Positions 1-55,684 of a stretch of DNA of 55,684 nt are shown here, piece after piece. Origin of the DNA: a virus. Taxonomy: Duplodnaviria; Caudoviricetes. The stretch covers positions 1 through 55,684 of the IMG/VR virus record IMGVR_UViG_3300037991_000591; one strand, written 5' to 3'. Under the pieces are notes generated by a model. It saw only the letters and a program-made list of their open reading frames with translations. It searched no databases and was not told the origin of the DNA. The position numbers and the translations under genes are program-made. Each line of letters opens with the position of its first letter. Position 1 is the first letter of the stretch.

Positions 1-528
1 TTTCCATGTCCAGTTAATAAATTAAAAGGACAGTTGTTAGATAATATAGGTATGGAGTGGGAAACAGAACACGGTACCTTACACATTAGCAAACAAACTA
101 TTAAATGGATAATGGATAATGTTAAAACATCTATGTATAATAATAATAGATGTTATGTTTACAACAAAGCTTTTGCTAGAGCTTATGATAATAGAGATAT
201 GTTTACAGAACCTAAAATGGTTCAATGTGAAGATGATGCTATGTTCAGCAGAATTAGAGAATGGGCGCAAGACAGAGGGTTATATGATGAAGGCAATGCA
301 CATACTCAATATGTAAAACTTCAAGAAGAAGCTGGTGAATTAGCTAAAGCATTACTTAAAAATGATAAACCTGAAATTATAGATGCTATTGGTGATATGG
401 TTGTTGTACTAACAAATTTGTCACACATGCAAGGTGTTACAATTGAAGAATGTATTGATAGTGCTTATAAAGTTATTAGTAAAAGAACAGGTAAAATGAT
501 TAACGGAACATTTGTAAAAGATGAATAA
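1..528 (+). CDS. MazG-like nucleotide pyrophosphohydrolase domain protein (5'-truncated)
   Basis: Frame is open from base 1. C-terminal KLQEEAGELAKA...IIDAIGD matches the MazG EExxE/ExxD helical motif. Confidence 0.8.
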   Translation, partial: FPCPVNKLKGQLLDNIGMEWETEHGTLHISKQTIKWIMDNVKTSMYNNNRCYVYNKAFARAYDNRDMFTEPKMVQCEDDAMFSRIREWAQDRGLYDEGNAHTQYVKLQEEAGELAKALLKNDKPEIIDAIGDMVVVLTNLSHMQGVTIEECIDSAYKVISKRTGKMINGTFVKDE

Positions 529-826
529 TTACGTAGTAAAGACTAAAGATAAAATCGTAGAACAAGTTATCGAAAAGATAGATCAACGTAGTCTGGTTGG
601 TCAAAAGAAATACGGTGCTATGATGATGGAAGAGGTTGAGGGTAAAGATAAAGATCTTAATGACTTTCTAACTGATGTACAAGAAGAAATAATGGATGCT
701 TTATTATATATACAAGCAGCAAGACATTGCTTACGTGATGAGGTTGAAGAGTGTATGATAAATAGAATGAATGTAATAGGCCAAAACGGTAATGACGGTT
801 TGCATTATGAAGAAGAAGAATTATAG
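521..826 (+). CDS. Hypothetical protein (possible all-alpha nucleotide hydrolase-like)
   Basis: 101-aa ORF coupled to neighbours; GQKKYG...QEEIMDALLY motif. Confidence 0.6.
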   Translation: MNNYVVKTKDKIVEQVIEKIDQRSLVGQKKYGAMMMEEVEGKDKDLNDFLTDVQEEIMDALLYIQAARHCLRDEVEECMINRMNVIGQNGNDGLHYEEEEL

Positions 827-1256
827 AAGAAAACGTGGACCAGTACAAGCAAAGAAGGTAACATATGATGGTATCAAATTTGCTTCTGGTCTTGAACGTT
901 ATATGTACATGGCTTTAAAAAAAGCAAAGATCAAAGCTAAATACGAAGGTAAAACATTTGAAATAGTATCTGGCTTTGACTTTATAAACCCTTGTTATGC
1001 AAGAACAGCTAACGGTAAAGGAGAATTTAAACAACGTGGTGGTAAAAAAATACTACCAATTAAATATACTCCTGATTTTATTGGTAAAGACTTTATAATT
1101 GAATGTAAAGGTAGAGCTAATGAATCATTTCCTTTACGTTGGAAATTATTTAAAAAATATTTAGTAGATAATAAATTATATCCAATATTATATAAACCAC
1201 AAAATCAAAAAGAATGCGACAGAACAATAGAGTTAATCCTAAGCTCGCAAAAGTAA
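807..1256 (+). CDS. T7 endonuclease I-like PD-(D/E)XK nuclease (Holliday junction resolvase)
   Basis: FASGLE, YTPDF and IECKG motifs. Start placed at ATG 807. Confidence 0.8.
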   Translation: MKKKNYRRKRGPVQAKKVTYDGIKFASGLERYMYMALKKAKIKAKYEGKTFEIVSGFDFINPCYARTANGKGEFKQRGGKKILPIKYTPDFIGKDFIIECKGRANESFPLRWKLFKKYLVDNKLYPILYKPQNQKECDRTIELILSSQK

Positions 1257-1387
1257 TAGCTAGGAAAAAGTACGCTGAAAGACAAATTGACAAGTGGGTT
1301 AAATGGTCTTGGCAACAAAGAGGAAAAGTTAAATATAAAGAACTGGTCAAATATCAAGATCAGTATAATATAAAAGTTTATGGATAA
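1214..1387 (+). CDS. Small basic hypothetical protein (57 aa)
   Basis: Hand-translated MRQNNRVNPKLAKVIARKKYAERQIDKWVKW...IKVYG*; fills the gap in the ORF track. Confidence 0.6.
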   Translation: MRQNNRVNPKLAKVIARKKYAERQIDKWVKWSWQQRGKVKYKELVKYQDQYNIKVYG

Positions 1388-1529
1388 TAAAGAAAAATGG
1401 AACTGGTCTTTATCAATAGGTTTTTATCCAGGTATATTATTTGGTATAAGAGCTTATGAAGAACAAAATCAATTAACATATGTGTTGTATCTACCTTTTG
1501 TAGATATAGCATTTGAAATGCCTTATTAA
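1380..1529 (+). CDS. Small hypothetical protein (49 aa)
   Basis: Hand-translated MDNKEKWNWSLSIGFYPGILFGIRAY...EMPY*; stop lies 1 nt before the nrdB ATG. Confidence 0.6.
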   Translation: MDNKEKWNWSLSIGFYPGILFGIRAYEEQNQLTYVLYLPFVDIAFEMPY

Positions 1530-1530
1530 T

Positions 1531-2499
1531 ATGAGTTTATTTAAAGAAAGAATACCATACAAACCTTTTGAATACCCTATATATTATACAGAAGGTTGGT
1601 TAAAGCAAGCTCAAGCATTTTGGCTACACACAGAAATACCTATGTCAGGTGATGTGAAAGACTGGAATGAAAAGCTTACTGAGCCAGAAAAAAATTTAGT
1701 AGGTAATATACTATTAGGTTTTGCTCAAACAGAATGTGCGGTATCAGATTACTGGACACAAAAAGTCGTATCATGGTTTCCAAAACACGAAGTGCAACAG
1801 ATGGCTATGATGTTCGGCTCACAAGAAACAATACATGCTGTTGCATATAGTTATTTAAATGAAACACTTGGACTGGAAGACTTTGAAGCGTTTCTTCACG
1901 AACCGGCAACATCGGAAAGATTTGATAATCTGGTTAGCTATGACGGGAATGATCCTGTGGGGATTGGTCGCAGCTTGGCAGTATTTTCCGCCTTCGCAGA
2001 AGGTGTTAGTCTGTATTCAGCTTTTGCTGTTTTATACTCTTTTCAGCTACGTAACCTTCTCAAGGGCATAGGTCAGCAAATGAAATGGAGTGTAAGAGAC
2101 GAGTCATTACATAGTAGAATGGGTTGTCAATTATATAGACACATGTGTGAAGAACTACCCAATTTAAAAGAAGATTGTAAAGAAGATATATATTCAGCTG
2201 CTAAAATAATGGTTGAACTTGAAGAAAAATATATCGACAAAATGTTTGAAATGGGTGATATAGAGAATTTAAAGTCATACGATTTAAAACAATTTATAAG
2301 AAAAAGAACAAATGAAAAATTATCAGAACTTGGTTACACGGATAAAAGAAGATTTTTCCAATATGACAAAGACGCAGCGTCTAATCTTGATTGGTTCTAT
2401 CATCTCACTGGGGGTCACACTCACACTGACTTTTTTGCGATTAGGCCAACTGATTACAGTAAAGCAAACGAAAATGAAGATTTTGAAGACATTTGGTAG
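1531..2499 (+). CDS. nrdB: Ribonucleotide reductase class Ia beta subunit
   Basis: YKPFEYP, AFW, QETIHAVAYSY (Fe ligands and radical Tyr), EGVSLYSAF, RDESLH, DFF. Confidence 0.95.
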   Translation: MSLFKERIPYKPFEYPIYYTEGWLKQAQAFWLHTEIPMSGDVKDWNEKLTEPEKNLVGNILLGFAQTECAVSDYWTQKVVSWFPKHEVQQMAMMFGSQETIHAVAYSYLNETLGLEDFEAFLHEPATSERFDNLVSYDGNDPVGIGRSLAVFSAFAEGVSLYSAFAVLYSFQLRNLLKGIGQQMKWSVRDESLHSRMGCQLYRHMCEELPNLKEDCKEDIYSAAKIMVELEEKYIDKMFEMGDIENLKSYDLKQFIRKRTNEKLSELGYTDKRRFFQYDKDAASNLDWFYHLTGGHTHTDFFAIRPTDYSKANENEDFEDIW

Positions 2500-2722
2500 T
2501 ATACCAAACGACAAATTATTACACTTCTTTTATGGATCAATATTAAGTTTTATATTTTTGTTCCTAATAGGAGTAGACGGTTTATGGTTGACAGTATTAA
2601 TTGCTGCAGCTAAAGAGTTAGTTTATGATTTATACTTAGGCAAGGGTAATCCAGAGGTTATGGACTTTGTTTATACATGTATACCAGCAGGTATGTTTCT
2701 AATAATGCATTATATGATATGA
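2474..2722 (+). CDS. Small membrane protein
   Basis: DKLLHF followed by 2-3 hydrophobic segments and KELVYD; ATG at 2474. Confidence 0.65.
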   Translation: MKILKTFGSIPNDKLLHFFYGSILSFIFLFLIGVDGLWLTVLIAAAKELVYDLYLGKGNPEVMDFVYTCIPAGMFLIMHYMI

Positions 2723-2952
2723 TAAATTTTTTTAGATATACAAATAAACTAACCAGTTATCAAAAGTTCGCGTCACGTATAGGATATATGGGCGCGGCTT
2801 TTTTAATGGCTGGACAATGGACGCTTGAACCTATATTATTTATAATAGGTTTTATATGTGTTATAATACAAGTGTCATCACGTAAACAATGGAACTTAGT
2901 AGCTTTAAACTTAAATGGTTTAGCTGCTTGGATAAATCACTTTATAAAATGA
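2719..2952 (+). CDS. Small membrane protein
   Basis: ATGA-coupled on both sides; hydrophobic segments GYMGAAFLMAG and ILFIIGFICVIIQV. Confidence 0.65.
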   Translation: MINFFRYTNKLTSYQKFASRIGYMGAAFLMAGQWTLEPILFIIGFICVIIQVSSRKQWNLVALNLNGLAAWINHFIK

Positions 2953-3197
2953 AAGAAAATAAAATATTTAGTAAAATAAATGAGTTGCAAAAAAAATGCG
3001 ATGCTATAACTAATGTTATGCAAAACCTTATTCATGAAATTCAAAAAAATGCTAGTATAGCAGGTGGTACATTAACCGCTTTACAACTACATGTTGGAGA
3101 AGAAGAATGGGGAAAAATTATAGATGAATTAAAAGATAAAGAAAAACGCTTATTAACAGAAAAAGATGTGGAAAAAGGAGTGGAAAAAAGGAGTTGA
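2949..3197 (+). CDS. Hypothetical coiled-coil protein
   Basis: ATGA overlap at 2949; heptad-like sequence. Confidence 0.6.
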   Translation: MKENKIFSKINELQKKCDAITNVMQNLIHEIQKNASIAGGTLTALQLHVGEEEWGKIIDELKDKEKRLLTEKDVEKGVEKRS

Positions 3198-4860
3198 TTA
3201 CCCTGTTTGGGGTGATACAGAAGTATATAAGAAAACTATTGGTGGAGGTTATTTATATAATGGAGAAACACCACGTGACGCTTATATGCGTGTTGCTACT
3301 ACTGTAGCTAAAAGATTAAAAAAACCAGAATATGCTGAAACATTTTTTGATTACATATGGAAAGGCTGGCTTTGCTTGGCTTCGCCAGTTCTTAGCAACA
3401 CTGGTACAGATCGCGGCTTGCCTATTAGTTGCTTTGGTATTGATGTTGCTGATTCAATTATAGATATTGGACAGAAAAACTTAGAGATGATGCTACTCGC
3501 TAAGCACGGCGGTGGAGTTGGTATCGGTATAAATCAAATCAGACCCGCTGGCGCTAAAATAACAGGAAATGGAACAAGCGACGGAGTTGTGCCTTTTTGT
3601 AAAATATACGATAGCACAATACTTGCCACTAATCAAGGATCTGTCAGACGAGGAGCTGCATCAGTTAACATTAACATTGACCACCCCGATTTTGAAGAGT
3701 GGCTCGAGATTAGAGAACCTAAAGGAGACATTAACAGACAATCGCTTAACCTACATCAATGCGCTGTCGTCGGCGATAAATTCATGCGAAGACTTGAAGG
3801 AGGCGATTCAGAAGCTAGAAAGAAGTGGGGAAAGTTATTACAAAAACGTAAAGCGACTGGAGAACCTTATATACTTTTTAAAGGTAACACTAACAAACAA
3901 AATCCACCGGCTTACAAAGACAACGCTTTAAAAGTACATATGACAAACATATGTAGTGAAATAGTTTTACACACAGATGAAAATCATAGCTTTGTATGTT
4001 GTCTATCTAGTTTAAACCTAGCTAAGTATGACGAGTGGAAAAATACAAATATCATTTATGATTCAATATGGTTCTTAGATGGAGTACTTGAAGAGTTTAT
4101 ACAAAGATCTAAATACAGGAAAGGTTTTGAAAACGCTGTAAGATCTGCTGAAAAAGGTAGAGCATTAGGTTTAGGTGTACTCGGATGGCATACTTATTTA
4201 CAAGAAAAAGGTTTACCATTTGAAGGTTTATTATCACAATATGAAACAAGAAGAATTTTTAGTCAAATCAAAATCGAATCTGAACGAGCTAGTATGGCTC
4301 TTGCAGATGCTTTTGGAGAACCTCTTTGGTGTGTTGGTACTGGTATGCGTAATACCCATCTTCGCGCTATTGCTCCCACTGTTAGTAATTCTAAACTTTC
4401 TGGAAACATATCTCCCGGGATTGAACCCTGGGCGGCTAATGTATTTACAGAACAGTCAGCTAAAGGCACGTTCATTAGGAAAAATCCTACACTGGTTAAA
4501 GTTTTGGAAAAGATAGGTATTAACAACAAAGAGACATGGGACAAAATATTAGCAGATGGTGGTTCGGTTCAAGATATAAAAGAATTAGACGAAGATACCA
4601 AAGAAATATTTAAAACATTTAAAGAAATAAATCAACTAGAGTTAGTTAGACAAGCTGGAGTTAGACAGCAATATATAGATCAAAGTGTAAGTTTAAACTT
4701 AGCCTTTCCATCAGAAGCAAATCCTAAATGGATTAATCAAGTTCATCTTGATGCTTGGAAAAAAGGTATTAAAACCTTATACTATATGAGAACCGAATCA
4801 GTACTACGTGGAGATATAGCAAGTAAAGCTATGGAAGACTGCGTTGCTTGTGACGGATAA
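3166..4860 (+). CDS. nrdA: Ribonucleotide reductase class Ia alpha subunit (no ATP cone)
   Basis: ISCF, GGGVG, RRGA, TNICSE, CCLSSLNL, APT, DQSVS, KTLYY and C-terminal CVAC. Confidence 0.95.
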   Translation: MWKKEWKKGVDYPVWGDTEVYKKTIGGGYLYNGETPRDAYMRVATTVAKRLKKPEYAETFFDYIWKGWLCLASPVLSNTGTDRGLPISCFGIDVADSIIDIGQKNLEMMLLAKHGGGVGIGINQIRPAGAKITGNGTSDGVVPFCKIYDSTILATNQGSVRRGAASVNINIDHPDFEEWLEIREPKGDINRQSLNLHQCAVVGDKFMRRLEGGDSEARKKWGKLLQKRKATGEPYILFKGNTNKQNPPAYKDNALKVHMTNICSEIVLHTDENHSFVCCLSSLNLAKYDEWKNTNIIYDSIWFLDGVLEEFIQRSKYRKGFENAVRSAEKGRALGLGVLGWHTYLQEKGLPFEGLLSQYETRRIFSQIKIESERASMALADAFGEPLWCVGTGMRNTHLRAIAPTVSNSKLSGNISPGIEPWAANVFTEQSAKGTFIRKNPTLVKVLEKIGINNKETWDKILADGGSVQDIKELDEDTKEIFKTFKEINQLELVRQAGVRQQYIDQSVSLNLAFPSEANPKWINQVHLDAWKKGIKTLYYMRTESVLRGDIASKAMEDCVACDG

Positions 4861-4861
4861 T

Positions 4862-4891
4862 AAAAAAGGGAGGCGCAATGCCTCCCTTCTT
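4862..4891. terminator. Bidirectional rho-independent terminator
   Basis: AAGGGAGGC-GCAAT-GCCTCCCTT hairpin (4866-4888) with an A-run on the left and TTCTT on the right, between convergent gene blocks. Confidence 0.85.
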
Positions 4892-4934
4892 GTTACAGGA
4901 TCTTTGGGTATGGTACGCCCATTATATTTTGATC

Positions 4935-5492
4935 CTATTGATTTCTATAGTTTTTTGTTCTTTGATAACCTTTAAATGGATTTAACGGGTGATTTGCATC
5001 TAAACCTGGGTCTTGGTAATCATCTGGTAAATCTCCAGGTTTTGGAATATAACCTCTATACTGACTTTTATCTAAACTTTTAATAAAGCTTTGAACTGGA
5101 ATATCATCATCACCTCTTGGAACATTTAACACTTTTGCTTTACCTGATTTATCAAAATCAACATAATACTCGCCTATTTCCCTCTCATATTCTCTTTTAT
5201 TTTGTTCAGGAGTTAACATGATTTTTTCACGAACTCTTTTTCCATCAGGACCTGTTATAAAAGCACCATCTTCACCACGAATCATACGTCCTGTTTTAAA
5301 CTTTCTATCCATATAAGTTCCTTTAACACTATCAAGCAACCTTGTTGCTTCTGATTTTTCTGCATCTGTAAGTCCACTAACAACTGGATCTCCAGCGCTT
5401 CCTACTACTTGTGAATTCCAACCTCCTGTATGATTATTTTTTAATGGAGTCATGTGTGGTAATTTATAATTACCTATATTAAATTTTTTCAT
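4935..5492 (-). CDS. Hypothetical protein
   Basis: 185-aa ORF, ATGA-coupled to the peptidase; TPLK motif near the N-terminus. Confidence 0.7.
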   Translation of the reverse strand: MKKFNIGNYKLPHMTPLKNNHTGGWNSQVVGSAGDPVVSGLTDAEKSEATRLLDSVKGTYMDRKFKTGRMIRGEDGAFITGPDGKRVREKIMLTPEQNKREYEREIGEYYVDFDKSGKAKVLNVPRGDDDIPVQSFIKSLDKSQYRGYIPKPGDLPDDYQDPGLDANHPLNPFKGYQRTKNYRNQ

Positions 5493-5950
5493 ATTACTTT
5501 GTATTTAGTTTTACCCATGTCATCTTTATAGGCTTTTAAACATCTATTTCTATTATCTTCTTCTGAAACATATGATACATGTATCCAGTTAGGATTCATA
5601 TCTGTACCAAATTCCCATATTAATTGATCAAAATCAAGCATTTCTCTTATATAAGTAAACATTTCAGCGTTAGATCTTCTACCATACACATCATCAATAT
5701 CAATCGCTTGACCCTTACAATGTTGACTGGTTTTACTTCCGCCGATTGCTTCATTAAGTTCTGGTGATCTAAAAAATGAATTTACTTTTATTGGTCCACC
5801 AACCCATTTACGTAATGGCTCAAAAACTTTTTCAGCTAATAGCTTCATATTTTCTACTTGTGTTGGATTTGGTGTATTATCTATTCCTTTACGCTTAGCT
5901 GTTTGTGAATGTATAGCTTCAGCGTAAGTTATGTTATCACTTATTTTCAT
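5489..5950 (-). CDS. Peptidase M15-family Zn peptidase, probable endolysin
   Basis: SFFRSPELN, SQHCKGQAID (HxxxxxxD) and WIHVS motifs. Confidence 0.85.
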   Translation of the reverse strand: MKISDNITYAEAIHSQTAKRKGIDNTPNPTQVENMKLLAEKVFEPLRKWVGGPIKVNSFFRSPELNEAIGGSKTSQHCKGQAIDIDDVYGRRSNAEMFTYIREMLDFDQLIWEFGTDMNPNWIHVSYVSEEDNRNRCLKAYKDDMGKTKYKVI

Positions 5951-6363
5951 TTCTTGCTTTTATTTTTTTGACAAAAGTTTCTAGCAGATTCAACACTACC
6001 AAAACCCCATTTTTTTAAAGCCATAGCTTTTTTAGTTGGTTCGCCTTTAGCATCTTTCATAGCTCCTTTCATACCTGCAAACCTACACGCAAAAGAAACT
6101 CTACGTTTGCTTGTGCCTGACGTTAATCTTTTACCTAATGTTTTACCTGTGTCACGCTTATGTTCAGCTCTCATTTTTCTGTTTTGCTTTTCATAAGCTT
6201 GCTCTTTAATAGCAAGTGGAGCTTTACGTTTAGCTTGTGCTGCTTTAACAGATGCATCATTACCTGTTCCTCTACCTGATATAGGTGCTTGCCTATTTCT
6301 TATACCATTCCATGACTTAGTGTGCATGACAGTAGCATTACAATGTTTGATTGGTGTTTTCAT
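5947..6363 (-). CDS. Basic hypothetical protein
   Basis: TAATG-coupled start at 6363; K/R-rich; RRVSFACRF...ALKKWG. Confidence 0.7.
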   Translation of the reverse strand: MKTPIKHCNATVMHTKSWNGIRNRQAPISGRGTGNDASVKAAQAKRKAPLAIKEQAYEKQNRKMRAEHKRDTGKTLGKRLTSGTSKRRVSFACRFAGMKGAMKDAKGEPTKKAMALKKWGFGSVESARNFCQKNKSKK

Positions 6364-6638
6364 TATTCTCCGCATTTTTTTGATGGATCATCTACTCTTC
6401 TCCAGTCTTCTTTTTCAAACCAGTCACGTAATGTAGCTCCTTTTTTACGAGCTCCTTTTACATTTGTTTTAGATGATCGTTTATATTTACCTTTGGCACC
6501 AGCTGCTTTTTTAGAATTAACTAGCTTTTGTCTTTGTTCTTTACTCATGCTTCTTATTTTAGAAGCTGGTAAACAAGTTTTAGTTGTGCCACCACCTTTT
6601 TGTTTTGTAAACGGTGAATTACTTTGTATATAAGCCAT
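6363..6638 (-). CDS. Basic hypothetical protein
   Basis: 91 aa, K-rich; CLP and LRDWFEKEDW motifs. Confidence 0.7.
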   Translation of the reverse strand: MAYIQSNSPFTKQKGGGTTKTCLPASKIRSMSKEQRQKLVNSKKAAGAKGKYKRSSKTNVKGARKKGATLRDWFEKEDWRRVDDPSKKCGE

Positions 6639-6790
6639 TACTTTTTACCTCCTCCAAATTTACTTGGACCTCCAGCTTTAGTACATCTTACACCCCAACC
6701 TGAAGCATACGCGCTTGGCCAAACTTTAAACTTTCTTTTTGCAGCTGATTTACAAGCTGAACTTATTTTTCCGTATAATGGTGAACTCAT
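6638..6790 (-). CDS. Small basic protein (50 aa)
   Basis: Hand-translated MSSPLYGKISSACKSAAKRKFKVWPSAYASGWGVRCTKAGG...; coupled to the downstream gene. Confidence 0.7.
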   Translation of the reverse strand: MSSPLYGKISSACKSAAKRKFKVWPSAYASGWGVRCTKAGGPSKFGGGKK

Positions 6791-6795
6791 AATAA

Positions 6796-6942
6796 TTAGT
6801 TTTCGCCAAATACCGCGTAAGCATAAACTTTACGTTTCTTGCCAAAAGGTATTGTGGCTATTAATTCTTTTCTTTCTTTAACCAGATCCTCTTCAACTGG
6901 ATAATATTTAGGATTTTTACTATTTAATTTTCTTTTTTTCAT
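6796..6942 (-). CDS. Small hypothetical protein (48 aa)
   Basis: Hand-translated MKKRKLNSKNPKYYPVEE...VFGEN*; TAATG-coupled. Confidence 0.65.
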   Translation of the reverse strand: MKKRKLNSKNPKYYPVEEDLVKERKELIATIPFGKKRKVYAYAVFGEN

Positions 6943-7352
6943 TAAAACTGACTTGCGGTGTTAATTTCATTTATTGCTTCTTGTATTTCATTTAAATCAG
7001 CAGGTAACATAAGATCTAACCCTGCTTTAAAAACAGTTTCTTTAACACCATCTTTAAATATCATAATAGTAGGTGCCATACGTACTCTATATTTCTTTTT
7101 TGTTTCAGGTGCTTTTGCTATATCTACTCTATAGTATATAGCATTTTGTATTTTATCCCAATCAGCAAAACAATTTGCTTCATTAAACTTGGCCCAAAAC
7201 TCTATTACAACTGGTTTGTTTTTATCATCACCAAAAGCTTCATTTGTATTTATAGCATTTTCAAATTCACTATCTTCAATCCAGTATTTATCAGGAACAT
7301 TTTGTTGACTAAATGATAGAAATGGTATTAAAATTAAAATTAAGTATTTCAT
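6942..7352 (-). CDS. Secreted thioredoxin-fold protein lacking CxxC
   Basis: Signal peptide MKYLILILIPFLSFSQ. PVVIEFWA, YRVDI and YRVRMAPTIMIFKDG fit the thioredoxin fold, but WCxxC is replaced by FNEANC. Confidence 0.7.
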   Translation of the reverse strand: MKYLILILIPFLSFSQQNVPDKYWIEDSEFENAINTNEAFGDDKNKPVVIEFWAKFNEANCFADWDKIQNAIYYRVDIAKAPETKKKYRVRMAPTIMIFKDGVKETVFKAGLDLMLPADLNEIQEAINEINTASQF

Positions 7353-7642
7353 TATCTTTGTCTTTGTATATCGTATAATCTTTCGTCTATTTTTTTAAGA
7401 TCTTCTAGTATTTTATCTACATCGTCTTGTGTGTCTATAATTGTTTGACGAATTAATTCATCTTTCAAATCATATTCCACTCTGTCAATAACAGGCTCAG
7501 GCATTTCCATAGCAAGAGCAATGTCAGATTGCAAGGCAAACCACATTGTTGTTAATGATACAACTCCTCCAATTATTAAACCTATTGTCTTAAGGTCAAG
7601 TGTTACCTTAGTGTTTTCTCCAATTTGTGGTGCGCCTGCCAT
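7352..7642 (-). CDS. Single-TM coiled-coil membrane protein
   Basis: TM segment IGLIIGGVVSLTTMWFAL followed by a coiled coil. Confidence 0.65.
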   Translation of the reverse strand: MAGAPQIGENTKVTLDLKTIGLIIGGVVSLTTMWFALQSDIALAMEMPEPVIDRVEYDLKDELIRQTIIDTQDDVDKILEDLKKIDERLYDIQRQR

Positions 7643-7643
7643 T

Positions 7644-8057
7644 TTATTTCTTTTTACTTGCTGTTACTTTACTTTCACCTTTTGTTACTGTAACATCTGT
7701 GTCTGTTACATCAACTTGCATAGGATCATCTTCTTTGTCTGATAATTCTTTAATTAAGCTTTTAATTATTTCTAATTCTGGTTTTTCTTCTTTTTCTTTT
7801 GCACCAACAATATGTTGTAATATACCTATCATTGCCATTGCTGCGGTAGAAACCAAACCAATAACTGCTGTTAAAGCACCACCTTCTAAAAATTGAGAAC
7901 TTACTACCCCAATAATAACTAATATTGTTATATAATTTATAGCATGCTTACCTAAATGTTTTGAAGCTATTTCTTTAGCAGTACTTTTAGCATTTATTTT
8001 ATCAATTTCTATTTGAGCTAAAACTTCTTCTGTTGTTTTTTTATTATTAAATCTCAT
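7644..8057 (-). CDS. Two-TM membrane protein (holin-like candidate)
   Basis: Two hydrophobic helices and a charged C-terminus, in the cluster with the endolysin. Confidence 0.55.
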   Translation of the reverse strand: MRFNNKKTTEEVLAQIEIDKINAKSTAKEIASKHLGKHAINYITILVIIGVVSSQFLEGGALTAVIGLVSTAAMAMIGILQHIVGAKEKEEKPELEIIKSLIKELSDKEDDPMQVDVTDTDVTVTKGESKVTASKKK

Positions 8058-9235
8058 TACTTAAGTGTTATGTTTAATCCTACTGAACTATTATATATTT
8101 TACTATCCCAAAACTTAGTATACTCGCCTTCAACGAATAAACCTATATTTTTACTAAGTTTCCAACCAAATTGTACACCGGCTTGATAATCGCTCCATTG
8201 TTTTTTATCCGCATCTTCTATTAATCCACCAAGTCCCCAATTATCTCTATTAAAATAACTAAAAGCTTCATCACCTTTTACATAGTTATGAAACCCTGGT
8301 AAATAAGATCCATATGCATGAAGCCAAAAATTATTTTTATAATGATAGTAATCAAAACCGATGATAGGAGATATTACACCAAACGTATCTATTTCACTCC
8401 AAATCTCATTATTATAACGGTTCATCAAATCAGTAAATACTGTTTGTCTAAACTGTAAATCTGTATAAGCTACAGTCTCACCCTCTTCATTTATCCAATA
8501 CCAATCAGATACTGTTTCACCTGAGTAATCATCTTCATACGTGTAATATATATCATCATATCCATAGTAAAAACCTAAAGTATACCATGGGTTAACAGCA
8601 TAACCGTCCTCGTCAGTTTCATTTAACCATATCTCTACAGGGTTGTAACCATAAGGACGATCATGAGTTCTATAAATAGCGCCTGCACTTAGAGAGAATT
8701 TTTTACCAATTGGAAGCTTAGCTCTTAGTTCCGCTGATTTATAATCAAAGTTTATTTTACCTTGTTTTCTACTTTCTATTTTCACCATGTGGTATTTACC
8801 ACTATGTTTTAAGAAATATCTGTGATTTTTAAACACATCATCTCTTGATCTTTCTTTTTCAGTATGAAATATATATTCAAAACCTTTAACAGCTGAATTA
8901 GGAGCAACCATAGATACGTTAGATTCAGTACCATCATAGTATTGTTTACCTTTTATTTCATAATCAAACCTTGCTACTTTACGAATACCAAAACCATAAC
9001 GATAATCATAGTCATAATAGTCTGTACCATCTACTACAACAGGCACATCGTATAAGCTACCATTAGGATTTGTTCTTACGAAATAACTAGGAGCGTTTTC
9101 TTTAGAGTTTTTAATATCACCAGACACATACACCGTGCTGTATTTTAAAAAGTCTTTAAATAATTTCTTTTTATCTTGAGCGTTAGCAGATACCGCAATA
9201 ACCGCCACAAACAGGGCAAATAGGGTTTTTTTCAT
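8057..9235 (-). CDS. Putative outer-membrane beta-barrel protein
   Basis: Sec signal (MKKTLFALFVAVIAVSANA-Q), aromatic-rich alternating strands, terminal strand SSVGLNITLK. Confidence 0.6.
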   Translation of the reverse strand: MKKTLFALFVAVIAVSANAQDKKKLFKDFLKYSTVYVSGDIKNSKENAPSYFVRTNPNGSLYDVPVVVDGTDYYDYDYRYGFGIRKVARFDYEIKGKQYYDGTESNVSMVAPNSAVKGFEYIFHTEKERSRDDVFKNHRYFLKHSGKYHMVKIESRKQGKINFDYKSAELRAKLPIGKKFSLSAGAIYRTHDRPYGYNPVEIWLNETDEDGYAVNPWYTLGFYYGYDDIYYTYEDDYSGETVSDWYWINEEGETVAYTDLQFRQTVFTDLMNRYNNEIWSEIDTFGVISPIIGFDYYHYKNNFWLHAYGSYLPGFHNYVKGDEAFSYFNRDNWGLGGLIEDADKKQWSDYQAGVQFGWKLSKNIGLFVEGEYTKFWDSKIYNSSVGLNITLK

Positions 9236-9241
9236 TTCTCA

Positions 9242-9319
9242 TTATTTGTAATTTTTAAACATTAATTTGTAAAGCAATTTGTTCCAAGCTTGCTGCAACT
9301 TGTCAATAAATTTTTTCAT
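9242..9319 (-). CDS. Possible 25-aa amphipathic peptide
   Basis: MKKFIDKLQQAWNKLLYKLMFKNYK*; exactly fills the intergenic gap. Confidence 0.45.
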   Translation of the reverse strand: MKKFIDKLQQAWNKLLYKLMFKNYK

Positions 9320-9320
9320 G

Positions 9321-12300
9321 TTATGGTTTTTTATAGTATTGTATTTTACCATCAGGTCTTTCTAATTGTATGTAATCAACACCGAGTTTACCACTTGGTT
9401 TACCTGAGTTAGGACCAGTTAACGGTACTCGCTTTGTAAAACCTATACTTTTCATTTTGCGAACATCAATAGAATATTTTTCTTTTATTCTAGCTTCTGT
9501 TGCTTCTTCTTTTTTAATAGTACTTTCTCTACCCCAATATGGTAAATCTAAATTCCAACCTGACCAACCTAATAGTAAAGCAACTCTTTGCCATGTCTTA
9601 GTTTCTTCATCAAAAGCTTGACCTATATTCATTGCTTTTCTAAGCACACGATCTAGCGGTAAGTTTGTACTTGCTGATATAATTTGAGAAATAGCTAAGT
9701 AAGCTGGATTATCTAAGCTCCAACCACGTTTTTTTATTTCGTCCATATTCCAGTCAAATGTTTTAGCTGCTGTTCTTAGTTTACGAACTTTAGAATCTAA
9801 TACTGGTGATATATCAAATACACTCCATACAACATCCCTGTATTGAGTGCTTTTCTTTTCAGATTCATCTGCTATTTTCATAGCTACATTTTTAACTGTA
9901 GAAACTATAGCTCCACCAAAACCAAGACCAAACAACAATGAGTCAAGCATACCGTTCGCTATGTTAGCTGCTTTATCTTTATCTTTTTCTTCTGGTTCAT
10001 CATCAAATGCTAAAGCAAATAAAGCTTGTTGTAAAGCGTTAAACACTAAGTTTTGTACAGCAACGTAGTACATTACACTAGATAAATTACTAAGATCACT
10101 TTCACGCTGAGTCATACCTGGTTTTGTACGTCTATTATAAAGATCTTGTATAGACTTTTTAGTTTTTCTATTATACTGCATCGTAACGTTTTGAAACGAA
10201 AGTATAACACGACCAGCTAAACTAGCTTGTTGTTGTGATATTCTACTTGGATTACTTGACTGTTGTGTTTCTTCTGCTATAGCATAGAAATCATCAAATG
10301 TTTTCGCGTCAGCTTCTTGCTCTGTATAGAGTTTACCAGTTTCAGGATTAACTCTATTTTGTAGCGATTGTTTTCTATTTATAAAAAATGTAGCACCACC
10401 CGTTGCAATAGCTACACTATCCATAACTCTTGTAATAGCAAAACCTTTATCAAGTATGTAGTTAATCATACCTTTTATACCACCTTGTCTACCTGCATCT
10501 GCAAGCTCTGCTTCATTTACATTTATTTTTAATCCATCACGTCTGTTTACTAGGTAATCAGAGTTTAATAGTTTCAATACTGTTGGAAAATAATCTTTAC
10601 TTGTAAACGCTTTAGCGGCGTTATATATATTATTATCACCCCAATTTATAAAATTTACATTAGATATTAACTGAAGTAGTCCAGATCTCATGTTTAAGAA
10701 CATAACTGCACCAACAGAACTGTTAAGCCAGTCCATCATTTCATTAACAATACGAGATCCACTACCAACAAATACTGGTCTATTACTACCAGTTTTCATT
10801 CTACGTAATGAATCAACTAATGATTCTCTAAATTTACTACCGTATATAGCTTCTATCTTATTTAAGTTTTCTTTAGAAAATATAATATCTACATTTTCGT
10901 TAAACTCAGTCATTAATTCTTTTCTATAAGTAGTATCTAATCCTTTTAATATATCTGTAGTTATATCACCTGCTAACCAATTAGCTCCTGGAGCTGGATA
11001 TTGTTTATTTTTTTGAACTAATATTACGTTGTCAGCAAAAGGTTTTAATTCTAAATCTGATTCAACAGCTGCAACCAAAGCGTCTATATCTCTTTTGGAC
11101 ATACCTGGTATTTCCATACCCTGTTTATTCCACATGTAAACTCTAATTGCTTGAGATTTACTATAAGGACCAACGCCTATTTCTTCCATTAAAGGATTTT
11201 TACCTCGTTTACTTTTAAGAGTTGGGAAAGCTTCTCTCAATGCAGCGAAATCATTTGCTACAGTTACTTTAGAAGATAATAATTCTTGCTCTGCTTTATT
11301 ATAAGGATCCATTAAGTTTTCTTTAATAAACTGAGCGTGTTTATTACCTTGTTTACCTTTACCCATAAAAGCATACATTAATCCCATGAAATCATCAGCC
11401 GATGGTGTAATAGTAAATTGATTTATAAATCTTTTAAATACACCTTTATCTTTTTGTTTACCTTCTAATCTTGCTCTAGCGTCAGAGTATTTTTTAAAAT
11501 CTTCTTTACCAGTAACTTCTTCTATTTGTTTATTAAACTCTTTATTTAATCTAGTTGGTTTATCAGCAATAGCCTGTTGCACGTCTGATTTAACATCTAT
11601 TTGATCTAAAACGTTTTTTACTTGTTGAACGTTTAATAATGAGTCATCAGAAAAATAAAAATCATTATAACCTTCTGTAGCTTTTTCTAAAAACCAATCA
11701 GCTTTTGCTTGTGGATCACCGTTTCCTAAGCCAGTTATATTTGATATAGGTATATTTAAACCAATATTTTTAAGAAATATTTGTATTGCTTCTGCGGAAG
11801 CACCTGGTCTAGCTGTTACCACAAATATATCTTTTGGTCCAAATTTAGCTTGTTTTTTTCTAGCTTCACTAACCATAGGTCCTTCTAATGTAGATATGTC
11901 TACGTTTTCAAAATTGCTAAAATCAAACTCAGCGCCATTAGCAGTTAGTTCTTCTGCTTGTACAGCAAATTCACCTGCGGTTAATTCACCAGTTGTACCG
12001 TCTGGCATTGTGTATTTAACTTTTTCTTTTGTTAAAGCTAATGTATCGTCAAAATCAAAAGCACTTAATCCTTTTTCTTTTTTATCTACTTTTTGAGCAT
12101 CAACCCTAACATCTTGTGAGTTTATTAAAGTTTGTTTTATTTGAGTAGCGTTTTGTTTTTTACTAACAATATCTGCTGCAATTTCTACTGTTTTGTTTCT
12201 TGCTTGATCTTCTAGTTTTAATATATCTTGAACAGCTGGTGTTTGCATTAACTTTTCAAAAGACTTTGGACTGTCTAAATTAAAATTAGATTTTTCACCT

Positions 12301-15300
12301 GTAACTTTTATATTAGCTGGTACAAAAGCTAAAGTTGGAGTTATATTACCGTTTGCATCCGTTCCGGATCTTTTAAATCTAAAAACCATATCTACAGTAC
12401 CTTCAAGTTTAGGAACTGGCAAATTCAATGGATTTTCACCCATATAAAATAAACCTTGACCTTGTATATTTATATAGTATACAGGTGGTTGTTTTTTATT
12501 ATATAATTCAGATATAACATCAGCACTAACTGTTTCTTTAGTAGTAGTTGCTTTTTGTAACCCAGCTTTTTGAGCTTGCATCCAAGCTGTTTTTGGTATT
12601 TTTTTAGAACTAGTTGTTAAATCAACGCCTTGTTTTTTAATATCTTTAGCCCAAGATGTTAATTTAGGTTTAGATTTTTTAACAATATTATCCATAACTG
12701 ATTGAAGCTCTGGACTATATTTGTCGTATGTAAATTTAAAATTACCCGTGTTAAAATCATAAGTACCATTTACACTACTATATTGAGCATTGTCTAGTTT
12801 AGACTCACCTAAAAACTCAAAACCATTAAGTTCAAAAGCAAAATCAAAGTTTCTATACCTACCTTTTTCTGAAGGTTTTTTTAATATAACTTTTAAACCA
12901 GGAAATTTACTTTCTAACTCTATTGCGTTATTAATAATTAATTGTTCAAAAGCTTTATCTCTTTTTAAACCATCAGTTTCCATAACCTTTTCAACAAGAT
13001 ACTCAGTGTCTAACGTGTTGTTTTCTAGACTTTCTTGTGTTATTTCTTGCTCAAAAGTATTTTGTAAACTATCTGCTTCTTTTTTACTTAAACCTAAAGC
13101 TTTTCTTATACTATCAATACCAGCTTTTATAGACTTTACAATGTCTTTTGTTTTGCTATAAGTATCTTTAATTATATTTAAACCGCTTTTTATTGCTTTA
13201 GCTACTTGATTAACCGGTAAACCAGCGTATAAAGTCCCAGCTTGATCTTGTATAAATGAATCTACATTATCTATAGCTTCTTGTAATGTTTGCTCTACAA
13301 TATCCTCTACAACATCTAGTGAAACATCTTCTTTAACCCTCTGATCAGCATCGGCTTGGAATTGATCCATAAATTGGTCAGCATTTAAATCAGAACCTTT
13401 TAATTCTAAAACATCATTAAGCTTATTCATAAAGTCAGCATCAGCTTTCATAGCTTGAACTTCTTCTACAACAGCACCTTCAGCTAATATACTAAACAAA
13501 GATTGTGATCTTTTTTCATTAGCTTTAAAATAATCTTTTATTTCTTGTAATTTTTCTGGTGTAGTTTTAGGTATTCTAAAAACTTGTTTTTTAAAGTCGG
13601 TACGCTTACCATCTTTAATTTGTTTAGTAGGTGTTCTACCAATTTCTTCAATACCAAATAATTTACCAAACCTACCTTTAATAGTAGCTAGCGGTAATGA
13701 GTTTATAAAGTCTTGATTGATAACATCGTCTACAAATTGATTATATTGTGGTGAACCAAACCTACCTATTGCACCTTTGATTACGTTTCTAATTTCTTTT
13801 TGCTGAGTCTTTTTTATAATATCTTTTGCTACTATATCTGGACTAACACCTTTATCGTTAATTGATCTTATTATTTCATCTTTAACTTTAGCGTTTTGAG
13901 TTTCTCTTACTTCAGGTGTGAGTTTTTCTGCAACAACTTCTAGTTGTGATGGATATATTTTTGCTCTACCAGTTTCTTGAGGTGTAACATCTATATCAAC
14001 TTCTTCAGCTACAACCTCTCTAGCTTCAGGTCTGTCTAAAGTAGTTGCATCTTTTTGGCCAATGTATTTATCATATATACCTTGTGCTTTTGGAGCAATG
14101 TTAGCAGTTACAAATGTAGAAAAAGATCCTTTATCAGGTGACCATCTATCCATTATACCTGCAAACTCTTTATTTATTTCAGCTATAGCATCTTCTCTAG
14201 CTATGTCACCTTTACGAGTATCAAACTTAATTGCAGCTAAACCTATTTTATTGTATTGATCTAATAAAGCTTCTATATCTACAGCAGAAGGATCTTGCTG
14301 ATATTGAGTAGCTAATTCATCTGCTTTAGGTGATGATTTTCTAGTTGGTAAAATACTCATACCTACCACATTAGCTCTTTCTGTTTCTACATCGGCTACT
14401 AGTTCACCTAATCTACTATTTATTTCGTTTACTCTATCAGTATCTTTTGTTGTTAAAGCAGAATCATCAACTTGTTTTATTTTTTGTTGTAATTTGTTTT
14501 TTTCAATTAACAAAGAAGCGGCTTCAACATTTTCGTTCAAACCTAAAGGTTTTAATTGTTGAGTAGCTTGAGTTACATCTCTAAAGTTTTCTTGTATATT
14601 ATTAGCTTGTTCTTGATTTATTTTACCTAATTCTAAATCTTTAGTAACTTGTTGGTCTAATATTGTTTTAGCTTTTGGTGTTTGTGCTATTTTTAATTCT
14701 TCTAAACCACTAATTGGTTTTGATAAATCTACAGGTGTAGAATAAACCTCTGTAATATTATTAACGTTAAAATCGGGATTTATTTTTGCAACACTTTTGT
14801 TTATTTTATTAATAGCTAGTGCTTCTTGTATACCGTTTTTAAACTGCATTACATTTATAGGCCCGGCATATGTTGTCCCACCACCAACACCCTGTATGAA
14901 AGCGTCGTTAACTCCTTCAAACGGATCTTTACCGTTTATCATGTTTTGAGTTATTTGAGTTGCAACTTCTTCTATACCTTCACCTAGTGCACCTGCTGGA
15001 GCTCCTGCTTTTTTAAGAGCTTGTTCATACATTTCAATTAATCCGTTTCTAAATACTTTTGCTCCTTGTTGTTTTCCCTCTTTTAATAATATGTCTTTAT
15101 ATACTTTACCTAAAGTCCCACTACCAATAGCAGAAAAAACTGTTTCAGCTCCTGCTAAACCTATTGCTTTAGCTGTTAAATCAAATTCACTAGCACCTGG
15201 ATTTTCTTCTCTTAATCTTTCAAGTTCAGGTCCTAAAAACATAGGGGTTGAACCAGCGGCTAATTTAGGTATACTTGTACTAGCTCCACCCGCCATCATA

Positions 15301-16097
15301 CCTATGCTTACTGGAGCGCTTTCTGCTAAGCCACTTCCTAATTGTTTAAAACCATCTGACCAATTACCTTTTTTAAAATTTTCATAAATACCTTCAGTGT
15401 CGTAATTTTCATTATTCCAAATAGCTTGTTCTTTGCTTAGTTTTTCAGTTTCTTTTTGATAAAACTCTAATAAAGGATTTGTTATACCAAATTCTTCTTT
15501 AAATTTTTTAGAACTAGCCTCTGCTGATTTAGGTAAAACACCGGCTTTTACTAATAAATTTTGAGGCATAGAAAATATATCATAAAAACTTTCACCTAAA
15601 CTAAACATCATTTCACCTAATGTTGTACTACCTTTAGCTAAATCTACAGTTGCAAGCTTTTCTAAATAAGATTTTTTAGCTATTTTATCTTTTTCTATTT
15701 GTTCTTTATCTTGCAAGCTTCTTAAAGCTGTGTTATGATCCTCAATAGATTTATTCAACTTAGTTAAAGTATCATTATACATTTTAATTCTATTAGGAGA
15801 ATCCATAGCATCCATTTCCATATCTCCTCCAGATATTTGAATTAAATCAGTTTCTAGTTTATTTATATTGTTTTGAGAGTTTTTAAAATCAAATTCTTCT
15901 ACATCTATTTCAGGTTCTATAGGCTCTGTAGCTGAAGCAATAGTTAAAGGTATAGGTTTTTCTTCTACAACTTCTTCAACTTCCTCTTCAACTTGTGGTT
16001 GAGGATTATTTTTCTTCCATTCCTCTACTTTAGTATATATCTCTTCTTGAGATAAATTCTGATTCTGTAAAGAAATAACGTATTCTTGTAGAGTCAT
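9321..16097 (-). CDS. Giant (2258 aa) putative internal virion/ejection polyvalent protein with sigma region-2-like, PD-(D/E)XK-like and HAD domains
   Basis: Lies after the tail genes where podoviral ejection proteins sit. Motifs: EDAIAE...DRWSPDKGSFSTF; FEQ...FDF...GESK; AFDFDDTL/VTAR/K/SDD. Confidence 0.7.
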   Translation of the reverse strand: MTLQEYVISLQNQNLSQEEIYTKVEEWKKNNPQPQVEEEVEEVVEEKPIPLTIASATEPIEPEIDVEEFDFKNSQNNINKLETDLIQISGGDMEMDAMDSPNRIKMYNDTLTKLNKSIEDHNTALRSLQDKEQIEKDKIAKKSYLEKLATVDLAKGSTTLGEMMFSLGESFYDIFSMPQNLLVKAGVLPKSAEASSKKFKEEFGITNPLLEFYQKETEKLSKEQAIWNNENYDTEGIYENFKKGNWSDGFKQLGSGLAESAPVSIGMMAGGASTSIPKLAAGSTPMFLGPELERLREENPGASEFDLTAKAIGLAGAETVFSAIGSGTLGKVYKDILLKEGKQQGAKVFRNGLIEMYEQALKKAGAPAGALGEGIEEVATQITQNMINGKDPFEGVNDAFIQGVGGGTTYAGPINVMQFKNGIQEALAINKINKSVAKINPDFNVNNITEVYSTPVDLSKPISGLEELKIAQTPKAKTILDQQVTKDLELGKINQEQANNIQENFRDVTQATQQLKPLGLNENVEAASLLIEKNKLQQKIKQVDDSALTTKDTDRVNEINSRLGELVADVETERANVVGMSILPTRKSSPKADELATQYQQDPSAVDIEALLDQYNKIGLAAIKFDTRKGDIAREDAIAEINKEFAGIMDRWSPDKGSFSTFVTANIAPKAQGIYDKYIGQKDATTLDRPEAREVVAEEVDIDVTPQETGRAKIYPSQLEVVAEKLTPEVRETQNAKVKDEIIRSINDKGVSPDIVAKDIIKKTQQKEIRNVIKGAIGRFGSPQYNQFVDDVINQDFINSLPLATIKGRFGKLFGIEEIGRTPTKQIKDGKRTDFKKQVFRIPKTTPEKLQEIKDYFKANEKRSQSLFSILAEGAVVEEVQAMKADADFMNKLNDVLELKGSDLNADQFMDQFQADADQRVKEDVSLDVVEDIVEQTLQEAIDNVDSFIQDQAGTLYAGLPVNQVAKAIKSGLNIIKDTYSKTKDIVKSIKAGIDSIRKALGLSKKEADSLQNTFEQEITQESLENNTLDTEYLVEKVMETDGLKRDKAFEQLIINNAIELESKFPGLKVILKKPSEKGRYRNFDFAFELNGFEFLGESKLDNAQYSSVNGTYDFNTGNFKFTYDKYSPELQSVMDNIVKKSKPKLTSWAKDIKKQGVDLTTSSKKIPKTAWMQAQKAGLQKATTTKETVSADVISELYNKKQPPVYYINIQGQGLFYMGENPLNLPVPKLEGTVDMVFRFKRSGTDANGNITPTLAFVPANIKVTGEKSNFNLDSPKSFEKLMQTPAVQDILKLEDQARNKTVEIAADIVSKKQNATQIKQTLINSQDVRVDAQKVDKKEKGLSAFDFDDTLALTKEKVKYTMPDGTTGELTAGEFAVQAEELTANGAEFDFSNFENVDISTLEGPMVSEARKKQAKFGPKDIFVVTARPGASAEAIQIFLKNIGLNIPISNITGLGNGDPQAKADWFLEKATEGYNDFYFSDDSLLNVQQVKNVLDQIDVKSDVQQAIADKPTRLNKEFNKQIEEVTGKEDFKKYSDARARLEGKQKDKGVFKRFINQFTITPSADDFMGLMYAFMGKGKQGNKHAQFIKENLMDPYNKAEQELLSSKVTVANDFAALREAFPTLKSKRGKNPLMEEIGVGPYSKSQAIRVYMWNKQGMEIPGMSKRDIDALVAAVESDLELKPFADNVILVQKNKQYPAPGANWLAGDITTDILKGLDTTYRKELMTEFNENVDIIFSKENLNKIEAIYGSKFRESLVDSLRRMKTGSNRPVFVGSGSRIVNEMMDWLNSSVGAVMFLNMRSGLLQLISNVNFINWGDNNIYNAAKAFTSKDYFPTVLKLLNSDYLVNRRDGLKINVNEAELADAGRQGGIKGMINYILDKGFAITRVMDSVAIATGGATFFINRKQSLQNRVNPETGKLYTEQEADAKTFDDFYAIAEETQQSSNPSRISQQQASLAGRVILSFQNVTMQYNRKTKKSIQDLYNRRTKPGMTQRESDLSNLSSVMYYVAVQNLVFNALQQALFALAFDDEPEEKDKDKAANIANGMLDSLLFGLGFGGAIVSTVKNVAMKIADESEKKSTQYRDVVWSVFDISPVLDSKVRKLRTAAKTFDWNMDEIKKRGWSLDNPAYLAISQIISASTNLPLDRVLRKAMNIGQAFDEETKTWQRVALLLGWSGWNLDLPYWGRESTIKKEEATEARIKEKYSIDVRKMKSIGFTKRVPLTGPNSGKPSGKLGVDYIQLERPDGKIQYYKKP

Positions 16098-17201
16098 TTA
16101 ACTTAATTTATTATCTTGTAAGAACTTATCAGCTTTTGCTTTTTTACCTTCTTCTAAATCAAACACAGCTGCGTCTGCTTGTACTGTTGGTATTTGGTTG
16201 GTAGTAAATTGTTTTAAATAGTTATTCATAAAGTATTCTTTATATTTAACCATAAATAATTCTTTTTTATCTTGCATTAATGGTAAGTCTTCTTCATATG
16301 ACCAAGCCACAAAACCAGCATTAGCGTTTTGAGCCATTTGATCATCTTCTGATACACTAGTACCAGCACCAATAAACACATTCCATGCAGCAACTACAGA
16401 TTGCTCAGAGCTTAGCATACCTGCAACCTCAGCGTTTATAAATGGAGTTACTTTTCTTTCAATTTTATCTAGATCAAATTTAAGTAAGTTTCTACCTTTA
16501 CCCATACCTATATCTACAATTTCATAATCATAACTACCATCAGAATTTTTTAATACAAATTCATCTGCTATTTTAGCACCAGGCATTAGTTCACCTGTTT
16601 CAGGATTACTAGATCCACCAGCCATAACACCAACTTCACCTAATAATCTTAACATATCTTTATTTATGTTAGGAGTTGTAGCTACTATATCTGTCCCTGA
16701 CTCCATTAGAGCATCTAGAGCGTCACTATTTATTACAAAAGGTTTATCTAGCATAGGACCTTCAAAAATCATTCTCTGTGATCCGTTTTCTAGTAGCTGT
16801 AAAGACACGTTATAACCATCACTTTTAGCAAATGTAGGTTTACCAGTTAATATTGCGTTAGCCACAGCATATGCGTAGTTTTGATTAACATCATAATACA
16901 TATCATTAGTAACTATGAGTTGAGATCCAATATTAGTTATAAATTCTAATGATTTTTTTGGAGCTTCCATTAAAAATTTTAATCTGTCTGTTTCGTATTT
17001 ACAACCAGGTTCAATACACTGATTATTATTTAAAGCTGTTTTTAGTTCGGCATATACTTTACCTGTGTTTTCATAAGCTCTATCTAATATAGCAAAGTTA
17101 TAATCGGCTGTACTAGCTATATAAGCAGGATTATAACCTAAAGCATTGCTTTGATTTAATTGTTTTATAAACAGATTGATTTTTATATTTTTATCTTCCA
17201 T
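16098..17201 (-). CDS. Putative internal virion protein
   Basis: 367-aa ORF between the pilot-like protein and the giant protein; call is by synteny only. Confidence 0.5.
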   Translation of the reverse strand: MEDKNIKINLFIKQLNQSNALGYNPAYIASTADYNFAILDRAYENTGKVYAELKTALNNNQCIEPGCKYETDRLKFLMEAPKKSLEFITNIGSQLIVTNDMYYDVNQNYAYAVANAILTGKPTFAKSDGYNVSLQLLENGSQRMIFEGPMLDKPFVINSDALDALMESGTDIVATTPNINKDMLRLLGEVGVMAGGSSNPETGELMPGAKIADEFVLKNSDGSYDYEIVDIGMGKGRNLLKFDLDKIERKVTPFINAEVAGMLSSEQSVVAAWNVFIGAGTSVSEDDQMAQNANAGFVAWSYEEDLPLMQDKKELFMVKYKEYFMNNYLKQFTTNQIPTVQADAAVFDLEEGKKAKADKFLQDNKLS

Positions 17202-17211
17202 TGTAATTTAT

Positions 17212-17874
17212 TTATGAACCCCAATCAGCACCACCTAGTATACCAGCTGCGGCACCAATACCTCCTGTTAATGCTGCGGTTGAGTCAGCGCTTGCTTGAG
17301 CTGCTGCTCCACGCAAAGCACCAATTTGATTAGATAATCTATTAAGTTGTTGCATGTCTCTAGTTTCTTGGGCTTGAAACATGTATTGCTCACCTTGAAC
17401 ATCAGCCATTTGTTGTCTTTGAGCTTCTGCCATTCGTTGTCTTTGTAATGTAGCTTCACCTTGTAGTCTTTGCTTTTCATTAGCAGCTTCTTGTTGTTCT
17501 ATATTAGCAGCAATACCTTTTTTACTTTGCAACGCAGCTTGTGCTAAAGCAGTTGCGCCACCAGCACTACCACCAGTAGCTCTTATAGTATCTAGTGTAT
17601 TAGCTAAAGCTATATCAGTTTGTTCCATTTGTATTTCAGTAGCTTTTGTAGCTACAGATAAATTAGCAAAAGGATTTGAAAGCATACTACTTAAATCAGT
17701 TATATTAGCATAAGGATCTGTTATCTCTTGTCTATTTTCTTCTAATTGATTTAGTTTATATTCCAAACCACGAGCCTGTATCTCTCTATTTCTAGCTTCA
17801 CGCTTAGCTCTACTAGAACCTATAATACCACCGACTAAGCTTACTGCTCCACCTATTATTGCTGCTGCTGGCAT
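17212..17874 (-). CDS. Putative ejection/DNA-pilot-like virion protein
   Basis: Gly/Ala hydrophobic termini flanking a Gln/Ala-rich coiled coil. Confidence 0.6.
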   Translation of the reverse strand: MPAAAIIGGAVSLVGGIIGSSRAKREARNREIQARGLEYKLNQLEENRQEITDPYANITDLSSMLSNPFANLSVATKATEIQMEQTDIALANTLDTIRATGGSAGGATALAQAALQSKKGIAANIEQQEAANEKQRLQGEATLQRQRMAEAQRQQMADVQGEQYMFQAQETRDMQQLNRLSNQIGALRGAAAQASADSTAALTGGIGAAAGILGGADWGS

Positions 17875-17892
17875 AATGTTAAATTTTTATTA

Positions 17893-19383
17893 TTAATATC
17901 CATTGTTTGAATCAAATTTTGCTCCTACTGAAAATAATACTTTTGCACCACCAAGGTTTGTTACATTATCAGTTGAAAAAGTTGCTGTAGTATAATAACC
18001 TTTTATACCACTTATCGCGTCTCCAAATATTATTTCACCACTACTTGGAGCTGAGTTGTTTATTACATTTGCTACGTAAGCGTTTTCTTTTCTATTAAAC
18101 CCAGCGTAATATCTTGGTAATGCTGGATCACTAGTTCCTAAAGTTCCAACGTAGTTTGCTCTTGTAACAGCACCACCACCAACTGGATTAAATACGTATT
18201 CACCACCATAATAACTTAGTATAGATGTTATAGTGTCATTATTATTTTGATAAGTACTAGTTGAAGGGTTTACATCTTCGCCTGTAGCTGTTGAAATTAA
18301 AGATCTTACTTCCCAACCATTGCTTCCTTCGTAACTTATTGTACTAAAAGTTTTAGATACTAATGGTTCGGGATTAAATATAACTGTTATAGTACTTGCA
18401 AATGGAGTTGCAGATCCATAGAAAACACCTCTTAAAACAGTTGGATCATAATGTTTATATAAACCTGTAGAATTAGTACTATAGAAATTGTTTCTAATAC
18501 TCATCATTTGATCTGGTCTATAATCAAACAAGCTAGTCCAACCTTGAACACCTTCATCATAAGTAACAGTATTGAAATTTGGAGTAGATGTGTATAAATC
18601 ACTTTGTTGAGTAGATAAAACATATTGGTCATTGTAAATATCCCAACCACCTATAGCAAAACCAGAACTACCACCTAAATCTAAGTTGTTTAACTCATCT
18701 CTAAAAAAGTCTCTCATGCCTAATTGTGATATTTCAATTATGCTATTACCTCTTAAAGATAAAACTACATTATTGTTTTTATCTGTAAAATATTTATTAT
18801 TACCGTATACAGCAAAGCTTTCTGGATTTTTACTAATACCATATTTACCTGGTATTGGTTGTATAACACCTATAACTAAATTGCTAGATGTAACAGCACC
18901 TCCACCTTCCGCAGAATATATAGCGTCTTTATCTATTAAAGCTCTACTAATTTTACTTTCTTGAAATACAAATAGATTTGTATCTTCTGCATATAGTTTT
19001 TGTATTGAACCATTTGCTGGATCTGCTGCTTTTTCAATATCATCAGCTGTTGAAAATACATTAGTATTGTTTATCCCCGTTCGTGAATTAAATATACCAG
19101 AATATATTAACGCATTAAATCTTTTGTAACCAGCGGGTTCTGCTTCTACTAAATAAGCTTTTGCTCCATAATCTACAGATGTATTATTAAAACCTCCTCT
19201 AATTCTAGATTCTTCTAATACATAATCATTTTCATCTGGACTACCGATAACTGTATTAGGATATGATCCATTTAAAGAAGATGGTATTCCAAAAGAACCA
19301 TTCCATATAGGATTGTCGCCTCCATCACTCACCTTCTTTAATATAAAAGAGTTAAAATATTTTATTTCAATAGTTGCACCCAT
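17893..19383 (-). CDS. Tail structural protein (stabilisation/nozzle-like)
   Basis: Beta-rich; YGISKNPESFA and GGWD motifs; follows the large tail protein. Confidence 0.6.
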   Translation of the reverse strand: MGATIEIKYFNSFILKKVSDGGDNPIWNGSFGIPSSLNGSYPNTVIGSPDENDYVLEESRIRGGFNNTSVDYGAKAYLVEAEPAGYKRFNALIYSGIFNSRTGINNTNVFSTADDIEKAADPANGSIQKLYAEDTNLFVFQESKISRALIDKDAIYSAEGGGAVTSSNLVIGVIQPIPGKYGISKNPESFAVYGNNKYFTDKNNNVVLSLRGNSIIEISQLGMRDFFRDELNNLDLGGSSGFAIGGWDIYNDQYVLSTQQSDLYTSTPNFNTVTYDEGVQGWTSLFDYRPDQMMSIRNNFYSTNSTGLYKHYDPTVLRGVFYGSATPFASTITVIFNPEPLVSKTFSTISYEGSNGWEVRSLISTATGEDVNPSTSTYQNNNDTITSILSYYGGEYVFNPVGGGAVTRANYVGTLGTSDPALPRYYAGFNRKENAYVANVINNSAPSSGEIIFGDAISGIKGYYTTATFSTDNVTNLGGAKVLFSVGAKFDSNNGY

Positions 19384-19387
19384 ATTT

Positions 19388-19415
19388 TATGATTACATGT
19401 TTTATATTATTTCTA
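19388..19415 (-). promoter_or_regulatory. Putative late promoter
   Basis: TAGAAA-N13-GTAATCATA, immediately upstream of ATG 19383. Confidence 0.45.
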
Positions 19416-22400
19416 CTGCATAAGCAGATATGTCTTCAGCTACAAATGTTCCAAGACCACTACCAGCCCCACAATCATTACCTGCAAAAGGAGGTTGAGC
19501 CAAATATAAAGCTTGGGCTGCAGCAAAACTAACTGCTGAAAAATACAAAGCGTTACCTTGTCCACCACCACTAGCTGGATTAGCATTAGTTTTATCTATA
19601 GTTATAGTTGTAGTACCATTAGATAGTTGTTGAGTGGCATCATCTGGGTTTGTACATGGTATTGCTCCATAATAATAGTATCCATTTTCAGCACCTATTG
19701 AAGATCCTGATATTTCAAATCTAACCACAGATTGTTCGTTGCAGTTATCTGGACTATCGCAAGTATATGTTGTTTTTTCATAACTCGCAACATTACCAGC
19801 TCTGTTTAAATTAACTTCATAAACTGAATTTATAGATTCACCAGCATCTGCAAATTGTAACGTTATATCATAATCAGCTACATCAATTGTAGGACTTGCT
19901 ATAAATAATTTTGTTTGTATTTCACTACCAACTATATTGTTTGTTATAGTAAAATAATCGCTTAGTAATTCACCTTCTTCTAAAGCACTACCATTTTTAG
20001 TTATATTTGTTATTGCAACATTATAATCTAATGTTCTTAAAGTTGTGTTGTTAGCGCCATTATGAGACTCAATAGTTGTTAAAGCTGTTGTAATTGTTCT
20101 ATTTGTTGTCACGGGATTAGTACCTGCAGTTGTTATTTGAGGTTGAACATTACCTGGACCAACCGCGTTATTAGTTGCTGAAACAAAAACCTCAGATGTA
20201 ACACCACTATAAGTAGTTACAATTTTAAAAATAAAATTAAACAACCTAGCTTCTTCGTTATTACCAAAATAAACATTTGTGTAATAAGTAGGAGTAGTTT
20301 CTATATCAAAAGTAACAACGCTTACACCTGGTGTTCCTGTTCTAGTTATCGTAAAATAATCACTTACATCATTTCCAGGTATATTATTATCTGTAACACT
20401 GTCTATAGTTACATCTAACTGTGTTAAATTAGGGTCTACGGGGTCACTTATATCTACGCCGAATTGATCAACCACTTTAAACTCATTTGCTAAAATACTA
20501 TTTGTTGTTGCTAACCCTTCTGTCCAACCAGCTACATCAAAAGAGTCTATACCTGCGCCACCAGAACTTTCAGATAATATTAAAGAATTTAAATCTGATA
20601 TTAAACCACTGGTTGTAGTTTCCCAATATATATCTAAACTAGATACTGTAGGAGTTGTTTCGTATACACTTAAATATTGTAAACCAGGAACAGATAAACT
20701 ACCTTGATTACTCGCAGCGTATCCAGGTGCAAAAGTTAATATATCATCAGCCGACAAAGTAACAGCTTCTGATAATATTAAAGTAGGTGAACCAGCTGCA
20801 TTAGCTATATATATACCTTCTTTTAAACCAGGACCAGAAACAATCATGTCGTTAGCTGGTGTGCCTTCAAGATTTTTTAAAGTAACACTGGTATTATTGT
20901 TGACTGGCGTGTTAACTAATCCACTGGCTACAGCATAGTTTGTAGAAGCTATTTGTCCTATTTGATTTTCTGTACTTATTCTTGATATTAAAGGATTAGA
21001 TTTATCTAAATAAAACTGTGGAAAATAATTTGGTCGAGGTGGATCAGTAGGATCGTAATCAAATAAATCTGCAAGTGTAGATATTGTTGAAACTGTATCT
21101 GCTATTCTACCTGGGTTATATTGAGTATTTGCTTTACCTATATTAGTTGCAAAAATAAAACCAGCTGTACTTGTATCATAGTTTATACTTGTAGCAGTAT
21201 TTTGAACTCTACCAAATAATCTAACTGAACTTCTATACTGTTTTTGATCAGGACCAACTTCAGTTAAATCTCTAGGTACTTTATTTATATTATCATTTAT
21301 TAATACAGCATGTGAAGTACTTGTTACTTCTTTTGTAATATCTTCTGGATAAGCAGCCATTATACCAGGTAGATAAACATTATAATATTCTTGCTCTGTT
21401 TGTTTAACCACTATTTTATATGAATACCAACCTAATGGATTATAATCAACACTACTAGTATCATCATTATATAAACCTGGTGAGTTAGCATAACCACCAC
21501 TTATAGGATTATTAAATCTAATTTTTAAAGAATCACCTGGAAAACTTTCTTGAGTTGCGCTGTCTTCTAAATACGCAGAATAAACCGTATCTCCAATAAA
21601 AGTTGAAGAGCCAACGGTAACAGATTCTTTATTGTTTGATAATATAACAGAAGATTGTCTACCATATCTATCAGATAAAACTACACCTACTTGGTAGTTT
21701 CTATTTTGTTTTAAAGAAGAATTAGGATATTCTACTTTACTAGTACTATCAGTTTCTGTTCCAGCATCTTGAAAAACTAAAGTTTGACCAGCTACTAAAA
21801 CTACACTTTTATTAAGTGTAATATTAGGCGCAGAATAACTAGTTACTTGACCTAATGGAAAACCATTGTAATCACCTGAGTATACAGTTGATGATTGCCA
21901 ACCGTACACCACGTCTCCAACACTAGGTGTTTCAGGACCTACTAATGTTATTGGAATATTATTACCCGCGGGATAAGTAGCAGTAGCTGTAGATGTAGCT
22001 TTAGCGTTTATTACTTGAAAATTATTTTTATCACTAGCTTGTACATTATAATCTAAAGAACTTGGTGGTGTGTGTTTGTTTTCAAAATTACCATATATAA
22101 CTCTATTTCCAGATATTTCTTGAGCCAATGCTCTAACAGGTGTTTTATCAAAAACCCTTAACAACTCACTGTCTGGTAATGTTCTAAATGGTTTTATAGA
22201 GTTGTATTTATATTCATAAACGGATGGATTACCTATATAAACGAATTGACTAGCAGCTGCTGGTGGAGATGCTTGGTTTTTACTACAAGTTAATACTCCT
22301 GTAGCAGAGTCATAACTATCAACAAAAGAAAAATTAGCAACGCCTTTTCCACCTATTAATTCACCTGTTTTAACTGTTCCTATTACATTTATTAAGTTTA

Positions 22401-23721
22401 ATTTATTTGGCGCTGTAACTGGAGTAGATCCTAATTGCGCTCTTGCAGATGAATTAACTATATCTTCTATAGGTATTGTATCTATAACTCTAACGGCTAT
22501 ACCATCTGATTCTTTATATAATATATCTATTTCTTTAATTTTTAATTTATCTTGTAAACTAAATTTATTAAAAGGTAAAGGAATTATAAGTTTTATTTCA
22601 TCAACTTTATTTTCTACAAATTCTACTATGGTAGATCTATAAGCAGCTGCTTGGTCATCTTTATCTATAGCAGGAGTTTCTTGTCTTACATACATGAAAT
22701 AACCATCTTGCTTTGGTATAAAGGCAACTTGAGTAAATGGAGCCATTATAGAGTATTCATTATCATCAAATCTCCATCTATAACTAAATCTTACAAACTT
22801 ATCTTCTAAATAAGCTGGATCACCAGCAAATAAACCATCATAATAAGGGTTAGCATCTATTATTATTTCTGCACCAGCTGGAGTAGCTGGAGTACCCGCA
22901 CATGTTATTACACCTGTACTAGCATTATAAGAACTAACCGTCGCGGGTGTATCAACAATATTAGTTGTGCTAGTTGCTATATAGCTAATACTTTGCCCAG
23001 CAACAGGGTTTACACCTTTAGCTGTAGAAGGTGTAATTGTTATACTTGACCCAACAGAAGCACCTGGAGCTGTAGCTGTAAAACCAATAGGAGTAGTTTT
23101 ACTAGTTACATCTTTCATCGTGCTTTCATACTTATCCGTGCTTATAGCTGTAAAAGCGTTTTCATCTCTTTGTTGCCAAAGCTGTATGGCTTGATAAGGA
23201 TTGTATTTTGCTACGGATATTTGATCTTCTGTAGTATAATATCTATTATTATCAACAGCTCTTTCAATATTTATTTTTCTAGGTTGATTGCGGTTATCTG
23301 TCCAAAACAATAAATTTTCTACTATATTGACACCATGTATAGGATATAATTGAGAAAAATTTAAAAAAGGTGAAAGATAAATTAAATCCACATAAGTGTC
23401 TGTTAAAACGTTATATTGATATATATGGTGGTTTGATCCAACTCCAGTTGGAACATAATCTTCTGTTTTATTATCAGTTACAAAAAGATAAATAAAATTA
23501 TTAGTATCATCAGTAACCCAACCAATACACTTGCTATTTGCGGGAAAAGTTAAACCTGTTATTTTATTACCTAAAACGTTTTCCAGCTCACCTACATCTG
23601 GGCCTTCAGATTTACTAACCTGAACATTTCTTGCATCTCTATATTCTCCGTTTGGTACTAAACGAGCATCTAGGTCTTTGTTTAATTTACCTTTAACAAA
23701 GGTGTTAACAACTTTTGCCAT
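19402..23721 (-). CDS. Large tail stabilisation/nozzle protein
   Basis: N-terminal GKLNKDLDARLVPNGEYRDARNV, LLFWTDNRNQPRKIN and GNRVIYGN, as in Bacteroidota podophage tail proteins. Confidence 0.7.
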   Translation of the reverse strand: MAKVVNTFVKGKLNKDLDARLVPNGEYRDARNVQVSKSEGPDVGELENVLGNKITGLTFPANSKCIGWVTDDTNNFIYLFVTDNKTEDYVPTGVGSNHHIYQYNVLTDTYVDLIYLSPFLNFSQLYPIHGVNIVENLLFWTDNRNQPRKINIERAVDNNRYYTTEDQISVAKYNPYQAIQLWQQRDENAFTAISTDKYESTMKDVTSKTTPIGFTATAPGASVGSSITITPSTAKGVNPVAGQSISYIATSTTNIVDTPATVSSYNASTGVITCAGTPATPAGAEIIIDANPYYDGLFAGDPAYLEDKFVRFSYRWRFDDNEYSIMAPFTQVAFIPKQDGYFMYVRQETPAIDKDDQAAAYRSTIVEFVENKVDEIKLIIPLPFNKFSLQDKLKIKEIDILYKESDGIAVRVIDTIPIEDIVNSSARAQLGSTPVTAPNKLNLINVIGTVKTGELIGGKGVANFSFVDSYDSATGVLTCSKNQASPPAAASQFVYIGNPSVYEYKYNSIKPFRTLPDSELLRVFDKTPVRALAQEISGNRVIYGNFENKHTPPSSLDYNVQASDKNNFQVINAKATSTATATYPAGNNIPITLVGPETPSVGDVVYGWQSSTVYSGDYNGFPLGQVTSYSAPNITLNKSVVLVAGQTLVFQDAGTETDSTSKVEYPNSSLKQNRNYQVGVVLSDRYGRQSSVILSNNKESVTVGSSTFIGDTVYSAYLEDSATQESFPGDSLKIRFNNPISGGYANSPGLYNDDTSSVDYNPLGWYSYKIVVKQTEQEYYNVYLPGIMAAYPEDITKEVTSTSHAVLINDNINKVPRDLTEVGPDQKQYRSSVRLFGRVQNTATSINYDTSTAGFIFATNIGKANTQYNPGRIADTVSTISTLADLFDYDPTDPPRPNYFPQFYLDKSNPLISRISTENQIGQIASTNYAVASGLVNTPVNNNTSVTLKNLEGTPANDMIVSGPGLKEGIYIANAAGSPTLILSEAVTLSADDILTFAPGYAASNQGSLSVPGLQYLSVYETTPTVSSLDIYWETTTSGLISDLNSLILSESSGGAGIDSFDVAGWTEGLATTNSILANEFKVVDQFGVDISDPVDPNLTQLDVTIDSVTDNNIPGNDVSDYFTITRTGTPGVSVVTFDIETTPTYYTNVYFGNNEEARLFNFIFKIVTTYSGVTSEVFVSATNNAVGPGNVQPQITTAGTNPVTTNRTITTALTTIESHNGANNTTLRTLDYNVAITNITKNGSALEEGELLSDYFTITNNIVGSEIQTKLFIASPTIDVADYDITLQFADAGESINSVYEVNLNRAGNVASYEKTTYTCDSPDNCNEQSVVRFEISGSSIGAENGYYYYGAIPCTNPDDATQQLSNGTTTITIDKTNANPASGGGQGNALYFSAVSFAAAQALYLAQPPFAGNDCGAGSGLGTFVAEDISAYAVEII

Positions 23722-23727
23722 TAAATT

Positions 23728-24960
23728 TTAGTGTTTTATCCATTTAGATTTACCTCTCATAACTTGAGTTATTTCTTCAAGTTTGATATTTGATAACCTT
23801 ATTTTTGCGTTACGCAAAGCCGCGTATCTATCTTTTTTATATCTTTGAACTATTCCTTCTGGTACATTAGCTCTTGTAGATAAGATGTTATATGATATAC
23901 TTTTATACATAGCTTCTTCAGCCATTTTAGGAACTTTAGTGTCTAAGTCATAAGCAAGACCATCGGATATATATTCAAATACAATTAACTTACCTGCTAA
24001 ATTACTAGAAAAACTAAATTTACCTTCTCTTTCATTTATACCAAACCAACCATTTACTTGTGATCTTTGTGGATCAAGACCGTATAATCTACCCCAGTTC
24101 CATGGCCCATTTAAACTGTATAAATCTTGATTAGCGAAACCAAAGTATTCAAAATCTGAATACCAACTAGAATTTAACAATCTAGTATTATTACTTTTCC
24201 ATCTTGATTCTGTAATAGATGTTCCCTCTAAATCTTCACCAAAGTTATCTTGTGTTGGCACACCTGTTCCATCTTGTAGTAAACTAGAATATGGATCAAT
24301 AGTTAGATTGTTAGCTGGATATATAGGTCTTTTAACACCTAATTCATCTATCCAAGACAAGTTAACATAGTTAACATAATCCTGTGGTATAATTAAAGAC
24401 AAGCTACTAGGTATTGTCAACTCTTGAGATCTAATACTTTTTAACGTATCGTAACTAAACTCTTGTAGTGATCTTTTAGCAAAGAAAACAACATCAGATT
24501 TTTTACATGTTTGAATTAATTTACCATCACCAACATAACCAACCATGTAGTTGTTTACTATGTCATTTAGTTTTAGATACTGGTAACCACCGTAGTTATC
24601 TTCTACAGCTTGACCATAAGCTTTTTCAGCAGCAGTAGTTCCATACTTACCACCGTCTAATATTTTAAGTTGTACTACTATAAAAACACTCGCCCCAGGA
24701 TTACCTGTTATAGTGATTATATTATTAACTACCGTGTAAGCAGCTGTGTACTCTGTAAAAGTACCAGGTAGACCAGTAGCGCTTGTATATACTTTAAAGT
24801 TATTTTTAGCATAATTTTCATTAGTAGGATCATAACTACCAAAAACTAAATCAGTATTAAAAGTTGTAGTAAATGTCTGACCAGCTGTATTACCTGCATC
24901 TCCTCTAAAGCTTTGTGAACCTTGATAATATTGTGCGTTAGTTTCTGTTATTTGTGACAT
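23728..24960 (-). CDS. Tail ring/connector protein
   Basis: IPQDYVNY and FEYISDG motifs; synteny after the capsid. Confidence 0.55.
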   Translation of the reverse strand: MSQITETNAQYYQGSQSFRGDAGNTAGQTFTTTFNTDLVFGSYDPTNENYAKNNFKVYTSATGLPGTFTEYTAAYTVVNNIITITGNPGASVFIVVQLKILDGGKYGTTAAEKAYGQAVEDNYGGYQYLKLNDIVNNYMVGYVGDGKLIQTCKKSDVVFFAKRSLQEFSYDTLKSIRSQELTIPSSLSLIIPQDYVNYVNLSWIDELGVKRPIYPANNLTIDPYSSLLQDGTGVPTQDNFGEDLEGTSITESRWKSNNTRLLNSSWYSDFEYFGFANQDLYSLNGPWNWGRLYGLDPQRSQVNGWFGINEREGKFSFSSNLAGKLIVFEYISDGLAYDLDTKVPKMAEEAMYKSISYNILSTRANVPEGIVQRYKKDRYAALRNAKIRLSNIKLEEITQVMRGKSKWIKH

Positions 24961-25718
24961 TATGATTTTTCGTTTTGTTCAACCTTAGCAGCGTCTTGTG
25001 TGGCTACTTGAATTATTTCAGGATCTCTTATGATAACACCTGCGTATTTTAATATTCCTATAATTACATTAGTTTGCTCAGAAATGTCTAGTTGAAAATC
25101 AACTGACGTTGCGCTATTATATAAATATTGACCTAAAGTACCAGTTGTAAAAGCCCAGTTAGGATTTGTTGGGTTTACTATACAATTAGCTTTTACCACG
25201 TCTGGTTTAGGTGATATTTTTAATAACACTTGTGGAGACGAGCCTGCTGGTACTACAGCATTAGTTATATAAGCTAAAGGATATTGATTAGTAGGACTAG
25301 TTAGTTTTGATTTACTGACTTCAGTATATTCTTTTTTACTAGATACTTGAGTTACGGAATCGTATTGAGGATTTGTTGTGTTGTAAGTAGATATTATTTC
25401 ACCTATTCTATATAATGGTCTTGAGCCACCATATATCCAACCTGTATTAGCTACATTATAGGTAAAACTAGTTTCTTCTTCAAAAGGATACAGTTTATAA
25501 GCATTATCTTTAAACATGTTAAAAAACTCTGTATCATTTTGTGTATTGTTTTGATTTACTCTATTTAATTGATTGCCGTCAGGAAAATAAGATTCAAATA
25601 TTTCTTGCTGTACCTGTACTGCTAAACTATTAAATTCAGCTGGTGGAATATAACCTCTTTGTTCTTTGTTTAAAATGTACAAGACTGTTGTGTATACTGT
25701 ATTTATATTTACCGCCAT
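24960..25718 (-). CDS. Head-tail adaptor/ring protein
   Basis: LNKEQRGYIPPAEFN...ILKYAGVII; synteny. Confidence 0.55.
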   Translation of the reverse strand: MAVNINTVYTTVLYILNKEQRGYIPPAEFNSLAVQVQQEIFESYFPDGNQLNRVNQNNTQNDTEFFNMFKDNAYKLYPFEEETSFTYNVANTGWIYGGSRPLYRIGEIISTYNTTNPQYDSVTQVSSKKEYTEVSKSKLTSPTNQYPLAYITNAVVPAGSSPQVLLKISPKPDVVKANCIVNPTNPNWAFTTGTLGQYLYNSATSVDFQLDISEQTNVIIGILKYAGVIIRDPEIIQVATQDAAKVEQNEKS

Positions 25719-25732
25719 TATATTTTTTTATT

Positions 25733-25767
25733 ATAACACAGAGGTGACTTTCGCCACCCCTATATTA
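25733..25767 (-). promoter_or_regulatory. GAAA-tetraloop hairpin in a 5' leader
   Basis: GGGGTGGC-GAAA-GTCACCTC with extendable G-U pairs; no following U-tract; directly after the late-promoter motif. Confidence 0.5.
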
Positions 25768-25793
25768 TTATCACTTGTTAATTAAGTTTTTTA
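25766..25793 (-). promoter_or_regulatory. Putative late promoter
   Basis: TAAAAA-N13-GTGATAATA. Confidence 0.5.
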
Positions 25794-26599
25794 TCTATAG
25801 ATTTATAGATTTCTACACCTTCATCTGTTTTTAAGAAAGCAGCAAAGGCTGAATATGGATTTTCATCAAATGGAACATTCATTAGTTTTCTACCGTTTGA
25901 TCCCCATGTAAATGTTCTTTGATCTTGAGATAATAGAATAATACCTTCTTCACTAGCTCTAATTGCTATGTTTCTAAGCATTACATTTTCATCTTTTGCT
26001 AAGTCCATAAATAATTTTGGATCTTGTTTAGCAAACAATAATATATCTCTTTTTAATTCTTTAGAACTCATAGTGTTAACTTCAGAACCTTTTTCAACTC
26101 TTAAAATAGCTTCTGCTTGGTCAATATCTATGTTTCTTGCAGCGTTTAACGCCTCTATCTCCATTTCTAAATCAACTAATTCATCTTGCGCTACAGCAAC
26201 TGGTTTAAATTCATAGTATATCTTGTTTTTTAACGGATGATATAAACTTAATAGTTTTTGTAATGCAATGTTTTTAGCAGGTACTCTTAATTCACCATCT
26301 TGAAATCTAATGTGACCAAGAGTTACTTCACCTTTTTGTTCATCTACAAATGGACTACTCATGTTTGTAGCATATCTTAATTCTCTTTGACTTTGAGTTT
26401 CAGAATCAAAATATAGTAATGAGTGTTTTCTAGTATGTTTACCTGGTATAGTAAGTGTTAACGGTGATTTGTTACCTACTAAAAAGTAAATTCTATCTTT
26501 AACTTCCCAACCTTGTTTTTTAACTGGTTGTTCTTTTACTTGTGGTTTTTCTACCACTGCTACTGTTTCTTCAACAACAGCTTTTTCTTTTTTTGCCAT
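25778..26599 (-). CDS. Conserved-type post-capsid protein (possible head cargo)
   Basis: 273-aa ORF directly downstream of the capsid gene. Confidence 0.55.
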   Translation of the reverse strand: MAKKEKAVVEETVAVVEKPQVKEQPVKKQGWEVKDRIYFLVGNKSPLTLTIPGKHTRKHSLLYFDSETQSQRELRYATNMSSPFVDEQKGEVTLGHIRFQDGELRVPAKNIALQKLLSLYHPLKNKIYYEFKPVAVAQDELVDLEMEIEALNAARNIDIDQAEAILRVEKGSEVNTMSSKELKRDILLFAKQDPKLFMDLAKDENVMLRNIAIRASEEGIILLSQDQRTFTWGSNGRKLMNVPFDENPYSAFAAFLKTDEGVEIYKSIDKKLN

Positions 26600-26622
26600 A
26601 ATATAATATAATTAAATAGTTT

Positions 26623-26663
26623 AAAAAAATAATTACCCCTGCCCGAAGACAGGGATAGTTATT
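26623..26663 (-). terminator. Rho-independent terminator after the major capsid gene
   Basis: CCCTGTC-TTCG-GGCAGGG (UUCG tetraloop), extended AT stem, then a U7 run. Confidence 0.8.
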
Positions 26664-26675
26664 ATATTTGAATCA

Positions 26676-28145
26676 TTAGATTCCTTTGAATAATACAAAG
26701 TTGTTAGCAGCTTGAGTTACTAAACATCTTTCTGATAGGAAGTTAATTTCCATAGCATCAAGAGTTGATGTAAACGCACCACCAGCAGAACCAGTTACCC
26801 AAGACTTCATTCTTCTGTCGTCAGCTTGAGAAGCTCTATAACGAACGTGTAAGAAAGGTCTTCTGATATTAGTTCCTAAGATTTGATCGTAAACAGTAGA
26901 TGTTCCAGCAGGTACTAATACACCTTCGATTGAATTGATACCGTTAATCGCACCTCTTGTAGAAGCATCGTTTAAGTATTTCCAATCAGTTTTGTAAAAG
27001 TCATAAGAACCTCTTCTGAATCCAGAGAAACCTAAGTTAAGTGCCATTTCTTCTGAGTTTTCAAATAAACCAAAAGCAACACCACCATTAAATCCTGCAG
27101 ATATACCAGCTAGCATATCATCAAAATCTAAAGCTGTTTGTCTTTGTAAGAAAAGCATGTTTTCTTCAATAGCACCTTGAGTATCTAGGTTTTTAAGGAT
27201 AGCATCAAAATCAGTGATACCAGCAGCAGCAGTAAATCCTACTTCTACGTTACCTCTTGCTGAAATAGCAGCAAATAAACCTTCAGTACCTGGTAATTTC
27301 AAGTTTCCGTAATCCCCAGCAGCGTGAGCATTCTTTTCACCTTCAACACATACCATTTCTAGGTAGTCTTCGAATCTTAATCTAGTTTCAGATTCAGCTT
27401 TTAAATACCATAAGTATCCAGAAGCACCATCTTCAGTAGCAACTTCAACCCATCCGATTTGAGCCATATCAGAACCATTAACGATGTATTGGTCTCTAAT
27501 AATAACTGGAGAGTTGTTGTATTGAGTAAATGCAGGCTCAACACTAATTCTTACAGAATCAGCACCAGTACCAGCAGTACTTCTACCTTTGCTATATGCA
27601 GAACCGTAAACAAATACTTTTAATCCAGTAGCTGTAAAACCTTGAGCGATCAAAGTAGTTACAGGATCAAAACATTGTACTACAACATTACCACCAGCAC
27701 CTGGTGTAGTTGCTAATACGATACATTTAGCTTCTTTTCCTGTAGCAGGATCTAAAACTACGATTGTATCGTTTACGCTCATTACGTTGTTTGCACCACC
27801 CGCAACTGTAAGAGTTGTAGGGTTTGTACCTACAGCACCTGCAGCAGCAGCAGCTACGCCGTCATATGCAATATGTAATCTATTTTGTTCTGACCAGATT
27901 ACTTGATCACTTGTCATTGGCATTTCAGCGCCAACCATTCTTAAAAATCCAGATAATGTTCTATTACCATAACGCTCTACTTCTTGTTCGTAAACCTCTG
28001 GTAAATATTGAGCAGCGAAATCTGAAAAATTGTCTGGAACTGCACCACCACCACCATTGTTAGTAAACTGTAAATAATTACTGTTTAGCAACTCTTGTTT
28101 TTGCGATGGTATAATTGATCCAAACTGTGGAGTTAATGTACCCAT
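26676..28145 (-). CDS. Major capsid protein
   Basis: 489 aa, after portal and scaffold, followed by a strong terminator; biased codon usage; GTEGLFAAI and LNLGFSGF motifs. Confidence 0.8.
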   Translation of the reverse strand: MGTLTPQFGSIIPSQKQELLNSNYLQFTNNGGGGAVPDNFSDFAAQYLPEVYEQEVERYGNRTLSGFLRMVGAEMPMTSDQVIWSEQNRLHIAYDGVAAAAAGAVGTNPTTLTVAGGANNVMSVNDTIVVLDPATGKEAKCIVLATTPGAGGNVVVQCFDPVTTLIAQGFTATGLKVFVYGSAYSKGRSTAGTGADSVRISVEPAFTQYNNSPVIIRDQYIVNGSDMAQIGWVEVATEDGASGYLWYLKAESETRLRFEDYLEMVCVEGEKNAHAAGDYGNLKLPGTEGLFAAISARGNVEVGFTAAAGITDFDAILKNLDTQGAIEENMLFLQRQTALDFDDMLAGISAGFNGGVAFGLFENSEEMALNLGFSGFRRGSYDFYKTDWKYLNDASTRGAINGINSIEGVLVPAGTSTVYDQILGTNIRRPFLHVRYRASQADDRRMKSWVTGSAGGAFTSTLDAMEINFLSERCLVTQAANNFVLFKGI

Positions 28146-28157
28146 AATTGTTTAATT

Positions 28158-29378
28158 TTAATTGTTAAATTTTCGTGTTTTAATTTTAAGTCGCGTAGAA
28201 TCTGCACCACTAATTGATTTTACTTTCAAGCCACCAACGAAAACTTCACCTGTATTACCTTCTCTTGCTTTCACACTAGAAAGATTTTTAGATTTGTTTA
28301 CTACATCCTTTACGGCATCGGCTTTACCTTGTTCATAAAAATGACTAGCGATCTTATCTACATTTTCAGCGGCATACATTGCTTTATGATAACCAGCTGG
28401 GTCTACCACATTACCATCGCCATCAAGGAACTTCCCTATGAGATTGTTAATATTTGACTGGTTCTCTGCAACTTTATCACGATTCTGTATATTATACTTA
28501 TACCTCTTTTCTCCAACTTGAAAATCAAAACCTTTGAAATCTTCGCTAAATAATTTTTTAGTTTTAAGTTTAAAATCTTCGTGTAATTGCTCAGCTTGTT
28601 CTTGCTGCTTGTTGTAACGGTTGAAAAAGTCCATAGCTTTTTGTTGTTCTTGATTAACACCCGGTCTCATCTTGATCTCGTCGTAATACTTTTGTTTCAA
28701 GTCTTCCAAATAGTTTTTGGCTTTCGCAACTTCTTCTTTAAACGCAATTTTCTTTTTGCGTATATCTCTTTCCTCATCAACTTCTGAATCCCATGCAAAA
28801 TCTTCTAAAATAAGATTTACATCTTCAGAATCTAAATGAGGTTTATTTTTTCTGTAATATTCTTTTAACAATGCTTTCTCATCTACATTAGAGTAGTCAG
28901 CGTTTAATCTAACATAATCTTCTACAGTACCTCCAGTTTCTTCCATGAATGAAACTAGTTTTTCTATATTTTCAGGTAATTGCTTACCAAGTACTTTTTC
29001 GTCTCTAATAGCTTCTTTAACCTCTGCTTCAACTTCTTTGACTTCAGCTTCAGTTACTTCTTGGATCGGAGAAAACCCTTCAGTAGTCTCGTTGGACTCT
29101 TGTACAGGTTCTCCCACCTTTGCGCTATCTCCGGATGGTTCTTCCACAGATACCTCCTTTGTTTCTCCGATTTGAATGGCATCGTCTTCTTGTTTTACTT
29201 CTTCTTTTTTAATTTCAACCTTTGTTATATTAGGCTCTACATCTACTAAAGGCTCTTTTAAATTAACCTTTGTTATTTCTTGTTCTTTGTTACCTAATTG
29301 TTTCGGTTTTTTTGGTTTTGACTTTATTTTAAAGTCACCTTCCTGTTTAACAGGCTCATTTGTTTTTACTTCTGACAT
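28158..29378 (-). CDS. Scaffolding-like acidic protein
   Basis: E/K-rich disordered N-terminus and helical C-terminus; lies between portal and capsid. Confidence 0.6.
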   Translation of the reverse strand: MSEVKTNEPVKQEGDFKIKSKPKKPKQLGNKEQEITKVNLKEPLVDVEPNITKVEIKKEEVKQEDDAIQIGETKEVSVEEPSGDSAKVGEPVQESNETTEGFSPIQEVTEAEVKEVEAEVKEAIRDEKVLGKQLPENIEKLVSFMEETGGTVEDYVRLNADYSNVDEKALLKEYYRKNKPHLDSEDVNLILEDFAWDSEVDEERDIRKKKIAFKEEVAKAKNYLEDLKQKYYDEIKMRPGVNQEQQKAMDFFNRYNKQQEQAEQLHEDFKLKTKKLFSEDFKGFDFQVGEKRYKYNIQNRDKVAENQSNINNLIGKFLDGDGNVVDPAGYHKAMYAAENVDKIASHFYEQGKADAVKDVVNKSKNLSSVKAREGNTGEVFVGGLKVKSISGADSTRLKIKTRKFNN

Positions 29379-29405
29379 AATATAATATAATTAAATAATT
29401 AATAT

Positions 29406-31784
29406 TTACACCATTGGTGGTGTAGACTCTTGTTCAAAATTTATAGGAAGACCATCGTTTTTCCTTTGTGAAATCATTTCACTTTGTTGTGTTCCCTCCA
29501 TTTTAATTCTTTTATCTTTTCTATCTTCTTTTTCGTTTTCTATTTGACTTCTAGATTGAACTTCTAAGTTTTTAAGCTCCATATCATTTTGATGTTGTTG
29601 CATCATTTTTTGTTGATCTAACTGAGCTTGTAACTGCATACGATCTTTTTCAAATTCACTCTTAGCTTTTTCGTATTCTACATTAGCACCAGATATAGCT
29701 TGTTGTTTTTGTACTTCTGCCATAGCTGTTTTTTCTGCAGTTTCTGCTTGTGCTGCTGCTTGAGCTTTTATATTAGCTTGTTGATTAGCTTGATCTTGTT
29801 TAGCTTTTTGCTTACGTTTTACTTTTAACATTTGATTAGCTAATTTAAGATTTTTAATTTGTCTTAAATCAATAGCATCTTCAACATCAATATTTTTAGC
29901 TTGTAAAGCTATTTGTATATTTGCTTCTAATTGTTGTTTTTCTTCTTCATCTGGTTCTAATTCTAAGAATATACCAAAATCATGTAGATTTAAATTAACA
30001 ATTTCTTGTAATGTTTTAATATTAAAAGTTGATATAGAGTTTTGTAAAGCAGCTTTTGTAAGCGGAAACTCTAAAGCGTCAGCTACTTTTAAGCTAATAT
30101 TTTCTGCTAATTTAAGAGTTAAAAATAAACTAGACTGTACAATATGTCTTGTAGCTACATTAGATGCGTTAGCAGCTAACTTCTGCAACCCTACAAGCGT
30201 GTTGCGATCAGGTAAACTACCATCTCTAGCTTCATTCAATCCTGTCACATCACGTATCATTTGTAAATAGTACTGATATGTACTTATTAACGCTTGTATC
30301 TTAGCTTGACCACTACCTGATTGTAATTCTTGTATTGGTACTTTACCAGGATTCATATCACCTTCTTGTGTAAGAGATCTACCAACAATACTACCAGTTT
30401 GGAAATACATATTTAATGCTTCTGCTGGGTTGTAATTTGTACCGTTACCAAGATCAACCTCAGCAAGCCCATCCATATCTAAATATACACCATCTGGAAC
30501 TACACGTGATATTACTTGTTGTAGTTTTAAATGAGTTAATTGAATCATATCAGCAAATCCAATACACTTACTAACTATAGACTCAATTCTACCTTTATAA
30601 ATTCTAGGCGCGCATATCGCGTAATTCATTTTAACCTTAGTGGTATCAGCTAATGGTCTAGACATGTTTTCAGCTAGTTCCCATTTTAACATTGTATTAG
30701 TTCCTAATACTTTAGCACCACTATATAAAACCTCTATAGATCTTGATACTCTTTCAAAGTTATCATTTTCTGGTGGATTAAATGTATCTGGCTTTTCAAT
30801 AGCCTTCATTAATCCTTGATCTGTTTGCTTTATTTTAAATACTTGGTTGTGATATGTTTTGTAATCAAAATATAAAACTTGTACTGTATTAGCATCATAA
30901 TCACCCCAACCTGTAATATAAGATCTATTACCAGGCATTGCTTGTATTCTTTTTAATTCTTCTTCAGTTATACCTGGAAACTCTTTTTTAAGTTCTGGTA
31001 TTGTAATAGCTTTTAATTCACCAACGTAGTATATATCTTCAAAATTTGGATCCTCTGTATAAGAATAAACCATATAAGCTGGATCTACGTAATCTACAGT
31101 AATACCTTCAGCCGTATTAAAATTAGTTTTAGCAGCTGCAATACCACAAACTGTTAAATCCATATTTAATCTACGCTTAGTTAAATCATATTTATTTTGA
31201 GCAAGTACAGATGATATAGCTTCTTCTTCTGCTATTTCTACACTTTGCTTATATGATAATTGCATATGTAGCTCTAGTTCTTCTGGCGTTTCTGGAACAA
31301 CTGTAGTACTAGGTGTTTGATATAAATCAATACCTAAAGTTTGTTTTAAGTTATCTAGATATTCTTGAGATAACATGTCTTCATAAATTTTTGAAGCGTA
31401 CTCAGTTCTTTTCTTTATAGAGTTAGGATCTTGAGCATAAGCTTTTATATCATAAGTTTTAGAAGATATACCATTTACAACTATATCAACAAATTTAGAT
31501 AATATAGGTACAGGTTTCCAGTCTAAATTTAAATAAGATAAATCACCGTTTATAGCTAATTCATCTTTATACTTTTGTATTGACTGCTCACCTCTAGCAT
31601 ATAATCTTAACTGATGAAAATTATTCCAGTTAGTTAAGTATCTATTACCACTAGTCCTACCTTGTGAAAACCACTCTTGTTCAATAGCTTGAGCAACTTG
31701 CATTCCATACTCTAAACTAGCTTTCTCTGCATCGCTCACTACTTGGCTTGGAAAAGGACTATTAGTATTACTATATATATTCAT
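29406..31784 (-). CDS. Portal protein
   Basis: 792 aa directly after terL; PILSKFVDIVV, DVTGLNEARDG and a Gln-rich C-terminal coiled-coil barrel. Confidence 0.85.
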   Translation of the reverse strand: MNIYSNTNSPFPSQVVSDAEKASLEYGMQVAQAIEQEWFSQGRTSGNRYLTNWNNFHQLRLYARGEQSIQKYKDELAINGDLSYLNLDWKPVPILSKFVDIVVNGISSKTYDIKAYAQDPNSIKKRTEYASKIYEDMLSQEYLDNLKQTLGIDLYQTPSTTVVPETPEELELHMQLSYKQSVEIAEEEAISSVLAQNKYDLTKRRLNMDLTVCGIAAAKTNFNTAEGITVDYVDPAYMVYSYTEDPNFEDIYYVGELKAITIPELKKEFPGITEEELKRIQAMPGNRSYITGWGDYDANTVQVLYFDYKTYHNQVFKIKQTDQGLMKAIEKPDTFNPPENDNFERVSRSIEVLYSGAKVLGTNTMLKWELAENMSRPLADTTKVKMNYAICAPRIYKGRIESIVSKCIGFADMIQLTHLKLQQVISRVVPDGVYLDMDGLAEVDLGNGTNYNPAEALNMYFQTGSIVGRSLTQEGDMNPGKVPIQELQSGSGQAKIQALISTYQYYLQMIRDVTGLNEARDGSLPDRNTLVGLQKLAANASNVATRHIVQSSLFLTLKLAENISLKVADALEFPLTKAALQNSISTFNIKTLQEIVNLNLHDFGIFLELEPDEEEKQQLEANIQIALQAKNIDVEDAIDLRQIKNLKLANQMLKVKRKQKAKQDQANQQANIKAQAAAQAETAEKTAMAEVQKQQAISGANVEYEKAKSEFEKDRMQLQAQLDQQKMMQQHQNDMELKNLEVQSRSQIENEKEDRKDKRIKMEGTQQSEMISQRKNDGLPINFEQESTPPMV

Positions 31785-34007
31785 TTAACTTATAATTTTT
31801 GATGTCGTTCCTTTGTTGTTGTATCTTTTTATACCTAAATCAACAGGTTTTATTATTCGTTTAACGTTTGGCGCGTATCTATGTTTATTGCAAGCCATTA
31901 AAGCTAAACCTGAACTAATAGAAGCATCATGTGTTGTTCTGTTGTTTATATTAAATTTTGCCCAGTCTTCTAGTGTTCGTTGAAAATACATATCACCATA
32001 TCCAGTTTCTTTTAAACCAACATAATGTTCTATATATGTTTCAATAGCAGCTGCGTGAGCTTGTTTTATATCTTCACTAGAATTAGGTATTCCACCTATT
32101 TCTCTTTCTGTTACAGATAATTTATTTCTTTTTTTATCAGGTCTATTCATTGCGTAACCTCTATAGCCTCTACGTTTAAAATAGTAAAGTAATCTAGGTT
32201 TGTTATTCTCTGCAAGTATTGGCATACCATAAAATACGCAAGCCATAAGTACATCTTCAAAAAATATCTCCGCTGTTTGTGGTCTAGCTATATATTCTAA
32301 AAAGAAATGATTAGGTGGAGCATTTTCCATACTAAACTTAGTTAAACCATGTAAAGATCCGTTTGATCCTCTTTTGTCTACAGTTCCTGATATGTCGTAA
32401 GGGTCACAACCAAAAGCTCCCATATGTTCATTACCTGGGTAATTTACTCCATTTTTAATATATCTTCTATTTTGAACTTGAATATCAGGTATCCAAGTAA
32501 TTAAAAATCTACCTTGTCTATTTGGAATAAATATTACTTTAGTGTCTTGTTCTCCGTTTTCCCACTGAAAACTACCTTTTGTAACACCTATACTATTTTT
32601 TAAATCTTCATTAAAATCTATTTGTTCATAAATTTTACCTAGATTAAATAAAGATTGTTTTGACTCATCTCTAAAAGCATGTTTAGTTGTACGCGGAAAC
32701 TGTCTATAAAATTCATTTAAACCATCTTGGTCATCTTTCAAACCTTCAACTTCATTGTTCCAATACTCTATAACACCTAATTTTATTTTTCCTCCATCAG
32801 GTCCTGTAACGGATTTTTTTGGCGTATTGAATACAGGTAAGCCATAAGAATCAATGTATCCTTCGTAGTTCCATTCCATAGGTATGAACAAACTATATAA
32901 TCCTGAGCGAGTCTGTCCATTGCTGTTTCTCTTAGTGACGTCTGAGTCATCATATAATTTTTTAAAATTTCTACCTCCTTTATCTAATGCATTCGATGTT
33001 GATCCCATCATGCATTTACCAATAACTCTACTACCTAACCTGAGGGTGGTTTTCGTAACCCTCCAGTTGTTGAGGATGTTGTTCGGCTTCTCCCACTTGC
33101 CCGATTCATCATGTACGAGGAGTTTGAGTTTCTCCCCATCATAGGAGTTGTCACCGGTGTTCTTCCAATCGATGGTGGTGTCAAGTCCCTGTAATTCATC
33201 CGCGGCGGTTTCGTCGGCGGCGGAGGCGGTGAGCTTACGACGGGTGAACTTACTTGCGGGGACACGGTAGGCAAGTTCGGTCTTTGGACGGTCCATTCCG
33301 TCCTGGGTCGGTTTGAAAAAGAAGGGATAGTTAACTGATATGGGTACCACCTTATCGGTAAACATCTTCTTGGCATCAGGCCCAGACTTTGATAAAATGC
33401 CATATCGTGAGTCACTGGATATAGTTGCCAGGTTAACCACCTCTCCCGATGCCATGAATGAAAACCCAGAACGCCTGTTCTTAAGGTAACACATTCCATA
33501 GGATCGTATATCTGCTTTACAAGCTTCCCAGAAAATGAAGAATAATCTATTTGACTCCCGAAAGTCTGGTGCCCCGACATCAATTTTAGACCACTGCAAG
33601 TACATGTAGTGAGTACCAGTAAGGTAAGTAGCAACGTTTTTGTTATAAAACCAAAAACCTTCCTCCCTACGGGTAAACTCATTATCGATGTAGTCATACC
33701 ATTTTTCTTTAAAGTCTTGTGGATATTGCTTCCAATCAAAAACTGTTTTTATTTTACTTAGTGATTTAGGATACTCAGTCTTACTCCATTTGTTGTTTTC
33801 AAACTTATGAACATTCTTAGCTTTTGGTAAAGCTATTTTAAGATTTTGTATTTCATATATTTCACCTATAGTTCCATCTTTACTAATGACAACCATATCA
33901 TGCTGTTCATTGTAACCATACTCCCATTTTTTTAATCTATTATATTTCTTAATAGTTTTAGGAGTTATATAATCATCTAATATTGTATATAAATTTTGCT
34001 CGTACAT
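31785..34007 (-). CDS. terL: Terminase large subunit
   Basis: KNRRSGFS (Walker A-like), LLVHDESGK (Walker B), GST, nuclease motif GCDP, ENN and HDASIS. Confidence 0.9.
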   Translation of the reverse strand: MYEQNLYTILDDYITPKTIKKYNRLKKWEYGYNEQHDMVVISKDGTIGEIYEIQNLKIALPKAKNVHKFENNKWSKTEYPKSLSKIKTVFDWKQYPQDFKEKWYDYIDNEFTRREEGFWFYNKNVATYLTGTHYMYLQWSKIDVGAPDFRESNRLFFIFWEACKADIRSYGMCYLKNRRSGFSFMASGEVVNLATISSDSRYGILSKSGPDAKKMFTDKVVPISVNYPFFFKPTQDGMDRPKTELAYRVPASKFTRRKLTASAADETAADELQGLDTTIDWKNTGDNSYDGEKLKLLVHDESGKWEKPNNILNNWRVTKTTLRLGSRVIGKCMMGSTSNALDKGGRNFKKLYDDSDVTKRNSNGQTRSGLYSLFIPMEWNYEGYIDSYGLPVFNTPKKSVTGPDGGKIKLGVIEYWNNEVEGLKDDQDGLNEFYRQFPRTTKHAFRDESKQSLFNLGKIYEQIDFNEDLKNSIGVTKGSFQWENGEQDTKVIFIPNRQGRFLITWIPDIQVQNRRYIKNGVNYPGNEHMGAFGCDPYDISGTVDKRGSNGSLHGLTKFSMENAPPNHFFLEYIARPQTAEIFFEDVLMACVFYGMPILAENNKPRLLYYFKRRGYRGYAMNRPDKKRNKLSVTEREIGGIPNSSEDIKQAHAAAIETYIEHYVGLKETGYGDMYFQRTLEDWAKFNINNRTTHDASISSGLALMACNKHRYAPNVKRIIKPVDLGIKRYNNKGTTSKIIS

Positions 34008-34282
34008 TACCTAGATCTTCCTTCAGCAAAACCTTTAAAATTAGTTTGCTTTTTATTTTCTTTAGGTTTATCCTCTAACATATTCTTTTCTTCTTCAATA
34101 CGATTAAGTATTTCAAACGCATCAAATATGGCTAGCTTTTTTGTAGCAGCAGCGTTTTTTAATCTGTCTGCAGATATATCATCATCTGAATCTACAATAG
34201 GTTCTTTAGCAACCTTAATTAATTCCTTGACCGCTACTTGCCCAGCTTGGATTATATTTTTCTTCGTCTCCTTGGTGTTCAT
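34007..34282 (-). CDS. Putative terminase small subunit
   Basis: 91-aa helical protein TAATG-coupled to terL; ends GFAEGRSR. Confidence 0.55.
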   Translation of the reverse strand: MNTKETKKNIIQAGQVAVKELIKVAKEPIVDSDDDISADRLKNAAATKKLAIFDAFEILNRIEEEKNMLEDKPKENKKQTNFKGFAEGRSR

Positions 34283-34832
34283 ATTTAATTACAATATCAT
34301 TAGATTTCATACAGTATAATCGCTCTTTATCTACTAAAAACTCCCATTCACCGTTAGGTGTATACCCAACTACATCTCCCTGGTGTATTTCTAGCGCTTC
34401 TAATGAACTATTACCATATTTTAATATACCTTTAAGCTTTTGTTCTTTATCAACTGTTAGAGAACTTTTGTCTTTTATAGGTTGAATAAAACAACGGTCA
34501 CCAAAACTATGCCAACCATCACTATTATTATATAAATAGATTTGATCTAAACTAACAAAATATAAACCTTTTTTAAAAAAAGATCTACTTTGTTTCTTTT
34601 CACCTCTCATATCATAAAACGTTCTAAAAACATTTTGATGTATAACTAGTGTGTCACCTTTTTTTATATTAGTTTTAAAAGCAACTGGTGTTTCAACTAC
34701 TTCTGCTAATCTATTTACAAACTTCCAAGATTCAATCTTAGTATTAACTACAAGTTTTTTACCATCAACTTGTATTTCATTATTGTATCTATCACCAATT
34801 GGCTTTACAATAAAGTCATATAAGCTTCTCAT
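34215..34832 (-). CDS. GroES-like protein with two apparent tandem GroES folds
   Basis: Repeat 1: DFIVKP...AEVV...IKKGDTLV. Repeat 2: FGDRCFIQP...GILKYG...IHQGDVVGY...MKSNDIV. Confidence 0.6.
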   Translation of the reverse strand: MRSLYDFIVKPIGDRYNNEIQVDGKKLVVNTKIESWKFVNRLAEVVETPVAFKTNIKKGDTLVIHQNVFRTFYDMRGEKKQSRSFFKKGLYFVSLDQIYLYNNSDGWHSFGDRCFIQPIKDKSSLTVDKEQKLKGILKYGNSSLEALEIHQGDVVGYTPNGEWEFLVDKERLYCMKSNDIVIKYEHQGDEEKYNPSWASSGQGIN

Positions 34833-35059
34833 TAATACTCTAAATCGTACTCAACAGATATTGACATGTTAGAATTAAATTTCTTCCATGGTAATACCTC
34901 ATCGTTTTTTCTTATATAAATATTATAAGAACTGTCAGAAGTTTCAAACAGTATATGCGATATTTCATGACCGCCATACACTTGCTGACCAACAGCGTAA
35001 TGCATGGCGTCATTTTTATAATCAGATCCAATACTGATCTTTCTTATATTACTATGCAT
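34832..35059 (-). CDS. Hypothetical protein
   Basis: Start at ATG 35059 (MHSNIRKISIG...), coupled to neighbours. Confidence 0.65.
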   Translation of the reverse strand: MHSNIRKISIGSDYKNDAMHYAVGQQVYGGHEISHILFETSDSSYNIYIRKNDEVLPWKKFNSNMSISVEYDLEY

Positions 35060-35294
35060 CTTCCTGCTCGTCCTTAATAGGCTCGTATGTTCCGTCAGAC
35101 AAATTAATGCTAACTTTACCATACTCTTCTTCGAGTTCTTTCTTAGTCTTTTCTATTTCACCTTCCAAGTTTTTTACTTCTTGAGCTAAATTAAGTTTTT
35201 GGATTTCTAATACACCCATTTGACTTAATACGGTTGTTAATTTTTGTTGTTGCTCAGTTACTACTTTTAACTGTTCTTCTTTAATTTTTGCCAT
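35052..35294 (-). CDS. Coiled-coil hypothetical protein
   Basis: 80 aa with heptads. Confidence 0.65.
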   Translation of the reverse strand: MAKIKEEQLKVVTEQQQKLTTVLSQMGVLEIQKLNLAQEVKNLEGEIEKTKKELEEEYGKVSINLSDGTYEPIKDEQEDA

Positions 35295-35332
35295 TTGAAA
35301 TTTAATTTAATTTGTTAATATATTTCTATTTA

Positions 35333-35360
35333 AATAGTTACACTTATTATTATATTTTTA
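35333..35360 (-). promoter_or_regulatory. Putative late promoter
   Basis: TAAAAA-N13-GTAACTATT upstream of the terminase/portal/capsid operon. Confidence 0.5.
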
Positions 35361-35362
35361 CA

Positions 35363-37882
35363 CTATTTACTTTTTAGCTCTTCTATCTCTGCTTTTAATT
35401 CTTGTATTGATTTTACTAACAATGGTACTATTTTAGAGTAATCTACACCCTGCATTTCTTCTGCATCTTTTTCTCCTGTTACTGCTTGTGGTAAAACCTC
35501 TTGCAGTTCGTGTGCCATAACTCCATAACTTCTACTTTCATCTACTTTCCATTTAAAGTCATAAATAGGTATTTTAGAAACCATATCTAATCCTGTAAAG
35601 TCTTGTAAATCTTCTTTTAATCTATAATCAGAAGATGTAGCATATACTGTAGATGAACCAGATACATTTATATTACCTGCTGTAGAATTTGAATTATAAA
35701 ATCTAACCACACTTCCATCTTCTAACCTCCTTAGTATTAAAGCTGTACTTGTGCTAGTAGGAACACTAATACCCATATAGCTGGTTGGTTGTATAAAAAC
35801 ACCTGATTCAGAGCCAGTTCCAAAACTAAACGGTCCATCAGTTCCAATTCCTACAACTCCCGATGATGTTATACGCATTCTTTCTACGTCGTTAGTATCA
35901 AACGACATACTATTACCATTATGTCTATATATTATTTGACCTACATTGTTATCCGCTGGATCAGCAAAATTAATTGTACTATTACCATTAGTCTCAGATA
36001 ATAAATTTAACGTGGCATTTGCTGTACTTGCAGTTATTTCTCCAGTTACTTTAACATCATTTGCAAAAGTTGCAAGTCCAGTACCTCTGTCTATTGTTAA
36101 TCTTGTTGTGTCCACATCTGTCCCAACTCCAATTCTAAAATTATTAGCAGAACCATCATATCTTATAGATGCACCATTAGCAGGACTTCCAGTAGTACCC
36201 TCGTGTAATAAAATTTTTGAAGTATTACCCGCTGAATTAGTATTCATATTTAATGTAGGCCCAGCGTTTTTTGACATAATCACGTCTCCTGCAAAAGTTG
36301 CCTCAGTGCTAGTAAATGTTGCAATGTGTGAATCACCACTGCTTAACATTTTTAACTGACCACTTCCCTCGTGTTGTAATCTAGCAACACCACTAATATT
36401 ACCAAGCGCTACATTACCACCATCTGCTTTAACAACACCAGTAAAAGTTGCACTACCATCTACTTGACTAAATGTTTGAAAAACTGTTCCATTAAAATTT
36501 CTAAAATATATATTACTACCTGTTCCACTATTTGTTGGAGCCTGCAAATAAGTTCCTAAACTTGTAGCAGAATAAAGTGTATTTGTATCACTTGCGCCTT
36601 TTATCCAACCACTAACTTGTATGTTTCCTGCAAAAGTTGCGTTTTGTGATGAATCTAGTGTTAAGCCTACATTATTCGCCGTATATAATCTTATTTGATT
36701 AGTAGTAAATCTTATTGATGTATCTAAATCACCCTCATGTTTTATATATTCTGGAACAATTATTGAGCCTGCAAAAGTTGCGTTTTGGGAGTCATCTAAA
36801 GTTAAAGCTAAAGTATCAACTGTATAAAATCTCATTAAGGAGCCTAAAGAGACTGCTTTAATATCTACATTGTCTCTATCGCTTGAGTTTAATTGTATTT
36901 TAGCTCTTACAGTGTTTGCATCTGTTAAATATAAATTATCTTCAACTCTAACATCTCCCGCAAAAGTTGATGTTCCAGTCGAGTTAACACCACCTAATAA
37001 ATAAACATCTCTCCATTTATTATTTACACTACCTAAATCATTTGCTCCATTAGCATCACTACCATTTGAATATGTACCTACAAAAGCAACGCTATCTTGT
37101 TTAAACCCTCTACCACCATCACTTGTAAAAAAAGGTGATTTAGTACCTCCACCAGACACTTCTAATTTAAAACCAGGAGTATTAGTTCCAATACCTACAT
37201 CACCATTTGGTGATATCCTTGCTACTTCTGTGCCAGCTTGTTCAAATCTGTGAGAATAGCCGGAAGCGGCAACAAAATTGAAGTTACCTTCCATGTTAAT
37301 ATTAGAAGTATCGGTATTAACAGTTCTTTGTATTCCTATAACACCTTTAACGTCTAATTTGTTTGCTGGTGAAGAAGTCCCAATACCTACATTACCCGCA
37401 CTAGAAGATGTTAAATATACATTAGCACCACTAGATCCAAGTTGTGATATACCTGTTGCAACAAGTGTTCCTTGAGCTGTTACACCACCTACTACGTCTA
37501 ATTTAGAAACTGGAGCGTTAGTTCCGATTCCAACATTACCAACACTATTAACACGTAGTACTTCATTATTACTTGTTGTTAATATAAAAGTATCATTGCT
37601 GTAAAAACCAAAATAAGAGTTAGTGTCTCCAGCATGCCTTATATATTGTGGCATTATAATATCATTTGGTAAAGCGCTATTGATTTCCAATATACTATCT
37701 CCTAAATTTGATCCACTTGTCCATTTAGGTATATAACCAGTAGTTCCACTTCCTGTTGCAAAAGTAGATAATAAGTTTGTTGGAGATATTTGTACGTTTT
37801 CAGAACCTGTATATCCTACTAAAAAATCTACTGTTCCTAGCGTTGTTTTTTCTGTAAATTGTGAAAACTTTATATTTGCCAT
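35363..37882 (-). CDS. Fibre/spike protein with C-terminal intramolecular chaperone (peptidase S74)
   Basis: GNVGIGT and ATFAG repeats; SSDYRLKE...GVMAHELQEV...VDYSKIVPLLVKSIQEL. Confidence 0.85.
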   Translation of the reverse strand: MANIKFSQFTEKTTLGTVDFLVGYTGSENVQISPTNLLSTFATGSGTTGYIPKWTSGSNLGDSILEINSALPNDIIMPQYIRHAGDTNSYFGFYSNDTFILTTSNNEVLRVNSVGNVGIGTNAPVSKLDVVGGVTAQGTLVATGISQLGSSGANVYLTSSSAGNVGIGTSSPANKLDVKGVIGIQRTVNTDTSNINMEGNFNFVAASGYSHRFEQAGTEVARISPNGDVGIGTNTPGFKLEVSGGGTKSPFFTSDGGRGFKQDSVAFVGTYSNGSDANGANDLGSVNNKWRDVYLLGGVNSTGTSTFAGDVRVEDNLYLTDANTVRAKIQLNSSDRDNVDIKAVSLGSLMRFYTVDTLALTLDDSQNATFAGSIIVPEYIKHEGDLDTSIRFTTNQIRLYTANNVGLTLDSSQNATFAGNIQVSGWIKGASDTNTLYSATSLGTYLQAPTNSGTGSNIYFRNFNGTVFQTFSQVDGSATFTGVVKADGGNVALGNISGVARLQHEGSGQLKMLSSGDSHIATFTSTEATFAGDVIMSKNAGPTLNMNTNSAGNTSKILLHEGTTGSPANGASIRYDGSANNFRIGVGTDVDTTRLTIDRGTGLATFANDVKVTGEITASTANATLNLLSETNGNSTINFADPADNNVGQIIYRHNGNSMSFDTNDVERMRITSSGVVGIGTDGPFSFGTGSESGVFIQPTSYMGISVPTSTSTALILRRLEDGSVVRFYNSNSTAGNINVSGSSTVYATSSDYRLKEDLQDFTGLDMVSKIPIYDFKWKVDESRSYGVMAHELQEVLPQAVTGEKDAEEMQGVDYSKIVPLLVKSIQELKAEIEELKSK

Positions 37883-37885
37883 TTC

Positions 37886-39988
37886 TTAGTGTACTATTTT
37901 TAATAAATCTCCTGTTCTATAAACATCTCCTGTTGTTAATCCTCCTGCAAGAGCCGCTGTATTGTCTGCATATTCTGATACGCCTGTAATTTTAATACCT
38001 GTACTTGTAGTTTCAAATTTTTTAACACCACCTGTATAATATAATTCTGCTGCACCATTATTACCAAAAAATATTTTATTACCTGATGCTGTACTAATAT
38101 TTGGACTATCAGCCCATATTCTTAAATCTCCTGTACCACCATCTTTTATATAGGAATTACTACCATCGTGATAAATTTGTAAATCCTCGCTTGTACCAAA
38201 AGTTGAAACTACATTATCGTTATGTCTTGTACTTCTTGAAAATACAGCTCTATCTGCACTACCATCAATAGTTATATAGTTATATATTGTACCATTATTT
38301 GTAGCTTGAATATATGTTTTGTCATTATTACCCTCGTTTCTTAAATATATGTCGCTAGTTGTAGATGTAATATAACTACTATTATTACCATCGTGATAGA
38401 TTTGTAAATCTAAAGAATCTCCAAAAAGCACTTTTACATTATCCGTATGTACTGAATCTTTACTAAATTTTACTCTATGATTTGTGCCATCAACTATAAA
38501 ATATTCAGTAGTTCCACCAGACCCATTATCTGATAAAAACTTTATATCTCCGTCATCTTGAAAATTAGTTACAATTAAATCACCCGTAAGATTATCTATA
38601 ACACTATTTGTTCCACCGTGATATATTTGTAAATCACTAGAAGCACCAAACTTAGCTTTTATATTATCTGAAAACTGAATATCTTTATCAGCCCACATTT
38701 GGGTCAAACTACCATCTAATGTAAAATATGTAGCTAATCCTCCAGAACCATCATCATTTTCAAAAATAATATCTGAATTATTAGATTTTTGACTAATGTA
38801 AAAATTACCGGTTTCATTAGCTATAACAGATTCCACACCATTATGATATATTTCTAAATCTCCACCATCTCCAAATTTTGCTTTTACATTATCAAAATGC
38901 AATGTTGATTTTAAAAATCTAGTTTCAACCTCCCCACCATCTACTCTAAAATATTGTGCTATTCCACCACTACCATCATCTGATCTAAATATAATATCTC
39001 CATCATTTGTATATTGCGATACATATAAATCTCCTGTATTATTGTCAATATTAGCATTATCTGTACTATTGTTGTGATATATTTCTAAATCTCCAGAATT
39101 TCCTAATTGCAGTTTTTTAGCATCATATATTCTTAAATTAACTTTAGCATTTAAACGAACATTGCCACCATCTAGACTAAAATATTCAGCAACACCGCCA
39201 TTTCCATTATCACATCTAAATATAATATCTCCACTATTTTGTTGGTTTCTTATATTTAAATTACCATTAATATTATCTATCCAAGTATCATCTACACCAT
39301 TGTGAAATATTTCTAAATCATAAGAACTACCTACGTATATTTTAGATTTATCTGGGAATACAGTTGCGCCTAATATATTACTACCATCTACTTTACCACC
39401 ATCTAAATAAAAGTAAGTTTGTACACCACCACTACCGTCATCAGCTCTAAATAAAATATCTTTATCTGCAGTTATACTTTCTATATACAAATCGTTGTTA
39501 TAGCTTCTCATATAACTTTTGTTTGTATTAGGATCATGCCACAACCTTAAATCTAAACCATCACCAAAAGTAATTACTCCTCCATCAGGTCTTGTTGTAT
39601 ATGTATAAGAGCCACTAGCTCTAGAACCATCTAATTTAAAATATTCACTAACCCCACCATTACCATCATCTGAATAGAATATTATATCACCATCCAATGC
39701 GCTATTTTTAATATTTAAATTACCTGTAGCGTTTATAATTTCTGTATTTGAACTATCGTGTTGTATATATGCGTCTAATCCAGTACCAAATCTTGCTTTG
39801 ACATTATCATTAAATTTAACATCACCAGTCATTGTACCACCAGCGAGTGGTAAGTAATTACCAAGTGCGCTAGCAAGTAAATTAGTTGGGGATATTTGAA
39901 TATTACTAGCTCCCTTGTAGCCTACTACAAAGTCTATATCTCCTTCGGTATTACCGACTGTAAAATCTGAGAATTTTATATTTGCCAT
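37886..39988 (-). CDS. Repetitive fibre protein
   Basis: About 8 repeats of FG-x3-DL(E/Q)IYH...DIIFRSDDGSGG...YF.LDG; N-terminus shared with the neighbouring fibre. Confidence 0.75.
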   Translation of the reverse strand: MANIKFSDFTVGNTEGDIDFVVGYKGASNIQISPTNLLASALGNYLPLAGGTMTGDVKFNDNVKARFGTGLDAYIQHDSSNTEIINATGNLNIKNSALDGDIIFYSDDGNGGVSEYFKLDGSRASGSYTYTTRPDGGVITFGDGLDLRLWHDPNTNKSYMRSYNNDLYIESITADKDILFRADDGSGGVQTYFYLDGGKVDGSNILGATVFPDKSKIYVGSSYDLEIFHNGVDDTWIDNINGNLNIRNQQNSGDIIFRCDNGNGGVAEYFSLDGGNVRLNAKVNLRIYDAKKLQLGNSGDLEIYHNNSTDNANIDNNTGDLYVSQYTNDGDIIFRSDDGSGGIAQYFRVDGGEVETRFLKSTLHFDNVKAKFGDGGDLEIYHNGVESVIANETGNFYISQKSNNSDIIFENDDGSGGLATYFTLDGSLTQMWADKDIQFSDNIKAKFGASSDLQIYHGGTNSVIDNLTGDLIVTNFQDDGDIKFLSDNGSGGTTEYFIVDGTNHRVKFSKDSVHTDNVKVLFGDSLDLQIYHDGNNSSYITSTTSDIYLRNEGNNDKTYIQATNNGTIYNYITIDGSADRAVFSRSTRHNDNVVSTFGTSEDLQIYHDGSNSYIKDGGTGDLRIWADSPNISTASGNKIFFGNNGAAELYYTGGVKKFETTSTGIKITGVSEYADNTAALAGGLTTGDVYRTGDLLKIVH

Positions 39989-39991
39989 GGA

Positions 39992-40156
39992 TTATGGATT
40001 TTTGATCATGAATTTAAGTGAAGGACTTGTGTTTTCTCCTATAAGAAAGTCTATTCCGTTTTCACCTAGAATAAAGTCAACACTAGGTGAACTACCAGAA
40101 CCTGGATCAATAGGAAGAGCTCCTACCGCTATTGCGTTCTCTAATATAGTAGACAT
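39992..40156 (-). CDS. Small structural protein (54 aa)
   Basis: Hand-translated MSTILENAIAVG...DFILGENGIDFLIGEN...; fills the gap between fibre and spike-base genes. Confidence 0.6.
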   Translation of the reverse strand: MSTILENAIAVGALPIDPGSGSSPSVDFILGENGIDFLIGENTSPSLKFMIKNP

Positions 40157-40157
40157 G

Positions 40158-40673
40158 TTATGAAAGTGCTTTTATATCCGATGCTGTAGTACCAGCTGCT
40201 TTTACTCTAATAACTTGTTGAGGTATAAATGAAGCGTTACCAATATTTTTCATTACTATTTCTTCACCTTGCTGAGTTATTGCAGTTACATCACCTGTAC
40301 CGCCTACGTATAAACTATAACCACTATTACCTTCGTTAGTACCAGGAATACCACCATTACCTCTATATATTTTATAATTGTAAGGCGCCGCTGCTGTTAT
40401 ACCAGGAGCTTGTAATGTTAATGTTGTGTTACTTGTTACAGATGTTATAAGCGCCATTTCAGTACCAGCTATTACAACGTCTCCACCAGCAACCACTTGA
40501 TATTTACCAACTGAAGAAGTACCGTCTACAAACTTAGCACCAGCAGTTGTTAGCGTAAGATTATTTGTGCTACTAGCTCCACTTAAATAACTACCTGGTT
40601 GAGGTATGTTTATCGTGTCGCTTGGTATTACATCTACCGAACTTATTGGTTGATTTTTTGACATATTGTTCAT
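40158..40673 (-). CDS. Putative head-spike base protein (RcGTA Rcc01079-like)
   Basis: C-terminal SLYVGGTGDV...FIPQQVIRVKAAGTTASDI resembles the RcGTA spike-base family. Confidence 0.55.
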   Translation of the reverse strand: MNNMSKNQPISSVDVIPSDTINIPQPGSYLSGASSTNNLTLTTAGAKFVDGTSSVGKYQVVAGGDVVIAGTEMALITSVTSNTTLTLQAPGITAAAPYNYKIYRGNGGIPGTNEGNSGYSLYVGGTGDVTAITQQGEEIVMKNIGNASFIPQQVIRVKAAGTTASDIKALS

Positions 40674-40674
40674 T

Positions 40675-41139
40675 TTAATTTTTATTGTTCTTAAATATAT
40701 TACTTGCCTTTTCAGTCGTACGTCCGCCGAAATAGGCTAACACAACGGACATCATTATCTTCTCGAAAGTATCATTCCATAACTCATTTATATGAAACGG
40801 CAGTGTTTCTATACTGTCTAATATTCCAGCCATTGAAAATATAACTATACACCATACTAATACTAATGGTCGTACATTTTTACTTAGCCATGAATCAGAC
40901 ATAGAATCTGCTTGCCATCTTGAAGTGATAGCTTGTATTTCTTTATTTTGTTGATCGTATATTATTTGTTGTAGTTTTACTTTATCCTCTGCAGGAGCAT
41001 CAGATTTAGTAATAGCTTCGATAGCTTCTTTTGGAGATGTTACACCTTGTAACACACTACCTAATGTAGGGTTAATTACAGATGCCGCGCCAAACAATAG
41101 TTGACCAACAGTTGTATCTTTAAATTTCTTTTTACTCAT
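40675..41139 (-). CDS. Holin-like protein (GTA 3TM holin type)
   Basis: RWQAD..SDSWLSKNVRP, TM segments, AYFGGRT.EK. Confidence 0.7.
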   Translation of the reverse strand: MSKKKFKDTTVGQLLFGAASVINPTLGSVLQGVTSPKEAIEAITKSDAPAEDKVKLQQIIYDQQNKEIQAITSRWQADSMSDSWLSKNVRPLVLVWCIVIFSMAGILDSIETLPFHINELWNDTFEKIMMSVVLAYFGGRTTEKASNIFKNNKN

Positions 41140-41444
41140 GCTTTTTTATATGCTTCTGCTTCCCAAGGTAAATCTTTAGCTCCTTCTTTCATTGTAGCTC
41201 TAGAGTATTTTTTACCTTTCCAATATACATAATTATCATCATAATCTAAATCACCTCTACGCATTTGATCAATATGAACTTTTTCATGCGCTATAACCTC
41301 TGGGATTTGATTAGGTTTTAAGTCTTTGTTTATAATAATAGTACCATTATTATTAGCTTTACCCATTACACCTTCTTCCATATCTACATGATAAACTGGA
41401 GTGCTATCTAGTTTGTATGGAGGGTTAGTTAATTTAAAAGCCAT
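41136..41444 (-). CDS. Minimal HExxH zincin metallopeptidase
   Basis: IAHEKVHIDQ plus downstream PWEAEAY (third Zn-ligand Glu). Confidence 0.7.
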   Translation of the reverse strand: MAFKLTNPPYKLDSTPVYHVDMEEGVMGKANNNGTIIINKDLKPNQIPEVIAHEKVHIDQMRRGDLDYDDNYVYWKGKKYSRATMKEGAKDLPWEAEAYKKA

Positions 41445-41445
41445 A

Positions 41446-41601
41446 TTATTTTTTATAAGGAAATATTTTGTTTAATGCTCCTTTTCTAGCAGCGCAGCCG
41501 CAAGGGATATTAAGTCCCTTGCTAACTGTGTCTACTACTTTTTTGATACCAGTAGCTTTAGTAAACTTTTCTATATCGTCTCCTAAACCTCTTGATTTCA
41601 T
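41446..41601 (-). CDS. Small protein with CGC motif (51 aa)
   Basis: Hand-translated MKSRGLGDDIEKFTKATGIKKVV...PCGCAARKGALNKIFPYKK*. Confidence 0.7.
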   Translation of the reverse strand: MKSRGLGDDIEKFTKATGIKKVVDTVSKGLNIPCGCAARKGALNKIFPYKK

Positions 41602-41603
41602 AC

Positions 41604-41894
41604 TTATGCAACAACTATATCAGTTACTTTTACGCCTGTACTGTTTTGTACAATTGACATAATACCACCTGGGTTAGCAGTAACAGCTGAAATAAATTGA
41701 TCAGCCCACTCTTTACCTTTTCCAGTAACTGTGAATAAGTAACTTTTACCGTCAGCGTAAACTGTAAATTTGTTAGCATCAGCATCTCCGTTTGCTAATC
41801 CTTGATAAACAGAAGCAACGTTTCCAATTAAAATGTCTGAAAGTTGGTTAGCAACGTTTACGTCGATAGCTTTAATTTTAATGTAATTTGCCAT
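41604..41894 (-). CDS. Small beta-rich virion protein (possible decoration)
   Basis: 96 aa; layout resembles 52123-52407 and the N-terminus of 50867-52111. Confidence 0.55.
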   Translation of the reverse strand: MANYIKIKAIDVNVANQLSDILIGNVASVYQGLANGDADANKFTVYADGKSYLFTVTGKGKEWADQFISAVTANPGGIMSIVQNSTGVKVTDIVVA

Positions 41895-41932
41895 AATGTT
41901 AATGTTAAATGTTAATGTTAAATGTTAATGTT
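41895..41932. repeat. Tandem (A)AATGTT x6 repeat in a 5' leader
   Basis: AATGTT AATGTT AAATGTT AATGTT AAATGTT AATGTT abutting the start codon at 41894. Confidence 0.9.
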
Positions 41933-41955
41933 GAGTTTTATACAGCTCTCTACTG

Positions 41956-42300
41956 TTATTTTTTCATTTTCTTTTTATCTTGAGCAGCTTTTTTCATAGA
42001 TTCTTTTCTATCACCGTCTCCATCAATATCTGGAAAATCTGGCTTAACAGCTTTTGCAGGAGACTCGTGACCCATTTTCATAGCTGATCCCATTCCTGAT
42101 TTTGAATGTTTAGACATCCATGATCTTCCTCCACTTGCATCTTTTGCAACTGGATTATCTTGTAATAAGTCTTTTCTTTCTTGTTTAGCGTAACCTTTGT
42201 TTTGGTTTTTAGCTGGTGAATCATGTCCCATTTTATAAGGACTCATTTCCATAGCAGAATCTTTGTGTCCCATTTTAGCGGGTGTTTTTCCGTAAGGCAT
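41956..42300 (-). CDS. Small basic low-complexity protein with repeated [ST]PxK and a DxDGDG motif
   Basis: TPAK, SPYK, SPAK, SPAK; PDIDGDGDRKE. Confidence 0.7.
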   Translation of the reverse strand: MPYGKTPAKMGHKDSAMEMSPYKMGHDSPAKNQNKGYAKQERKDLLQDNPVAKDASGGRSWMSKHSKSGMGSAMKMGHESPAKAVKPDFPDIDGDGDRKESMKKAAQDKKKMKK

Positions 42301-42318
42301 AATATTAGTTTTTATTAG

Positions 42319-42771
42319 TTATTTTTTTCTTTTACCTGTGCAATGCATTTGTGTAGGCGCTTTGCTTTTTTTTGTTTTAGTTTTTACAGGACCATGATCC
42401 CCTTTGCTAACTTTTAAACCTTTTGCTTTGTCTTTAGGAAAAGTAGCATCTCCTTCATAAGAAGTGTGGTATTTAGTGTGTATATGACTTCTACCTGAAG
42501 GTGCATCATGTTTAGCTGGAGAACCATGATGTCTTTTATCATATTTCATATCACCTGCTAATTTAGATATATGCTTTTCATCAGCAGTCATTTTCTCATC
42601 ACTATGACCATGTTTGTCATCGTATTTAATATCTCTTTTTAGATAATCAATATGAGCAGCGTCATCTCTTTCAGTTGCTTTATAATTACTAGATGTTACT
42701 CTTGTGTGAGCATGATCTTTTGAAAACTTAGAGTTTCCAGTGTATTGTCCGTAGTATCCTTTATGTCCCAT
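42319..42771 (-). CDS. His/Lys/Asp-rich protein
   Basis: 150 aa; internal repeat HI..L..D.KYD; SPAK. Confidence 0.7.
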   Translation of the reverse strand: MGHKGYYGQYTGNSKFSKDHAHTRVTSSNYKATERDDAAHIDYLKRDIKYDDKHGHSDEKMTADEKHISKLAGDMKYDKRHHGSPAKHDAPSGRSHIHTKYHTSYEGDATFPKDKAKGLKVSKGDHGPVKTKTKKSKAPTQMHCTGKRKK

Positions 42772-42772
42772 T

Positions 42773-43018
42773 TTAATTTGTTAATTTTTTTTCACCGTAT
42801 TTAGCTTCATAAGCTTCATCACTTAGATTTATTCTATCTTTTTTCTTTTGTTTTGTTGCTCCAATATCAGATATTGCTTGCCCTATTTTAGCAAACATAT
42901 TAGCATACATTTGCCCTGTTGGTACGTATTGCGCTCCAGCAATATCACCGCCACCTACATATCCACCTTGTTTTAGTGGACTGTTTTCTTGAAATACTTT
43001 ATTAAAAGGTGAACTCAT
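42773..43018 (-). CDS. Small hypothetical protein
   Basis: 81 aa; SPFNK, SPLK. Confidence 0.65.
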   Translation of the reverse strand: MSSPFNKVFQENSPLKQGGYVGGGDIAGAQYVPTGQMYANMFAKIGQAISDIGATKQKKKDRINLSDEAYEAKYGEKKLTN

Positions 43019-43021
43019 AAT

Positions 43022-43240
43022 TTATTTTTTTGAACAACCAAAGTTTTTAGCATAGTTAGCCATTTTAACTACAGCTTCACTATAGTTATCTTTTTTAGCC
43101 ATTACAGAACTAGCTGCTTCGCATGTTGATTTACCAGGCATATTCTTTTTTACCCATCTAGTGAATTTACCTTTATTTTCTTCTTTTATTTCTGGAAATC
43201 CTTCTTTTAAAAAAGGACTATTAATTTGATAGTAGCTCAT
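43022..43240 (-). CDS. Small basic hypothetical protein
   Basis: 72 aa; SPFLK; IKEENKGKFT...ANYAKN. Confidence 0.65.
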   Translation of the reverse strand: MSYYQINSPFLKEGFPEIKEENKGKFTRWVKKNMPGKSTCEAASSVMAKKDNYSEAVVKMANYAKNFGCSKK

Positions 43241-43242
43241 AA

Positions 43243-43446
43243 TTATCTTCCTTTAGCGATTTTAGTTATAGGTCCAGCTTTATACATAGATTCAGCTTTT
43301 GAAACCTCCATACCAACTATACCCGAGCTAGATCCTTGACCCATTGGAAAACCAACTTTACTTAATGGTCCTTCCCAGATAGCGTTTTCCCCTATTTGAC
43401 CTTCAAGTTTAGGGTTTTTTCTTATTTTATCAATATCGTGATTCAT
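43243..43446 (-). CDS. Small hypothetical protein
   Basis: 67-aa ORF tightly packed in the cluster. Confidence 0.65.
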   Translation of the reverse strand: MNHDIDKIRKNPKLEGQIGENAIWEGPLSKVGFPMGQGSSSGIVGMEVSKAESMYKAGPITKIAKGR

Positions 43447-43456
43447 AATTTATTTA

Positions 43457-44014
43457 TTAGTTTAATTCTCCTTGAGCACCTCTACTCATTGATTCGTCTC
43501 TTTTAGCTTTTTCTTCATCAGGATCTCCTTTCTTTTTTTCTTTTTCCATTTGATCTGATTTCATTTCATAATATATTTCTTGAGCATCACCACCTGTTTG
43601 CTTAGCTTTTCTATTAGCTTGCTTTTTCATATGAGCATCAGTGTGTGAATCTAATGGTGAACCCATCATTAATCCAGAACCAGCAACAGCTCTTTGTCTA
43701 GCATTCATACCACCAAACATACCTAGACCAATTTGTTGTGTCATTGGGTCTAAACTACCTGTCATTATAGGTTGACTGTAGTCGTTCATACCACCACCAC
43801 CCATAGTGTTTTGAGCTTGCGATGCAGCTTGTTGTGCTGCAGCCATTGCATTAGCGTTAGTTAAAGAGTTAATCATTTGATTACCTCCCATGCTGCCAAA
43901 TAAACCTGCAGTTCCAAATTTTAATGGTGTAAGCATTTTGTTTGGATTACCTTTACCACCGTCTGCTTTACTAGCGTGAACTGCTTTTCTTTGTGCGTCA
44001 CTTACGTATCCCAT
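43457..44014 (-). CDS. Met/Gly/Gln-rich low-complexity protein
   Basis: 185 aa; SDAQRKAVHA N-terminus; TPLK, SPLD. Confidence 0.65.
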   Translation of the reverse strand: MGYVSDAQRKAVHASKADGGKGNPNKMLTPLKFGTAGLFGSMGGNQMINSLTNANAMAAAQQAASQAQNTMGGGGMNDYSQPIMTGSLDPMTQQIGLGMFGGMNARQRAVAGSGLMMGSPLDSHTDAHMKKQANRKAKQTGGDAQEIYYEMKSDQMEKEKKKGDPDEEKAKRDESMSRGAQGELN

Positions 44015-44016
44015 AA

Positions 44017-44457
44017 TTACCTTGTTTTATCTTTGTTTATATTATAAATTGCTTTTGTCATTACTTTATCAGTGTAAGAACTACCAGTTATAAGTTTGTT
44101 TCTACTACCGATATTTATATCTTCTTGACCAAGCATGATTCTATATATTCTACTTATAAGTTGCTTACCTTTAAAAGAAACTTTATATATATTATATTTT
44201 TGAGTTGTTCTGTTTCTATTACGCCAAACAACTATCCAATCATTTTGTATTAATCTATTCCATCTTCTGTTATCCCAACTATAAGCATATGTACCTATTT
44301 TGAAATCTTTTATTGTAAATAAATCTATACAGTCTAGATATATTAATAACTCTAAATCACTATCGTTTAAATCATTGTTTTTACAAGCCCATTTTCTTAT
44401 AATACGATAATGCTTCATTAAGTTTAAACTCTTAATATCACTAGCATTTAATTTCAT
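44017..44457 (-). CDS. Putative winged-helix (MarR-like) DNA-binding protein
   Basis: LNDSDLELLIYL...RLIQNDWI...YKVSFKGKQLI fits the wHTH/wing pattern. Confidence 0.55.
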   Translation of the reverse strand: MKLNASDIKSLNLMKHYRIIRKWACKNNDLNDSDLELLIYLDCIDLFTIKDFKIGTYAYSWDNRRWNRLIQNDWIVVWRNRNRTTQKYNIYKVSFKGKQLISRIYRIMLGQEDINIGSRNKLITGSSYTDKVMTKAIYNINKDKTR

Positions 44458-44714
44458 AATACAACAACTATGTCTTGTGCTTTAATTACTCGATATGATT
44501 TCTTATTTATTTCTATCTTATGTCCAGCATGTCTATCAAAGTATATTTTATCATTTACTTTAATACCTGCTACATCTTCACCAGCAGAAATTACAACTGC
44601 TTCTACATATCTAATGTCTTCACGTTGTTTTTCTGCAAGAAGTAAACCACCTGTTGTTTTGGTGGTTCCCTCTTTTTTTATTTTTATTATTAAGTTTCTA
44701 CCTACTGCTTTCAT
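44454..44714 (-). CDS. groES: Co-chaperonin GroES
   Basis: KTTGGLLL mobile loop, VISAG, IKVNDKIYF, DIV; adjacent to groEL. Confidence 0.9.
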   Translation of the reverse strand: MKAVGRNLIIKIKKEGTTKTTGGLLLAEKQREDIRYVEAVVISAGEDVAGIKVNDKIYFDRHAGHKIEINKKSYRVIKAQDIVVVL

Positions 44715-46254
44715 CAACTCTAATATTATTAATTACACAATCGGTTGATAAAATAGTAGTAGCCACTGAAGCTGCATTTTGAAGAGCGCTTTTTGTAACT
44801 AATAACGGATCAATTATACCGTTATCAATCATATGTACCATATTTCCTGTAACAACATTAATACCATGACCATCTTCAGCTGGAATTGTATATTCCTTAA
44901 AACCTGCATTGTCTAGTATTGTTTTAAATGGGGATAATATAGCTTTACCTAAAACTTTTTCTCCAACATTTTCTTCCTTCATGTTTAAAGCAGCGTTTAG
45001 TAGAGCAATACCACCACCTGGAACTATCCCTTCTTTTATTGCAGCTTTAGTAGCACATATAGCATCTTCAACTCTATCTTGTTTTTCTTTTAGTTCAACA
45101 TCAGAGTTTGCACCTATTTTTACTATTGCTATTTTAGCAGCTAACATTGCTAGTCTTTTCTCTAACTTAACTACTTCATAAGCTGTATTCTTTTCAGATA
45201 ACTTATTTTTTATATCTTTAATAATTTCTTTTACCTCATCAGATGTTTCACTAACTTGTAAAATAGTTTCATTATCTGTTGTAATACTTTTTAAGCATTT
45301 ACCTAAGTATTCTACTTTAACTAAATCTAAGTCATCACCAAGATCTTCGTTTATAATTGTAGCACCTGTAAGTAAAGACAAATCATCAAGTAGTTGTTTT
45401 CTGTTTACACCGTATGTGGGTGCGTTTACAACATTAACTTTTATATTGCCTTTTATTTTATTCATAGCTAGAGCAGATAAAACACCTTGTTCTAAATCGC
45501 CAATAATAAGCAAAGGTTTATTGTTTTTTATTACGTACTCTAGCACTGTTTGTATTTGCCTTATTGTATCTACTTTAGATTCAATTAACAGTACTAATGG
45601 ATTCTCTAGTTCTGCAGAAGCAGTATCAGCATTTGTAATGAAATGTCTATTTGTAAGTCCTTTATCATATTGCGAACCCTCTATTATTTCAACTTCTGTT
45701 TTACCAACTGGTGAAGGTTCCATCATAACTACACCAGTAAGATCTACAGCTCTAAAAGCATCTGCAATTAGTTTACCTAATTCAGGATCGTTATTGGTTG
45801 ATATTGTAGCTATTTGATCAATCATATCTCCTTTTACAGGAACAGATATTGATTCTAAATATTTTATTGTTTTTTCAACAGCTGAGTTTATACCTTCTTT
45901 TAATTCTCTTGAATTTGTTTTATCAGCAACTTCGTATGCATGAGATAATATAGCGTGTGCTAATATTGTTGCTGTTGTGGTACCGTCACCGGCTTGTTGA
46001 ACTGTTTTACGTGCAGCTTCTTTTAAAAGTGTTGCACCCATATTTTCTACAGGATCTAACAAGATTACTGAGTTTGCTACTGTTACACCATCTTTTGTAA
46101 TAATTGGTTTACCTGTAGCATCTTCTAGCATCACACACTTACCGCTAGCTCCGAGTGTGGAGCTAACAGCAGTTGTGAGTTTTGTTATCCCTTCAAATAC
46201 TTTGTTCCTAGCTTCGTTACCGAAGTTAAGATTTTTAACTATTAGATTTGACAT
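44698..46254 (-). CDS. groEL: Chaperonin GroEL
   Basis: ITKDGVTVA, AGDGTTTAT, DRVEDAICAT, GIVPGGG, GIIDP; no GGM tail. Confidence 0.95.
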   Translation of the reverse strand: MSNLIVKNLNFGNEARNKVFEGITKLTTAVSSTLGASGKCVMLEDATGKPIITKDGVTVANSVILLDPVENMGATLLKEAARKTVQQAGDGTTTATILAHAILSHAYEVADKTNSRELKEGINSAVEKTIKYLESISVPVKGDMIDQIATISTNNDPELGKLIADAFRAVDLTGVVMMEPSPVGKTEVEIIEGSQYDKGLTNRHFITNADTASAELENPLVLLIESKVDTIRQIQTVLEYVIKNNKPLLIIGDLEQGVLSALAMNKIKGNIKVNVVNAPTYGVNRKQLLDDLSLLTGATIINEDLGDDLDLVKVEYLGKCLKSITTDNETILQVSETSDEVKEIIKDIKNKLSEKNTAYEVVKLEKRLAMLAAKIAIVKIGANSDVELKEKQDRVEDAICATKAAIKEGIVPGGGIALLNAALNMKEENVGEKVLGKAILSPFKTILDNAGFKEYTIPAEDGHGINVVTGNMVHMIDNGIIDPLLVTKSALQNAASVATTILSTDCVINNIRVDESSR

Positions 46255-46275
46255 GATTAAATTGTATTGTATTTG

Positions 46276-46563
46276 TTATTTAAAGGTTTTCACGACTTTC
46301 GGGCCTTTTAAGAAATCTACTTTTTTAGCATAATGCTCTACCGATCCATCGATAGCAGTTTCTGCTCCTTCTATAGTTTCACGCCTTGTAACGTCGTGCC
46401 AAGTATCTTCATTTGGATCTTGGTATTCAGTTTGATAAAAACCGTTTGGTAATTGGGTTATTCTCCAGTTTGATTTTTCTGAAAGATGTTTCCAAAGGTC
46501 AATGGTTTCTTCTGAAATTTGTGGTTGACTATTCCACGTTCTAGTCTGATAATAAAACGTCAT
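46276..46563 (-). CDS. Hypothetical protein
   Basis: 95-aa ORF at the head of the groEL operon. Confidence 0.7.
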   Translation of the reverse strand: MTFYYQTRTWNSQPQISEETIDLWKHLSEKSNWRITQLPNGFYQTEYQDPNEDTWHDVTRRETIEGAETAIDGSVEHYAKKVDFLKGPKVVKTFK

Positions 46564-46620
46564 AATTTTGGTTTTAAGTTTATATTTGGTTTTGCGCTCT
46601 TAACCGAGCAGGTATATGTC

Positions 46621-46648
46621 TATTATTACTTGTTTTCTAAGATTTTTA
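46621..46648 (-). promoter_or_regulatory. Putative late promoter
   Basis: TAAAAA-N13-GTAATAATA upstream of the chaperonin operon. Confidence 0.5.
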
Positions 46649-49600
46649 CTTTAGCTTCAAGTTCTTGTATTGATTTAATTAATAGTGGTACTATTTTACT
46701 GTAATCTACTCCTTGCATTTCTTCTCCGTCTTTTTCACCTGAAACCGCATCTGGTAATATGTCTTGTAACTCATGAGCCATAACTCCATAAGAACTAGAA
46801 TTATCTACTTTCCATTTAAAATCGTACACAGGAATTTTAGAAACTTTACCAAGACCATCAAAATCTTTTAGATCTTTTTTCAACCTATAATCAGAAGAAG
46901 TTGAATAAGTAGTTGCAGACCCTGATATTGTTATATGACCAACAGTTCCATTAGGATTAAAAAATTCAATCAATGTGCCTTGTGCTGTAGAGCTTGATGC
47001 CATTCTTAAAGCAACTTTATCTGTACTAACAGGTATAAACCCACTACCATAAGCACTAGTTCCGTCTGGTGTTGCGGTAGTTCCAAACAACACGTTACCT
47101 GCATTATCAGCACGCATTCTTTCTGCGCCTGCAGTTGCCAAAGCAATTACACCATTTCCTGATTGTGCGTTTATAGTGTGTAATGCGCCGTTTGTAACTC
47201 CTGAAGTAGAAGATGTAAATGCTAAAGCTCTAGAGTTAGACGCAGTATCACCACCAACAATTAAATAAGTTCCTTCTGCGTAATTAGCTACTTCTAGTTT
47301 AGCACCCGCGTTAGTAGTAGTTCCAATACCTACATTTTGATCTGACGAAATTCTCATCGCGGTTATCAAAGTGTTTTGTTTTGCTGTTTGGAATAAAAGT
47401 CTAGAAGGGTAAACATTTGGACTACCCATATTCCAGGTTCCATCACCCTCACCTATTATAGCAGCTCCACTTTTAAAAGGGCTTGAAGGATCATTACCTT
47501 GGAAAAATATAGAACCTAAATCATCACCAGATACAATACTAGTATCATCTCTTCTTAAATTAAATATACTACCAGTAGTGTTTTGAATTGATACGTCGCC
47601 AGAACTATCTAAACTAAAATTTACATCTCCTTGTGTATCTAAAGTTCCTGTTTTAAATTCAATACCTTGACCGTCCATTAAGATTTTAGGGACTCCCGCC
47701 GCGGTTCCATCAAAAAACAATATGGGACTTTGACCTCTTAAAGTTAAAGATGCGCCATTTATTGTATCAGAAATTACAGCGGTTGGTTTTAAAGTAGTGA
47801 TAGCGTTACCACCAATAGATAATTTAGAACTAGGACTAGTAGTACCTATACCAATATTACCATCTCCTTTTAAAGTCATGAGAGTATTTATTCCACTACC
47901 ATAACCCGTAATTGACATTGTGCTTAAATATTCAGGAGCTCCTGATCCCGTAACAAGTATACCGAAATTACCACCGGGTGTATATGAGCTTGTAGGTCTA
48001 AAATATAATCTAGAACCAGTAGTACCAGTTATACACACATCTCCTGCTCCACTTGTATTCTCTACTTCTAATTTTCTATCTGGACTATCAGTTCCAATAC
48101 CAACATTGCCATCACCAGCCACAATCATTCTTAGTAAATTATTGGTAACAAAACCTAAAGGCAAACTAGTACCTTGATACATGTTTAATGAACTAGCACC
48201 AGCATAATTTGTGTTATTACTTCCGTTTAAAAATACTACCGCTGTATCAATAGAGTCGTTTTTAAGGCGATATGAAGAATAAGCGTCAACCCCTGTGCTA
48301 GCATTTTCAACAGCTATGTTTACATTACCATTTACCGTGCCTTTTGTATGTAATTTATAATCAGGACTAGTAGTTCCAATACCTACGTTGCCTACTGAAG
48401 TAATACGCATTTTTTCAGTTACACCCGCGGCACCTGTTCTAGTTTTAAATGACATATAAGAGTTCCTATCATTAGCCGCGTTCCAAGGCTCTTCCTTACC
48501 TACTATAATATTACCAGCAACATTTTGACCAGGAACGTAACTTCTGTAATGTGTAAATCTTATTTCTGATGTTTCTGTACCAGCGTCTGTAGTATTTGAA
48601 TTATCTATAACTAACTGAACAGCGTTACTTACTGAACTATTAATTCTAGCGGAACCACTTATATCTAATGTATAATCTGGAGCCATATTTCCAATACCCA
48701 TAAATCCATTAGAATCTATAGCTACAGCGTCAAATAAAGTACCAGCATCATTAGCTACTTGAAAGCGCATATCTGCACCAGAAGGATTATTAGTACTATC
48801 TACTGTACGTATTGAACCTCCGTTTATAGTAGCTGAGTTGTCATCTACATTTTTAAAGTATAATATTCCACTACCAGAACTAGCAGCTGTATCTCTTGGA
48901 GATATGAATATATCACCAGCAGAATTAATACGCATTCTTTCTAAACCCTCTGTAATAAATGTAATCGCCCTAGAACCTGCCGACGTTCCTGTTGATATTT
49001 GAAGATTATCAGATACATCTAAATCTAATACAAGCCTATCGTTTGATGTAGAATCGAATAGATATATACTGTTTGATGCTATATTTCCAGAAACATCTAG
49101 GTTTTGAACTGGACTAGTAGTTCCAATACCTAATCTTTTATTAGTGCTATCAAAAAATAAATTATTATCACCTGCAACTTCGTTTTGACTATTCCAATAA
49201 GTTACTTGCCCAGCAGCACCTGCTCCTGATACAAATGTTTGATCTAGTTTTTCCCAACGATCAGTTGCACCTTGTTCTACATATATACACCAGTCACCTA
49301 CGTTCCAAGAATTTGGTAAAGTACCTGCTCCGTTTGGAGTAGCACTACCTGCTGTAGATACTACGTAATAATGACCTACTACTTTTTTATCAGCTGCGGA
49401 TAAATCTGGATTACCAGCATCACCAGCTAAACCACCCTCTGCTTGCGTTCTAGCATCCCATGTGCTTTGAAAAACTAAACCAGAAACTACGCTTGATATT
49501 TGTTGATCTACGTATTGTTTAGATGTAGCATGTGCATTTATTGTAGGTACTAATGGTATTTCTACTTGACCTGTAAATAAAGAAGGTAAAACAGATTTTG

Positions 49601-50414
49601 AATCAATTGCTCTAGCTGTACCTGCTACTGTAGGCATAGCATCGTTTTGTATTCTAAGATATGAAAGATCACCGGTTACTGTTCCACCACCACTGGTATC
49701 AAAGTCTAATATTTGAACAATAACATCACCCGCTGTACCATTTGATAACTCAACAGTTGAGTGTGTAGCTTGTAAATTAGTAGCAGTTACATTAGCACCT
49801 TCAAGTTTAGCCAAGTTGTTTGCACCTATCATATATGAAATAGTACCATTAGCAGCAGTTGTTGCTCTAGCTAAATTATAAGATCCATACACAGTAGCAT
49901 TTGGACCATTTGTTCCTGTTCCATCATATCTACCTTCTAAATTACCACCAATAGCAAAACCTGTAAAACCTCCAGTTCCTTCAAATTCTCCTTTCGCATA
50001 TAAACCATAGTTAGAGTCTGCTTGTGTACTACCCGTGTTTATACTTTCTCCGTAAAGCGCTACATTTGGAGCTGCAGTAGTTCCGTTTAATGTAGCTTTA
50101 ATACCACTTACTGGACCTGCTTGAGTTAACGTTGGTGAAGATGTAGATACAAATTGACCAGCTAAATCTATAAGACCAGTACTTTCAGTCATAATAGAAT
50201 CACCTAGTAAACCATTTGGACCATCTGTAAACTTAACTATTTTATTTGTAGTACCAGTTCCACTACCCGTACCGGTTACATAAGTTGCTATGTCAGCTAA
50301 TGTAACAGATCTAGTAGGATTGTTATTAGTAGCGTCAACATTTGTTATTACTAATAAGTCTTCTGCCGATAAACTTGATAGCGGTAAATTAGGGTATGTG
50401 TATATTATTGCCAT
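46626..50414 (-). CDS. Long fibre protein with C-terminal intramolecular chaperone (peptidase S74)
   Basis: Many GNVGIGTTSP/E(R/K)MRI repeats; SSDYRLKK...VDYSKIVPLLIKSIQEL. Confidence 0.85.
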   Translation of the reverse strand: MAIIYTYPNLPLSSLSAEDLLVITNVDATNNNPTRSVTLADIATYVTGTGSGTGTTNKIVKFTDGPNGLLGDSIMTESTGLIDLAGQFVSTSSPTLTQAGPVSGIKATLNGTTAAPNVALYGESINTGSTQADSNYGLYAKGEFEGTGGFTGFAIGGNLEGRYDGTGTNGPNATVYGSYNLARATTAANGTISYMIGANNLAKLEGANVTATNLQATHSTVELSNGTAGDVIVQILDFDTSGGGTVTGDLSYLRIQNDAMPTVAGTARAIDSKSVLPSLFTGQVEIPLVPTINAHATSKQYVDQQISSVVSGLVFQSTWDARTQAEGGLAGDAGNPDLSAADKKVVGHYYVVSTAGSATPNGAGTLPNSWNVGDWCIYVEQGATDRWEKLDQTFVSGAGAAGQVTYWNSQNEVAGDNNLFFDSTNKRLGIGTTSPVQNLDVSGNIASNSIYLFDSTSNDRLVLDLDVSDNLQISTGTSAGSRAITFITEGLERMRINSAGDIFISPRDTAASSGSGILYFKNVDDNSATINGGSIRTVDSTNNPSGADMRFQVANDAGTLFDAVAIDSNGFMGIGNMAPDYTLDISGSARINSSVSNAVQLVIDNSNTTDAGTETSEIRFTHYRSYVPGQNVAGNIIVGKEEPWNAANDRNSYMSFKTRTGAAGVTEKMRITSVGNVGIGTTSPDYKLHTKGTVNGNVNIAVENASTGVDAYSSYRLKNDSIDTAVVFLNGSNNTNYAGASSLNMYQGTSLPLGFVTNNLLRMIVAGDGNVGIGTDSPDRKLEVENTSGAGDVCITGTTGSRLYFRPTSSYTPGGNFGILVTGSGAPEYLSTMSITGYGSGINTLMTLKGDGNIGIGTTSPSSKLSIGGNAITTLKPTAVISDTINGASLTLRGQSPILFFDGTAAGVPKILMDGQGIEFKTGTLDTQGDVNFSLDSSGDVSIQNTTGSIFNLRRDDTSIVSGDDLGSIFFQGNDPSSPFKSGAAIIGEGDGTWNMGSPNVYPSRLLFQTAKQNTLITAMRISSDQNVGIGTTTNAGAKLEVANYAEGTYLIVGGDTASNSRALAFTSSTSGVTNGALHTINAQSGNGVIALATAGAERMRADNAGNVLFGTTATPDGTSAYGSGFIPVSTDKVALRMASSSTAQGTLIEFFNPNGTVGHITISGSATTYSTSSDYRLKKDLKDFDGLGKVSKIPVYDFKWKVDNSSSYGVMAHELQDILPDAVSGEKDGEEMQGVDYSKIVPLLIKSIQELEAKVKILENK

Positions 50415-50417
50415 GTG

Positions 50418-50867
50418 TTATGAATAAATTCTTATTTCTAAATAACCGTTGCTTAAAAAACCATCAAGGTTACTAACAGTAGTTCCAGTTTCTATTTGAA
50501 AAAATGTATCACTAAGTCTTTTCCACGTTGAACTTCCATTAATACCTCCAAGATTAAATACAGCCGCTGTTTTATTGGCTGTAAAAACAGATATATTTGC
50601 TTCAGCTCTATATTGTCCAGCAGCAAAACGTGTCCACGTAAAAGTAGCACCCGTATTGTTTTTAAGTTCGGTTACAACAGGAGCGTTAGTTCCAGTCTGT
50701 GTTAAAAGAGCTGCGTAAACTGTATAACCTAATCCAGCATTTACTACATCACCTACTGTAAAGTTCTTAGTTGGGTTTGTTTGATTACCACTAGTTGTCT
50801 TTTGTGTTCCAACTAAGTAATCACCAACTACGGGTGTTACTGATGGATATGCTATTATTCTTGCCAT
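50418..50867 (-). CDS. Short fibre-associated protein
   Basis: N-terminus resembles that of 46626-50414 (I..YP...D.LV...NPT). Confidence 0.6.
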   Translation of the reverse strand: MARIIAYPSVTPVVGDYLVGTQKTTSGNQTNPTKNFTVGDVVNAGLGYTVYAALLTQTGTNAPVVTELKNNTGATFTWTRFAAGQYRAEANISVFTANKTAAVFNLGGINGSSTWKRLSDTFFQIETGTTVSNLDGFLSNGYLEIRIYS

Positions 50868-52111
50868 TATTTATCTTGTTTTTTATCTAGCTCAGCTTTT
50901 AATTCTTGAATAGCTTTTACTAATACTGGGATAAGTTTACCATAGCTAGCTTCTAATTTTTCTGGATTTGAGTCATATACTAGATTTAAAAACTCATTAT
51001 CTACGGTTTGCAATTCTTGAGCAATAAAACCTACGTCTTTTTTACCTTTATTAGCACTGAAGTATTCTTCTTCTACCACTCTATTTCCTTGTTCATCGTC
51101 AACGAGTCTTATTTCAGGTCTATTATCCCATACAAATCTTTTAGGTTTTAAGGAATTTACAAAATCAAGACCATATGGTAAATCTTCAATATTTGTTTTG
51201 TCTCTTTCATCTGACAATGCTGATATTGTACCTTGTTGGCATCTTAATACTGCTACAGAAGAATTACCTAATACAAATTCATTACTAACAGAGCTTCCAG
51301 AAGGTTCTGCATTAAAACCCAACATAGTATTGTTACTACATGGTCCTTGTAAATTAGTACCTGCACCAGAACCTACAGCTGTGTTTTGATTACAAGACGA
51401 ACCACTAGTACCTATATTTTGAAGAGCACTTCTACCCATACCTACATTATCGCTGCAACCCTCATCTATATCCATACCAGATTGAGCGCCTACAAAAGTG
51501 TTACTATTATTCGCGGCACCTTCAGCGTCTCCTGATTTTTCCATACAATCGTAACCTATAGCTACATTTTTACCACCGTCATAATGTGTTGGCATTGCGT
51601 TATATCCAACCGCGACATTATCATCACCATTACAAGATTTTAAAGCGTTACTACCTATACCTACGTTTGAATCAGCACTTGAAGTAATCATTGACATTGC
51701 ATCGAAACCATAACCTGTGTTTCCTGGGCCAGAATTAACTGCTGTTGAACCAAGTATCATTATGTCTAAACCACTATTTATATTAGAAGGAATGCTAGCA
51801 AGAGTTGCTGGAGATGCATAAGTAACACCTGTTATAACAAAACCTCCTATAGTTTTTGGTTTTACTCTTAAAACTTTTCCATTAGCTTGAGATTTTATTA
51901 CATCTTGGATTGATTGTATCACAGCGGCTGAGTTCGATGTGCTTGAGAAAGATAAAGTAAAAGTTAAACTTCCTCCATTGTTTAATTGTAATTTAAAACT
52001 AGTAGATGAAACGGGTTCAATATATTTTACATTGCTCCAGTTTATTACTAATTCTTTTTGTGTTCCTATACCACCAGTTTTCTGGTTGTCAAATACTAGA
52101 TATTGTGTCAT
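50867..52111 (-). CDS. Fibre/spike with N(T/V)(A/G)(V/I)G beta-roll repeats and S74 chaperone
   Basis: NVGIG, NVAVG, NTAVG repeats; LSDERDKTNI...GFIAQELQ...LVKAIQEL. Confidence 0.8.
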   Translation of the reverse strand: MTQYLVFDNQKTGGIGTQKELVINWSNVKYIEPVSSTSFKLQLNNGGSLTFTLSFSSTSNSAAVIQSIQDVIKSQANGKVLRVKPKTIGGFVITGVTYASPATLASIPSNINSGLDIMILGSTAVNSGPGNTGYGFDAMSMITSSADSNVGIGSNALKSCNGDDNVAVGYNAMPTHYDGGKNVAIGYDCMEKSGDAEGAANNSNTFVGAQSGMDIDEGCSDNVGMGRSALQNIGTSGSSCNQNTAVGSGAGTNLQGPCSNNTMLGFNAEPSGSSVSNEFVLGNSSVAVLRCQQGTISALSDERDKTNIEDLPYGLDFVNSLKPKRFVWDNRPEIRLVDDEQGNRVVEEEYFSANKGKKDVGFIAQELQTVDNEFLNLVYDSNPEKLEASYGKLIPVLVKAIQELKAELDKKQDK

Positions 52112-52122
52112 TTTATTTATTA

Positions 52123-52407
52123 TTAAGCGTAAGTTACGTTTGTTATTGCTATTCCAGTAGGTAGTACCGCAACTGCGTTAGATCCATTAGAGTTTAATAA
52201 TGCTTTATTAAGTGCATCACCCATTGATCCGTTCGCCGCAGCACCATGTGTTAAAGTTATTGTGCCGCTTGATGTGCTTTCTGTATATATAGTTGTGCTT
52301 GTTGTGTTTACTTGCTGAAGAAAAGTTATCTCAGCTACATCTATAACTAAATTACCTGTCTTGCTAGTTGAAGATAATCCTGGAGTTGGAATTGTTAATG
52401 TATTCAT
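52123..52407 (-). CDS. Small Thr-rich virion protein
   Basis: 94 aa; first gene of the late block. Confidence 0.6.
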   Translation of the reverse strand: MNTLTIPTPGLSSTSKTGNLVIDVAEITFLQQVNTTSTTIYTESTSSGTITLTHGAAANGSMGDALNKALLNSNGSNAVAVLPTGIAITNVTYA

Positions 52408-52439
52408 TTTTGAATTAATTTTTTTTGTTTTTGTCTATA

Positions 52440-52660
52440 AGTATATACTCACACAAAATAGTGTAAATTTACAAAAAGCTGTGTAATATAGGATCTATTA
52501 TATAATATATTACTCCTATCTAGATATTATACGTAGTATAATATCATAAGGGGGGAAGAGAATTTGAAAAGTAGTTGCAAATAGAGAGATGTAGTGTTCC
52601 CCCTCCCTCAAAAACCGTGCCAAACTCTGTAAAATCAACCTTTTTTTCCCGGCCCTACCG
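52440..52660. other. Palindrome-rich non-coding divergence region (possible genome terminus/origin)
   Basis: Palindromes AGTATATACT and TGTAAATTTACA; hairpin GATATTATAC-GTA-GTATAATATC (52523-52545); GGGGGAA...TTCCCCC inverted repeat. Confidence 0.4.
52444..52471 (-). promoter_or_regulatory. Putative late promoter
   Basis: TAAATT-N13-GTGAGTATA at the head of the minus-strand block. Confidence 0.5.
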
Positions 52661-52689
52661 TTTTTACCTATTTTTTCATAATTTATTTT

Positions 52690-52720
52690 CGAAAGTTAAT
52701 ACAAAAGTATTTAGATAATA
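52690..52720 (+). promoter_or_regulatory. Putative early promoter, copy 1
   Basis: CGAAAGTTAATACAAAAGTATTTAGATAATA; ATG at 52740. Confidence 0.75.
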
Positions 52721-52739
52721 TATATAAATAAATAACACT

Positions 52740-52883
52740 ATGAATTACATTTTAGAAACTTCAATTGACAACATCATTAATCAAATTAAAAAAGAATATC
52801 CATACAATAACACAATGTGTCGTGATAAATATAATGAATCAATACAAAATTACTTATATGAATCAATTACTATTAATTTATAA
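52740..52883 (+). CDS. Small early protein (47 aa)
   Basis: Hand-translated MNYILETSIDNIINQIKKEYPY...TINL*. Confidence 0.5.
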   Translation: MNYILETSIDNIINQIKKEYPYNNTMCRDKYNESIQNYLYESITINL

Positions 52884-52916
52884 TATGACATATTGTCACA
52901 CTATGACATATTGTCC
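52884..52916. promoter_or_regulatory. Tandem palindromic operator-like sites TGACA-N3-TGTC(A/C)
   Basis: TATGACATATTGTC occurs twice, 18 bp apart; a third site is at 55003-55015. Confidence 0.55.
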
Positions 52917-52959
52917 AATAACATACTAATACTTTTATTAACTTAACAAATACACACTT

Positions 52960-53058
52960 ATGAAAAACTTACTTAACATTATTATCAAATCATTTCTTAC
53001 AACATTAACTTCAATTTTTATAATTGGTTTTATATTACTTATGAATCACTTAATATAA
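52960..53058 (+). CDS. Small single-TM peptide (32 aa)
   Basis: MKNLLNIIIKSFLTTLTSIFIIGFILLMNHLI*. Confidence 0.5.
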   Translation: MKNLLNIIIKSFLTTLTSIFIIGFILLMNHLI

Positions 53059-53060
53059 AT

Positions 53061-53091
53061 CGAAACTTAATACTAATAAACTTAGATAATA
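53061..53091 (+). promoter_or_regulatory. Putative early promoter, copy 2
   Basis: CGAAACTTAATACTAATAAACTTAGATAATA. Confidence 0.75.
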
Positions 53092-53133
53092 TAAACGTAA
53101 CAACTTAATACTTAATAACTTAAATAAAATAAT

Positions 53134-53367
53134 ATGAACACACTTAATTCTAAAAGATTTGTTATTCGCAAATCACTAATCGGTAAAAACACAACTATAA
53201 ATGTTGAATTTAAAAATGGAAAACAAGTCACTTACAATCACGATAAAGTATATGAAATCATGAAAGATACGTTGAATTCACTTCCGTGCTACATAAAATA
53301 CAATTCTTACACTAGTTCAACTAATGTTCCTGTGAAAGCTAGACAAGTAGTAGAACACATAAATTAA
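53134..53367 (+). CDS. Early hypothetical protein
   Basis: 77-aa ORF after the promoter motif, with an A-rich leader. Confidence 0.7.
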   Translation: MNTLNSKRFVIRKSLIGKNTTINVEFKNGKQVTYNHDKVYEIMKDTLNSLPCYIKYNSYTSSTNVPVKARQVVEHIN

Positions 53368-53372
53368 TACTT

Positions 53373-53594
53373 ATGAGAATAATAAAATACATAAATCCAC
53401 ACTTTCCAAATCATGACTGGTTTAGATGTACAATAGACAATGAAACTTACTCTTCACCTAGTCGTGATAATGTGGAGTTGTGGCGAGATGACAAGTTAAT
53501 CAATGCTGATTACTATAAAGAACTAAAAGAAATTAGTGATAAAGCAATGGCTCAAATGTACGAGAATAACCACAATAATTGGACAGGTGATTAA
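53373..53594 (+). CDS. Early hypothetical protein
   Basis: 73-aa ORF. Confidence 0.7.
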   Translation: MRIIKYINPHFPNHDWFRCTIDNETYSSPSRDNVELWRDDKLINADYYKELKEISDKAMAQMYENNHNNWTGD

Positions 53595-53595
53595 T

Positions 53596-53626
53596 CGAAA
53601 CATAATACAAATAACTCTAGATAATA
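53596..53626 (+). promoter_or_regulatory. Putative early promoter, copy 3
   Basis: CGAAACATAATACAAATAACTCTAGATAATA. Confidence 0.75.
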
Positions 53627-53641
53627 TATATAAATAAATAT

Positions 53642-53833
53642 ATGAATACAATTAAATTTACTTCTAAGACTACACTAAAACTAAATGGTGTTAACTACAA
53701 AGGCTATAATGTCGGTGAACTTCCTAACTCATTTGGTTTTCTATACAATGAAGACAAAGAATCATATGGTAAATCTCACTGGTTTAACTACAAAGGATTA
53801 ACATTTATTGAAAAAACTGAACTACCATGGTAA
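53642..53833 (+). CDS. Early hypothetical protein
   Basis: 63-aa ORF 15 nt after the motif. Confidence 0.7.
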   Translation: MNTIKFTSKTTLKLNGVNYKGYNVGELPNSFGFLYNEDKESYGKSHWFNYKGLTFIEKTELPW

Positions 53834-54015
53834 CTAATATGAAAGAATTATGCGAGTATAGTAGACAAAAAAGACTATCTCGCAAAGCACAACACGTAGA
53901 AATACTTAAAATCTATGGTGAGTGTAGAGGTATGGGCGACAAGAACTATAAACTTCCGCAAAAGTCTTCGTTCCCTAAACAATATAAAGCGGCTTATAAT
54001 AAAATATGGCGATGA
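53827..54015 (+). CDS. Early basic hypothetical protein
   Basis: 62 aa; the start could be 53839. Confidence 0.6.
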   Translation: MVTNMKELCEYSRQKRLSRKAQHVEILKIYGECRGMGDKNYKLPQKSSFPKQYKAAYNKIWR

Positions 54016-54194
54016 TAACATTAGATAGATATAAACAAAACTTAAAAATATTAGGCGATGATGTGTACTCTTATAGTACTCATGTAGCAACAATAGAATA
54101 TCCTAACTTAAAACAACATGGTTGGTGGAGTGTAACAACTCAAAAACATATTAACTATGTAGCAAAAGAGTATAACTTAAATTTAATAAAATGA
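54012..54194 (+). CDS. Early hypothetical protein
   Basis: ATGA-coupled; YSYSTHVA...SVTTQKHINY. Confidence 0.7.
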   Translation: MITLDRYKQNLKILGDDVYSYSTHVATIEYPNLKQHGWWSVTTQKHINYVAKEYNLNLIK

Positions 54195-54391
54195 AAATAA
54201 ATAAAAATCTAAAAAGAGTATTAGTCACTTTAGCTCTTATAACTGTAGGATTTACTGCGGGTAAACAACAAGGTGAGCAAGAAATATTAAATAGATGGGA
54301 AGATAGATGGTTCGACTCTGATTGGTATGACACTAGATCTATTGAAGATTTCTTATATGATAAAGATTATTCAATAGAACTTGGTGAGTAA
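54191..54391 (+). CDS. Early membrane-anchored small protein
   Basis: N-terminal hydrophobic VLVTLALITVGFTAG and an acidic/aromatic tail. Confidence 0.65.
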   Translation: MKINKNLKRVLVTLALITVGFTAGKQQGEQEILNRWEDRWFDSDWYDTRSIEDFLYDKDYSIELGE

Positions 54392-54392
54392 T

Positions 54393-54423
54393 CGAAACAT
54401 AATACGAATAAAGTCAGATAATA
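54393..54423 (+). promoter_or_regulatory. Putative early promoter, copy 4
   Basis: CGAAACATAATACGAATAAAGTCAGATAATA. Confidence 0.75.
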
Positions 54424-54443
54424 TAATAAACAAATAAATAATT

Positions 54444-54632
54444 ATGTATTGTAGATGTGGAAACACTGTTCACCCAGTAAGATTAGAATTAGGTTATAAA
54501 ACGTGTGTTAGTTGTTCAACAACTCAAACTTACTCGTACGTCCCTATTATCACCCATAAAACTGGTAATACTATACAAATAGTATCGCAAGAGGTTTCCG
54601 CATCTGTACATAAAGCATGGAGGCGTAAATAA
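54444..54632 (+). CDS. DksA/TraR-type C4 zinc-finger protein
   Basis: YCRCGNTVHPVRLELGYKTCVSC resembles C..CG..I...RL......C..C. Confidence 0.65.
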   Translation: MYCRCGNTVHPVRLELGYKTCVSCSTTQTYSYVPIITHKTGNTIQIVSQEVSASVHKAWRRK

Positions 54633-54633
54633 T

Positions 54634-54822
54634 ATGGATAGTAGAAAAGCATACGAATTAATGAAAGAAGAATATATTGATAGAGAAGCAGCTGAGCTTT
54701 GTAATCAAATAGAAAAATCACTAGAACGCATGATAACATATGATAATGGTATGTTAGATGATATAGTATTTAATAAAATTAAAGCACAAGCCATCAAATT
54801 ATTAAAAGAATGGCACTTGTAA
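54634..54822 (+). CDS. Early hypothetical protein
   Basis: 62-aa helical ORF. Confidence 0.65.
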   Translation: MDSRKAYELMKEEYIDREAAELCNQIEKSLERMITYDNGMLDDIVFNKIKAQAIKLLKEWHL

Positions 54823-55002
54823 TCTAGTAGACGAGTAGGTTAATTAGGATGGTTGGAAGGTGCTGCTGTTAGCGGCAGACTATCACGTAACTAAATTGCT
54901 AAGTAGATTACTGATAACTAGGTTTGGATACATCACACGTTTAAGTACGGAGATAAGACTTACTGACGAGTAAAAGAGGTTCGATTCCTTTTCTAGTTAC
55001 TA
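54819..55002 (+). ncRNA. Putative structured ncRNA with a tRNA-like 3' domain
   Basis: GC-richer intergenic segment with nested stems, T-arm AGAGG-TTCGATT-CCTTT and a 7-bp acceptor-like stem AACTAGG/TCTAGTT; no canonical D or anticodon arm. Confidence 0.5.
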
Positions 55003-55015
55003 TGACAAAATGTCA
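55003..55015. promoter_or_regulatory. Palindromic operator-like site TGACA-AAA-TGTCA
   Basis: Directly abuts early promoter copy 5. Confidence 0.5.
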
Positions 55016-55046
55016 CGAAACATAATACGAATAAAGAAAGATAATA
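55016..55046 (+). promoter_or_regulatory. Putative early promoter, copy 5
   Basis: CGAAACATAATACGAATAAAGAAAGATAATA. Confidence 0.75.
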
Positions 55047-55057
55047 AAATAAAACAA

Positions 55058-55288
55058 ATGAAAACATTATATCAAAAACTAAAACCTGAACTTAAATCTA
55101 AACTTAAATACAACTCGATTAAGTACAAATCAGGTCCAAGACAAGTAATTGCAGAACTACATAGATTTTCTAATTACTCTGAATTAACTGTTGGAACTGT
55201 TAAAGACTTAGTATTATATTCAGATATAGATGATAGACGATGGAGTTCTATTGATTGGAGATATGGTGACAAATTATTTAACGACTAA
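55058..55288 (+). CDS. Early hypothetical protein
   Basis: Start moved to ATG 55058 (MKTLYQKLKPE...), downstream of the promoter motif. Confidence 0.7.
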   Translation: MKTLYQKLKPELKSKLKYNSIKYKSGPRQVIAELHRFSNYSELTVGTVKDLVLYSDIDDRRWSSIDWRYGDKLFND

Positions 55289-55291
55289 ATT

Positions 55292-55684
55292 ATGAAAAAA
55301 ATAACTGATGAGCTTATAGATGATAAGCTAAAAGAACAAGGTTTATTACACATAAGTGATATGGACCATGATGAAATGCTAGTAAAACTACAAGCTGAAT
55401 ATGATTTTGATATTGTACATGAGTGGAATCAAGGCGCTCAAATGTATTTCTATCCTGAATCAACAGCTGATGGTTATGAAGTTTATATAGCTTCAGAAAA
55501 TGATTCTAACCCTTATATTGGTCAAGACGTATATTATTATGAGTCAGACTGGTTTGAAAAACTACCTGATGCAATTTATGACGGTTTAACTATTTATGTA
55601 GAAGAATATGCTATGGGTGAAAGTGCGTTTACATATGCTATTGAAGAATTATATGAAGAGCTTTATGAAACAAAGCAAACAGAA
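55292..55684 (+). CDS. Highly acidic early protein (3'-truncated)
   Basis: Open from ATG 55292 to the window end; about 33 D/E versus 7 K and no R in 131 codons. Confidence 0.7.
   Translation, partial: MKKITDELIDDKLKEQGLLHISDMDHDEMLVKLQAEYDFDIVHEWNQGAQMYFYPESTADGYEVYIASENDSNPYIGQDVYYYESDWFEKLPDAIYDGLTIYVEEYAMGESAFTYAIEELYEELYETKQTE

Follow-up and report, generated by a model that had tools for sequence, protein, structure and literature searches.

Phages are known to solve the first-transcript problem with the host holoenzyme or with an injected complete RNA polymerase, as in N4, crAss-like and jumbo phages. The locus described here raises the question of whether a phage might deliver a sigma-factor domain within a giant virion protein and borrow the host enzyme. 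A first-pass annotation of this viral DNA (55,684 nucleotides in all, hereafter the window) had reported a sigma-like peptide at 13980..14340 and proposed that it is injected and redirects host core RNA polymerase to phage early promoters.

The sigma2-like domain of the giant protein

The reported peptide was found as described, inside that interval, on the minus strand and within a single ORF; the plus strand of 13980–14340 has stops throughout. The features concerned are:

9321..16097, minus strand: giant ORF P0001 (2258 aa), a putative virion cargo or ejection protein carrying the sigma2-like domain
14001..14336, minus strand: sigma-70 region-2 (sigma2)-like domain, aa 588–699 of P0001, from the AF2 model, VIA-align, profile A2 and hhalign
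14028..14276, minus strand: the first-pass peptide (IEALLDQ...TTLDRP), aa 608–690 of P0001

Within P0001, the peptide runs from IEALLDQ, whose first residue is aa 608 (window 14276), through EDAIAEINKEF (aa 635) and KGSFSTFV (aa 656) to TTLDRP, whose last residue is aa 690 (window 14028). Searches with the whole protein against Pfam and PHROGs gave nothing useful and no full-length family, NCBIfam on sub-fragments gave only noise, and phmmer found no matching chain among PDB sequences. Elsewhere in the protein, FDFDDT at aa 1346 reads like a HAD-type DxDxT motif, and Pfam did not confirm a HAD domain.

The AF2 model of the sigma2-like domain has five helices (mean pLDDT 79.3, block-mean pLDDT about 66–90), with a helical N-domain at model residues 1–89. 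When the model was searched widely with VIA-align, sigma factors, sigma/anti-sigma pairs or initiation complexes made up 26 of the 30 best rows, with 80–99 residues aligned across the whole domain (model residues 1–90 or beyond) at Z 7.5–4.7, a middling range, as values below 8, or below about 13 for helical folds, can reflect a common arrangement. The best row was SigB (8x6g_H; Z 7.5, rmsd 3.2, 88 aligned), followed by chain F of 7d7d, the T4 gp45-dependent activation complex (Z 7.3, 88 aligned), which we take to be gp55; SigK (Z 7.0) was also among the best, and row 27 was 3ugo_A, by its title a complex of sigma2 with single-stranded DNA. Foldseek of the same model against PDB and BFVD returned no row at E ≤ 0.001, with sigma factors among the weak rows only.

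Remote sequence homology pointed the same way. Profile A2, built on the sigma2-like domain, gave 144 matches at E ≤ 0.001 among 1.84 billion proteins, each match being a cluster at 50% identity. Among them, at E 1e-4 to 1e-3 in that same set, were the small sigmas P0270, P0269, P0272 and P0273, of which P0270 (50.2 bits) and P0269 (26.6 bits), both short tail matches, pass Pfam Sigma70_r2 (cut-off 24) and P0272 passes NCBIfam TIGR02937 (44.7 bits; cut-off 42.9). With hhalign, A2 reached a profile-profile probability of 95.4% against P0270 and 91.4% against P0269, and a 73-sequence family alignment reached 96.1% against the four small sigmas. P0270 had no close relatives in a word-indexed search. 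Against PDB sequences, A2 again found the SigB chain (E 0.02), in the register of the VIA-align structural alignment, while profile A1 found nothing there.

Direct matching to Pfam Sigma70_r2 (PF04542) was weaker. On P0001 it gave 11.5 bits (E 0.27) with one 401-aa sub-query, below the gathering threshold of 24 bits, and no match with the 120-aa and 354-aa sub-queries; none of 19 family members and nothing in the window matched. In the relative G010, Pfam Sigma70_r2 does match inside a 2644-aa giant frame (E 4.4e-4, 16.1 bits).

The columns conserved in the domain are mostly those of the hydrophobic core, and few surface or polar positions are kept, unlike what would be predicted for a fixed interface with polymerase and DNA. 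As regards the aromatic and basic residues with which regions 2.3–2.4 of sigma factors melt and recognize the −10 element, residue 662 is aromatic (Y/F in 55–90% of 31 non-redundant sequences) and the hydrophobic pattern is also kept; the signature (Y/F/W)-D-P...(L/F)-x-x-(Y/F)-(I/V) persists across at least four clades, and a region-2.2-like E-x-G-x-x-G in one.

A conserved domain in 87 giants, its fold, the structural match to sigma2 and the reach of the profile together make this stretch more than a chance pattern. We conclude that aa 588–699 of P0001 are very probably a true, though very divergent, sigma2 domain of the sigma-70 family. The sigma region-2 assignment of the first-pass annotation, for which it had proposed AlphaFold and profile comparison with sigma2, is thus borne out by fold, structural alignment and remote homology, with the Pfam threshold missed. 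The closest proteins are small ECF-like sigma factors. These ECF-like and small phage-type sigmas (PF04542, TIGR02937) share the sigma2 fold and, in the same order, E-D-x-x-x-E...(F/Y/W)-D/S-P-x-K-G-x-F-S-T-(F/Y/W); they are, however, proteins of 160–250 aa, whereas the P0001 domain sits at aa 588–699 of 2258 aa with no sigma4 found.

Cargo position, partner domain and spread

Two further sets of features frame the domain, one in the neighbouring genes and one within P0001 itself:

19402–23721 and 17893–19383, minus strand: two ORFs matching the crAss-like muzzle protein, just upstream of the giant ORF in the same operon
13296..13991, minus strand: aa 703–934 of P0001 (about 230 aa), a co-conserved domain of helices and one long beta-hairpin with no known fold

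The muzzle-like ORFs were recognized by PF25729 crAss_MUZ_C (33.6 bits) and by phrog_14478, which matches both. All on the minus strand, the order is muzzle-like ORFs (17893–23721), two small ORFs and then the giant ORF, which puts the last where crAss-like cargo genes are expected, just past the muzzle gene of the virion operon. In PhicrAss001, the cargo genes gp45, gp46, gp47, gp49 and gp50 presumably sit after the muzzle gene. Their five products, named cargo proteins, are listed among the virion proteins detected by mass spectrometry in an excerpt of PMC10172136. By analogy, P0001 is probably a cargo protein that most likely travels inside the capsid and is ejected into the cell together with the DNA or before it. 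The earlier description of a giant virion protein therefore stands as regards cargo-gene position, while we infer its presence in virions from gene order only.

The second domain, modelled at pLDDT 86.4, follows the sigma2-like domain after an acidic, low-confidence linker (aa about 680–710). Its best match to known structures was VIA Z 4.3, with no Foldseek row at E ≤ 0.001 and no usable match in the ESM Atlas. Neither VIA nor Foldseek gave sigma rows for it, though a small embedded helix-turn-helix could escape such searches, and hhalign of its profile (A3) against the full small sigma P0272 gave 2.9%. VIA, Foldseek and hhalign detected neither sigma4, the helix-turn-helix that reads the −35 element and binds the beta flap, nor another recognizable −35-reading part.

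Homologues of P0001 were found in 87 giants of 1438–3300 aa, and the exact protein is present on 75 contigs, including one of 63,565 bases. Of 92 related loci of the giant gene from marine viromes, 79 were found to carry the sigma2-like domain, 64 by iterated HMM and 15 more by blastp with a G010-type stretch. In the searched collection, cultured phages had no P0001 homologue; Elemovirus and MW202828 have giants in the syntenic position that are unrelated to P0001 and lack the sigma2-like domain. With 144 clusters, 79 of 92 loci and 75 contigs, the domain is widespread rather than an oddity of one contig.

Polymerases, promoters and the stand-alone sigma

That no RNA polymerase motif is visible here, as first noted, holds as far as we searched: no RNA polymerase family was found among the giant and 38 other ORFs, and the D-[FYLIVM]-D-x-D (DFDxD-type) motif is absent anywhere in P0001. 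P0001 was also considered as a crAss-type virion RNA polymerase, which is ruled out by the lack of a match to solved chains and by the missing DFDxD motif, the catalytic motif that lies in a double-psi beta-barrel in the phi14:2 gp66 family. A search of five relatives for a T7-like polymerase (PF00940) found none and carries little weight, as control genomes were equally silent.

The claim that the phage has no other source of transcription specificity, in contrast, fails. All five near-complete relatives first searched have a stand-alone sigma gene (237–254 aa, with sigma4; 53.4 bits to TIGR02937), located about 2 kb beyond the final promoter motif. The window contig is 88% complete and ends just before the place of this gene, which was probably lost from it through truncation. 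That relatives encode a bona fide sigma supports phage use of the host core polymerase, and it makes an ordinary explanation available for phage-specific promoters. Stand-alone phage sigmas (phiEco32 gp36 type; the 247–254-aa sigma of relatives G001–G006) belong to the same overall family as the embedded domain and would share its use of host core polymerase (excerpt of PMC8948821). The relatives' stand-alone sigma differs, however, in having sigma4 and being far better conserved. No specific relationship between it and the embedded domain could be detected (hhalign 1.6% and 4.6%), which rules out the latter as a copy of it.

The candidate early promoters lie at the far end of the window:

52691, 53062, 53597, 54394 and 55017 (span 52691..55045), plus strand: five copies of GAAACNTAATAC-N10-AGATAAT

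Each copy is followed by an ATG 12–43 nt downstream. Five copies compare with 0.23 expected from shuffles, and five were reached in none of 100 shuffles; the strict early-region motif first reported is therefore real, with all copies on the plus strand. Upstream of minus-strand genes, we found nothing convincing as a shared late-promoter motif or the Bacteroidota TAnnTTTG element. The motif GAAACNTAATAC-N10-AGATAAT is conserved in G001, G002 and G003, with six copies each. Among these three genomes the stand-alone sigmas are 76–78% identical and the embedded domains only 20–24%, so the covariation of domain and motif that the first-pass annotation had looked to was not seen. That the sigma2-like module directs this 29-nt motif is accordingly possible but doubtful.

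Possible roles of the module

As the best reading we tentatively prefer, at somewhat less than even confidence, a module delivered by the virion and docking on the core RNA polymerase of the host. Taken by itself, binding of the module to host core polymerase is about an even call. The giant cargo protein would be ejected into the cell before the DNA or along with it, and the module would then dock on the beta-prime clamp helices of the host core enzyme, as sigma2 domains do, which would tie the host polymerase to the entering genome. Once docked, it might act as a T4 gp55-like minimal sigma and start early transcription, or it might hold the enzyme for the phage, and the later programme would be run by the separate stand-alone sigma. 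In short, infection may bring in a polymerase-docking module of the phage's own. The original proposal, an injected sigma redirecting host core RNA polymerase, finds partial support in the sigma2 homology, the cargo position and the existence of the motif; the stand-alone sigma and the lack of covariation weigh against it. The delivered-module reading also has against it that P0001 contains just one strongly hydrophobic segment.

Known systems offer partial parallels. T4 gp55 likewise has a sigma2-like domain without sigma4 and supplied the second-best VIA-align row; gp55, however, is synthesized after infection as a small, free protein and acts together with gp33 and the sliding clamp, and no equivalent was identified here. 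The virion RNA polymerases phi14:2 gp66 of crAss-like phages and gp50 of N4 are giants encoded after tail or muzzle genes and ejected with the DNA, which makes early transcription independent of host specificity (excerpts of 10.1101/2020.03.07.982082 and PMC10172136). The overall logic would be shared if the P0001 module is delivered, but P0001, with neither DFDxD nor a solved-chain match, would act on the host enzyme, as its specificity or docking module, and would not itself be a polymerase. Polyvalent and other injected cargo proteins are also giant, multidomain products of the virion module that vary greatly between related phages; the domains named in the 2017 survey (PMC5512222), however, do not include a sigma domain, judging by a word search with 0 occurrences of 'sigma'.

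If true, a sigma-type domain in an ejected giant would be an intermediate solution, in which the specificity or docking part is brought and the host catalytic core borrowed. A fuller version, which we regard as doubtful, is that abundant marine phages inject sigma2 together with a new partner domain replacing sigma4. In it, the cargo module would capture the host's core polymerase where the ejection channel opens, fire the early promoters at time zero and hand over to the conventional phage sigma made from those transcripts. Such an injected two-sigma cascade, if true, would never need the host sigma and would add a third solution to the injected RNA polymerases of the single-chain and multisubunit kinds. 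The sigma2-like domain also provides a way into the function of opaque giant cargo proteins in podoviruses of Flavobacteriia, and it offers for study a natural minimal sigma2 module with a partner domain that has no known fold.

Among the alternatives, the injected domain could be a decoy sigma that fills the beta-prime clamp-helix site without promoter function, excluding host sigmas and shutting off host transcription until the stand-alone sigma takes over. A sigma2 fold with no detectable sigma4, in phages whose relatives have a stand-alone sigma, is what this would predict. Domain identity of 20–25% between clades, against 70–78% for the stand-alone sigma, would fit an arms-race effector, and anti-host domains are frequent in giant injected proteins (excerpts of PMC5512222 and PMC7824862). 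We nevertheless consider it unlikely, as the phage's own sigma would also be blocked unless the decoy were removed, and the tight co-conservation with the 230-aa second domain would be left unexplained.

Little probability also attaches to a repurposed fold, a sigma-derived domain now unrelated to RNA polymerase that might hold single-stranded or terminal phage DNA, either within the capsid or as it is ejected, or might act as the cargo protein's structural spacer. Conservation mainly of the core, the sub-threshold Pfam score and a motif that does not covary with the embedded domain all favour it, as does the binding of single-stranded DNA by sigma2 domains (3ugo_A, by title). The signature kept in at least four clades and the E-x-G-x-x-G of one clade, however, suggest selection beyond the fold.

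It is improbable that the giant, or a fragment cut from it, is not delivered and instead acts late in the cytoplasm as a T4 gp55-like sigma unneeded at time zero: its gene does lie in a late structural operon and the structural match to the T4 complex chain would agree, but it would be odd to find a late sigma in a 2258-aa protein, the gene position is that of crassvirus cargo genes, and no late-promoter motif was found upstream of minus-strand genes. Least credible is a generic helical bundle that merely looks like sigma2, for which the middling VIA Z, the lack of a significant Foldseek row and the Pfam shortfall could be cited, since at E ≤ 0.001 the profile reaches, among 1.84 billion proteins, sigmas that Pfam and NCBIfam verify (hhalign 91–96%), Pfam matches the G010 giant directly, and the structural and sequence alignments to SigB fall in one register.

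The giant protein and its place in the genome

The sigma-like peptide singled out by the first-pass annotation was present at residues 608–690 of one 2258-aa minus-strand ORF, encoded at window positions 14276–14028; the plus strand of 13980–14340 holds no coding. The window (G+C 32.7%) is the entire record, a linear virus contig of estimated 88% completeness, and the giant ORF (product P0001) belongs to a long minus-strand operon.

Minus-strand operon containing the giant ORF, in order
31785–34007, minus: large terminase
29406–31784, minus: portal
between the portal and the muzzle-like ORFs, minus: several 'virion structural' proteins (PHROG)
19402–23721 and 17893–19383, minus: two ORFs matching the crAss-like muzzle protein (PF25729, 33.6 bits; phrog_14478)
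between the muzzle-like ORFs and the giant, minus: two small ORFs
9321–16097, minus: giant ORF, 2258 aa
farther along, past the giant, minus: endolysin

The terminase is 43% identical to Flavobacterium Elemovirus phage terminases, with additional matches in Cellulophaga, Tenacibaculum and Maribacter phages (87 records), so the host is probably a member of the Flavobacteriia. In PhicrAss001, the genes for gp45, gp46, gp47, gp49 and gp50 presumably come after the muzzle gene on the genome map. PMC10172136 reports these five proteins in virions and classes them as ejected cargo; because its gene position resembles theirs, the giant is a candidate cargo protein. Its 87 homologues, all from metagenomes, are each giants of 1438–3300 aa, and aa 587–931 form a module conserved among them. 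The window also encodes a GroEL-type chaperonin (44698–46254, minus; Cpn60_TCP1, 199.8 bits) and a GroES-like co-chaperonin PHROG (34215–34832, minus), as do the Elemovirus and MW202828 relatives; the pair might aid in refolding large cargo proteins.

As the first-pass annotation had remarked, no RNA polymerase is visible. P0001 lacks any DFDxD-type motif, whereas phi14:2 gp66 has DFDID at 1361 (10.1101/2020.03.07.982082), and P0001 gave zero matches to solved chains; on these two results a crAss-type virion RNA polymerase is rejected. The syntenic giants of Elemovirus (gp18, L096:852–11936, 3694 aa, annotated 'structural protein') and MW202828 (L094:741–12320, 3859 aa) are unrelated to P0001 in sequence and have neither a DFDxD polymerase motif nor a sigma2-like domain; the cargo slot in related phages therefore holds very different proteins.

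A separate stretch of the giant (aa ~1340–1500; window 11598–12080, minus) carries FDFDDTL at aa 1346 followed by IFVVTARPG and FYFSDDS, all strongly conserved in the giant family, which we read from sequence as putative HAD-phosphatase motifs I, II and IV; Pfam gave no HAD support there, its sole match being DUF2608 (E 0.13).

A sigma region 2 domain within the giant

Pfam returned zero matches to the whole of P0001. With a 401-aa sub-query, Sigma70_r2 gave a single match of 11.5 bits (E 0.27), far under the cut-off of 24 and correctly placed (aa 633–664 against profile positions 22–54); it matched none of 19 family members and was absent from a six-frame search of the window. A profile of the 354-aa module found zero PDB sequences. 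Profile A2, restricted to the embedded domain and built from 21 sequences of the window and of IMG/VR loci, matched SigB chain 8x6g_H in the PDB at E 0.02, in a register identical to the structural alignment, and recovered 144 proteins at E ≤ 0.001 from 1.84 billion representatives, most of the matches listed exceeding 1,000 aa.

Sixteen short A2 matches were scanned with Pfam, and Sigma70_r2 was detected in three: P0270 (50.2 bits) and P0269 (26.6), both above the cut-off, and P0273 (18.5). P0245 has ParA-type families and P0272 weak non-sigma families only; Pfam was silent on the other 11, of which P0268 at least is clearly a piece of a giant. Against the NCBIfam sigma-70 superfamily TIGR02937 (cut-off 42.9), P0272 scored 44.7 bits, P0270 41.4, P0273 37.6 and P0269 36.2. 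Profile comparison by hhalign gave A2 95.4% with P0270 and 91.4% with P0269, and a 73-sequence family alignment 96.1% with the four small sigmas.

An AlphaFold model of aa 591–944 (19 aligned sequences; mean pLDDT 79.3) comprises a five-helix N-domain (residues 1–89), a disordered acidic linker (90–120) and a second domain. Foldseek found no significant match for the module model. With VIA-align, run over 48,161 representative chains, 26 of the best 30 rows were sigma factors, sigma/anti-sigma or initiation complexes, and these cover the whole N-domain. The other four comprise the non-sigma entries 1nxh_B and scaffold 3les_A, together with 9n9q_C (an RNA-guided transcription complex) and AR9 holoenzyme chain 7s01_A, which we count as neither sigma nor non-sigma. 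Matches included SigB (8x6g_H; Z 7.5, rmsd 3.2, 88 residues), 7d7d_F (Z 7.3), SigK (7.0), CnrH (6.6) and SigC region 2 (6.5), followed by SigI6, SigW, RpoS, sigma-32, sigma-E, SigA domain 2 and sigma-28; Z values of such size can be common among helical folds, and support from the predicted fold comes from how consistently sigma entries fill the list rather than from Z scores. The proposed sigma-region-2 fold is thus upheld by model, profile and hhalign comparisons, below the Pfam threshold: aa 588–699 is a sigma2 domain by descent, closest to small ECF-like factors and outside the curated family boundary.

Modelled alone, the second domain (aa 703–934) reached pLDDT 86.4. Its best VIA Z was 4.3, Foldseek and ESM Atlas returned no match, and hhalign against a full-length small sigma gave 2.9%; sigma4 was accordingly not found in it by these four comparisons, which a small embedded helix-turn-helix may escape.

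Of 92 giant-family loci in IMG/VR, 64 carry the embedded domain according to an HMM run iteratively until convergence. Pfam Sigma70_r2 matches directly inside the 2644-aa giant frame of related genome G010 (E 4.4e-4, 16.1 bits), where the domain reads ...YSAEDMLQETQIAL...RNFN, a ~45-aa insert, then LNGWINSQLRNK; blastp with this stretch added 15 loci missed by the HMM (79/92 in total; the remaining 13 include truncated loci). Conserved positions are chiefly the hydrophobic core, plus (Y/F/W)-D-P and (L/F)-x-x-(Y/F)-(I/V), and one clade retains a region-2.2-like E-x-G-x-x-G-(I/L) (...EIETGKRGILDLIKEYDPESGVPLAAYINKFLPARAIEA...). In one clade of giants the sigma2 signature, YSAEDMLQET ... LNGWINSQLRNK, comes closer to the canonical form and is interrupted by the insert (giant ORF of locus L086, aa ~1153–1302; G010:14583–14711).

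Stand-alone sigma factors, the early motif and the role of the domain

Each of the five near-complete relatives in the first search (G001, G002, G003, G005 and G006) has a separate frame of 237–254 aa matching Sigma70_r2, above the cut-off in two; the corresponding frames are 264 aa in G007 and 263 aa in G008. That of G001 (L107:1402–2145; others at L108–L111) encodes 247 aa with regions 2 and 4 (TIGR02937, 53.4 bits), and stand-alone sigmas of relatives are 78%, 76%, 70% and 60% identical to it. Compared with the embedded domain by hhalign, the stand-alone sigma gave 1.6% and 4.6%, no specific relation. Since the G003 homologue of the window's last, cut ORF (55292–55684) lies ~1.6–2 kb upstream of the sigma gene (placed by its PF04542 match), the window probably ends just before its own copy, expected just past base 55684. 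Open frames reach both contig ends (55292–55684; 1–528, plus), and the last, of exactly 131 codons, would run on in frame 1 at base 1, the position of an open MazG-like frame; this may be coincidence, the record being classed as linear and 88% complete.

The repeated early-region motif reported by the first-pass annotation is real: GAAACNTAATAC-N10-AGATAAT occurs five times in the window, all on the plus strand (52691–55045), against 0.23 expected, each copy 12–43 nt ahead of the next ATG. At ≤3 mismatches there are six copies each in G001, G002 and G003, one weak match in G007 and none in G008, G009 or G010; a variant, CAAACTAAATACGA...GGATAAT, has three copies in G005 and two in G006. Embedded domains are 24% (G002), 20% (G003) and 25% (G006) identical to that of G001, so G001–G003 share the motif despite domains of 20–24% identity, and the anticipated covariation of domain and motif was not seen there.

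Because these phages bring a sigma, the family clearly works via host core RNA polymerase. In G001 the last motif is followed, ~1.8 kb farther along the same strand, by the sigma gene, which sits amid recombination and repair-type genes; another factor, either host holoenzyme or a delivered one, must therefore fire the motif promoters at time zero. This need leaves room for the earlier idea of an injected sigma module without requiring it. Against that idea, a constant motif beside divergent embedded domains fits recognition by the conserved stand-alone sigma, or by the host, better than by the giant; the proposed mechanism thus finds support in part and is in part weakened. For this reason we regard polymerase docking as the embedded domain's most likely activity, at about an even chance, and its directing the motif promoters as rather unlikely. 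A decoy and a repurposed fold are both serious alternatives.

Phage sigma factors and injected transcription devices are kinds already known, and the embedded sigma domain is a variation on both. In full-text searching (main texts, largely non-subscription literature), no account emerged of a virion or injected protein that contains a sigma domain. By word search, a polyvalent-protein survey contains no occurrence of the word 'sigma' (PMC5512222); a jumbo-phage survey, in the passages covered, describes free phage sigma factors only (PMC7824862), and PMC8948821 treats phiEco32-like phages.

Within the motif region, a partly palindromic 14-nt word, TATGACATATTGTC, forms a tandem pair 18 nt apart (52884–52897 and 52902–52915, plus), with a third copy (86%) at 55001–55014 (plus), immediately before the fifth of the promoter-like motifs; the word could be an operator.
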